A stretch of 64,000 nucleotides of DNA from assembly GCA_965649765.1 (NCBI GenBank), contig OZ287758.1, positions 21,204,001-21,268,000 of the forward strand, in the 5' to 3' direction. Below the pieces are notes generated by a model that was given only the letters and a program-made list of their open reading frames with translations, was not told where the DNA came from and ran no database searches. Every line of letters starts with the position of its first letter. Within the stretch, counting starts at the first letter, position 1. A program made the position numbers and the translations under genes. Positions 1-64,000 of this stretch are shown here, in pieces. The DNA comes from Bispira polyomma. Taxonomy: Eukaryota.

Positions 1-415
1 TAAATCAGACAGATATGCTTCTGCAAGACTTATCAGAAAAGTGCCATATTGGCCTCCAATTCTTCAGAGAATTACCTTTAAAATTATACTTACAATTATC
101 TCCCTGGCCTAACACCTGGTTACCTCAGCCAAGTTATCAAAGAAAAAAATCAGAGTAGGAGACCACGAATTAATCAGGTTGTGATGTTGGAAGTGCCAAG
201 GACTAAGACATATTTTGGGGACAGGTCATTTGCAGTTGCAGGCCTAAAGTTGTGGAATAGCTTGCCTTGTGAACTGAGAGAAAACACAAGCATAACAAAA
301 TTTAAGACAGACCTTAAAACTCATATTTTTATGTATACTAACATTAAACATTTGCCAAGTGTCTGTGAACACCTTATGAAAAGGGCACTTAAAATCTGGA
401 TTATTATTATACTAT
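1..415 (+). mobile_element. L2/CR1-clade LINE, 3' end of ORF2 plus tail (degraded)
   Basis: Translation contains TYFGDRSFAVAGLKLWNSLP..LR...ITKFKTDLKTHIF, typical of the L2/CR1 RT C-terminus, followed by an (att)n-like tail; inverted copy at 7680-8065. Confidence 0.85.
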
Positions 416-829
416 CATACCTTACTGTTTATTGTTAACGTAAGTAATCTGAAGCAGTAGTTTGATATCCTAATGTTTGTGTAGTTAATGCATTAATTTT
501 TGATAATCATCATTTTTTATATTAAAACAGATTAAATATAATAGGAACCACGTGAAAAATCGAATGTGACTACATTATACAGTAATATGGATCCTGTCAA
601 AAAAACTATTATTCTGCAGTGTTAGAATGTGTTCTAAGTTTACCTCGTATGTGTTTTTCACTGCTTCGTTGATCCTCTCATGTCTTTTTTTAGACAACTT
701 GTTGAGTGTTTTGAGTGTTTACAGTACACAGTAGCCTCAGATTTCATTTTGCTTTCATCATTAAAACAAATACTATCTGTCTTCGTACAACTATTTTTAG
801 TGAAATGTAATTCGTTTCTGCAAATCTTA

Positions 830-1030
830 TATGACTATTACTACATTGATGCACTACAATTAAGTGAACATATGTTTAATGGTACTGCACTATTGAATAC
901 TGCCTCGCATTTGTCACATTTATAGAAGATTGTTGTGGTATCACTTTATTGTTTGAACCACCAACACACTTCAGTAAATGTCTCTTCAGGTGATAAGCCC
1001 ATTTTGCCACACTTTTCGCACAGTGCATTC
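830..1030 (-). pseudogene. Degraded zinc-finger-like exon (copy 1)
   Basis: After a ttttatag acceptor: LCEKCGK../YHLKRHLLKC... and YKCDKCEAVF, with frameshifts and stops; second copy at 7003-7190 (+). Confidence 0.45.
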
Positions 1031-1646
1031 TATAAAAAGTATGTACTTATGCTTTATAGTTTTGTTTTTTATCTTACATTTTTTAATAAAATTTTGTTTA
1101 GTGTATGTACTTTCACAGGTGCAGTTTTGGGAATTTTAACCATTACTTCGTCACCTTCAACATATGATAGACTTTGTTTTCTCTTGCACTTGTGTTATTA
1201 CAATGCAAATTACCTACCTTAAAGACAGCTATAGTTTTATGGGTGAAACAGTTAGGACTTGACCTGACAAAACAAATATGTGCTTCTGCTGACAATACTA
1301 ATTTAATAAATGTCAAAGTTACATATATTAACTTTATTAAACCCTTCAGGAAATGAAGGAAACGTATTTCCGAAGAAATAATGGCTAATTTTGAACTTGC
1401 CTAAGATGCAGTTAGTGGGATGCATCCTGCAAAAATCTTCTGTAAAAGTCACAACCCTAATGTATTTTAGCTTACAACCATTAGTCTAGGGTCAGACTGT
1501 GGACTCAGTTAGGGGAGATAGTCTCGTGATCCGCCAATACTATTAAGTTGATTGGTTGGTCGATATCCTTGGAAATGTATATGAAATGACCTCAGACTAA
1601 ATTTTGTAGGACTATCCCTTTCAGAGTATGAGTGGCTTAGACAGAC

Positions 1647-1723
1647 CCAAAAGTGAGCCAAAACATTTACCTCTATAATTTTCTGAATCGTACCATCAGG
1701 GTTGTCAAATACACCAATGTAAT
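1647..1723 (-). pseudogene. SDR16C-type short-chain dehydrogenase (RDH10/SDR16C5/HSD17B11-like) internal exon remnant
   Basis: ttttaaag|..DYIGVFDNPDGTIQKIIEVNVLAHFW|gt matches the SDR16C motif PD..IEKTFEVNVLAHFW, ending at a splice donor. Confidence 0.75.
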
Positions 1724-2979
1724 CTTTAAAATGTATATTAAGTCTTAGACATACATGCATAACAATTGAACAATGCCAGGAATTTTAAATCAATCACTTT
1801 AAGTAGTTAGATATAAGACAACATTTGTGCCGAGTGTGCAATTTATTTTTATTTACAGTTTAACATTAACAAGTAGAGCACTGTATATCATCACTATATA
1901 TACATATATCTATATACCTTCACCCACTACTATTAATTACTATATATTTACCCTGTGATTCTGTCTAAAATATATATTTTTAGTGACACTTTCAGCACTA
2001 GTATTTTGTTTTGTAATGAAATTAATTCCTACTATTGCATTTGTCTTGTTCTTAAATTGACTTTAAAATTTATACCTGTAGTTTATTCCTAAATATTTAT
2101 TTATTCAACTAATCTTGACAGGGTTTTTAAAGCTAAGAATGGATGAAGAATCTTTATGAATAGGGCCCCAGAATTCTTACCCAGAATCACTGCCTGGTTC
2201 AAAAGCCTTTAATGTTATAGCACCTACTGAGTAGAATAGTCTCCCCTATAGTCTTCACACTGAGACAAGGATTACAGGTTTCTGGAAAAAGCTTAAAACA
2301 CATTTCTACCAACTTATTCTTTGGCCTTAACTTTCGTCTCCTGGTTATGGCTGAACACTGAATACAAATCTTTTCTCCTATCGGACTATTCTTTTGCATA
2401 CTGATTAAGATGTGTGCCACAGGGGATGCCTGGTCATCGATTGTGGTACTGTAGTAGTAAAAACATTAATGTTGAACATTATTTGACCATGTTCTGGCAA
2501 TCTGTGTGGAAGAGAGAAAGCTAATCTCACCTCTGCACTAAAATAGGAACCTCATGTACCAGGTAAGTAACATCTGTTCAGACATCACTATGAAAAGATG
2601 ACAGTCAATACTTTTTCAATTATACCATAACTAAATAAACATACTTACCATCTGGCATTAAATAACCCTGGGAAATGTTTGTAAAATGTATAACTAATAT
2701 TGACCACCTAACACTAAAATGTTAGACCAATATTGAAATTTTATCATAAATTAAACATATAAGATACTATTAGAAAGTGAAAAATATATCTTTAAATTAG
2801 TATACTTTAATGTTGATCTAAAGTTTCTAAATAAACAGTTAAGGAATCTTTTTTTACATCTCATAGAAAAAGCCCCAAAATTAGTATTATTTATTTTTAT
2901 GTGGTTTACTGATGTGAAGCATCTTCTAAATCGCAGCAACCAGCTGAAAGATGTTAATGTGAACAAGGAGGGAAATAAA

Positions 2980-3018
2980 GAGGTGAGCGAGGTGAGCGAG
3001 GTTAGCGAGGTTGACGAG
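2980..3018 (+). repeat. 9-bp tandem repeat (gaggtgagc) x4
   Basis: gaggtgagc gaggtgagc gaggttagc gaggttgac. Confidence 0.8.
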
Positions 3019-3400
3019 ATATGGTATAAATTACCTCCTGAACACAGAAATTTGTTTCCAGTGATATTAGACTTTTGGTAGTCTATTTAATCTCCTAAAG
3101 TTACTGGAGAAACGAAGAGAAGCAAAGTTGAATGGTTGTGTATAGACAACAGCTTTGAAAATGGTGACATGGATTTTAAACAAAATTACATATATAAGAA
3201 GCTAATGTCATTTTTTCAGGTATAGAGTGACAACTGTGCGAATCCTGTCACTGAAGCAGAATTGCATGTTATCACGGTAAGTATTTAGGAGACTGAATCA
3301 AAACACAAGGAACTGTATTGTCAATATTGTGTATTAAACTAAGAATATATTATTTAATAGTATTGGTCAGTCAAAAATAATAAGAATGTGTACATTATCA

Positions 3401-3760
3401 TTTTATCAGACAAAAATGTTAAGTAACAGGCCATTACTCAATAAGAAACACCTCTAGACTTTATCATTTGTTAAGTGTTCTATTTAGGTAAAATAAGGAG
3501 AACTGTAACCATACAAATACATATGAATGTCCAATTTCACATCGATCATCCATTCTAATGTAGGTCTCCATCATATTAATTTATAAGCATACCTGTACAA
3601 GCGTATTTTGACGTGTAAGTTATTGTGATAAATAAACAAAGTTGTAAAAAGCTATACTGGTCAAATCAAAAATTCAGTGATTATATAAATATTCTCCCAA
3701 ATTTTCATTTATCAGTATTAATGATGTCATTTGCGCCAGTTAGAAGTTGATGTAGCAGAA
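3401..3760 (+). repeat. ~360-bp direct repeat, copy 1
   Basis: tcagacaaaaatgttaagtaacaggccattactc...agttagaagttgatgtagcagaa recurs at 5684-6035. Confidence 0.9.
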
Positions 3761-5399
3761 AAAAATACACTTCATCAATTATTTTGAATGGTGTCTTTAT
3801 AGGACTTCAGTAATATAGGTGAGAAGCAAAAACCAAAACCACTGAAAGGTGGTCAGTGGATAACAACTAGTTATTATACCAGCTCTCAATAAATTGAATA
3901 AAACTGATAAGATGCCGCAAAATGTAGATAACACACTCACTTAGGAATGCAGAGAACTGGGATTTAATCCAAATTTTGGACAACTAGGTTGTGGCTTGGA
4001 AGACAACTTAAAATGGCGGTCCCCTTTTTGGAATTTATTCCTCAGTGACACGCTAAAGAACATTGTGGACGTTTATAAATGATCATCCTCAAGCCTTTGT
4101 CTAGTAAGAACACGACAGATTAGTACCACCAAGTTAGCTGGATGCGTTGCAATGTAACTTTATGTTCTGAAGCTATGCTCTGAAGAAGGAAAGACAACAA
4201 AAAATGTGGAATAAAAATATCCTCACTAACATTAAGATTACGGGGGCTACTGTAAATATAAAATGACGTTATTTCTCAGGAAACCATCCCTAAATCATTA
4301 TTTGATATATAAATGCATGAAAAGGATTGAAAACTCAAGTACATGGTGATAAAATTGTAAGGATATCATGTGGTCACTACTCTTACTTAAACTAGAAAAG
4401 TGTCTCACCTTTGCCCCTTCCTTATTGGAAACTGAATTCAATATAATTGTTTATGCTAATGAAACGGATTCAAACGAGAGTTGTGGATTTAGTAGTAAAA
4501 TAGCAGCAATGTTTTCACCAAAACAATATATTGGACAGAATCAGTTTGGTTACGAAAAGATTTACAAAATGAATTTCTTGAGTAGGCCAAATAGTATACT
4601 TTATTTTGTTATACATTGATAAATTTGTATTAATACAGAGTTATGTTTATAATATGTACAAGACAAGAAACTTATGTGATGACAACTTCTGATTAATATG
4701 GTCTACAAAGTTATCCCTCAGTCTAGTTTTTATATTTCAGTTTCCATTTCTTATGGATGATCTTTTATATACTAATGGTAGTGTACCTTTAACCCATGCA
4801 GCTGTTTCAAAGTAAAACATTAACAATTACAATTAGTGTTGTCTATAATTATTTTCTATAGCCATAATTGCTAGGCAATCAGCGTACTGCTTAGATCTTA
4901 TTTTATTAGACACATAAACCACATAAACCACAAACCAAATACAAACCATATTATGTATATATTCAAAATTGTCTATCAAGTTAAGCAGACCCATTATCAT
5001 TATATTTTTGTTTTAATTATACAGAAATATATACTTGACTCCAAGTCAATCTAATAAATTTGAGTCACAAGTTTTGCATGTTTGATGACCAATACTATGA
5101 TATTTTCAAAGGATGAACATTTCATTGCTACACTTAATCATTTAGCTGTATTCACTGTCCTTTGTTATGATCCCATTCATGTTTCATTTTGTGCATTTTG
5201 CAAATTCAAATAATGTATTTTTGGCATTGTTTCCCAACATTGTGATCTGGCCAATTAAGTGTGTGCTTGCTGATTGTGTAATATAAATAGAGATTACTTA
5301 ATATTCCATTTCTCACACAGTATCCATTCAGAAGTTTAATTTTAACAATTAATGTGCACAAATACTGCCTTCTTCATGTGATGAACTGAAATAAGTGAC

Positions 5400-5679
5400 A
5401 TGATTAGTTTTATTATAGAATTAATTGTCACTTTATTTATCACTGTAAAATCAATATGATTGAGTTGGTTTTCTGACATTGGCAATCCACCCAGGAAAAG
5501 TGTTCACATTGACAAAGTCTTGATATCTAGTGACGGCAGTGGAATTAGTAGATTAATGTGTATTGAATTCAGTAAAAAGGGTGCTGAAGTCATAGCTTCT
5601 GACATAAATCCCTCCACAAATGAAGAAACAGCAGATATCATATAGTAGACAGTAGGTAAAATTCACACATAAACCTGTA
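5400..5679 (+). pseudogene. SDR16C-type short-chain dehydrogenase first coding exon remnant
   Basis: MISFIIELIVTLFITVKSI*LSWF...PPRKSVHIDKVLISSDGSGISRLMCIEFSKKGAEVIASDINPSTNEETADII**TVGKIHT*TC: hydrophobic anchor plus decayed TGxGxGIG Rossmann motif and DIN...NEETA; in-frame stops. Confidence 0.8.
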
Positions 5680-5683
5680 CATC

Positions 5684-6035
5684 TTTTTGTCAGACAAAAA
5701 TGTTAAGTAACAGGCCATTACTCGATAAGAAAAACCTCTTGACTTCATCATTTTGTTTAGTGTTTTATTTAGGTAAAATAAGGAGAACTACACAAATACA
5801 AAGGAATGTCCAATTTCACACCGATCACCCATTTCTAATGTCGGTCTCCATCATATAAACCTAAACCAGTAGAAGCCTATTTTGACTTGTAAGTTATTGT
5901 GATAGTTAAATAAAGTTGTGAAAAGCTATACTGCTCAAATCAAAAATTGATTGATTGTATCAATATTTCTCCCAAATTTTAATTTATCAGCATTAATCAT
6001 ATCATTTGCGCTAGTTAGAAGTTGATGTAGCAGAA
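5684..6035 (+). repeat. ~360-bp direct repeat, copy 2
   Basis: Colinear match to 3401-3760; starts where the SDR exon homology ends. Confidence 0.9.
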
Positions 6036-6424
6036 GAGAATATAATGGACATTGAGAGCCTCAAAATTACTGTATTGTATAAACTTTCATACTCAGCCCA
6101 TTATCTACATTCATCAGGTTTCATAGTGCCAATAAACATTTATTCTGCATGCCATCCAGCCTTAGCAAATGTACCCTAATTCACCATTTATGTCTCCAAA
6201 GCTCACGAGCTTGCCACAAGATTTACACTTGCTGTTTCAACATCTGCAAATATTTTCATTCATACTATGCCATTGATATTCCATGATCAATTTAGAAATT
6301 AACTTATGTGTGGTATAAATGAAGATTATATCAAATCTAGGGGGGTAAGGGGCAATTTCTGTTTTATATTTCCATTTGGCATGTAGCTACTGATATATAT
6401 TCCTATTATCTTGCAGTAAAACCT

Positions 6425-6635
6425 GTTGCCACTATTGCTTGAGAATCTCTGGCTTCTCACCAATGTTGGTTAGAATCGCATACATTCTTACATGGGGGAA
6501 ATTTTTTTTCAGGGTTTAACTGTCGGTCAGTGACTTAAAATACTTCGGCATTGTTTTTTTTCACCATTTAATATGGCCATCGCTATATGACATAAGCTAT
6601 TGAAAGTGATGTATAATTCAACAAATCAAGTAAAA
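6425..6635 (+). mobile_element. Degraded tRNA-derived SINE
   Basis: Decayed head (ctctggcttctcaccaatg..ttagaatcgc) and tail ..ccatcgctatatgacataagctattgaaagtgatgtataa, resembling the SINE tails at 8395 and 39290. Confidence 0.5.
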
Positions 6636-8065
6636 ACCCTGTCAAGATTAGTTGAATAAATAAATATTTAGGAATAAACTACAGGTATTAATTTTAAAGT
6701 CAATTTAAGAACATGACAAATGCAATAGTAGGAAATAATTTCATTACAAAACAAAATACTAGTGCTGAAAGTGTCACTAAAAATATATATTTTAGACAGA
6801 ATCACAGGGTAAATATATAGTAATTAATAGTAGTGGGTGAAGGTATATAGATATATGTATATATAGTGATGATATACAGTGCTCTACTTGTTAATGTGAA
6901 ATTGTAAATAAAGATAAATTGCACACTCGGCACAAATGTTGTCTTATATCTAACTACTTAGATACTACAAAATTATAAAGCATAAGTACATATTTTTTAT
7001 AGAATGCACTGTGTGAAAAGTGTGGCAAAATGGAATTATCACCTGAAGAGACATTTACTGAAGTGTGTTGGTGGTTCAAACAATAAAGTGATACCACAAC
7101 AATCTTCTATAAATGTGACAAATGCGAGGCAGTATTCAATAGTGCAGTACCAATTAACATATGTTCACTTAATTGTAGTGCATCAATGTAGTAATTGTCA
7201 AATAAGATTTGCAGAAACGAATTACAGTTCAGTAAAAATAGTTGTACGAAGACAGATAGCATTTGTTTTAACGATGAAAGCAAAATGAAATCTGGGGCTA
7301 CTGTGCACTGTAAACACTCTAATCAACAGGTTGTCTAAAAAAGACTTATGTGTACATATAATGTCGCAACACGGCAAAGGTGAAGAATCCATAATTATAA
7401 TCCATTTTGTATAATGCAATGGGAGGATCAACGAAGCAGTGAAAAACACATACAACGTAGACTTAGAACACATTCTAATACTGCAGAATAACAGTTTTTT
7501 TGACAGGATCCCTATTGCTGTATAATGTAGTCACATTCGATTTTTCACGTGGTTCCTATTATACTTAATCTATTTTAATATAAAATACGATGATAATCAA
7601 AAATTAATGCATTAACTACACAAACATTAGGGTATCAAACTACTGCTACAGACTACTTATGTTAACAATAAACAGTGAGGTATAATAGTATAATAATAAT
7701 CCAGATTTTAAGTGCCCTTTTCATAAGGTGTTCACAGACACTTGGCAAATATTTAATGTTAGTGTACATAAAAATATGCATATAAGGTGAGTTTTAAGGT
7801 CTGTCTTATATTTTGTAACGCTTGTGTTTTGTGTCAGTTCACAAGGCAAGCTATTCCACAACGTTAGGCCTGCAACTGCAAATGACCTGTCCCCAAAATA
7901 TGTCTCCTACTCTGATTTTTTTTCCTTGATAACTTGGCTGAGGTAACTAGGTGTTAGGCCAGGGAGATATTTGTAAGTATAATTTTAAAGGTAATTCTCT
8001 CAAGAATTGGAGGCCAATATAGCACTTTTCTGATAAGTCTTGCAGAAGCATATCTGTCTGCTTTA
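6631..8065. repeat. Right arm of inverted segmental duplication
   Basis: Reverse complement of 1-1074 plus 1800-2129; lacks ~1075-1799 and has an extra ~75 bp at ~7340-7420. Confidence 0.95.
7003..7190 (+). pseudogene. Degraded zinc-finger-like exon (copy 2)
   Basis: Inverted copy of 830-1030; CxxC..HLKRHLLKC and KCDKCEAVF motifs. Confidence 0.45.
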
Positions 8066-9495
8066 ACAACTAAATGAGCTGCAGCATTTTGAACTCTTTG
8101 GAGCTTCTCTGTAGTGCTTTGTGGTAGACCATACAATGGACAATTATTCGAATCTAGCTTACAAGTCACAAATGCATGGATGACAATCTCTGTTGTTGCC
8201 TGAGTCAAATTTTTTTTTATTAACTGTATGCTCTTCAGCTGATACCATGATACAGAAATAATTTTGTTAACCTGAGATTTGATATCCATACATGAATCTA
8301 GGGAAACTACAAAATTTACAGCTGTAGTGAAGGGCACAATTTCAGATTCACTAATTTTAACTAAATCAATTACAATATTCGTCAGTCTTCATTTGGGCCG
8401 CGGTGGCCTAGTGGTTAGCAAGCATTGCGTTTTACAATCACTGGTCTCTCACCTCTGGTCGGCGAGAGTTCGAATCCCGTTGATGCCTATGTGGGAAAGG
8501 TGGTAGTTCCTTACTGTGGGCCGCTGGTTTCTCTGCAGAACCTTGACCGACTGTATGCATTGTTTCCTCCAGCGTTTCCAACGACCCGTCCCAATATAAG
8601 CTACTAAAAGGTACTAGAGTGGACGTTAAATATCCAAATTCAAATTCAAATTCAGTCTTCATTTTGACCCATAAAGCATAACTTCCGTCTTATCCTCATT
8701 CAGTTTGAGCAGGTTAGTCTTCATCCAGGACTTCATTACAAAACAGCGCTTTTCAAGTGTTTGTACAGCTTCAGTGAAGGAGTTTGGGCAATTAGTATTA
8801 AAATATTTAGAGAGCTGGGAATCATCTGCATAAAAGTGTGACGTAACATGAAATGATCTAACAATATTCCCAAAAGGGTGTGTAAAGTCTTAATATAAAT
8901 CTGCCCCTATAATAGATCCCTGTAGTACAATGCATGTCAACCACCTTTTCTCGGATAAAGCACTCTGTGTTCGAATCTACTGTGATCTGTTGCTCAGATA
9001 TGAATTTATCTAAGATAGACACTTGCCATCCAGTCCAAGTTGTGTATTTAACCTGTGCAACAAAATGCTGTTGTCAACTTTATCAAACGCCGTCGATAAC
9101 TCTGACATGACAACAATGGTACTTTCGCCTTTATCCATGGCTTGTAGTATATCATTAGTGATACAAAGCATGGCTTTTTCTGTCAATGATTTTTCCTGTA
9201 AGCTGACTGCATTGGTTCTTTTAACCCATATAAATCTGTGTGCTTTGATAACTGTGACGCTATCACTTTTTCTAGTACTTTTGAAATGAAGGATATGATT
9301 GAAACTGGTCTATAGTTCTTCAGTTGTTCTGCATCTAATGTTTCTTAATCAAGGGTGTAACAATGGCATTTTTAAAATGACTAGGACAGTTGCTGAGTTC
9401 GTAGAACAATTTATAAAATGACAGAAAAATGGTGAAAGTTCATTAACACATTCGTTTACAAGCCATGTTGGAGTTGTATCAAGGATACACTGTTT
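7680..9495 (-). mobile_element. L2/CR1-clade LINE, 5'-truncated ORF2 (RT) pseudogene interrupted by a SINE
   Basis: Minus-strand remnants SHFYADDSQL, WMKTNLLKLNEDKTEV, IHAFVTCKLDSNNCPLYGLP..KLQRVQNAAA..VLYWPPILERITFKI; many stops and frameshifts. Confidence 0.9.
8395..8651 (+). mobile_element. Full-length tRNA-derived SINE with 13-bp TSD
   Basis: A box tggcctagtgg, B box gagttcgaatcc, (aaattc)n tail; TSD tcagtcttcattt at 8382-8394 and 8652-8664; near-identical copy at 52233. Confidence 0.95.
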
Positions 9496-9909
9496 ATTGG
9501 CAATGTAATAAAAGTTGTAGAAATGCTATAGAGGCATAAATAATGTACCTACTGCACTGTATCCATACCTCTAGAGAAGGTTTTGTCACATTTTTGTTTT
9601 TTGATAATATTTTTGTTAATAAATTACTGATATAATTTTGCAAATTATAATGCTTAAATAAGGTAACTGTATTTAAAAAATATATATTTATAATTTGGTG
9701 TCATTACATTGAAGTGGATAATATTATTTAATCATAATATATACAAATGAGTTTAAGTCCAAGCAAAAAAAAGCTCAATGTCACTAAAAATCAGTACACA
9801 TAGAGGACATCCACACAGAAATTGACATTGTGCTACATATTCAGTTCAGGATAAAATAGCTCAGCTTACACAAAACATGGCAAGGTCAAAACTTATACAT
9901 TAGTACAAT

Positions 9910-11026
9910 ATATGTGTTCACTAAATGTAAGGAATAATTATATTAAAAAGATAACACGTTATTGAAACTTATGTCATAAAAAAATTTTGGTGTATATCTA
10001 CATATATTATTTTAGTTAAAATATTTTTTTTTATATGAGCCATAAGAACTAAGTGAAAACTTAAAAATCGTATGTGACTACATTATACAGCAATATGTAA
10101 CCTGTAAAAACTTGTAAATTAGTAAATCTATGTGTTCATGAACTTCAATTTTCACTAAATGTAAGTACAAATTAAAGTAAAAATGATCAGACATTAATGT
10201 ATAGTTATGTCATAAAATAATCTTAGTATATATCTACATATATTATTTTGGTTGATAAAACATTAGTTTTTGTAAATAAAATCAAATATAACATTATTTT
10301 ACTTGGTAATTAATTGTAATATTCCTTGTCATCTTAAATCAAAATTGCTATGGGCCTATAAAGGCAGTGTCAAATTGCACACTTCACTAATCTTGATATG
10401 CACTTCAACTGAAGTGGGTGCACTCCAGGACTCACCCATTTTTACCATATATGTATCCATTTTATATACATTAGCATTACAGATTTATATAATGATATAT
10501 ACTTTCATAGCACTAAAAATATCCATGGACGAAAACATGAATCAAATAAAAGTCATATGTTAGAGTTAGGGATATAATATTTCTTTGTCTTGATTTGATA
10601 AGCTATGATACAGAGATTTTGTACTTATTTAATAACATTAGTTTTTATAAATAAATCAATTAGAAGAGTCTTTTACTTGTTAATTAGTTGTAATTTTCTT
10701 GTCATCTTAAACCAGATTTGTTGTAGGCCTATATGGTACAGTTGTCATTTAGAAAACATGTTGTGAAACATCAATGATAGTGTGGAGTTGTATACTACAC
10801 TAATCTTGATACTACACTTCAACTGAAACTTTTCTTCATGAAACGCTCTGCACATTTGCTTAACACACAAAATGCTGCATATATCTAGATGATGTATATT
10901 AGCATACAGGTTCTGGTAACACGATATAATGGTATATACATTTATACAGCCAGAAACATCTAAGACTGAAGAAGTGAATCAATTAAAATGTCATATATTG
11001 GAGTTAGGGTTAGGGTTATGGTTAGG
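9910..11026 (+). repeat. AT-rich mosaic of short local duplications
   Basis: ~9915-10015 resembles 10150-10255; 10260-10410 resembles 10635-10825; 10500-10570 resembles 10935-11010. Confidence 0.6.
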
Positions 11027-11264
11027 TCCAGACTTTTTCTTTGCCTTCGTTCGTAGAGTGATCAGGCTGTATAAGAAGTATATATCATTTGTTACGTCCT
11101 CATTTGTAGAGAGTTCTGGCTCTATTAAAGTAGTTATCTTATATCATTTGATTTTGCCCATGCCCCCATACATTTTACGGCCCCAGAAGTTACCTGTACT
11201 ATTACTACTTATAGCATTTCTAAAATTTACCTGTATATTAATCCCTTCTATTTACTTTTTAAAC

Positions 11265-12275
11265 AAAAATGTTGTATGTCGGGAAATTTCAAGTGTAGAA
11301 ATGGTATACATAAGTACATAGATGGATATGCACATGTTGTTAACTATTCTCCAACGACCTTCACCCGAAATTGACAATGCTGTATATATATATATATAAG
11401 CAAGAAAGAACGATGGAAAATTAGGTCGATCTAGTCGTCATTGTTTACAACAAATAAAAGTTTAAATATGTGAATTATACTTGGGAGTATCTATAAAAAA
11501 ATATTGTTTCCTTTTTAATTTGCAAACCGCAATGTGTGGCAAACGTACGTGGTTTGAAGGTATTTGAGAAGAAATTCATTATATTATATAAATACTCCAA
11601 GGTATATAGAGATATATATTCTATCTTTCAACCGCTCAGAATATCAGCTGATATGTGTGTAGTTTAGAAAATATGGCTTCACAATTTAATTTCCTTAATA
11701 ACATTTAATTTATTTCCAATTTCAAAGTAAAAAAAAACAAGCCATTTTCTAAAGATTTTGGACACAAGAAAGTAAGATAAACTCTTTATTTTGTCATACA
11801 ATAACATTTCTAAAAAATTACCTTTCGTCCATAAATATATTTACTTTGTTGTTAAAGGGTAAGTTTTCCATTAAACTTTTGTCATAATTGTGACCACAAT
11901 ATTGTATCCCATGACTATACACTAGCCAGGAGCTTCCAACAAAAAAAAATAAGAATCCTGCTCATTCTGCTGTTAACAAAATGAGCCCGTTGCCTGGTGG
12001 ACTGTAATAAAGTTGTCAAAATACGAAATGAAATAGCATTTGTAAAAGTACTGTTTAATTAGGGTAATAAATATTTTATAAGTAAAAGCTGTGAGGAATA
12101 ATATGTTTTGTATAAACAAGTTGGGCAATAAAACTCCATCTTCTTTTTAGTGGTCACTTCATTCTTGTTACACATATACTACAACACATTGCATCCAAAC
12201 AAGACCGTCTCAAGACCGTCTCAAGACCATCTCAAGACCGTCCATAACTTTACTATTGCAGATACGTGAGCACCA
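11265..12275 (+). repeat. Non-coding module shared with 26380-28008, ending in an 11-bp tandem (caagaccgtct)n
   Basis: Shared blocks ttctccaacgaccttcacccgaaattgacaatgct, tatcagctgatatgtgtgtagtttagaaaatatggcttcac, cacttcattcttgttacacatata. Confidence 0.85.
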
Positions 12276-15200
12276 GGCTACATGGACAGAGAACTGTTTT
12301 GTTTTGAAAAAGCTGTGGCTCTGCCTGTCTAATATTACTACTCATGGACAAGAACGATTCTCATTTAAGTTACGAAGTTGTTGAAGCTGCCATGAAGGAA
12401 AGGGTCAGTACAAACTTCTCCAAGCACAATATAAGCACTGCACTAAAAATATAGTCTTAAGCATTTGTCATTTTAAATGAACATATGCACCTCATGTTAT
12501 GGCACACTTGCAGAACAAATAATTATTCAACCGATTTGAATGCTAGGCATAAGTTTGTAACGTGCACCCACTAAGTGAAACCGGATTATAAGGTATTTGT
12601 AATTGTATTTACAATGAGACTTCAAAAGCCAAAAACACAGAAAAGATGTTGTGGATTAGCAATGCATGTGCTATTCAATCTTAAACTGGTTATTGAGGGG
12701 CTGTTCTTCCAAGGAGGTTTCGGTTCAATATCACCGGCATCTTTCCTCCAATAATAATGCATAGCTTTGATTCTCACAGGTTTCTTGTTATCTCTAATTA
12801 ATGAAATACTTGCTACAGCTAAGTGGTCTATCTAAGTACCAACATTGCAAATAAAATATGTTAAATGTTACCTAATACCCTAATCATTGAAAAGCTTAAA
12901 TGTTATAACCAAATATTTTAAAATGACTACACCCATCAAATTCTACCTGAAGTAAACAATGACGTTCAATTGAATAATAGATTGTCTTTTTGGGACTGCC
13001 CACCCATACGACTCACATTTTGCAACCCCTTGATGCTAGAGTTTTCATCCATATCAAGAAGAAGTACAACAGTCTTTGCATAGCCACTGGTGCCAGGTCT
13101 GCCCTGGTTAGAATAACAAAGCAGTATTTTCCATCTGCCTGGAATTTAGCATGTAAAGCTGCCCCAAAGACTGTCAGCCAGAGTGCATTTAAGCGCTCAG
13201 GAATATATCTATTCGACCCGACAGCCATTGATGATACTAAACTAAGAAAAAGACAGTATATGTTTTACTGATTTACTTCATACAACTTATTTCCTGGATC
13301 CTGCAATATCATATTAAACATAAACAATTCCCATCCACTATATTGATTTCCAATGCATCCTCATACATATGCATTTAAACATGGCTGACATAGTCACTGG
13401 TACTTTTCATTTTCTTATGTAGTATACTAGTGGCAAGTATTACTTGGATAAACAAGAGACAAATGAAGACTTTAACAGACTTTTGAAGAATACCCTCAAC
13501 TTTTCTCCAATTTATATAGGGTTGTCGAAATTGCAACCCCAAGAAGAAGTTGTGCCTTTGGCTCAAGCGAGTGAAATTAAAGTTCACAGTGCAGCTGCAC
13601 TCACTGATGATGTGCTGTGTGTCAAATGTGGCCAATATCCTCACCTTGTTGCTGCAATTAAAAGTTTGCTGCCACAGTTGCAGTTGGCCTTTTCTGTCCT
13701 GAATAGACACTCAACCGATAATTTGGATATCCCCAAAAAAGCAGGGTCATCTTGAATGGTAGAGTGATAACCTCAACTGAAGTGGCCCAGCAGCTAAAGG
13801 AGCAGCAGACTAAACTGTCTGCTTCCAAATGAACCACAACTCAAAGAAAGGTTTATATTGAAATTTCTTAACTGTACAATTTTCACCTAACCCATGCTTA
13901 TCTTTTCTGTTCAGCAATACCACCAAAACATATCTGTATGTCAATGTAACCTTTTAGGAACAATGATTATAATTAATTTTGTGTGTAGTATTCCCATAGG
14001 CTTAAGTTCTGTTCACCAAAAATTTGTACATGTTGTAGGCCAAGAAAGATATCCCTGCAGCATTGGGTGCTCCTGTAAATGTTGCAGACACACAAACTGA
14101 TGCTTCTGCCGCCTCTTCAGAAGTCAAATTACGACAATCCAGAAGGATAAAAGTAATATATTTTATCTGCATTTCAAATTACCATGCATACACTAATGAC
14201 TAGGAGAAACATATTTTCTCCACTAGAATTAGTTTTTAGTAGCACTGGCACCCATAAACAATAATCCAACAATGATAGTTCATGATTCTTTGGAAAGTGA
14301 AAGTCTTAAATATTGAGTTATGATAAACTGAAATTTTTTATTTCTTCACCATGTAGTGTACAATGTCATAAGTAAGATTTTCATATATGTCGAGCATTGG
14401 GATATCCAATATTTGTACGTGTAATTTTCTCAATAGAGTAAAGGTGTGTCGAAATGGAAAGCAACCAGACCATCTGCTTTTATGGTGGATAAGTTTGCAG
14501 AGGACCAATCCTTACAGACTGAATCTTCTTGAAAAGTAATATATAACTTATTTAGCCTCGTTAGTTTTTTACCCTTGCTCAGGTGACACAAGCAATGTCA
14601 TAAGATACATTAATATTGACACTAGTAGTTTTTCTTTTGGAAGACTTCGCAGTATTTTTAATAATGCAAAATTGTCTATTCTTTTTGTCCACCAATGAAC
14701 TAGCTACTTGACATGACAGAGGTGTCTTCGAATATTGTGGTCCAACCAAACGCAAATTATTTTTATGTTATGACAAAATTAAATTTAGCCATTAGTCTTT
14801 GAATGTAATTATGCCTATAAGATGAAATGTTTCTTTGTTAATGTCGATTGGAGTGTGTATATTTGGTTAACACTGTCATTCCTCCATTGGCTTTTGTAGA
14901 AGAGAGGAACCCGTAGCCAGAGAACAACCAAAACCATATCTCAGCCAGAACATACACCCAAACATTCTCAGGCAAATATATATAAATATGTAAAGTAACA
15001 ATCTCCACCCAAACTGTTGATGCATTAAAAATTGTTGTACATTAAACCTTGAAACAATATTCATGTAGTTCTGTATTAATAAGCAGTTCTTTATTGATAA
15101 ACCACAAATTACATTTACAGCTACATGTTTGGCATGGTTGTTATGTTTTAGGAAGCATTTGACTGTGATTGCTGTCAGAAATGTGGGTTATCTGAACCAA

Positions 15201-15318
15201 TTGGATGCAACAGCACAGTGAATTGGGTGCAGTGTGACATTTGTGACAATTGCTCCCACTTTGTTGGGTTCAACAATGAATCTGATGGAAGGTATGCCTG
15301 CTGCAGATTTTCACTTTG
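12262..15318 (+). pseudogene. pogo/Tigger (DDE_1) transposase, C-terminal half with PHD finger; multi-exon, degraded
   Basis: PGYMDRELF..LLLMDKNDSHLSYEVV (12270-12400); LGLPTHTTHILQPLDARVF..SAFKRSGIYLFDP (12982-13250); terminal exon CQKCG..NWVQCDICDNCSH..YACCR (15151-15318). Confidence 0.85.
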
Positions 15319-16071
15319 ACATTTTTTAATTGAGTGGGGTTCGTCAGCCAGTGAAGAAATAAATACATTTAGCATAATTCTGTTGTTGCTCTGTTGAATT
15401 TTCAAAACTATCTCTGTGCTCGGAAGTTAGTTTTAATAAAGGTAAGCCATGACAAAACAAAATATACACCTTTTGGCATTTATTCATTACAACTTCTTCA
15501 TTACATTCTTGCAGTAAACAATAAAGTGACATGTGTTTCTCATGTCTACTTATGCCATTGTAGTAATAGTGTACAATTTTTGAATTTATGGTAGATGTAT
15601 TGGGTAAGTACCTTGTATTGGTCATCGTAAGGTTTTATATTCATCTCTATATATTATCAATGAAATATGTCATTTAAGCGATAATATAAGGTTATCTGCA
15701 ATTAAAAAAAAATTGGTATACTGATAATTTTGGCGTATGTTAATTCATATTATCTCATTAATACAAAAATTTTTAAATCTAGCTGTGCTGTGTAACTTCA
15801 ATTAATCCATCAGACTAGGCCCATACTGTGACGGTAGGCAGTAGAAATATTAAATATATTGTTTTTACTTTTGTCATTAGGCTAAACCCAGTGATCAAAC
15901 TCTGATCCTATTTATGGCCAAGTGACGTAAATTTTTCATTAATACAATGCTTGCATTTTTATGCACTACTGGTCGGCCAGTGAATTTCGCCACCCAGCAG
16001 ATTTTGCCATGTCTTTTGTTTACATCGAAAGTTATCAAGTTTTGATACGGTACGCTTGAATCCAAGCAAAA

Positions 16072-16457
16072 AGCAAGGCAAAAAGTGATATGAATAACAC
16101 AGTAATAACAACACCAGTATAATAGTCATTGGGCATTTAATGAATGTCTAATCTAACATTAAGTATTAGTGTGTTATACATTTACTATTTACACTATGAA
16201 GAAGGGTGATCAAGTCTTAAGTTAAGGTCACCCCATTTAATTTAAGTTAACCTTAACTATAAATAAGATGAGCGACTTAAGGTCACCTTAAGTAAAGGTT
16301 CTTTTACTTTAAGTTTAAACTTAAACAAAGGTTAACTTAAATATTTTAGTTTAAGGTTACCTTAATGTAACCCATTCAAGTTTAAAGTTCACAATTAACT
16401 TTAAGTATGCAATATATATTAATAACTGTAGTTGAAATATATATATTAAATTGCCCA
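16072..16457 (-). repeat. DIRS split direct repeat B2
   Basis: Matches 17242-17631 apart from about 5 substitutions and a 4-bp indel. Confidence 0.95.
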
Positions 16458-17007
16458 TTAAAAGCACTAATAAACATAAAAGAATTGTGATAATAATCAG
16501 ACAACAAGATAATAAAAGAGACTTATTAAAGCAACTTAAAAGAGAGCAGAGACGAAAACGTCATGTAAAGATTTGTCAAATACATAGTACAAGCAGTGTT
16601 ACTGGGATACGTTACATATATACTAAAATCATTTAAATATTTGTTACTGGAGTAGATAACTTCAATGCCCCGAGACCCGGAACTGAGTCTCCCCTTAACT
16701 CTTAACATGAAATAGCTCACTCAATCTTGAGGCGTGTCTTTGTACAGGTCAACAAATAATGTCCATTACTTGTAATTGTTCATTTAGTATTGCTTATATG
16801 TGAACTCCAGGTTTTAACACTGCAAACTCCATGAGTGCCACATACGCCCCTTGGGTCGTTGTTAAATGGCATCAGTCTCTCTCTTTTGTCTCTCTATGTC
16901 AGATTCCCTCAAAATATACACAAAGTTTCACAATTTGAGATACATGCAACATTGCAATATACACATACATATTATTTAACTTAACATTACAGGGTGAGGA
17001 GGGTGGG

Positions 17008-17221
17008 CTTTGAAGGACTGCTCCCAGCAAACACTTATTGACAACTGAGGTTGGGGCGCTCCACTGCTGGTTTTCCCGCCCATACTTCTTGACACTTGAA
17101 CAGTGAGTGGGGGAGTCCATTATGAAGCCTAGGGAAAGAAGTGGGGGGTTTAGGTTTAAGTGGATTTAAATGTGGCAGCCACTTCTGACTGACATCAAGT
17201 GCTGGCGCCCCTTGTACACCA
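17008..17221 (-). repeat. DIRS split direct repeat A2
   Basis: Identical to 22502-22716 except one G in a G-run. Confidence 0.95.
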
Positions 17222-17241
17222 GTCAACAGGGCAAGCCCCAG

Positions 17242-17631
17242 AGCAAGGCAAAAAGTGATATGAATAACACAGTAATAACAACACCAGTATAATAGTCATT
17301 GGGCATTTAATAAATGTCTAATCTAACATTAAGTATTAGTGTGTTATACATTTACTAACTATTTACACTATGAAGAAGGGTGACCAAGTCTTAAGTTAAG
17401 ATCACCCCATTTAATTTAAGTTAACCTTAACTATAAATAAGATGGGCGACTTAAGGTCACCTTAAGTAAAGGTTCTTTTACTTTAAGTTTAAACTTAAAC
17501 AAAGGTTAACTTAAATATTTTAGTTTAAGGTTACCTTAATGTAACCCATTCAAGTTTAAAGTTTACAATTAACTTTAAGTATGCAATATATATTAATAAC
17601 TGTAGTTGAAATATATATATTAAATTGCCCA
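17242..17631 (-). repeat. DIRS split direct repeat B1
   Basis: Direct copy of 16072-16457, beginning just after the YR stop codon. Confidence 0.95.
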
Positions 17632-17648
17632 AACACCATACTGTAAAC

Positions 17649-18571
17649 CTAGTGTTGTATTATATTTTGTAGAGATTTGGCTACAGTGGAGGAAGCGTTG
17701 GGAGTAAACTGGAGATAAGACCATACAGCGGATGATCTCCAGCCCCCATGGGCCATAATGGCTTGGAGTTCCACATTATTGTCAAAGGCCAGGGTCACAC
17801 CCGAGCGACGGAAGGAATGGAACCCAAAGACTGAGGGTTGAGAGACATTGACACAATTATTTCCCTCAGAACTCGCCTGACTTTATAAGCAGTCAACGGC
17901 ACTAACTGCCTATTGACTTTACACATAAATACTGGAGACTCATCTTGGTTTTTATTTTTTGCAAACATATACCTTAATGCAGAAATAGGGCACAAATCCG
18001 ACTTTCCCAATGTCGGCAGCTGGACCACGTGGTACTGGTTGCACTTCTGCAAATTTTTAGCCCACCTGAGTACTATGTGTACTCCAGGTGAACCCCACAC
18101 AAAATCCTGGCAAGTGAGATGTCTCTCAGGATTGAATTGAGTAATACTAGTTGGGACTAGATTAGATAGACGGAAAAATCCGAAAAAAGCAGTGAGAAAC
18201 AAAGCTTTGTAGACATATGTATGGGGAAATGCAGAAGAGTGGTGAATGATGGAAGTAAGGATAGGAAGAGTAATTATGCCCTTCAATCGAGGTGCATAAG
18301 GGGTAGATAGAGAGAGGGATTTGAGAAACAATTTTATTTGAGGGTGAGAGAAGTTTTGAATAGGCAGAAGCCAAAGGTGAAAGTGGTATTTAATGGTTGA
18401 AAGGTAATTTTGAATAGAAGGAGGTTTGAGGCCTTGCTGTGCTAGATACTCCACAAATTGCAACAAGAAATGAAGAGAAGAGATCTCAACTTCCCCAAGG
18501 AATATGGCAAATGCCAGAAACAATCTAATACATTTGGAGTAAGCCTTTTGTGTTTTGTCAGTAAAGGCCAT
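17649..18571 (-). pseudogene. DIRS tyrosine recombinase (one frameshift near 17820)
   Basis: AFFGFFRLSNL (R), LRWAKN (K), then in the shifted frame FHSFRRSG..AIMAHGGWRSSAVWSY (H-R-W-Y catalytic residues); stop at 17649. Confidence 0.92.
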
Positions 18572-18634
18572 TTCTAACCGAGAATGTGCTGCATTGGTTA
18601 GGAAATTTTTCAGTGGTGAACCTGAAATAGTAAA

Positions 18635-20906
18635 TTACAATGAATTGTTTAATACAAAATGACTTTTGGTGACCACCCACCATTTCTTTTTAGCTAATTC
18701 ATCATGCACTAATACATTTTTCTGCCCTGGTAGGAGCATACGCGACAAATAATCAGCCTGTACATTTTTAACTCCAGGTATGTGGACTATGTCAAGTTTA
18801 ATATTGTTTTTTGCCGTTTCAAGCCAAATTGATCTTGCCATGACCCCTAGCCCCTGATCATGAAACCTACCGGAGTTAAGTCCCGCAACGAATGCACCAT
18901 TGTCGCACCACAACTTTACTGTAGAGTTTTTAAAACAATGACCCCACATACATAAAGCCACTAATACGTTCCACATTTCATAATGCACTATTCCAAATGT
19001 TTCAGGTTTTTCAGATGGGAGAGCAGCAGCATATACATTACTGCCCCATACTCCCCAATGCCCACCAGGGATGCATCCACAAATAACTCATGTACAGGTT
19101 CACTTTTAAGGTGCATTTCCACCACCCCGTTGAAACTCGACAGAATTTTGACTTTTTGAGAAATTTGAGGATTATTCTTTTACTGGGGTAGGTTTCTCTC
19201 AGTAATTTTAACATTCGGTTTAAAAACAAACGAGCTGGAATGATGCATCTGTGAACGTATAACAGTTTACCCAGAATTGACTGAAGTTCCCTTCTGGAAC
19301 ATTGGGTTTTATTTCTCCATTGTTTACACATAGTTTTAATTTGATCAAGCTTTTCTTCAGGAATTTTGAGAGTACCTTTGTTTGCATTCACCAGTATGCC
19401 CATACATACCACCTCCTCTGCTGGGGGAAATACCTTTTTGGGGTTTATGGGTAGACCGAGATACTCAATCAGACTGTATAATTGATCAAAAGATTCATGG
19501 GCTTTTTCACTTGATCGATCAGATCAACCAGATCGTCTATATAGTTCCATATATGATATTGTTTCCTACTCATGAGGCGGCGTATACTGTCAGTCATCCG
19601 TTCACAAACAGCCGTGCCGTGCTTATAACCCATCATCACTGCTAAATCAATATAAGTAAGATCTCTCCAACGCAAGCCTGTGTACTTATAATCTCCTGGG
19701 TCAATGCGCAGGTTTCGAAATGCGTGGGAGAGATCAAGCTTGTATAACTTAGCAGTGGGGCCAATTTCGTTTATGCGATCAACCAATATATCTATTGTGG
19801 GAAGTGTTAAAACGAAGTCTTGCCCATCATACACACCCTCTGTAACTACACTATTAACAGATGTTTTATCATGTAGCCATGAGAGGTCAACAATTAGTCG
19901 CCTGGTATTGTCATCTTTAGGTCTGGTCAGTACAGGTGAGCAGTGCAACTGCTTGTAAGGATTTGTATTAAAAGGACCTGCAATTGCTTTGTGCAGACGT
20001 TCAGTTACAAAATACTTGTCCACACTGCAATGCACTATCATGATTGGTTACACTATTATTAAAAACAAAACCCTCAGTTTTCATATGTAGGGGAAATCCG
20101 AATTCCAAATATTCAGGTAACAGGATATCCCCATCCTCTTTTAATACTTGTCGCCATGCTTTGATGTTCAATTCAGAAGGGACAGGTATACGTGCCCCCA
20201 AGTAATTAGGGCACCCCAATTTGGTAACTTCTTCATGGGCTTTCACAGCCCACTCCTCAAGTGAGTTGAATTCTACATTGTTTCTGGCAATAGGAATTTC
20301 TCCAACGTGTTTATATATGCACATAAAACCAAAGTTGTCCCTTGATTTAACACCTAGACCTTTCATTCTACCTTTGCCTTTCAAGGGATTAGTGCTAGCA
20401 ATTGCCTCACACTTTGAACTGTCATTAAGGGGTTCGCCCTGATTGTTAGGTTTGCTAACACACAACTGATTTGACACCTTTGGGGTGTGACAAAGGGGTT
20501 TGCCCTGAATAGATTTTGATTGAAAAGGAGGGGGGGAAACCACCCCACCTTTTTCCTTGTGAAAGGGTTCTCCACCCTTTCCACTCTCAAACCTTTCACT
20601 ACTCGTACTGGGAGTGTCAACTTGTTTACCACAAGACCTGTCACTTTGTTTAACAATGTTTTTGTTTACACACTTCACACTTATATTGTTATCAACATTT
20701 CGCGGGACCCCCACTGTAATAACATTTGTACACACAGATTTCCCGCCCTTTTTACCAGGAGGGAAGCCTCCCACACAGGCCTTAATTACACTGGTTTTGC
20801 CGCCCTTTTTACAAGGGGGAAAAACAACATTATTTACATTGTCATTTGTTCTACTTTCTACTACTTTTTGCTTATGCTTCGTGCACACTTTGTGTGGTTC
20901 ACCCAC
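18635..20906 (-). pseudogene. DIRS reverse transcriptase / RNase H (frameshifted)
   Basis: LEFGFPL, CSPVLTRPK..RRLIVDLS, LYKLDLSHAFRNL, MGYKHG..CER, WNYIDD, ELQSILGKL, VKLWCDN..HIPGVKNVQADYLSR across four ORF pieces. Confidence 0.93.
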
Positions 20907-21065
20907 AGCACTAAAATTGCTAATGTCTCTATGAATATGATATTTCTCAACACTTCTTCCACTACAACTTTGAACACTATCTACATTAACACTATCCTTA
21001 CTCTTAAAAACTCGTTCTTTTAGGTCATAACTACTGTTCTAAATCACCCTTGAAACTACTGGCTG

Positions 21066-22340
21066 TCAGTTGTTAGAACCCTTGTGGAAATCTTTGGAGT
21101 AACTACTCCCCTTACACTGAGTCTCCCTGTGGAGCTGGATACGTTTGTCCTTAGTGTAACTCTTAGCACACGCATGTTTCAAGGTCAAATTGCCAAATAT
21201 ATGGTCATCACTCTGGCTGCAAGTGCCTTTGTTATAGGCATTGCACATAACTATGTTTCCTTTACTGCTATTTTTTGAGTGAGTAGCACCCTTTTGAGAA
21301 CAGATTGATTATTGTCCTTAAGAGTACGCTGAGTCAACCTGGCACGCAATTCATGTATTTCACTAAGATTATCCCAACTGATTTTGCCTTTTTCCATCTC
21401 AAGCAATAACTGACAGTGTGCACTTTTTACCGTGTACCAGGGTGTTTCAAGTGCATCTCTCATGAGCTGCATCCCGTATTTTAACATGTTATCACGAATT
21501 TTGGCATTTTTCTCTTCATACACACAACCCATATACCCCTGAAACCACATGAGGGGGGTTAATTCCTAATAAGCAGGCTGTTTTTTACCAGCAATATTGT
21601 AACACAACTCATGGGGCCAATTAATTACGTGTTTTACATGATACTCAGATGTTCTTTGTAACGCAGATTTAAGTCTCTTACCATGTTCTGGTGAACGATA
21701 CAGCTGAGATTTGTGACGTCGCAGTCTCTGGTCAACCTGAGCCTGGATCTGCTCATTGGTCTTTAGGAAGTGCTGACTTGGTAGGTAGAATGGTGTCTTC
21801 CAGATCAGAGTCGTCTTGCTGCCAGGCATAATGTGGCTTGTGATGAGATTTTTTCTGCCTCCTACTCTGTGGCACATAATCAATATAAACACCACTGTCC
21901 TCCGAAGTGTCCTGATGATAGCCACGACGTGGAGGGGAACTGTGTGAGGGAACTTTCACTGATTCTGCTTTTTTCCCTTTTTTAACTTCACACATATCAC
22001 TTTCCAGTCTATTAAGTTTATCCAATAGAAGGTCCAAGGTACTGCTCTGCTCCTTTCCCTCTTCGGCAACGTCCTGCCTGGCTTCGTATAACAAATTGTC
22101 TTTCTTCTTAGACTTGCCTGGTCTCACTGGTGTCTCTGGTTCTGCCTGGGGCTGAGCTCGCTTTTGTGCATGCATCGTGGGGCCATTATCTTCCCCTGAG
22201 TCCAAAGCACACAATCTTCCAACGGGCCTCGGGTGGATCACTTGACATCTCTTGCAGTATCCTTTTTTGATAGGCGTTTTTATATATATCCACTCTACAA
22301 ATAGTCTGAGTAAAATCCGTGATTTCTGTAACAATAACAC
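21066..22340 (-). pseudogene. DIRS gag-like ORF1 (broken)
   Basis: N-terminal CKRCQVIHPRPVGRLC, central WPHE..WFQGY..W, C-terminal CNAYNKGTC..H..KHACAK knuckle; split by frameshifts and a stop. Confidence 0.8.
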
Positions 22341-22501
22341 TTCGAATTCTGCAGGTTATGCTTGTAAAATTAGGTACGTATATTTTAAAATGATAAAAAA
22401 ATAAAACTTCTGAGAATTGAACACGCGTGGATAATTGAAGGTTATACATCCCCTAATAAGAGGCTAAAAAAGCCATGACAAGCATAAATTGCAGATTTCC
22501 A

Positions 22502-22716
22502 CTTTGAAGGACTGCTCCCAGCAAACACTTATTGACAACTGAGGTTGGGGCGCTCCACTGCTGGTTTTCCCGCCCATACTTCTTGACACTTGAACAGTGA
22601 GTGGGGGAGTCCATTATGAAGCCTAGGGAAAGAAGTGGGGGGGTTTAGGTTTAAGTGGATTTAAATGTGGCAGCCACTTCTGACTGACATCAAGTGCTGG
22701 CGCCCCTTGTACACCA
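22502..22716 (-). repeat. DIRS split direct repeat A1 (element 5' end)
   Basis: Direct copy of 17008-17221. Confidence 0.95.
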
Positions 22717-22749
22717 CGTAACTTTGATACCAGCAAAATCATTAAAGAA

Positions 22750-24212
22750 ATGTCTTCAAGAAAAGGTAAGGTTACACAACACAGAGGTACATTTATTTAC
22801 TGTGATGAATGAAAATAATATTACCATTTACAGTAAATAATGGTGTAGAGAAATGTTTCTGCTCAACATGTCTCACACACTTGCATGATTTACCTTGATA
22901 CTTGTGACCCGTAATAAGTATGCAGCTTGTTGAAATTAATGTAAAACAAGGTGCATCAAACAAAAGGCCTACTTAATATGAGAATGTAGTGATCATGCAT
23001 TAATTCATATATTATTGCCTTTAGACTAATTATGAAATATTAGGAACTAAGCATTAATAAGCAACAGTATAATTTGAAATATAGTTTGAGTTACTTAACT
23101 GAACTGCTGCAAAAATAACAGCAAGGTAAATTTTCAAACAGCATCAAAGTTGTTGGGAATTTGGCCAGATGTTTTGTTCGTAGTAGCACCTAATGTGACA
23201 TTGCACAAAAAAATTACCACCAAAGAATCACAGCTTTCTGTTTGTACTCATTGTGATACATGTCAATATTTAATGTAGAAAAGACGCATGGGATATATGG
23301 GGACCATGACTTAATAGAAGCTGTTGAGGAAGTAAAAGCAGGATCAAGCATCTCACGAGCCGCCAAGAACCACAATGTTCCCAGAAAAGCATAAAACAAA
23401 AAGTGAGAAAGTTTTGTCTGTTAAAAACGGAGCACCAACCATGTTAACCAACAAGGAACAGGCAGCTCTTGTTGAATATATGCTACACATGTGTGACAGA
23501 GGGATGCTTCTCAGAAGGATTGACCTTCGAGTCACTGTGTCTGTAAGTAAAAATGACACAAAATTTAAAGGATGCACACTGGTTCTTCTATAATAGCACC
23601 AAATGTAAAATTGTATTTTTAATGCAAATCTTAACTTTGGTCAAATTCTAGAAACTTCTCAAAGTTTCAGGAAGTAGCAGGCAGCTAAAATGCCTCTTTA
23701 ATATTTCACGAGGCCCATCAAATGAATGGTTTGGGAAATTCAAACAAAGACATCCTGAGATTTCTTGGAGGGTGCCTTAAACCATAAAATCTGTCAGACT
23801 GTCACAAGCTAGTGAATTCGTAATGGATGACTTTTTAAAAAAATATGGTAATAAAACATCATTTTGTCACAGAATTGAGTGTTACAATTTTTTGTATAAT
23901 AGTTTAAATTGCAAGTCAAAAGTTACAACTAAAGTTGATAATGCCCAATTTAACTCCTGATATTGCCCAATTTAACTCCTGATATACCAATATGAAATTG
24001 TCACATTTGCACTGAAAATATTACTGCACATTACAATAGTTTCTCTGCAAATATATGTAATATTGTTGATTGCACAGAGAGTCTGCTAAACCATCAACAA
24101 CTACAACATAAACGGGCACAATTATTTAACTGTGACAAGACAGAGATAGCCAGTAAGGTGACAACAAGATGCAAAGCATTCGGCAGGAAGGGTTCATCAG
24201 TGTACCAAAAAG
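22750..24212 (+). pseudogene. pogo/Tigger transposase N-terminal half (HTH_psq, CENP-B HTH, first catalytic Asp); 4 exons
   Basis: Exons 22750-22765 (MSSRK|gtaag), 23279-23542 (DLIEAVEEVKAGSSISRAAKNHNVPRK..GAPTMLTNKEQAALVEY), 23652-23847 (GPSNEWFGKFKQRHPEIS), 24078-24212 (QLFNCDKTE); canonical splice sites; stops present. Confidence 0.88.
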
Positions 24213-24232
24213 GTTATAAACTGTTCACTTAA

Positions 24233-25860
24233 GGGTACATCTATTGAGATTTCCATCCATCTTGCTTTCCTACTAATAATGAAGCATTTTTCGGTTTTTA
24301 CTACGCACGTAGTTGAAATTTATGTACTAGTACCGAGTATCTGAAATACTTATAATAATAAAAAAACACTGTAATGTGACGCCGTCTAGCGATCAAAACC
24401 AAAGTGAAAAAGGGTGTGTTCTCGCCAGTTGGAAGAAATTGTACAGAAAATCAGCCATCCCGTCGATATAGGTGTATATATATCATATATATATTTGCAA
24501 ACCCATACTTTTCTTTGTATATCTAACTCTGTTGACATGTCCGTTGAAGCGAGAAAAAATATAAGGAAAAATGTGGTAATTACGAAACCCAAGTACTGAA
24601 CGCATTTAACAAACAAACTAAAAAAAAAATATTTTTTTCTAGAATGGTCATCATCCTTAGTACCAAACAGTCTTAAGTACGAAAAATGAAGTAAAAATTA
24701 TATAAGGAAATGGTAGAAGTGCTGTCCTAAAAATTGGATTCTCCCTACACTATAATCTAGATTTTATCTAGATAATAATTGCATACTATTAAAAGAAACA
24801 TGTTTAAACTATGTATATATGTATATATATATACCATCAGTTACATTTTGATGAAAATTTAGCTGCACGATGAATCGTTTTACTTATTATGCTACATCAC
24901 TTTTAAAGCCAAAAAGAACCGAAGAATTGTTCACCCTGCTCGGTAGATGACTGGGGATAATATGATGAAGCAGTTGGAGGACAACAAGGAATGTTTAGAG
25001 AAGGACCAACTTCCTACACCCAGTAAAAATTTTGAATAGGTTTTTTTATAACATTTTACAAATATGTAGCCGTTGGTGCAGTATATATTTCTTTCTTGTG
25101 AACTTATTGAAGCTTAATGAATTATTCATAAGAGAAATATATGGTATGTTGTCAGTTTAAAAAATGAAATAATCCATTCATATTTTTAAACAGTTTTGGT
25201 TTTCTACTCGTAAGAGTATTAACATTCCATCACTAGAACTAAGTTATTTCTGAATTTATTCCTTATTTTTATAGGACAGAATTTCGATTTTTAGGACAGC
25301 ACTTTCTACCATCTCCTTATATAATTTTTACTTCATTTTTACCGAGATGTTTACATCGAAAATTGGGTGATAGTTTTAATCCAATGTTTAGGACAGCACT
25401 TTTTACCATTTCCTTTTATTATTTTCACTTCAATTTTCGTAGCCTATACTGTTTGGTACTAAGGATGAGGACCATCCTATAATATATCTATTATTTTGTT
25501 TGTTAAATGCGTTTAGTACTTTGGTCTTGTAATTAACGCATTTTTCCTTATTTCTTTCCACGCTTGGACAGACATGTAAACAAAGATAGATATAGAAGGA
25601 AAAGCATGGGTTTGCAAATATATATATGATATATATACACCTATATCGACGGTATACTTGTAAATTCTATGTAATTTGCTCCAATATGCAAGAAGACACG
25701 CCTTTTGACTTTGGTTTCGACCGCTAGACGGCGACACATTACAGTATTTCAGATACTCTGTACTAGTACATGAATTTCAACTACGTGCTTTGCGAAAACT
25801 GAAAAATGCTTCATTATTAGTAGGAAAGCAAGATTGATGGAAATATGAATAGATGGACCC
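24233..25860. mobile_element. Non-autonomous DNA transposon with ~500-bp TIRs and TTAA TSD (Kolobok-like termini)
   Basis: ttaa|gggtacatctatt..catcttgctttcctactaataatgaagcatttttc versus gaaaaatgcttcattattagtaggaaagcaaga..aatagatggaccc|ttaa; arms match inward to ~24735 and ~25290. Confidence 0.9.
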
Positions 25861-26379
25861 TTAAATGTATTTATCTATATATTATCCCATATGCACATAT
25901 AGTTGCTTTAATCCATCACAATTTGTTTAGTTTGCGAGACTTCCTCCACAGCTTTCGAAACTGATACATTTGTGGCATTAAAAATATGTAAACAATAATA
26001 AAAAATGGCCACCAACCTCGTTATATCAAGCGAGACGGTGATTGGCTGAAAATCTGGGCTGTTTCTAATGCGCTTGCTCAGTAACCGAAGCGTATCGTGT
26101 CAAAGGTCAGACCTATTAGAGGATTAATTGATTTCAATTAGAATAGTTTGGGCTCGCTCCGCCAGAGGTCGGCACAATATACCCATGCTTCACTTCACTG
26201 CAATTATATCGTAGTGTTGCATAATACACCATTTCTACACATCAAATACTTGCTTTATGATTATATATAAATACGTTTTCCATTTATAATCCCAGACTAC
26301 AATATAAAAAGCTATTAATTTAAAAAGACCGTAGTATGCCGGCCTCTAGCAGACGAAACCCAAACCATTGTCAAGTACA

Positions 26380-28008
26380 CAGATATGGATGTGTTGTTTA
26401 CTTTTCTCCAACGACCTTCACCCGAAATTGACAATGCTATTGCAAGAGTAGTTCGGGTGACGTCATTATGATGTTTCATATACGGTACATGTACTTCACG
26501 TCTTTGACAAATAAACATATATACATCGAGCCATTGTTTACAACAACGAAAGGAAATAGATGACAATACATATAGCATTTCTGAAATTTATCTGTATATT
26601 AATACTTTCAATTTGCTTTTTAAACGAAAACGTTGTTTGTCGGGAAATGGTATGCAATGACCATTGATATATTTATTATCCCCTTCATTTGATATACATG
26701 CAGACGGCATCGTCATTCAAATGTATATTGTTTTCTCGACATTTAGTATTAATAGATAGATATCCAAGTATATTGTAGTCTGAATATGTGAGTGAAGTAT
26801 ATCTGTGTATATAACCACAGCATTTATTGAAACAGCAACAATGATCGAGGAGATTAAAATACCAACATCCATATAAGGGTATTAAACTGTCAATATACAC
26901 CAGCAGTATATACAAATGGGCCGTCACAAAGCCAGACTAATTTTATGTTATATATATATCTATATTATAAGAATAAATGAAGCGTAGAAATGGTGTACAA
27001 CGAGGCAGGGTTTTCACATATCTATATACTTTGCAAATACCTTCAAATCTGTTTATATTCACAGTAACCAAAGTTGTGTAGTAAGTACACAGATAGATAA
27101 ACACATGTTGATCAATCTCGTAATATACTTGCTATATAATACTCGACATCGCTTTGGAAAAAAAATACGGTCACAGATGGGGCGAGTTCCTGATTGGCAG
27201 ATTATCAGCTGATATGTGTGTAGTTTAGAAAATATGGCTTCACCATTTAATTTCCTTAAATAACATTTATTTCTAATTTTAAAGTAAAAAAGCAAGCCGT
27301 TTTTTAAACTATATTTTACTTCTTTTCAGATTTCCATCCATTTTCGCTACGTATAAGTCTATGTGGTTTTTTGTGAATAATAATCACCTGTTGATCACCG
27401 GAAGTACCGTTTTATAAAAAAATGAAGATCGTGGCTTCACAATTCGATGAGATTTCCTTAAATAAAACGTAAAAAATATTTACCTTGTGTTTATGAGGTC
27501 TGCTTACACAGTTTTTGTTACAGTTATATGACTTAAACATATTAATCTCTTCAATTTGCTTTCCATATATCCCAGCTACTTTATCTCTATGTGCTTCTCA
27601 ATTACGCAATATTTATTGTTATGAAGCGTCACATGTGTGTGATCAGCCAATCAGAATCGCTGATACAGTAACCAATGAAATTGCTCCCTACAAACAGACA
27701 TTGACCATCAGCAACCAAGATGGAGTTGTAGGTGAACAAAGCAACATCTGTGAGATACCAAAAGATATAAAATATATTATGTTGCAGTTATTATTCTAAA
27801 AAATGACCTCACATTGGCCAACCAAAATAAAAATATACTAAAGATACTACACGGCTGTCGGCAATTCTGAACTCTATCTTCTTTTCAGTGATCACTTCAT
27901 TCTTGTTACACATATAGTACAACACATTGCAACCAAACAAGACCATCTCAAGACCATCCCAAGACCGTCTCCAGACTGTCCATAACAACGGCAATACCTG
28001 AGCACCAG
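26380..28008 (+). repeat. Second copy of the non-coding module at 11265-12275
   Basis: Same blocks in largely the same order, including the caagacc(a/g)tct tandem and atac(c/g)tgagcaccag end. Confidence 0.85.
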
Positions 28009-29528
28009 CTCACTGATTTCCTGTCTTATTATGACACATTTCGGGGGTAATACATGAATAAATGAAAGTGTAAGTATGAAATCGATAACTTTTTGTATAA
28101 CATTGCTAATTCAGCTACCCCTGGCGAAATTGACTTGTGTTTTCCAGTTATAGTAGGCGGTAATAGAGGATTATAGCAAATAACTTCCCTAAATCAAATT
28201 TCTTTCTGGTTTTTATGTCCGTTTAATTGAATGTACGTACGTTAAATAGCTAAATTTTAATTTTGCAAAATATTTCCATATTATTAAATAGCAAAATATT
28301 TCCATATTATCAAGTTTAATAATTCTACACAGTACTGCCTGGAAAAATTCACTGGCCGACCAGTATACCAAATATGGGCATTTTGTTAAACACTTGTGAA
28401 AGCAGCAGTCCTGGTTTGGCCAAAAATATTGGCATTTCAGAATTATAGGTAATATTATATGTCTATCAAGATGAGAAAAGAAAGGCATAAAAGGACAAAA
28501 AAACATTTGTATTCAAAAGAATTTTACTATTTATTTAAACAAAGTACATTGTATTTAAAGGCTAATTCATTTGTGTCATTGTATATGTAAATGTCAGATC
28601 CGAACTTACAATTTGGCTAATCTTAAGATGGGCTATAGCCCAACATAGGATTATAATTCTTACGATTGGGCAGGGAAACTAGCCAATTGAGATTAGATTA
28701 AAATTGAAAACTAGAGATCTTAAATGTTTAAATTGTATAAAAATTAATTCACATGAAGATGATTTATTTTTAATTGTTTGAATGTAATTGCAGGTTTAAA
28801 GCTCGTTATTGAACGTTCCAGTTAGTACTTGTTTTACTGATAAACTAACATTTATAACGTATCTTTTTTAAGAGTGTAATTCTCTTTAACAAATTGCCCT
28901 AAATTGTTGTACGATCACAATACACATATCCTTTCACTATTCCTTTTGCACAGATTAATTTGATGCCTTGATATAATGGGAAACCATGATTTACTTGATT
29001 TTTTTGTAAGGACTAGATCTGTGAAAAGTGTACTTGGCCTGTATTCACTGACAGACTTAGCCAAGTCTTAAATCCACTATATTTTTGATTTTAAAGGGTG
29101 GTTCCAATATCAGGATTTGGTACCTGACCGTCCCGACTTTGAGGTCTGGGGCGTGTACGGGGCTTGTACCTGTTCGGGGAGCAAAATCGGGGTGGTCTGG
29201 AAGGTTGGGAAGAATTTCGAACATGAGAGGTAAAAGTTCCACCAGGGGGAAGAGAGGACAGAACTTATTAGCAGTAGGATCTGACATATTCAGTACCGAC
29301 CAATAGGATCAAACTTTTGCAGATTAGGGTGTGTAGGTACAAAAACATCCCGTCAGTACTGGACTCGTAGTATTTGGAGATTGCTGGCTAGTACTTGAAG
29401 TTGTATTTTTCAGAGAGAATTTTTATTGTTTTTAAGTGGTTGTATGTATTGAGTTTAGGGCAAGTTTTACAGTTAGGTTTTATTAAACACACAACATTAA
29501 TATCAGCAAGATACCTAAATTATGGAGA

Positions 29529-30730
29529 GTGAAGAGGAAGATTGTAGAGAAGAAGAAGGAGAGGGAGTTTGAAGTTAGAGTTTCATCAGATGAACTGGAG
29601 AGGAAGAGGAGAGATGATAGAGTGAGCCCAACACTGAGTGAGAGGGTAGAGAATGACAGAGAGTTAGAGGCTTTCCAAAGATTGAAGGATTCGTCGGAGG
29701 GATTGCTTAGATTTTCACAGTTCAGAGGACGTGTAAAGAAGACAGGAAAAATGGTCCATGTGATTCTCACAGAGGAATATGAGGAAGCAGTGGTAGAATC
29801 TGTCAGATACAACAAAGTGCTTTTCAACAAGCACCAGTTCAAGGACCAGTCCCTCAAGGAGAAGTTATGGTCAGACTTCGCCGCTACCCGTGAATTGAAA
29901 ACCACAGAGGTAAAGACATTTTTCGAATCCCAGAGGACGCATTTTGGGAAGCTGATGATAAAGAAGTCTGGACAAGAGTAGTTTTTTTGTACTACACATA
30001 TATACTACTGACAAGCCCCACCTGATTTCACCGACCGATAGAATTGGCTGATCACACGCTTCTCGTTTGTGGGATCACACATTGTCAGACATGTGAACTC
30101 TTGAGGCTTTAAGCGTTTGAATGACCACCCACAGAACTTTTTGACCCAGCAGTCTCAGCATCCACCTGAACAGTTTGTTTTGATGGATACAGCTACAGAG
30201 CGTTCGGCTGCTGGGTTGTCCCAGGAGAAGCCTGTTTCAACGTACCTCCCACAGAACTTTACGACACAGCAGTCTCAGCAGAGTGTGAAATCGTGGACTT
30301 AGTATATCATGGAAGAACATTCAGGGGTTGCTACTAAGTTGAAAATGCCCAGCATTTTTCCTAGTAAGCAGCACTCAAACCCACCTTCCAATGCGTCCTT
30401 GTTTGATGAGTCAGCACACAACACTTCCAGCATCTCAAACTTCCTGAGGAAGTACAACATCGAGACACCCCAGGACTTTGGATTTGAAAGAGTTAGCCCC
30501 AACGCCCCAGGAATAGTGGTAACACCTTTACCTTTGGATAACCAACAGCAACAGGTGATACTCATAGACAACACACAGCAACCATAGCAGATTGTCTCAC
30601 AGCCCCCCACACCTCAGCCAGAGTCCGAGCCCGCTTCACAACAGCAACAGCTACAGCCCCAACCCCAGCCAACTTCACAACAACTGTCAACCTCCACCAC
30701 TCCACGACCAACACCACCTCCACAGTAGCT
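29529..30730 (+). pseudogene. Harbinger MADF/Myb-SANT-like DNA-binding protein (broken)
   Basis: LTEEYEEAVVESVRYNKVLFNK..FKDQSLKEKLWSDFA..VKTFFESQRTHFGKL..KSGQ..FTDR*NWL..FSFV..HI, then a Q/P/T-rich tail; stops. Confidence 0.78.
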
Positions 30731-30844
30731 AGTTTTCAATCTCAAAGTGGGGTGTGTTTCGAGCCCTATCCCCAGGGTAACCTCTGGCCCTTTTTGGGCC
30801 ACCCAATTCCTTCAAGAACAATGACTGAGTTATTTGTTGTAAAA

Positions 30845-31095
30845 AAAAACAATTCACACATACAGACAATAATATAATTATCATTGTCCAAAAAAAACAG
30901 AATAAAAAAAATGGAAAGTCGCAAATATTATCCCAAACAAACCGATTACACCGTCCCCTTAAAATAAATTCACACATACAGACAGAAATATAATTATCAT
31001 TGTCCAAACAAAAACCTCAAACATTAGCCCAAACAAACAGATTATTCTAGCTACGCAAAACAAATAACACATATACAGACAAAACTTAATTATCA
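30845..31095 (+). repeat. ~120-bp diverged tandem repeat (2-3 units)
   Basis: aattcacacatacagacaataatataattatcattgtccaaa recurs at ~30851, ~30968 and ~31065. Confidence 0.7.
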
Positions 31096-32099
31096 CCCCC
31101 CTCCCAATAATTGTTTGTGAATGTCCAACTTGTGAAGTAAAATGTCCATTTTACTAGCACGACCCCTTTAGGGGGCCTGCTGTCTCAGTTCCTAACCCCC
31201 TTTTTTTCCTTTTTTAAGGGGACTATTCTTGTTCCCCATTCTGTCCATCCCTCATTAGCTATGAACCAATCACACTGCACATGCTTCATGATTTTGTGTT
31301 TTTGGCCCTTGCTCAGGCATCACTTTCACCCCAAGTGTACAAGGGTAAACATCAAATCAGAAAACATTTTCCACCACCCTCTCCTCCACCAAGTATTGGG
31401 TTCTTGGTTGCTATATTACTTTTTATCACTTCGGGCCTGGGGCCGTGTGGAGGTCGGGGGGCCGTCTCCTGCTCGTGTATGGTGTATGAGAGGGGCGTCC
31501 GTCTAGTCCTCTGCTAGGCGATTTGGTGCCTTAGGCCCTTCGCCCTATTCCTCTTTAAATGAGATCCACAGGACCCCTTAATTGGCAGTTACCTCTAGCG
31601 ATCAGAGTTACTTGCGCTGTTTCTGGCATTTGTGGTTTCCACACTGCTACAGGGTTCTTGGGGCTTAACCTCTGACTAAATAATTAAGGGTTTTATCCCC
31701 TGCTTCTGTGACCTTATAGGTCATTAATTTTTTGCTACTTGCCAGGGCCAGTCCCATTGTGGTGTTTTGTAATTTTTAGTTTTTATTTCTTTTTTTAACG
31801 TATTATCTGTAGTATTTAATTTACATGTTTCTTACTACACTCATGTCTGCTTTTGTGGGCTTTATTTGTTATCCCATTGTGGGCTAATATTAAAATCTAA
31901 TTTTATAACATTTGAATATACTTTTACCTACCCTGTACATATATACTAACCTGCACAGACTAAAATACCTCAAACCTTATTCTGGTTCTCACTTAGCTTT
32001 CACTATAACTTCTTCTCCACTTTAACCTTTACCTTTGGGAACTGTGGAACATTTTGAGTTATATAAACTGACTGAGAATAGGAAAAAAAGAGAAAACCT

Positions 32100-32415
32100 C
32101 CCAAAATTGCCCAAGTAAGTACCTAATTGGGAATGAAAAGCCCTATCCCCATTGCAAATGTTTTGATTAAATGACAAGGGATACCAAAGATAAGATATTA
32201 CTTGAAAAAAATGGAAAGTCTGTCAAATCTGTCCCAATAAGTACCAAATTGAGATATGAATTTGAATTCCCTATCCCCATAGCAAATGTTTCTGATAAAT
32301 AATGACAGACAATAATGCTAATAAAATGTTTAAAAAAAAAACAATACAAAGTCTGTCCTAAATATCCCATCAAGTACCAAATTGAGATACATTCTCCCTA
32401 TGCTCACATGCATTG
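32100..32415 (+). repeat. ~125-bp diverged tandem repeat (3 units)
   Basis: aagtacc(t/a)aattg(g/a)ga...ccctat(c/g)c recurs at ~32117, ~32240 and ~32372. Confidence 0.6.
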
Positions 32416-32799
32416 TCTTTAATAAATAATTGGGAAAATAAATTATCCAGAAATAATTTTGGAGAAAAGCAATTGTGAAATTTTTGCAGTGGTGCAATGA
32501 TAAGTTTTTTTTGTGAAGAAAATAAACAAAATTCTGAGATTGTAATCGTCCAAATAAGTGGTCACCCCACTTTTTAGGGTTTGAACCCAGTTTTGTCCCT
32601 GAACAAGTGGTCACCCAAATTACAAAAGTTATAACATATGACCAAGCACACAAAACTGCCCATGTACTATATGTTGTTGGGGTAACAAACAGCTCGAACA
32701 TTGTGCTGGAAAAATTGGGGTGGTCCTAAAAAGGACTTTTTAAATTTTTAGCTACTGCAAGACCTCTGGGTTGGCTTCTCATCTGACTCAGGTAGTTAG

Positions 32800-33613
32800 G
32801 CTCAGGCTCAGGTTAAACTCTTTCCTCTTGCCACGGGACAGCCCACTCATTCATAAAATAGTCCATTAACAAGTCCCTCTGTTCTTGGGGTGCTCCAGTG
32901 CTGGGTTTCCACATCAGAGTCTCAGTAGATTATGTAATATCACACATGTCAATGTCAGATTTGAGGCCGCCAGGGGGTATTGTTGCATCGTCGTTAGTAA
33001 TAGGCGGAACCGGCTAGTCAAAATCCCAAAAACGTTCTCCACCACCCGCCTTCTCCTGGATATCTTGTGGTTACAAATTCTCTGGTGATGGGTGAGTGCC
33101 CTCCTTGAGTCGGGTTTCATCAGTTACGTTTTCAGAGCAAAGGCCTCGTCCCCCAGCAGAAAGTAATCCACATCACATTGAGACCCCTCAAACAGTCGTG
33201 CTGGTCTGCGCAGCCCGATGGATCCAAATTCTATCTTCTGCTTGAGCACTGTAGCTCTCCCCAGTGGCCAGGTGCCTTAAAGTTACAGCCAGTTTCAGTC
33301 CAACATCCAAGGGCTTTCTGTACCAAGTTATGGCTCTTCTGACATGGGGTGTCATCGTCTCCTTGATTTCAGGTGGCAGCCTGAAAAAATTTCTGTGTGC
33401 AGGTGCATCCCCCTCCACTAGCTCCAGCATTAAGTTTGTGTAGTATCTTTTCCCCTCACTTTGCCTGATCCAGGGCTTGACCCAGTGGATTGGTGACCTA
33501 CGTTGAAGTCTAATCTTCTCTGGGAAATCCCAAGGGGCACGTGTTGGTGTTAGGTTTAATTCTTCCTGAGTCTGAGCCTGAGCCTTGTCTTTCTCATGTT
33601 GTAATATAAACAT
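32800..33613 (-). pseudogene. Harbinger (HARBI1-like, DDE_Tnp_4) transposase with internal deletion
   Basis: WVKPWI..YYTNLMLEL..HRNFFRLPP..KLAVTLRHLATGESY then YFLLGDEAFAL..LMKP..RRVVENVFGILTSRFR..CVILHNL; the DG-motif region is missing. Confidence 0.9.
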
Positions 33614-34109
33614 GATGAAACATACTTAAATCTCAAAAAAAAATCATTTCTTCCTGGCATTGTTCTCTATTACTCAATTATTAATGACCTAATTACTCAA
33701 AAATTCCTGAGTTTTAGGTCTCAAAAAGGGTACTTATAGGGTCTGAAAGCACTCCCAACCTAATTTTTCAAAAAGTTTGATCCTATTGGTCAGAATGACA
33801 GATATCTCAGACCCTATAGTCAATAAGTTCAATCCCACCAAGGTCAGGAAGGTTGGGGGGTCAATGGAGTTCAAAGCCGTATGGCCTTTATGTTCGATTG
33901 GGGTCGCGGGCCCGTTAAAAAGGAACGCAATCAGTTCGATTGGCAAGGTCGGGACACATTTGCATTTTCCCGCCCAAAAAGTGGCTTTTTCACAATTTTT
34001 GGTCCGGTGAACTGGACCAAACTTTGCAGAAAGAGTGTGAAAATTACATCCAAGAAGTTTACAGACCCGTGTTGAAAGCATATCTCGAAATATAGCAGTC
34101 ATTGTGAAG

Positions 34110-34410
34110 TGGTCTCTACAGCCTGGTGTTTAGAGTCTCAAACTTGAAAAGATCTGAGGGTCCCGGTTTGATCCTCGATGCTAGCTTGGTGATTGTACCC
34201 TTGGACAAGGTATTTTACATAAAGTTGTCCCTCTCTACACAGGTGTAAATAATGGGTACCTGCCCGCTGATAAGTTTTCGTCTCTGCGCGCAGTGTGTGG
34301 CAGCACACTAATATGCTCCCTGAGGGAACTGAGACTAAACAATTGGTTGACACAAGTAAAAGATCAGGGTAATAATGTTAAAGCGCATTAGATAACATTG
34401 ATAATATTCA
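34110..34410 (+). mobile_element. tRNA-derived CORE/Deu-like SINE with L2-like tail
   Basis: B-box-like ggtttgatcc, core gtacccttggacaaggtatttt..caggtgtaaataatgggtacc, tgctccctgagggaactgag, tail tgttaaagcgcattaga. Confidence 0.7.
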
Positions 34411-35214
34411 CTTCCCTATATCAAATATATCAGGGTGTATCTACCATTTTCAGAAACCCTGTATGTTTACATTATTGCATAAAGATACCCGGCGACATGT
34501 TTTCAAACACATGTAGCCTCTAATTATATTAAAGAATGGGTTGGCATCCTTTCAAATTCAATGACATGTTCACGGTGACGTGGCCTAGTGGTTAGGGAGT
34601 TACTATGGTCCCCAGTTTTACTCTTGCTGATTGCCTCTAGTTTCATTAATGGGATGCCATCATTGGAGAAAATGTAAGCATACCTTTTCCCAGTGGCTTT
34701 GACCACTTAAAATGGCGATCCTCTGTGGCACAACAAATATCGTTGGTATCATTGAAAAATGGTGTCATCAACAAGCCTCTTGCTTCAGATACAGTTGTAC
34801 TTACAGGGGTGAACGATTGTGAACGACAGAGGGCATTATGATCAGGGTGGTTGACGAGCTGCTTCTAGTATCAACTAGTTAAGCATAAATGTGTTTGTGT
34901 GGTTTATATAGCTTTTATACAGTAGTTATAGCATTAATATTCGTATGTATGTATATAAATATATTTGATGTTAATAATAACCCAAATGTTTGCTTGTCTT
35001 AATTGAACTTATCTGGAGTTATACAGGTGTTAGACTGGGTTGTTATGATACAATTTGGCATAAATTTCACAGTAATTATTTTTTTTACTTAGTACTAAAT
35101 ATATAGATTTTAGTGCCTATTTATGCAGGTGTTCACAGGCACCAGGCAGACAATTTGATACACCAAAAAACAAATATCAAATACAATTATACAACATCCT
35201 ATGAATAAGCTTTA

Positions 35215-36190
35215 CTAAAACGATGTGTTTTTAAATCATCTTAAAAATTTTTGTGACCTGTTATTTTTCTCAGTTCACATGAAAGCTGATACAACAATTT
35301 AGGGCCAGCAACTGCAAATGATCTCTCTCCAAAGGTAGTCTTTTTGTATTGTAAGCGTGATGGCTTGATTTGGATGCAGCTGTCTTTTGGAATGTTTTTC
35401 TTTATAACTTCTTGTAATTATTCCAGGGCTACATTTTTGAGGCATTTAAACACAAGCAGAAGTATTATAAAAACTATCCTTTCATGGACTAGAAGCCAGT
35501 GAAGTTTTATCATAGCAGCTGAGGCATCGATTTGCTTTAACTACCAACCGTGCAGCAGCATTTTGAATATTTTACAACTTATTGATTATGTTCTTAGGTA
35601 TCCCATAAAAAAGACTGTTATAAAGACCCAATTTATAAATAAGAAATTCATGGTTTACTGTTTCTATGTTTTCTCTAGTTAAAAACCTCTTGGCTCATCT
35701 GATATTTCATGTACATATGGTGAAATACCAATATTGACAGCCACAACGGAAGGTACAATATGTACTCCACTTATTGCAATTGAATCAACCTTGGTATTCC
35801 TCAGACTTTGCTGTGAACAAAATACCATTACCTTTGTATTTTCTTTATCTGTATAAAAATAAGTTATGATATCAAATGATCTGATAACTTCACCTACTGG
35901 GCTAATGAAGTCTGCATCTAAAATCTTGACCTAATATACAACCGTGAGAGACGTGTTAAGTGCTTCTTATCAGAAAGTGTGTTGTTGGCAAAGATCTGGT
36001 GTGATCTATAATGGAGGTATTCCAAGACGGACCTTTTCCTAGTCCCAGCTGAATGTTTAAACGCTGTAGCAAAATTTTGTGATTAACAGTATCAAATGCT
36101 GTAGATAGGTACAACATCACAAGGATGGTGCATTTAGTTAGGTCCTAAAAGAAGCATTTTGTCACAGCTTTTTTGGATCTAGTGAGCTGT
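35215..36190 (-). mobile_element. Old L2/CR1 LINE RT fragment
   Basis: Minus strand LSTAFDTVNHKILLQRL, LDADF, NIQNAAA, KLHWLLVHERIVFII, TTFGERSFAVAGPKL; heavily decayed. Confidence 0.8.
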
Positions 36191-38401
36191 ATTTAAAAAT
36201 TGCAGCTAACAAGTCAATTACTTTTAATGTATATTAGAGGTATACAATACTTTTCCATTTTTAATCATTTAATTGGTAACATTGAATGTTTATCAAAATT
36301 GGTTTACGGCTCCAAATTTTTTTTTAAATTATGCCAAGGCGATACACAAATACATTTTTTAAAAGTAAAAGATTTCATGTTCCGAATACACTTCTACAAT
36401 GCACACATCCAGAGACCGAAAAGCTAAACAATTATATATTATCACAGTAGTGTACTATTTTAAGGTTTAGGTAAGGATGGATATCAACAACAATAAAAAT
36501 CGCTACTGATGTTAAGCAATTGTGAAACGATAAATTTATCCAAACCATTGAAGTATTGGAGTGACCTTTATATGGAAGGTTTTTCTTTCTGGACCATTTA
36601 TTGACCATTATGGGCCAAAGTGTTGTCGGCTTGTAAAGTTTACATGTGTACATTGTGACCTGAAGGTATTGGTTACTTTGATTAGTATGCCTGGTACATG
36701 CTTTGTATACCGGCTTAAGGTGGATTAACATAACTTGGCCGATCAAAGTTCACATATTTGTTAATTACAGACTGTGAAAATTTAGGAACTGGTGTATTGT
36801 GTGAGAACCTAGTTCATTTGAAACCGTGAAAAAAATTCAGAAATTAATAATACCAACATGAGAACAAGGGAAAAAATTGAAATGAAACTACTTTACATAT
36901 ATGTAAATATTTTATTGATAACCATAGAGGTAGTGATGCTGTACAATGTGTAAAGCAAGTGAATATGTCAGGACCCTTTTATGTGATATTTTGTTAATAT
37001 TGTAGAAATAATCAGTTTAAACAGGTGACTTTAACAAGAACAAACAGTGAATCTACTACATCCTAGTTACACAGTAGCCTGCTGCAGTGCAAAGATATGC
37101 AAATGTCTTTTGGGAGTTGGAATGATTACTGTCAAATATCTTTTATGATAACTGTGAAAATGCCAGTAAAGTGTAACAACTAGGGATTACCTTAAATATA
37201 AACTCTTTGTGAAAAGTATGAAGTAACTTTAATATACAATGCCTTTAAATAAACGAACAAACCTGATATAGTCAATGTAAAATTATTTAATACAAGTTTT
37301 GCAATTTGAAGCAATTCTGATACACAATGTTATTGAATCCTGAAGTTATTGTAGAAAAGCTGAAGCAAAAAATAGTCTCATTTCTATGTACATAAACATA
37401 TAACATATTCGTTTTTGTACAAAAGAAGTACCATCTATTCGAACACTCTACAAAAACAATATCATAATGGACGCAAACAGAATTGAGATATTAAAAACAT
37501 TATACAATTGAGTCAGTTATGAATTCTAGTTTCCCTAAACTCATAAAGGTAATCCAACTGGGAATTACCAATGAATACAAAGAACAACAATGAACTAAAG
37601 TGACAAAACAAAACAACTTTACTTCTAGTTTTCTAGACAGAAATGAAGCATTTCTACACGTAAACTCAACTAACAACATGTATTTAGATATAACACTGTG
37701 ATTTGACAGAACATATTTATATACCTCTTATTAATGTACATCATTACATCATACACTTTAAATATTTTACATTGTCCTTACATAAGTTCATTATTCCACG
37801 TCCCCCCTCCTCCACCGTCCTTTCTGATAACTTGTTCAATAGCCATACATCCAACCTTACAGGCAGTCCTTTATGCTGCCAAAACAGTAAAACAGACACT
37901 TCATTATTTTGGTAACATAAAAATACAACAACAAGTTCTTTTTAAAATTACTAAATTTACAATTAAATTGATTTATCAATGGTGAACCTTATTTAGAAAT
38001 TAGCCTCATACATTTTAAATTGTCACTGTTAACCCATCACGTTAATATGATTACATGACTAGTTATACAACTAACAATCGACAGTTGCACTGTAAGAAAT
38101 ATTGCTTCTTATGCCACAACAAATATTCTTGTTATTAACAATAATAGGCCTGAATGCTGTGACATTGAAATACATTTTATTTATGATTAACACCATTATG
38201 GCTAGAAAATAATTAAGGTATTGAACAGAACTATGTATGGTGTAACATAAGTGAATATAAAGCTGTCACACATTTAAAAGTTGGATCCAAATGATAATGC
38301 AAAAAGATTACATCACAGGTAATATTTATTACAGGCGAATTTTCATTTCTTTGATAAAATTGCACATTCAAGAATCCACATGAAGTGCAGAGTTAACCAT
38401 C

Positions 38402-38457
38402 AGGGCCCGTATTTACGAAGGGACTTAGCCAGGTCTTAGGCTTAGGCTTAGGCTTGT
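38402..38457 (+). repeat. MITE-like terminus with (ttaggc)n
   Basis: gggcccgtatttacgaagggacttagccaggtctta resembles 29036-29072 ggcctgtattcactgacagacttagccaagtctta. Confidence 0.5.
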
Positions 38458-39289
38458 TGTATTAGTATGTGTTCACCTATAGCCATGCCTACACATTGAA
38501 GTGCATTAAAAGATGTAAAACAAATCGTCAACATAGTTAATGGTACAAGTAAGGATAAAAGTCAATGGAACAGTACATTTGGAAACACACAGAACATTAT
38601 CAATACAACAAAGTTAATTCCCATCCCTGATTTTAACAAATAGGCTTATTGCTACTTATAGACATATAAAACAAATACACAGGGGGTTATAATGAATTTT
38701 AACATGACATGGATATGTCATGCGTATACTCATGGGCTGTTCTATCAGTTCCCCTGGCAAGGTAAGTAAGATGGAACGGCCTGTTTTTATGTTCGTTAAT
38801 TTTTAAATTTAAAGTAAGTTTCATCTTCTTTATTATTTTGTCATGCTAGAATAGGAATAACACTCCAAATCATGGTATGCACATAATTGTACCATTCGTC
38901 ATGCATTAGACCTTGAATCATGGTAAAATTCTGCATATACAATTGTTTGTCTGTCGTTATTCTTATATCTCAAGGTTTTGTTATCTGGGAAAAACAAAGT
39001 CAAAACATGCTTTACAAAAAAAACCTACTATACTCATTCGCATGACTGGAATATTGTTTACATGGCTCATTTAGTGCGAATTAGCAACATGGGAAGTAAA
39101 ATATATCTATGAGAAATATACATATATCTAGATCAAAATGGCTGATTTTGAGAATGGTAAAGTCACTAGATATTCGAAGTAACTCACGCATGTATAAAAT
39201 ATATATAAAACAGGGTAGGGTGTGCAGACTTACTGGTGAGGAGAAAAAATATCTGTGCATTTTGAGGTAAGCGCGATACATTTTGAAAA

Positions 39290-39453
39290 GTCAAAAGTCA
39301 CAGTTTAGGGTTTTACGTCATATTCAACAGCTAGGGTCATATTGGGACAGGCCCACAGCATTTGTCACTTGCGAAGGTGAACCCACACAGAGGTGACAGC
39401 CTGTGATTAGATGCCAAACTAGCTAACCATTCGTCTACGGAGGACCTTCCGAA
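39290..39453 (-). mobile_element. Short tRNA-derived SINE with near-perfect TSD
   Basis: Minus strand gtagacgaatggttagc..aatcacaggctgtcacctct..ctgtcccaatatgacc..gacgtaaaac; flanked by acattttgaaaa / acatttgaaaa. Confidence 0.8.
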
Positions 39454-39658
39454 ACATTTGAAAACTAAACAAGTTTAGTGCTCAATAATAATGCTGAAGT
39501 AAACGTTATCGTTTAATTTGATGAACCTCTATTTTTTTGTCCTCATACTAATCCAATAACTCATGCTTAAGAATTTTAGTTTAGTTGAAATAATGATTTT
39601 TCAATTCTCCTCACCAGTGTAATATGTGACACAAAGCAACAACAACAAGAAGACAATC

Positions 39659-39835
39659 TTAAGGACTTGTGGAGTTGTAGGAGCCAAACACACCCTCATT
39701 TCTCCCACCGGATATGCCAAATGTGGTAATGAATATATTCATGAGCATCACGAAGTACAAAAGGTATGTGGCCATATGCTGCCAGAAGGACACTTTACGG
39801 AATGCCATCCTTTCTTGACGGTCTTCATATTGCTC
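39659..39835 (-). CDS. Ninjurin-like protein, last coding exon (second TM helix)
   Basis: ctatctacag|EQYEDRQERMAFRKVSFWQHMATYLLYFVMLMNIFITTFGISGGRNEGVFGSYNSTSP*; resembles ninjurin KLDFLNNLATGLVFIIVVVNIFITAFG; phase 0 fits the upstream exon; missed by the ORF track. Confidence 0.9.
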   Translation of the reverse strand, partial: EQYEDRQERMAFRKVSFWQHMATYLLYFVMLMNIFITTFGISGGRNEGVFGSYNSTSP

Positions 39836-40368
39836 CTGTAGATAGAAAAAGTCATAGAATTTTTTAAATATATGTATGTTTTTATGTAATTTATATATAG
39901 ATGATAGGCTGGGTTGAGGTTAAAAATATGTCATACTTTACCTGCAAATATATCATTCCTATTACATATACCTTATCTATAATAATAATATGCAAGTGTG
40001 TTTTAAGCGGTTGTGGTCATCGTAGGTCATTATGTTTGTTATTGATGGAAGACTTTGACCGCAAAACAATTAATCTGACATCAATTTTATAAGTTAGACT
40101 TTATTTTTACAAATATAAGTGTTTTTGCTCACAAAAATTGCCATCTTTGGCATATGCTGGTAGGGTATTATGCTTATGATTAATTTACATGTTCCTTGTT
40201 TTCTTCAACTGTTGCAGATGATGCAGAAAATAGAAAGTTATTCCAAAAGGTGCATTATAGGTAAAAGGCATTAGTTCAATTAGTGGATGTTGCAAGCTAT
40301 CTTTTAAAACTACATTACAGTTTTACATCAACCAAATTGCAAGGAAGACAGTGTTCTTTTTGATTTAC

Positions 40369-41052
40369 CTTAACAAAGAATGCATGATGCTGTTGTGCCT
40401 CTGACAATTTCTGTTCAGCTTCTGCTTCCTCCTTTTCCTGCATGGCTGCTCGCAATTCTTCCCTTGCCTTCGCAAGTTCTTCTTCAAGGTCTGTATTGCC
40501 AGGAGTCTTCTTTAAAGCTTCCTCTACTACTTTCAAGTAGTTGCTTCCTCGTACTATTTTAACTTCAGCATCCGCACACTTGACCCGTGCCACCTCAATA
40601 TTACTGTCTGCTCGCTCCAGGTCAACAATATTTTCCATGGTGCCTGTGGTCCATTCACAGCATCCTGTTGGATCTTCCTCTGTTCCAGCTGTTCGGGGAA
40701 TAGACTGGCTTGCAGATGTTGCTCGAACACTCATATATGTCGCATTATTCTTTCGTCGACATGTTCGGCAACAGCAAGTGAGGCAATTTAACATGCCATA
40801 ACAACACCCATTTTTCTCCGAGGTCTGATAATAGTGGAGATTGCCAATATAAATTATGATGATCCCGACAAATATTTCTAAAGACAAGCAGGCAATAAGG
40901 AGTGTTAGGACAAAGTCATAGAAGCGGTGGCCTTGGCGGCCAATGTCCAGAAGAAGTTTGAGTTCAGTGATTTGGGTGAGTGTCAGAATGGTCACCAGAG
41001 CACCTTGAGCTTTGGTCTCTGATTGTTCCAATTCACTGTGGCGAGCCAACAG
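40369..41052 (-). CDS. Ninjurin-like protein, main exon (amphipathic helices, first TM, large insert)
   Basis: tactttcag|LLARHSELEQSETKAQGALVTILTLTQITELKLLLDIGRQGHRFYDFVLTLLIACLSLEIFVGIIIIYIG...HHAFFVK|gtaaat; 228 open codons; ninjurin pattern AQG.L....QLK..L..G....FY...L.LI..SL.LQI.VG. Confidence 0.92.
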
Positions 41053-41245
41053 CTGAAAGTAATACATGAAGTACACATTAATCAACTGTTAATATATACT
41101 ATATATTTTGTAAAGATGTTACTAACTCAAGTAACAAATATCCAGATGCACACTTCTAAACTTTGGAACATCTATCATGAAATCTATCGATACATGTGTT
41201 ATTTTAAAAGACCTTCATTTCATAGAAATAAATTTTTATACTCTT

Positions 41246-41412
41246 TGTGTGAAAGGTGGTAGTTTCTTACTGAGGGCCGCTGGTTTCAGTGCAGTGCAGA
41301 ACCTTGATCAACTGTATGCAGTGTTTCCTCCAGCGTTTCCAACTACCCGTCCCAATATAACCTAAACAGGTACTGGAGTGGACGTTAAACATTCCAATTC
41401 AAATTCAAATTC
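41246..41412 (+). mobile_element. 5'-truncated copy of the 8395/52233 SINE
   Basis: gaaaggtggtagtt..gcagaaccttga..gtttcctccagcgtttccaactacccgtcccaatataa..(aaattc)n. Confidence 0.9.
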
Positions 41413-41682
41413 TCATTAGTGGGTGTTCATGAACATATATGTCATTTCTGTGGCATCGCCGACACATTTTTGTTTTACACTCGCCTCACCTTGGCAGTGT
41501 AGCTTAGGGGGGACTTTTATGTGGTGAATGGGGCAATATATGGGGTGTAACATTCCATTCGTGGCATAACCTCTGACAGCGAAGAGTGACAGATGCATTT
41601 CTGAATGAGACCAGGCCTTAAAAACCACTCTGAAGACCCCCCAATTCCAAAGGTAAGTGTAAAACAGTATGTGTATACTAAC

Positions 41683-41718
41683 CTCATGGACTCGAGCCTG
41701 TCTCACTCGTACAGACAT
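41683..41718 (-). CDS. Ninjurin-like, candidate alternative start exon (MSVRVRQARVHE)
   Basis: ATG..gag|gttagt phase-0 donor fits the 41052 acceptor; upstream acceptor tttctttgcag at 41863-41873. Confidence 0.55.
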
Positions 41719-42356
41719 CTCTTAGTCTATTTGACACACTTGACTAGTGTGTATATATAATAGATGTATATATTTGTTAGATTCTTTCCGCCTTTGGTGA
41801 AGAAAAGACCCCCTTGACTTTTTCACTTCAATCTTGGGAAAATCTGTGTGAAAATCTTACTCCTGCAAAGAAATAGAAGCTTTCTTGCAGACTTCCATTT
41901 AGTTTCAGATTTCGTTGGGTTTTAGATTGAGTGCTTTATAGGCAAATCTTGCAGTGCAGGCTATGTACAATAATGAAAGCCTTACTAATTCATACTACAA
42001 AAGTTAATAATGTAAAGTGACAGAGGTTTGAGCACTCTACATCAGAGTGAAAAAGAGGGTGTCTTTTCAAAAGGAGAAACTAATCAAGCGCTTCCAAAAA
42101 TACACATGCATTATATAAACATATAAGGAAAATAACATAGGAAATATTTTGTCAAAATGAAAAAGGTATTTCTGGTTATGACATGCACAATTTACATTAC
42201 AATCTCTAATATTTTATTTGGTCAGGTATACTGTTTAAACATTCTGTAAGCTATTCGAGTTGGCTAGTTATGTATTAATGAATCACAAAAGGCCCTGAAA
42301 ATGGACCAATGTAACACACAAGATAAATAGATTTCGATACAAAAATGATATCTTAC

Positions 42357-42430
42357 TTCCTTAACTTTTGCACGTCCACTTTCAGCCATTCTGGCAATAG
42401 TTTGGGCCATGTGAGGCGTGCTCCACGTAT
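42357..42430 (-). CDS. Ninjurin-like, internal exon (xTWSTPHMAQTIARMAESGRAKVKE)
   Basis: gtattttcag| 74 nt |gtaaga; phase 1 in, phase 0 out; open frame continues into LLARH. Confidence 0.75.
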
Positions 42431-45400
42431 CTGAAAATACATTGCACAAACATGTTATTTTACTTCTTTGTGCAAAAGAATTTAAAATAATAAAAAAAAT
42501 CATGTATTTGAACATTTTAAAAGGTAATATACTTTTCTTGTTGATATTCAAACAGTCTTTCTTGTGTTTTGAACATTAAATATAATCATGCACTGGTTTG
42601 TTGAAGCCAGATAAAAGTCTCTCAGAATGATAACGGACGTTTGTTTGATGATAAGTAGCATTTTGTTAGAGAACTGCCATGCACAATTTACTGATGTAGT
42701 TTTAAAGCCTTCGTTTCGTTTCTGTGTTTCCAACTAAGAGAGCTTCAAATTTCAGTTGTGACTGGTGATATTCAGATATTATGAAAACAGCTGATCACAG
42801 TTTTATGCTTTATTTGAAAATGTAGCTGCAGTGGATTAATGCAAAATATTATGTGACTGTGGTAGCTGTAAATAAGCATTGTAATGATAAATGATATGTA
42901 TGTTCCAATATATTCTGCAACTCAAACTGCAACTCAAACAAGGCTGATCAAATTTAATTGTAATAACTTTTATCTTTTGATGTTCTGAAAATCAATAATT
43001 GAAAAAATTATAACAAATAACAATACAAAAACAGACATGAGTTGATTAATGTAATGGAGTAACATTAACTAAACTCTATACACAATAATATGAAAAGTTT
43101 TTACAAAGGAAGTGTAAATCTATTACATTATGCTCAAATTATATATTAAATTAGTTATTAAGAAACTAAAATCAGCCTAACACAATATAGAAAGAAAGTA
43201 ATGTAAAATAATAAAATGATATGGTTTCAAATCCACAATTTAAAGGAGTGAGAGAGGAAATACAAGGAATTGATCATAACTCAATATAATCTGGGTGGGT
43301 TTAAGGGACTTTACTTTTAACTTCTCACAGGTAAAGCTAAGTTAAATTGATAAAAACTACCCACCCAGACCCTTATCTGTGACGTATTGCCGGAAATAAT
43401 TAACTTCCTCTCTCTTGTTAGTTGCCATTGGTGGATATTTTAATTAGAAGGAATGATTAGTCTGAAAGATATGAAATTAATATGTAAGCATGCAGTCACA
43501 ATATAGAAGGAGATATCTGAAAGATACTGTGCATATACAAAGAGGAGGATATACTATATACAAAACGGTGTAAAAGGTAATGTATATAAGATAAAGGAAG
43601 GCAATTATAGTTACAAAATTAATCAGTGATAGTTATTTTAAAACAACTGAACTAATATATACATAATTTATACACATATAAAAATAGAACAAATACCCGA
43701 CAGTGAAAACAAGATGAAGTTTATCAAAAACAAACTTGTAGAAAAATATGTTCTAAACAGTGGGGTGATCCACTATAATATACAATAAAAGACACATACC
43801 ATTTTCAAGAATATTACATTACTTTGAATATTCAACTAGCAATGTAAAATATCTATACAAGTTATTATATTGCAATTGCTTTGTCACATATTCGAAAGTT
43901 GAAAAACAACAGAATATTGTGAATATTAAAACTCTATAGAATATGTTGTCAAATATTATTTTAATTGTTTCTTTTTATAATTTGTTCAAGGGATGAACAT
44001 TTGAAGACCATTCTGTAGATGAAGAAAACCATGCTTTAAAAGCTTTTTTTTATGATATTTACTATGGTGGATATAGATAAAAAAAAACCTCCAGGCTAAG
44101 TGAAAAAAGTCTTGCTCCCTCATGGTGTGTAATGAACTGGAGGCTCAAGTTTCCTGTTAATAGCCGAACAAGACAAACATGTCATCAGGCTACATCAATA
44201 TTTGCTGCTGTTGCTGGCAATGAGAGCTCACGTCTTCTGAGCCCTTACTGCTACTTATGTTATGTTAGGGCATTTAATATCAATATACACAAGGAATCTA
44301 CCATCATCACAGAAAAGTTGTGCATCATCCCCAATTTTTCTAAACTGGTACCTTCAATATAACATGCAGAGTTCCTGCCATGTATGTTATGCTTCATTTA
44401 ATTTAAATGTATACCTCTGTCAGATTACCAACAATATGTCAGGTGTCGGGATTTATTAAAAATGATCAACTACTAGGGACAAATTCAGGATTTTCCTTCA
44501 AAAGCAGAACTACAACATAAATGCTGCCGCATGAACAGCATTCATACACATTTTAGAGGCTGGTGCAAAGGCTAATCAAGACCGAGTGTACTGTAATAAT
44601 AGAAGATAAAGAAAAATAAATTTGTTGACAAAAAGCTCCATAGAAATGGCATGATGGGGATATCAATATCCAGTTTCTTTTGTCAAGATGAAAAGGGACA
44701 TTTGAGATTCCTCTGAGGTTTCAATTAAGTATGATGTATACAGATAAAAATTACAGGATATTATATCAAATACATTTTCATTTAATTACCTTCCCGTTTC
44801 ATAACATTGTAAATATGGTGTGGCAACACTACTTTCACCAATGTGACTTCTATACATTACTAGCGTTATTACTGATATTTGTAATCAGTAAATATAACTG
44901 ACATGAATGACCTTTCTGTATTTGTATGATTTTATTAAATATATTTATAACACTTTTATAGCACTTAATCTCGATGCTAGCAGATGTTAAGGCACATACG
45001 ACAGGAAAATCACTTTTATAGTTTTATATAGTCATTGGAGGTGGAAGAGCAAATAAACCCAGTAGATAAATATTCAAAATTTCTATATTTTAAATACTGA
45101 AATAAATTGATGACCAAACTAGACAACATGTATAACTTGTTCTTGTAGTGGTATAAAGTAAGTTATTAAAAAATAATGTTTAGTATGCTTGCTCACATAA
45201 AGCTAGACTTCGTGGTGTATGGGTATATGTAGGACTATCTCTATCTGGATCTCTCGTACAATTTAGTTTAAAGTGTACAGTGGAGTGTCAAACACACTAC
45301 ATACAGTGCAGGTCTGAGTATAGAGGAACTGACCATTAATCTGGTGTTTCTTATATATTTCTCTTAGTTTCAGCATTCTAAATATGTGATACTTTATAGA

Positions 45401-48400
45401 CTAGATGACTTAGTTGTATGTTGGCTATATTTGTATTTCAAGCATTCTTAAAAAAACAGATCCATCAAATTTATTGCAGTCTTGTGAAATGCACAAACAG
45501 CTTAAGATGAGATTTTGTCTCTGTGCATACTGATGTGTGCATGAATGCCTGATGCTATAACTGGCAGTCTGTATGTGTCCCTGTATCTTTAGCTGAGATG
45601 GTATTCCTGTATGCCTGACTCAGATTTTGAGTAGCTTGTGACTGTGTGCGGAAATTGTATCTCAGGAGAAATTGCCTTTCTATGGGAAGCAAACCAGCCC
45701 CATCTTGCCCATTGCTAATAGAATTAACCTCTTTGGCCAAGGTCGGAAATACCAGCAGCAAAAATTAAACCAATCAATTCTCGGCACGGGTTCTAAATGT
45801 GGAGTTAAAGGCTCTTCAAAGTGTTAAAAAGATCTTAAATTTTCTGGCAGCTAGGAGTTTGGAGAAATGTCTGGTAAATGTCACATTATTAGATATACAT
45901 ACACCGTATAACATAGTTATGACACTGTTTCCGAGTACCTATTATCTGCTTCTGGCCTTACAAGAAATAGATACACATCAAAACATGTGTCAAGTTGCAA
46001 ATGGTATTGAGAAAATGCAAAAGAACTATTATGTGCTAGTATAAATAGCTTATAATTACCAAATAAGATAGGTGGTATGACGTCATTATGTTATGGATAG
46101 CCATTGTTGCACTGGAAACAGGCAAATGCGTCAGGAAAATAAAACAGAAACAAATACCCTTTAATATAAAAATGTCAGCTACCATAAGGAAAAAGTTGCT
46201 TCACATTTATAGTTTGCTGAACAACAATCAACCTTTTTCTAAAGAGCCTGACTAAACAGTTCCCACCACAAAGTAGTAGTTCAAGACTTAATAAACTCAG
46301 TCCTATCTATATTTGTATATGTTTCAATACACCTTAATAAAGTTCAATATCCAAATACGAAAATACCAAAAAACACAGGCTTTCAATAACCTAATTTAAT
46401 GAGAAGAAATGTACATTTAAATACTAATATTTAAATTTTACTTATGAAAATGTAGAATCTGAAATGAGAAAAAGCCAGGCTTACAATAGAGTAGTGTCTG
46501 TAAAAGAAATGGTGGAGTGCTATCTGGGAATGGAAACACCAGGCTGTGAATGGCTGCCAACAATATTTATTACAGACTCTTGCGGGAAGTGTTAAAATCC
46601 CATAGATCCTTTCTATCCTTAATTTTCCAGCAGAATAAGTACAGTTAATGCAGAGAAAAAAGCAAGGGTACAATATTTATCCCTTAATGTTAAGCTACCA
46701 CCCTTTAACAATTAAGGATGTCTAATTTTGTATTGGTTCACTCTCCCCAAATACTTTACCCTACTTTAGTGATGGAAATAATAGAGCAATCATTAATTAC
46801 AATCATTGTGAAATACACACAAATACACAATGTAATATTGTATCTCTAACAAGTGTGATATCCATGTATGTAACCTGTATTGGTGTCAGAGGTCAATGCC
46901 CCCAATGGCCTTTCTTTTATATTTTAATTACCAACAGCATTCCTGCAGCATTAATTTCATCAGAATGTATATTTGTTATTCTAGTCCTGGAGTACCATTT
47001 ACTTGGTGCTACCATAAGTAATCATAAGTACTTCGACATATGCATGATTTAAGTTAACACAGTAACATTACTTTTTTATATCATAGCCTTAAACCCAGTA
47101 GTTTAAGTAACAGACTCCAACCGTGCATTAAGGTGCCCCTACCTATAATCTTGTAAAATCTATATGTACAGCCTTTGATTTTACTTTGTGCTTGCCGTTT
47201 TTAATTTGTGGACCTCAATGTTAGTATATGCTTGTACTTTAAACTTAGATATGTAAATACAATTTATTTTAGATATAAAAACTATACATAAATTAATAAC
47301 CCTTTGATATATTTCTGTAACATTTGACTGGTTCCGGTGTACTGCAACAACAGCGGCTAAAACAGTGGCTAATCTTTCTTAGTCCAGTGAGCTACATAAA
47401 GACACTCACCTAATACAATTAATGGGGTACATGTGGCCATCTTAAGAAGAGGGTCTGGCTCGTTTCAAGAGTAGTAATTAGCACTAAATGGAGTGGGTCT
47501 ACTGACATAGAAAATGATGGGTCCTCATCAAAGCTACACTGTGACTCAAAAAACAAGGGTCTACTGATAACATGCACCAAAGCCCCAAAACACCAATGTC
47601 ATTGGTGCTTCTTTTCATCACCAAAATTAAAATTAAATTTAGTTTGGTTTAATTTAATTTAGTCTTATTTAGTTTGGTTTAGTTTGTAAAATTTCTGCAA
47701 ATATTTAAAAATTGTTAAAATGAACTAGGAAACGAAGTGCAATGATGTCACTAATCCACCTTGGCTATATGACAAACTTGACAACTATATCCCCCAAAAT
47801 GATGTCACAACACTTATTTGCAGATAACCCATTGCTTTGAGTTAGAGCAAAAACTTTAATGGTCTTGCAAAAACAAATTCTTCTTGTCAGCAGAATTGTA
47901 AGTGGCTAATTCTAGTTGATGGGCTCTCGGAGGTCATTTCTCTTGTGTTCTGAAAAGTTGATGAGCTCTCTTTTCCTACATGTTGCCAGTAATCCTGCCA
48001 CTAGAATAAAGCTCGTCTTACTTTTGGGATAGTGTCCAGAGACAGTCAAAGCAGCTTACAGTGAATGGGAGTGCTTTTGTTTTCATCAGAAAAGGCCATA
48101 GATGTCACAATGAAAGTACTGCTTCATTTTAGTACAATTTTAGTTACCTCAAACCATCAACCATAAATTTCTTCAAAAACTTTTACCTAAATCTAACATT
48201 TAAATTTTATAGTTTGAATTTGTTGATTATATGATTATTTAACTTGTCATTGGTAACACAAATTGGTAAAGTAATCTACTGAGTATCATCTATTACTAAG
48301 TGTATTACCTCACTTGTCAAAACTTGTACTAGATGTGATATTGCCTTGATGGCAGGAAGGTCCCATTTAGTACTGCCTAAGTCACTAGGCTGGTAGATGA

Positions 48401-51400
48401 CATTCTATAAAAGCAGCAGACGGGCTTCTTTGTGTTGGTATCTTAAATAAAAGACCCACAGCAATGTTCACTTTGAAGTCTGAGTGAGTTAAATGTAGTG
48501 GAATGATAAAATTACAAGTACAAAAGCCCCATTTTACTGTTCTGTGAACTTAGTTAAGTGCACTCTGGGACATTTATCAAAGGGATGCAAGAATTTATTT
48601 AGAGTGATAAAGTAAAATGAGATACCAATATGTCACAGCAATATGTTATTTTTGAAGAATGCAAACATGCTTTTTTCATGAATGAAATGACATATTTTTC
48701 CACGGCCTAACTTTACATATGTATTAAACTTTTTGTTATGTCGTCATCAACCATCATTTGTTAGGACACTTGTTTATAAGCAATACTGTTTATGAATGAG
48801 CATGTTTTGACATAGCCATATATGGGAAATGCATTATTATTGTTTTAAATGACTGTTTAAGAAACTTGTATAGTGACATGTGTTTGCATAATGATTTAGA
48901 ACGATTTTTCTTTATGGCCCTTTTGCCTCTCAACATTATGAACACAAGTGGCTTGATAGACTAAAATAATCAGAGAAAGGCTCATTTAAACCTGCTAACA
49001 GAGTGTAAAGAACAGACTTTTGATTACAGAAGACGCTGAATGATCTATTATCCCAATTACCCAGATCTTTGAAGTTGCTTCAACTAATAAGCTACAGTAA
49101 ATAGAATTATGCTCACACAGATGTCTTGTGTTTCAACATTTAACGGGTTTCATATTTTGCTGAAGTACTTCAATCACAAGATTATGGAATAAGACTACAG
49201 TACATGGAACGGATCTACACGGTCTTTACAACTTTAGCCAATAATTACATTGTAATATTATGGCGGAAATATACAATATTCATATATGGTTTGGATCTGA
49301 TCTATTCCAATTATACAATGCCTCCTACAAACCAACTACCAAGATAATGGAGATGAGAGATAGTGAAATAATTTCCAGCTATCCCTGATGAACAGATGTG
49401 TACTAGAAATCAGATATTCTGGTTGACATAAGCTTGACGCTCCAATAAGTCATGTCAAAAATAATCAAAATAATACTTATTCTGGAAATAAGCTTGCTCG
49501 ATCAACTGGATATTACAAGCTTGACATTGTGAATCTGGATTCATCTTTGCTACGATTAAAGACTACATTAAATAACTGTATTTGTCTTTCTTAATCCAAT
49601 ATACTGGTAACATACTAATATGAACCTTACATGAGGAGTTATAACCTACAGCTACTAAATATGAGCCAAGTAATGGTTACTTCATTAGGTTATCATGGAC
49701 TAAAAATCACTAAGCTATTCATATTAACTTGGCACCAAATGATGCAAGCTAACGTGAGTTCAGTATTAGAGCTAAAACTGTTAGAATAACCCTGCTTAGC
49801 TTGACATGGAAGACACAAAACCATCATACAGTGTCAACAAGGTAGCATGAGGACAACATCACGAGTTTACCCTTGTATCCTTACAGCACCATTTGGCCAG
49901 AGTTAATGTTTGATTCCACACTGGGGCAATGAAATCCCCCTCTGATATCAAGTGACAAATTGCAATCTGTCTCTTTGTGGTAGTCATTGCGGGGCTAACA
50001 TTGCAGCACGACTTGTACAAAACAAGCCCAAGAGGACTGACGGCTTAATGTAGGGATTTGTAGAGTGTTATCAGTTTGAATATACCACATGCCCTCTAAT
50101 TGCACTGAAGATTGAGGATTTGAGATAAATATATCAGAAGTTGAAAGTTATTTAAAATATAAAACAGGGCCCATGTTTAGTGTTTACCCTTTCAAAATAG
50201 AGTACCGAAGAATTACACACCACAGTAATAATTCATACAACCTTATACTCATATCTTATATCCTACTCATTTAATGATAATCTTAAACTTAAATGAATAA
50301 GTGTACATTCTTTAAAAATACAACGAAAACCCCCAAAGTGTAATTTGATACCCTTAGGGTAAGTCCACCAGCCTTTCTTTGTCAAGAACGTTATATTGTG
50401 TGATTCACTACTAGAAAACTTAATTCATAATAAACAGAACAAGTCCCTAACATATATGGCATACAACACAAAACCGGTAACCTTAACATTTCTATTTATG
50501 ACTGAGATTGCTAACTGGCTTTGGTATACAAAATAACTAACTGAATGCTTTAATGTCTTAGTTTTATAGCATCCATTAGTCACAATCAGTACTACTTACA
50601 GTGATAAAAGCTGTTTGTAAACACTGTATGTGTATGCTGTCAAAGTTGTGTGATCAGCCTCAGAAATCATGGCCTTACAATGCCTTACAAGGATGACAGC
50701 TGTTAATGTGTATCTATGGGCCGGAAGTCACATAGACGGCCTGGAAGTGTGTCAAGCACTTCACTGTCAACCAGCGGGAGTGGAAGCTTCTAGTTATTTG
50801 TCAATTTTTTTTAATAAAAAAATCACCAAAAACCTAGGTTTTTTTCTGAAAAGTTGCACTCATGAAATCAATACTGTTAGCTACAAAGCAATCAATAGCA
50901 TAAGTTAAACTCGATTTGGTAACAGATCCAAAATAAAACAACTCTTAATATGGCATGTTGTCTAAGGCATATTGTGAACAGTACAAGTGTTACCAAGACT
51001 ATATTGGTAAAACAAGGCTGCATTTTCTCCAGGTAGAAATGGCTGAACCCCATGTCTGGATATAATCCAGTACATCTATTGCATGTTATATACAAAGGAC
51101 AGATATGTTTTATGTGTTATCATAGGTAACCCAATTGTAATATAAATTTGTGTTTTTCTTGTTAACAGAGCAAAAGGAACAAACAAATACTTCAACTCAT
51201 GTTGTCATTTTTTAAAAGCATAAATAAACTTAACGTCTAGGTGAATCTGAGCATTGCAACAAAGTTCTGTTGCGGGGAGTTCCAGGAGAACCTATTTCAA
51301 TGAACTGTGTACTGCGGTCTACATTATATCATAAACAGTGACATAGTCCTCAAACAGTAATTTCTGCTTTAGCCCAGAGGTTCTTGAATATTTCCAAGTA

Positions 51401-52232
51401 AAACAAGTAAAGTGGGCAAAAGACTGACATGACATGATAAAATCTAAAGAAATGTATATTCCTTTCCACAATTGACAATCCCCATCCACTAGTGAGGACA
51501 AAATACACCCCCCGCCCCCTGCTCAAATACACAGGGAGTGATGGATTATAGAGTGGTTAAGCACATTTATTTCCTCACTGTGTAATAAAACACTGATTCA
51601 CAAATTGCTTTCCTGGGAGATAGGGTTGAATTGCTTATTTGCACTGGTTCAATGGAGTATTGATGGGTAAATCTTTAGGAGTAATGAGATTGCATCAGGA
51701 CAAGCAAGAAGTGAGAGGAAACAAGCCAAATAGGGAATGGGAGAATTCTTCTAGGCACAAACACTGGAGGAGTAAATTATCCCCTTGTTTACCCTCCTGG
51801 ATATTAAACATTCTCTGGTTTTTGGTGATTTCTGTTTTGATACCATTTATAAGCATTTTATTTTAGTAGTACATATACAATACTAAGTAAGATGATGGTA
51901 AAGCACAGATGGGTAGCTATTTTTTAAAGTATAAAGACCTAGTATATATGCAACCTGTTTTACATTTCATAGTGTAAAATATTGTTTTCTCTCTTCGGTA
52001 CCCTATAACTCAAACAGTATGGATGAATAATAGTGGGTAATTTCCTGACTGTTTCCATCAAAGAAAAAGTCCACAAACAACAACTGGGGTGTATAATGCC
52101 AGATACCACTTTGAACCACTTTAAACCCATTGCAGCCAGTTTATTTATTAAGCACACGTTTCATCAGACCAATAAACTAGACTTTGATAAAAGCCCCCAA
52201 ATCAAGCTTAAAGCTGTTTGCAGACTGGTAGA

Positions 52233-52489
52233 GGGGCCGCGGTGGCCTAGTGGTTAGCAAGCATTGCACTTCATAATCACTGGTCTCTCACCTCTGGGCG
52301 GCGTGAGTTCGAATCCCGTTGATGTCTATGTGGGAAAGGTGGTAGTTCCTTACTGTGGGCCGCTGATTTCTCTGCAGAACCTTGACCGACTGTATGCAGT
52401 GTTTCCTCCAGCGTTTCCAACTACCCGTCCCAATATAACCCACTAAAAGGTACTAGAGTGGACGTTAAATATCCAAATTCAAATTCAAA
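52233..52489 (+). mobile_element. Full-length tRNA-derived SINE with 14-bp TSD
   Basis: Same family as 8395; TSD tgcagactggtaga at 52219-52232 and 52490-52503. Confidence 0.95.
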
Positions 52490-52929
52490 TGCAGACTGGT
52501 AGAAAGTGATTAATAATGAGGTGAGCAGTCGTATTCCTTTTTGTACACAAGCAATATGTGAGACAATTTCACACTTTTTTCTTATATAATTTTGTGTCGA
52601 TTCAGACTATTTTTTGTTACAGGTTTTCAAGGTCAGTGAAAGTTTGATGTTTTACCTTAGTTTCAATATTTCAATTGCTAAAATTGCGATGTGAGATGAG
52701 TAAAAAGTAGAAAATAGATATAAACGCATTGACACCAATTGTGGCTTTTTATCCCATTTACTGAATAATAATGAGGGGTTTAGTTTACATTTGAGCATTA
52801 CTAGTATTTTTGTTTATTATAAATCTGTCAAAAACCTAAAGAGTTAACCACAGTTACAATATGGTTATTTTGTAAGGATTTTGTTTATTCCTCTATATTT
52901 ATTGCAACCATTGCAAGGCTCATAAACCA

Positions 52930-53180
52930 ACCAGACTATAGTGCACATATGAGGCATCATCAAAGGTTACATTTCTAAACTTGCAACAAATGAAATGCCA
53001 TTAATCAACCAAACCTAGAGGTACATATGCGACATTATCGAGGGTATACTTCAAGACTTGCAACAATTAAAATGCCTATAAATCATTCAGACCATAGTGT
53101 ACATCTGAGACATTATCAAGGGATACATATCTAGACTTGCATGGATATAAATGCCATTACCTGGTCATAGTATACACATG
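52930..53180 (+). repeat. ~79-bp diverged tandem repeat x3
   Basis: cagac(t/c)atagtg(c/t)acat..ga(g)cat(c/t)atc..acttgca..aaatgcc at ~52931, ~53010 and ~53089. Confidence 0.75.
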
Positions 53181-53223
53181 AAAGCCAGCCAGTAACAAGT
53201 ACAGTTTGGATTTCCTCACTTAC

Positions 53224-53338
53224 ATTGTGACTTGGGTGTTCCCTTGCTGTGAAGGCTTCTTGCTGGACTATTATATTCCAATAATTCCAGAGCCTCGTCC
53301 CCCTCAACACCCAGACTGCGCAGGCGCCAGAAAGACAT
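53224..53338 (-). CDS. Ninjurin-like, candidate alternative first coding exon (MSFWRLRSLGVEGDEALELLEYNSPARSLHSKGTPKSQ)
   Basis: ATG preceded by an in-frame stop; 38 codons + 1 nt, then gtaagt; phase 1 matches the 42430 acceptor; GC-richer than flanks. Confidence 0.62.
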
Positions 53339-56300
53339 CTTGTGAAGCCGCTATACTTGTCATTTATCCATTTGTTTTGTATATCTCGTCACAGAATTCA
53401 CACTAAATATTGATTTGCACTATTTGACACACAAACAGCCTTAATCCATTATTCGACTACATATCTTTACCTCTACATATCTTTACCGATTGGTATCTGA
53501 TACTGATGTCACCATGATATAATTAAGACAAGACTTTAACTGTAAATGTAGTCTATATTACTACTGCAGATAGAAATGTATCTTGTCTAAACAGAATATA
53601 TTGATTTCTGAGCTTACACATCCATAGAATTGATAACTGTGTGTTGTTATTATAAAGTCCCAGCAGCTACAAAAATGACACCCTCTTTGCCTTCGTGTTA
53701 TCCTTAATTCATGCCATTCTGTCACCCCCATAAAAACAAAACATCTCTGATTACCATCACACTGTACTAAATAGCATACAACTACATGTTCTGTGGTGTT
53801 TGGTCCTCAAACACACTTCCCCTAATATAGTGCACTCTTTTGTTTACAAACAAAGCACCCGTTCAACACGACATCCCAAAGTGGAACAACAACTTTCTGC
53901 GCCCTCCCGTTTTCCCCCTCTTTCTCTTCTCCTGGCTCTGTAATATTTCCCCCAATAAATCACATTTGAGCAGCGCATTAGGAGGAATGCAATTGGTATT
54001 GCATTGCACAGTGTCTTACCATTTCGAGGCAAGGCTAGAATTAATTGACATTTTCGGGTGGAGAAATGGAAGGGGATCCCTTTTTTTCTCTTTCTCTGTA
54101 CACGGGGGTTAGAACCTTGAGAAGGTTTGTCTTTCTGTTTGTGCTTGTTGTGGAATGTTTTATAAGCAAATCATGAACGATTGCCTAATAAAGGTTAGGG
54201 AGAGAGAGGGAGGGATATTGTTTGGGGAGGTGTTGTTTACTGTATTGCTCTGTTAAATGGCGACCTTGGTGAGAATAGCTCATGCTAATTGTAATACTTG
54301 AGTCAACATTTAACCAATCACTGATTTCAAGTACTCGAACTATTCTCCTAATTGATTGGACTTTTAAAGGATCAGCGACAGTTTGATGCAGATGTGGCAA
54401 TATGCACATTTGCAACCTATTTATACATTTTGCCATTTATTTCATAAACTATCCTTGTTCATTTTGTTTGCTAAAACAGTTAACCACCTTTAAAATAGCA
54501 TTGTCAAATATCTTAGTAGACTAAGAATGGTTGAGAAGGCACTCAAGTATCAATGATGTTGGAGTTATATGAATCACCTTATGTACTGGATATACTGTAA
54601 TTTATGTGAAATGGAGCAGAAAATGTATCCTATGAAGAACACTTGGTAAATACAAGCCAAACATATCTTATAATCAATGCTGTATAGAGCATATCATGTC
54701 CTATGGTACTGCAGAGGTTTTATTGTACACTGGACCCATTATGTGCACTGCATCTTTGAAAGACAAACCCCCTTTATCTCTTATATTGTTGTATAAATGT
54801 TAAGTAAAGGTCATTCCTCAATATACAGTAAATGAGATTGGTGGTTTTAAATACCATTGATACCATACCGACATCATGCCCAGAACAGCCTTTATACCTA
54901 TGACTACATGTATAGTTTGATCAAAGCCTTCATCAGCAGAAAGGTGGGTCAGTTATTAGTTTAACCTAGTTTAAGCAATGGTTTTAGACATTGAAAATTA
55001 TAAAGTGTCAAATTTAATTCATTTACTTTCAGAACAAAGAGCTAATGGTGGTAATAAATGTTTATGTGCTGGTATTTAAATAATCATGGTATTTTATTCT
55101 AAATATTCTTTCACTTATACAGTTACTCTAATGAGTAAATTGAAGGTTTTACAAATCTACAAATGCAATGTGTACCAGGCTACAACTGTACCAATGAATA
55201 TTTGATAATATGCCACAATGTTACAACAGTGTGTTATTTTTTTTGATATGCTTTATTATAATGTATGGCTGCAGCAATACCCCAATTAGATTGGCATCTA
55301 CTGTATTCTTGTTATTAATCATGGCTTTTTTGTCTATTCATTCACAATATGGTATAAATAATTACTGAAGCATTACTGCAATACATCAAGTTATGAGTTC
55401 ATTTATAGCATTGGAATGGTACTATCACTTCCCTTGCTTGGCTTTGTCCGAACTACATTCCATTTGTTTATTTCACCATGTTGGTCAACTTAATTTTCTT
55501 TTAATGGGCAGACAAATTTGTAGCCTTTTTATTTTTAATTCACCCTGCTGAATGGAATCCTGTTTTAGCAGAGGTGTTTTCTCCTGGTTCCTTGATATTC
55601 AACGTATAAGGGTTACAACTGTGTAAACCAAATAAATAACTGTTTATCTGTACCACTCTAATGGAGATGAAGTATGTTCCAGTTCAGTCTTATTTAGCAT
55701 GAGATAAGCTACAATCAGGACAATTTATGTGGCTACAGTTGTAGCTTTAATATCTTATCAGTACCACCCATCTTTTTCCCATTTCCATTGGATTTAAGGG
55801 TCTAATCATGTTCCCACAGCCATACATATAGACACACATTCACACAATCAATATTAGTAACAACATCTAACTTTACAGGGTGCGTACTTACTTGGTTGCT
55901 GTGTTCAGTATTAGTTATACCTTGGCAATCATATTTTATAGTGTAATGTCAATCACTCGTTATCTGATAAAATATTATTGCCTTGATTTTTAACCGGCAT
56001 GTATGACAGTTGATCATTACACAGCTGCTAACTAGACAAATGGAAAAGATGGAGAGTTTCTGACCAAAAAGTTGTTGATGAATGTTTTATTGTGGCCTCA
56101 TTGGAGGAAAACTGGCACCTGCAATAGCTTCAGTGGACTAGCAATATATAGTCTATATAGTCTATTTTTACAATTTCCCTTCACTAACATGCACGTTTCC
56201 TGTCAAATATGTTACCAACAAGGATGACTCACACACTTATAATGACGTTTTAAAAATAATACCTGGGTTTACTCCTCCAAATTGACTGTAAATGTTGCCT

Positions 56301-59300
56301 CACTGGGTTTGCATACAGAATATGAGTATTTTGCTAAGTTTAGTTAGCAGAACCTGGAGTCTATACAGATATTCTGGCAACAACATTGACTTTACAAGCA
56401 AACTTCAAGGGCGAACTGTTCTGAATAGCTTGTCGTAGACTTGTATACACATTTCTATGTCCCATATTTAGTTACTAACATAAAATTAATAATATGGGTA
56501 ATACATTATGGATATCATATATTTATTCCGGCACTACAGGAATCCTTTTGAATGGTATCAATCAATCTAAACATTTTGTAATATTTGTTCTGCAGTTAAC
56601 ATATAAATTGTTTACCATAGATACACATTGTGAAATGATGCAGAGACATATTGTTATAATTTCAATTGATATGAGACAGTTCACAAAGCTTAAGGTTAAT
56701 CAAATATCCACTTGCTAATGAGTCCATTGCTACATTTATAAATAGGATATAATTAGAGCCTTACTGCCAGGCTAAGTGTATCCGTAGTTTACCCAGTATA
56801 TCCAAGGGATTTGAAGGCAAATCCTCCCTGAATTGGAAATGTGCTCAGAGATCTTTGTCCTGTTTTAACAGTGACCTTGTATTACTTGTGGCATCGATTT
56901 AAAGCACCCATGTTTGGCTTCACTCTTTGCTTAGACTGCCACCAGAATGGAGACTATTTGGGGACTGCTTTGTATAAAACTTTCAAAGGCAGTTTCTTAC
57001 TTAAGGCTTTCTATCAAGTAAAATAAAGTTAAACTAATCTAAAAAGCTATGTAATCTTTCTATTCTAAACTATGATTTTATTAGAGATACACTTTTTCTC
57101 TGTGCAAAATATTGCCCAATTATTATTTGAAATTCTCTGCAATAGTTTTTAAATGTTCAAATTATAGGTACCCGTACTCACTATATCATAGTTTATTATT
57201 TATAATCTAAAATGGAATAGTTTACGTCTGATGACATTAAAGTGATTTAATGTACAAGACATGTTGCTCGGTAGAATAAGTCACATGGAAGATGCTAGCA
57301 AAATGATTGGATCAGATGGAATATATTTTCCGCCCTTCTTGTCATGTTTACAAATTGTGCCAATATATCTTGTGTTTCTAGCAATAACCAGACTGTCAAA
57401 ACTGTACTGCTAAATATATAGAGGTAGATTTAAATTTACATAATTTGGACGAGTGGAGTAAAATCAAAATCTAGTTCAAATACACCAAGACTAATTTTGG
57501 TGTCATCAGAGAAAATATAAGCTTGTCACATATTTCAACTTCAACTGGTACATTTCAACTCGTCAATGGTAACATTGGTGTATTTCTACTTGATATCCTA
57601 ATTCAGGGCAATTATGAATGGCTTTGACTTGTTAACTAATACTTAATCAAACACGAGTGGGTTCTCAAGACTTTAGTCTCAGCTAACACTTCATTGGTTC
57701 AATCAGTTCTGCATTAAGCAATTATGCTAAATATGTAAAGTCATACATATATGAAATCACTAATGTATGTCTAATGTTAATTGTAACATGTGCTACTTGT
57801 CATTTAAAGTTGTTATGCAAGCTAAGCATCTTAGTTCAAAGTAACATAGTTTAGTCATTTATATATATATATATATATTATTAATTGTATTAGATGAAAT
57901 CGGGTAGTTCTTATCAAAGTAATACAAAGCCATATTTTATTTCTGCCACTTGGCTTTGGTAGCTTGTGGAATTGAAATAATGCTCCTATTGATTGATTTT
58001 TTGCCCCTTTTTCCTCTTTGTTCCAGATAGGGACGTCACATGTAGTAGATAAATTGACAAAAGGCTTCTTTTTACGACATCTCCCCTATGACAGGAATGT
58101 GATGAAAGTCAAGAGTCCCTGAGAATTCTTTAAATTGAAAGGGCTGCATTACAAAGGCCTCAGATCATTGACAATTTAGCCAGTCATTGAAAGATCTTAT
58201 CTGTGGACATTCGAATCAACCTCACTTTAGACCCCAGAGAAGCTGAGGAGCAGTGTCCTAATTCTCCTAAGTATAATGGCACTTCTATTTAATGCATATA
58301 AGGCTTGTGAAATTTAACACCAATACACTTCTGAAAGGACAAACTCATTCTAGTGAACCAAATAATACTGAATCAATTATTTTAGTTTGTTAGAATTTTC
58401 TTTGTGTGTCCGCTAAATACATTTTTCATTGAGAAAGCTGCATTTTTAAAGTTAACATTTTGAACAAGGGATGTGGCTTCAGTTATATATGATTATTGAT
58501 AAAATGGATTTCCAAATTTACATGTAAGCAACAAAAACAACAAATGAATGAGCATGAATCCATTTATATAAGGAATAAAGACTACTACTATTGCCCATTC
58601 ACTCAGAGGAAGCTACTTAGCTACCAGCTAAACTACAGCAAACTTTTTTTTATAAAAATACTTGTGTGTATTTAAGTTGTATTGTTCAGATGTCCTTGGA
58701 TGGTAACTAGGTTTTCTATTTTGCATGATACTTGTTAGGGCAAAGCAAAGAGAAAACAACCTAAAAAAATCATCTTTCTGTAGATATTTTTACACAGCAT
58801 TGATGACAAAAAAAGAAAAAACAAAAAGAGCAATAAAATGCTGCAGAGAATCATTACAGGCGTGTCCCTGCATAGAGAATCTCTACCAAGGAACTGTATG
58901 ATGATCTACTAGAACAAACTATGGCATTTAAGTCAGTCTCTTAATTCTGAGGGATTGACTATAATTGCATATGATTAATAAATTGGCTAAATTAAGTGAC
59001 AGTGACTGGTGGAGCCAGGGTTCGTTTTGTTTTGTATGTCTGTGAAACTTGTAAGAAGATAATGTAAAGCTACATCTTGAGAAGGTGGCTGTCTTTGACC
59101 ATTCAAGTTACTTAATACAATAGATGACCAGTATTAGCCTGAGTAAAAACTCTTCACTGTGTTGGAACTATGCACAATACGTGTACATTTAATTCGTTGT
59201 AATGTACTCATGTATGAAACATGTGCTTGTTTTCTATCCTATTATAGGATATCTTAAATATCACTAAATCTTCATATTGTTTAATATGCTGATAACTTTC

Positions 59301-59899
59301 AATAAACTAATCGTTGCTTTCATATACACATATGAAGTATATGGAGTTTTTAGGGACGTTGGAGGTGTCTTAGGTGTCAGTAATATTTTATATTATTTCT
59401 GTATCAGACAAGGCTATTCCTTGAACTTCAACAGTGACCGATTTATTAATATTTATATACTAAATAAGGAGAATACTGACTCACAGAAGAGACATTGCAC
59501 TGAATTTGATCAGGAGCTTTCCACTTCCGACACCCATTTACACAGTATACAATTTGCACTTTGTATCTGGCTGTGATGCTATAAACCACGGATTTACCCC
59601 AGTGTTAATACCCAATAACCACCAACAAAACATCCACAGTATAAAACACACAAGGGAAGAGGAAAACAAAGAGTGTGATAGTCCCTCACCCCTCCGGCGG
59701 TTCATTTAATCCAATACACCCCTTGTAACAAAAGGGAATTAAATGCACGCCCAGTGATGAGCATAGAGAAGTGTGTGGTCCAATGAAGAATATACAATGT
59801 GGGCCCAGTAATGAGGATAGGATGCACTGCTAGGCGGCAATCCATCAACTAGAAGAAGAGCCAAAAGGGTGACAAGGGTACAAATTCTATAATAGAAAT

Positions 59900-60200
59900 C
59901 CAGTTAATTAGTTTCCAATATAGAAGACAGAAGGGATGTCCATGGACTTACTAAAGTAAAGCCAGGAGTGGCCAAGTGGGTTTTAGATCGAGAGGACATC
60001 TGGCCAAATCTAGATCTGTCTTGGTAAAATTTTCAGGAGGAAACAGTATGCAGATGGGATTAGAAGATATTACATAAAACGTGCAAAGCAACAAAAGTAC
60101 AACAACTGATGGTAAGCTGATTTTCAACCTGACAAAGATCGCCTAATATAAACTTGTTAAGCTGCTGCATCAGTAGTTTAAATCAAGCCAAGAATATCAC
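59900..60200 (+). mobile_element. Possible highly decayed LINE ORF1-like fragment
   Basis: KPGV..RGHLAKSRSVLVKFS..ADFQ loosely resembles the RP.LVKF..DF motif of LINE ORF1; weak. Confidence 0.25.
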
Positions 60201-61416
60201 TGAAGAGCATTAATAAGATTTGAAAAGTTTCTGTGGAATTTTCTCTTTCAGAATAATAAAAAGCACTGGATATTGAAAAACCAATTATACTATGCCATCT
60301 GGGGAATTGGGATGCTACTAAAACCGGACCACCAGTGGAAGGTGAAGGACACCTCTGGATCGATTTTCTTAAGTAGCAGATTCTGAAGTAACTTTTAGAA
60401 GACCCACTTGTTTGTTTTGTATTTAGCTCTATCAGATAAATCCATCAGACATATATTCTTTAAAAATTATAGTTAATTGTGAATTAGAGACTGTTACAAT
60501 TCAGCTCAAAGTCCTGCATACAGTAGGACCATTGACAAATGGCAAGCTTTTTGGGGGGTGTCTCTGTAAAATTCTATAGCAGCTTGTGAACAAATTAAGT
60601 TTGGACTCTGCAGATATTGGATTAGCCTTGTTTCCTAAATAACCACCGTTCTATAAAAAGTCCTACCCATATGATCGATCACAGCATATTCTGCTTCTGA
60701 CAGTTCTGTTTTTCGTAGTGGTATCTTTTATTGTACATAAACTGATATACTGTTAGTTGTCATCAATTTAGAAGCCTGTTGTTTATTTTATATATATTAG
60801 TATTTAGTGTTATATAGTCTATATTTATTTACAAAGATACAATCATCAAATTTAATCACAAAGGGACCTATTTTACACACCAATGCTGGCCAGTGTCATT
60901 ATGCACTCATATATCACAGTGCCATAAATGGGAGCATTATGTATATAGATCAAATTGCTTTGGTGCCCAATGCCTGTTTATGTGAGCAATGTAAATATGA
61001 TAAAAAATAAATTATAGTTTAATTATTATTTTGTAAAAGTATGTTAATGAGATTTTTACACAATATGAGTATTGTGTCATTTGAATCAAATATTTAATTT
61101 TGTAAAACTTTTGCACCCACAACGAAAATTAAAAACATATTCACAGAACTAGAATGACACTCAGTGGAGTGCAAACTTTCGCCAGAGTGCCCATAAACGT
61201 GAAACCAAATCCTGGATAGGCCCTTCTACCCAGATCTAATAAACAATTAAAGGATTTCTGGGTTCTCCAATGCCTCATTTCGCACCAAGTCTCATATAAA
61301 TGATAAAAGAATTTGTAATTGTATTCTTGTGACATACAAACCAACGGGCAACATCATAACTACTTTGTCTCAAGTACATGGATATCGACTACAGGTGTGT
61401 AACCAGACTAGGATTT

Positions 61417-61800
61417 AAAGTCCAAATAAGTAAAGACAAGAAGTCCAAATAAGTAAAGACAAGAAGTCCAAATAAGTAAAGACAAGAAATCCAAATAAGT
61501 AAAGACAGGGTGGCCAAATAAGTAAAGACAGGAAGTCCAAATAAGTAAAGACAGGAAGTCCAAATAAGTAAAGACAGGATGTCCAAATAAGTAAAGAGAG
61601 GATGTCCAAAAAAAGTAAAGACAGGAAGTCCAAATAAATAACGACAAGAAGTCCAAAAAAGTAAAGACTTGAAGTCCAAATAAGTAAAGAAAGGAAGTCC
61701 AATTAAGTAAGACTAGAATTCCAAATAAGTAAAGACTAATGTCCAAATAAGTAAAGACTAGAAGTCCAAATTAAAGCGAGACAAAGAGTCCAAATAAAGT
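61417..61800 (+). repeat. 23-bp minisatellite (aagtccaaataagtaaagacagg), ~16 copies
   Basis: Head-to-tail units with no spacers, decaying towards 61800. Confidence 0.95.
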
Positions 61801-61827
61801 AATCTAAGATATAATAAAAAAACTTAC

Positions 61828-61948
61828 TGAGTGTACTGCTTCTAGAGCTAATTGTTGTCCTTTTAAGCGAATCGTTGAGTTCAGTCGTCCTCCGTAAGGG
61901 TGTGTCTGGAGCGAACGAGAGGTTGTTTAACTGCTGGAATTTGTGCAT
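61828..61948 (-). CDS. Ninjurin-like, candidate distal alternative first coding exon (MHKFQQLNNLSFAPDTPLRRTTELNDSLKRTTISSRSSTL)
   Basis: ATG, 40 codons + 1 nt, then gtaagt; phase 1 matches the 42430 acceptor; CpG-containing and coding-like in an AT-rich context. Confidence 0.58.
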
Positions 61949-62989
61949 GTTCTTTGATCAGAGAAATTCCCTATTAGTATTGTATATACCCTCTCTGTGT
62001 CCACTGAATTCTGTCTATAGCACTTAAGACTGCAGTCCTTTAGATTACTAACTACATACTCCATCTACATGAATGTTACATGTGAAGATAGTCTGTTTGG
62101 CATAGACCCTGAATATCCAAAATTATCGAGTTGTGTTCCTCTATTCTTATTCCATGTATTTGTATAAGACTGAATCTCCCAACTTCCACAAACTAACAAT
62201 ACACCAATGTCTACTTACAAAGGTCAGTAATTTTAACTAAATTATTAAAAAATAAGATTGATCAACAATCATTAACTCATCTAGTTATTGCAACACAATT
62301 CTTCCATTTTAACGAAAGAAGTTTTGCAGAGAATTCTACATCAATGTCTGAACTATCTAGAGCTTATGGCTTAATGAGACAAATGTCTACCCAAATATAT
62401 AGATGTATCCCCTCACACCAGCACTTCAAGTACCATGCAGAAGCAATTGTACTTAATTCTCCCTTTTTTAGTTCTGCAGGCAGAGTAAATCCATTCAGGA
62501 CTATTGATTTTACATAGCATTTATTAATTAATCCCAGTCAAAAACAGTTTGATATTTACATACTTCTGTGATATATAGATTACACTAAAAAAATAACTCC
62601 ACAGACAGAAGTCTTTGTTTTTAGGTCGTCTGATGAAATTAATTATTTTCTAGTGACTACATTCACAGCATAAATTCCAAGATCACTATAAAAAGTGCAC
62701 ACACCCTGAAGCTTTACAGTTTGCCACTAAACTTTGTATCCAATGAAAAAGGAATGGGGTGGTTCGAAAAATCAATGACAACCCCCCACTATTGGTGTTC
62801 CTCCTCTCTCACACTCATCCCTACTTAAAACCTCCCCCAACAGGCTTTTGTTGTTAGCAATTGGCCCAGAGAGCAAGGATTAACGAATGAATAAACAATC
62901 TTTGAAACTCATCGATTTGCTGGACACACGCAGACCCTGCTGGTAAAATTGTTAGATAGTAATTAATCCATGGGTCTGGGACCAGCTAA

Positions 62990-63500
62990 AAACACGTACA
63001 CACCAGTATAGAGTGTTACTTCATACAGCTGTAACAAAAGGAATCTATAGTTCCCCCCAGTTTTGTGTACATGTGCAGGAAAAGCCTGGATTTACAAAAT
63101 TGTTTTTTTTCCCCAGTCACAAAACACACTACACGGGTACCCCAGCCAACATACTGGCAGATTTATGGTGCACTTATTATACTCGACAATCTTATTTTCT
63201 TCTACATCAACATAAAAAACAAGCAATGTTGCATCTGTTACTCGCAAAGTGAAAGTTGTATGTATAAAAATATAAGCTTAGAGTAGTTAACCCGTCATGT
63301 GTAATTAATCCGTCGGTCTGATATCAACTAAAAACACACTGGTATAATTTCACTTGATGCTGCTGTTAAAAAGCAGAATCTATAGTCACCCAGCTTTTTT
63401 CAGATATACAAGGGGAGACTGGATTTAGAGAGATGTTTTGCCCTAGTCACACCCACACAAAGAACACTGTTGCCCCCGGATACTGTACTGACAGTATAAG
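62990..63500 (+). repeat. Two diverged ~170-bp direct repeats about 335 bp apart
   Basis: gaatctatagt..cccag..ctggattta..c(c/t)agtcaca..tactg(g/a)cag at ~63042-63160 and ~63376-63495. Confidence 0.6.
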
Positions 63501-64000
63501 TTAGCCATCTGACAAATAACTGGCTCTGCCAGGCGCCTGCTATAACGATCCATCATCTGCAAATTGTGGAGGTCCAATCAAAATGAAAAGACACCTTTAC
63601 AACTGCAGCACCACTGAGACCTTCTCTTATTAATGTAAAATCTCCTTGGGATCCCTTTTAATATAACATGGTAATATAATGGCCTGGTCTTTGATGATTT
63701 AGAACCCTGGATTAAATTACAGTAAACATGATTAACACTGAAATGGGGTTTAAATAGCCTAGAGAACAGATTTACACACAGAATGCTACACGCAGTGGAG
63801 GTTATCAAGTTATTTCAACAAATTGCAATACAATTTTTTTACTGCCCAGAACATAGTTTCTAAGTAGAGACCTGTATAAATATAAATATAAAGCAAATAT
63901 AAATCGTCATTCATTATCTTTAGTCATGCTTTACACCAGGGGCGTAAGGGCCCAAGAGCTTGTGTTGGTACATTTAGTATGAACCAATCCCAGAAACTAC

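What the first reader, a model, noticed from the sequence alone, without database searches (positions are those of the whole stretch)
39659..41052. Split ninjurin: ~165-aa Cys-rich and coiled-coil insert between the two transmembrane helices
Seen: the spliced protein has both halves of the ninjurin domain (..ELKLLLDIG..FY..LEIFVGIIIIYIG and ..KVSFWQHMATYLLYFVMLMNIFITTFG). Between them lie ~167 aa: a juxtamembrane Cys cluster (GCCYGMLNCLTCCCRTCRRK), a second GCCEW, and a long E/K/A-rich heptad segment (..LEEELAKAREELRAAMQEKEEAEAEQKLSEAQ..). Established: in NINJ1/2, which polymerise in membranes (NINJ1 executes plasma-membrane rupture), this loop is only about 10 residues. Inference: the Cys cluster plus RRK suggests a palmitoylated cytosolic domain. 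A coiled coil grafted into the TM hairpin could act as a sensor, scaffold or oligomerisation switch, giving a regulated ninjurin subfamily. This is the best candidate for a novel system in the window.
Basis: partly seen in the sequence, partly recalled or inferred. Interest (0 to 1): 0.85.

Follow-up and report, generated by a model that had tools for sequence, protein, structure and literature searches.

The report
Worm ninjurin with a cytosolic stalk
This gene encodes a relative of NINJ1, the protein that bursts dying cells, but its short inner loop has grown into a conserved 170-residue domain with a cysteine cluster and a long helical stalk, which could give ninjurins an intracellular control handle that has not been described.

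Summary
Confirmed. A minus-strand gene (coding exons 43428-43365, 42430-42357, 41052-40369, 39835-39659; 332 aa) encodes both halves of a ninjurin, with 172 residues where NINJ1 has 12. The insert is coding: 61 synonymous against 6 non-synonymous changes relative to a related genome, and homologues carry both halves plus insert in one intronless ORF. Models of two homologues superimpose on resting NINJ1 (9BIA, 2.0-2.9 A), with the insert looped out as a Cys-rich helix, a disordered linker with a YxxV motif, a second CC pair and a long antiparallel hairpin running into the last TM helix. C-tail sequons (49/51) place the insert in the cytosol. The only named homologue is Capitella (71%), so the family looks annelid. 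This genome holds at least 13 complete long-insert genes, and no short ninjurin was found. The K45-D53 filament latch and alpha1 amphipathicity are lost; the side-by-side TM interface is kept. Best reading: a non-lytic, palmitoylated ninjurin scaffold (0.5); a regulated lytic executioner is the main rival (0.3). No RNA or functional data. No paper or Pfam family describes the architecture.

The parts
53224..53338 (-). Alternative first coding exon (ATG, 38 codons + 1 nt, GTAAGT donor), phase-compatible with the exon at 42430; splicing onto this gene is inferred
   Evidence: 15 synonymous / 1 non-synonymous change against the related contig, ATG and donor conserved
43365..43428 (-). First coding exon (ATG, 21 codons + 1 nt, GTGGGT donor)
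   Evidence: 19 of 21 residues identical in related contig L027; not found in Capitella locus
42357..42430 (-). Second coding exon, 24 codons; nearly invariant N-terminal extension ahead of ninjurin helix alpha1
   Evidence: 24/24 identical in L027 (7 synonymous changes), 23/24 in Capitella L030 and L028, 22/24 in L031/L032, with AG/GT ends where read
40369..41052 (-). Large exon, 228 codons: ninjurin N-half plus most of the insert
40939..41052 (-). alpha1/alpha2 (TM1 of resting NINJ1); K45 position is Glu, D53 position is Val, K65 kept
40843..40920 (-). TM helix equivalent to NINJ1 alpha3; G95 kept
40747..40806 (-). Juxtamembrane Cys cluster (7 Cys) with basic tail, predicted helix; palmitoylation inferred
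   Evidence: weak CYSTM hit below cut-off
40726..40737 (-). Conserved YxxV motif in the disordered linker
   Evidence: Tyr in 44/46, Val in 35/40 homologues; linker pLDDT <50
40657..40662 (-). Second CC pair after an acidic patch
   Evidence: 33/38 and 34/42 conserved; present in the paralogue clade too
40504..40638 (-). Hairpin helix A (about 45 residues, heptad pattern)
   Evidence: pLDDT 94-98 in homologue model; a/d hydrophobic fraction 0.69
40369..40503 (-). PGN turn and hairpin helix B, which continues across the intron into the last TM helix
39836..40368 (-). 533-nt phase-0 GT-AG intron inside helix B; absent from several homologues
   Evidence: intronless ORFs
39659..39835 (-). Last exon: end of helix B, TM helix equivalent to NINJ1 alpha4 (39716-39796), tail with N-glycosylation sequon (39668-39676), stop

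Best explanation
A ninjurin-fold membrane protein that by default sits in the three-helix resting conformation of NINJ1 (C-terminus outside, insert and probably N-terminus inside) and is not itself lytic. SHOWN: ninjurin homology of both halves, a coding and conserved insert, loss of K45/D53 and of alpha1 amphipathicity, retention of the alpha3/alpha4 contact residues. PREDICTED: three-helix core plus an antiparallel hairpin of roughly 7-8 nm continuous with the last TM helix. INFERRED: the two Cys clusters are S-acylated and pin the base of the stalk to the inner leaflet; the YxxV motif is a sorting or SH2-type docking site; the conserved Glu/Ala surface of the stalk binds a partner, the neighbouring protomer or the nearly invariant N-terminal extension. 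It would therefore work as an oligomeric membrane scaffold or signalling/adhesion protein, like the rupture-independent roles of NINJ1/2, with the stalk as its cytosolic interface.
For: Models match resting NINJ1 9BIA over 110/110 residues at 2.9 A and 105/110 at 2.0 A, against 5.2-5.3 A for filament forms. K45 is Glu in 27/31 and D53 is Val/Met/Ile in clade A; K45Q and D53A abolish lysis in NINJ1 (PMC10307626). alpha1 hydrophobic moment is 0.10-0.20 against 0.35-0.39 in short ninjurins. K65, G95, T123, N133, F135 and G140 equivalents are kept. C-tail sequons 49/51 against 19 expected. Many stalk positions are conserved at about 90%. Ninjurins have rupture-independent roles (PMC13503662).
Against: AlphaFold also predicts resting-like models for lytic NINJ1 (PMC11711097), so the unkinked model does not discriminate. 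The N119 position is Gln in 45/46, and N119Q was among the mutants tested on the NINJ1 dimer interface. No short ninjurin was found in this genome, so these genes may have to do the rupture job. No expression, lipidation or partner data. Hydrophobic moments come from 12-residue windows.
Confidence: 0.5

Rival explanations
1. A regulated lytic executioner. The stalk is a lock or lever on the last TM helix that holds the resting dimer shut until a cytosolic signal (deacylation, Tyr phosphorylation, protease cut in the acidic linker, partner binding, tension) releases it; a different latch, for example the invariant Lys two residues after the K45 position with a conserved Glu, replaces K45-D53.
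For: The insert sits in the loop (105-112) that, with the N-terminal residues 33-38, forms the resting-state nanobody epitope of NINJ1 (PMC11711097). Filament side contacts are conserved. Only long-insert ninjurins were found in this genome. The paralogue clade keeps Lys at the K45 position and is expanded and fast-evolving, as immune families often are.
Against: D53 is absent in both clades and alpha1 amphipathicity is low in most rows. Intron-split genes can escape the genome search, so a short ninjurin may exist. The window's gene is single-copy and slow-evolving.
Confidence: 0.3
2. A natural brake: it co-assembles through the conserved alpha3/alpha4 surface with lytic ninjurins (a short one, or the paralogue clade) and caps their filaments; the stalk couples the brake to cytosolic signals.
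For: K45Q and D53A NINJ1 are dominant-negative (PMC10307626); this protein has lost both residues but keeps the side interface.
Against: No short lytic partner found in the genome; the two clades are only about 20-30% identical, so co-assembly is doubtful.
Confidence: 0.12
3. Artefact: the insert is an unspliced intron, or the two halves belong to different genes or were mis-assembled.
For: No RNA run holds this stretch.
Against: Purifying selection in the insert (61:6); intronless full-length ORFs in other genomes; 55 database proteins with both halves and a 177-247-residue insert; an identical 1.9-kb contig in three DNA runs.
Confidence: 0.02

Closest known systems
NINJ1, resting dimer (PDB 9BIA; PMC11711097)
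   Same: Three-helix core superimposes over its whole length; K65, G95, T123, N133, F135, G140 equivalents kept; loop on the cytosolic side.
   Different: 172-residue loop instead of 12; K45->E, D53->V, Y41->L, K44->S, D116->S, N119->Q, N120->H; a conserved N-terminal extension and a glycosylation sequon in the C-tail.
NINJ1/NINJ2 filaments (8SZA, 8SZB, 8UIP, 8CQR)
   Same: Sequence matches in two stretches; all 101-102 residues align structurally.
   Different: rmsd 5.2-5.3 A because the models are unkinked; the K45-D53 salt bridge, the most prominent filament contact (PMC10307626), cannot form.
Short invertebrate ninjurins (P0190, P0191, P0194, P0196, P0198)
   Same: Profile-profile probability 97.9%, E 4e-13 over 73 columns, ungapped through alpha1; Gln at the E49 position.
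   Different: They keep KK..Q(G)M/LD and a short loop, and form a separate branch with full support.
CYSTM Cys-rich membrane module (PF12734)
   Same: Weak match to the first Cys cluster (E 0.0036).
   Different: 17.8 bits, below the 25.2 cut-off; compositional likeness only.
Generic antiparallel hairpins (IpaB, FliJ, prefoldin, PspA/Vipp1/ESCRT-III, p85 iSH2)
   Same: The stalk aligns to each at Z 10-12, 1.2-3 A.
   Different: Hundreds of unrelated chains score alike; no homology or function follows.

Membership tests
Ninjurin (PF04923) | HMM score above the curated cut-off | tested here: met
   36.5 bits vs 26 for the large exon; 39.1 for Capitella P0006; some paralogue-clade members fall just below
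Ninjurin (PF04923) | alpha1/alpha2 followed by two TM helices, in order, forming the ninjurin bundle | tested here: met
   Two-stretch profile match; homologue models superimpose on 9BIA
Ninjurin (PF04923) | Short (about 12-residue) cytosolic loop between the last two helices | tested here: not met
   172 residues here; 177-247 in 55 homologues. This is the variant feature
Ninjurin (PF04923) | C-terminus outside, loop inside | tested here: met
   Indirect: sequon in 49/51 tails vs 19.3 (max 29) in shuffles
NINJ1-type rupture executioner | K45-D53 inter-subunit salt bridge | tested here: not met
   Glu and Val at these positions (PMC10307626)
NINJ1-type rupture executioner | Amphipathic alpha1 | tested here: not met
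   Hydrophobic moment 0.15 vs 0.35-0.39; short window, rough measure
NINJ1-type rupture executioner | alpha3/alpha4 side interface (G95-F127, K65-F135, T123, I134, A138) | tested here: met
   G, Y, K, F, T, I/V kept; A138 is Thr/Ala
NINJ1-type rupture executioner | Filament formation and LDH release | not testable with these tools
   Needs cell and cryo-EM assays; no oligomer prediction available
CYSTM (PF12734) | Score above cut-off | tested here: not met
   17.8 vs 25.2 bits
S-acylated membrane protein | Thioester-linked fatty acid on juxtamembrane Cys | not testable with these tools
   Sequence context only

The most novel reading that the evidence does not exclude
Annelids turned ninjurin into a family of signal-gated rupture proteins, perhaps replacing the short form: a lipid-anchored cytosolic stalk fused to the last TM helix, together with a nearly invariant N-terminal extension, locks the resting dimer and releases it on an intracellular cue. 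That would be a built-in molecular trigger for ninjurin activation, the step still unknown for NINJ1.
Probability: 0.25. Interest if true: 0.85.

Novelty: new variant of a known kind. Interest (0 to 1): 0.62.

Why it matters
The trigger that opens the resting NINJ1 dimer is stated to be unknown (PMC11711097). Known ninjurins offer almost no cytosolic surface. Here the cytosolic loop, the same site where a resting-state nanobody binds NINJ1, carries a large conserved domain continuous with a TM helix. The family gives natural variants (a slow single-copy gene without K45, at least 12 fast paralogues with Lys there, stalks of different length) for testing how ninjurins are held shut, and what they do when they do not rupture membranes. 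It also bears on how annelids carry out lytic cell death.

Tried and rejected
No RNA run was available. A wider protein search with a mixed alignment returned only its own members, so the range outside annelids is not settled. The insert alone has no Pfam family above cut-off and no usable Atlas hit. Tropomyosin, NDUFA5, phage-scaffold, BST2, F-BAR, SH3BP5 and ESCRT-III/PspA matches were rejected as generic coiled-coil hits. My first translation of the 42430 exon was out of frame (fixed). In the first tree P0124 was mis-extracted; the tree was rebuilt without it and P0195. Paper searches for ninjurin with annelid, or with coiled-coil, paralogs and non-canonical, gave none. Assembly accessions could not be tied to organisms. 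Other ATG/phase-1 exon candidates upstream showed no coding conservation or lay outside the comparison.

Full report
Observation. The window comes from a 1.035-Gb animal genome. On the minus strand, 41052-40369 is a 228-codon exon with AG and GT ends in phase 0, and 39835-39659 is a 58-codon terminal exon. The first matches Pfam Ninjurin over residues 9-93 above the cut-off. The second matches NINJ1 112-142. A profile of 51 homologues matches NINJ2 and NINJ1 in two separate stretches. Between the equivalents of NINJ1 L101 and K114 there are 172 residues instead of 12.

Gene model. Comparison with a related assembly (L027) and with Capitella revealed two more coding exons. Exon 42430-42357 (24 codons) is identical in L027 with 7 synonymous changes, and 22-23 of 24 identical in Capitella and two other organisms; the Capitella annotation missed it. 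Exon 43428-43365 supplies the ATG in phase 1. The four exons give 332 codons. A second ATG exon in the same phase at 53338-53224 shows 15 synonymous changes to 1 non-synonymous and is probably an alternative start. No RNA run exists for this stretch, so the joins rest on splice signals, phase and conservation.

The insert is real. Against L027 it shows 61 synonymous and 6 non-synonymous codon changes. Several homologues encode N-half, insert and C-half as one intronless ORF on genomic contigs. Fifty-five database proteins have both halves and an insert of 177-247 residues with a median of 8 Cys. The only named hit is Capitella teleta CAPTEDRAFT_205572, 71% identical. No named mollusc or other protein appeared, so the family looks annelid, but most hits are unnamed. 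One divergent member comes from assembly GCA_001642005.1, which I recall as the orthonectid Intoshia linei; I could not verify this.

Family in this genome. A profile search found 14 N-half loci on four contigs, 12 of them with a C-half close by; a thirteenth complete, intron-split gene lies about 80 kb from this one. The window's gene is the single member of a slow clade (A). The others belong to a faster, expanded clade (B) with the same layout. Short ninjurins form a separate branch. Three searches found no short ninjurin in the genome, but intron-split genes can be missed, so absence is not shown.

Structure. AlphaFold models of a clade A homologue (P0003; pLDDT 78) and a clade B homologue (P0167; pLDDT 80) agree: an unbroken alpha1/alpha2 helix, a TM helix, a Cys-rich helix of low confidence, a disordered linker, then two long helices of high confidence, the second running straight into the last TM helix. 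In the re-alignment of Foldseek's candidates, both models' top match is resting NINJ1, 9BIA (Z 11.9, 2.9 A, 110/110; Z 13.5, 2.0 A, 105/110). Filament forms align at 5.2-5.3 A. Foldseek alone gave nothing significant, and these Z values are close to those of unrelated helical chains; the match convinces through its full coverage and its agreement with the sequence evidence. The stalk is a generic antiparallel hairpin with no specific relative. From helix rise it would be about 7-8 nm long (inference).

Topology. C-terminal tails carry an N-glycosylation sequon in 49 of 51 homologues, against 19 in shuffles; the window's tail has one too. So the C-terminus is outside and the insert inside, as for the NINJ1 loop 105-112 (PMC11711097). 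In resting NINJ1 the N-terminus is also inside, next to this loop. The nearly invariant N-terminal extension and the stalk would then be neighbours; whether they touch is untested. A YxxV motif is conserved inside the otherwise variable linker (Tyr 44/46), which fits a cytosolic docking or sorting signal.

Lytic residues. The register to short ninjurins is ungapped through alpha1. K45 and D53, whose salt bridge is the most prominent filament contact and whose mutants are non-lytic and dominant-negative (PMC10307626), are Glu and Val. The alpha1 hydrophobic moment falls from 0.35-0.39 to 0.15. The side-by-side contacts are kept: K65, G95, an aromatic at F127, T123, N133, I134, F135. Clade B keeps Lys at the K45 position but also lacks D53.

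Mechanism. The most likely reading (0.5) is a non-lytic, acylated ninjurin that oligomerises through its TM helices and uses the stalk and YxxV motif as a cytosolic interface; rupture-independent ninjurin functions are known (PMC13503662). The main rival (0.3) is a gated executioner in which the stalk locks the resting dimer and another latch replaces K45-D53. The unkinked models cannot decide between them, since AlphaFold predicts resting-like NINJ1 as well. A dominant-negative brake is possible (0.12). An artefact is excluded (0.02).

Novelty and verdict. It is a ninjurin by sequence and fold, but fails two features of NINJ1-type executioners and has a domain no described member has. Pfam has no family for the insert, the Atlas has no usable hit, and the paper searches found no description; subscription papers were not searchable. 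New variant of a known kind; interest 0.62, because it is solid, conserved and offers a direct handle on ninjurin regulation, while its function is untested.

Noticed in passing
window 53338-53224 and 43428-43365 (-): Two conserved ATG exons with phase-1 donors that both fit the acceptor at 42430, so the protein probably has alternative N-termini. Other candidates (59705, 47440, 49987 and others) were not supported or not covered.
   Followed up: partly
L030 8808-8879 (Capitella contig KB307920.1): The public Capitella gene model uses a different first exon and omits the 24-codon exon that is 23/24 identical to the window's; likely a mis-annotation or another isoform.
   Followed up: partly
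G000:C11 about 21325550-21327815 (+), L079: Clade B paralogue about 80 kb away, with an intron-split N-half and a much shortened hairpin; stalk length varies in the family.
   Followed up: partly
G000:C10 46.95-46.99 Mb, C3 71.2-71.3 Mb and 82.48-82.49 Mb, C11 7.38-7.59 Mb: Local clusters of clade B paralogues; some loci show only one half and may be partial, split or decayed.
   Followed up: partly
window about 17800-22300 (-): Broken ORFs with weak tyrosine-recombinase SAM and reverse-transcriptase hits: probably a DIRS-type retrotransposon remnant.
   Followed up: no
window 39290-39430 and 41250-41370 (also about 8490-8590, 52330-52440): Very high-copy short interspersed repeats flank the gene's last exons.
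   Followed up: no
window 36893-36966 and 37805-37909: Short blocks downstream of the stop conserved in L027 (96% over 74 nt; 80% over 109 nt); 3' UTR element or another gene's exon.
   Followed up: no
window 53796-54054, 45652-45814, 49832-49983, 51505-51666: Conserved blocks with indels upstream of the gene (73-78% identity to L077); candidate promoters or UTR exons.
   Followed up: no
window 29529-29981 (+), 33188-33613 (-), 7954-8337 (-): ORFs without Pfam hits that look like transposon fragments (inference from sequence only).
   Followed up: no
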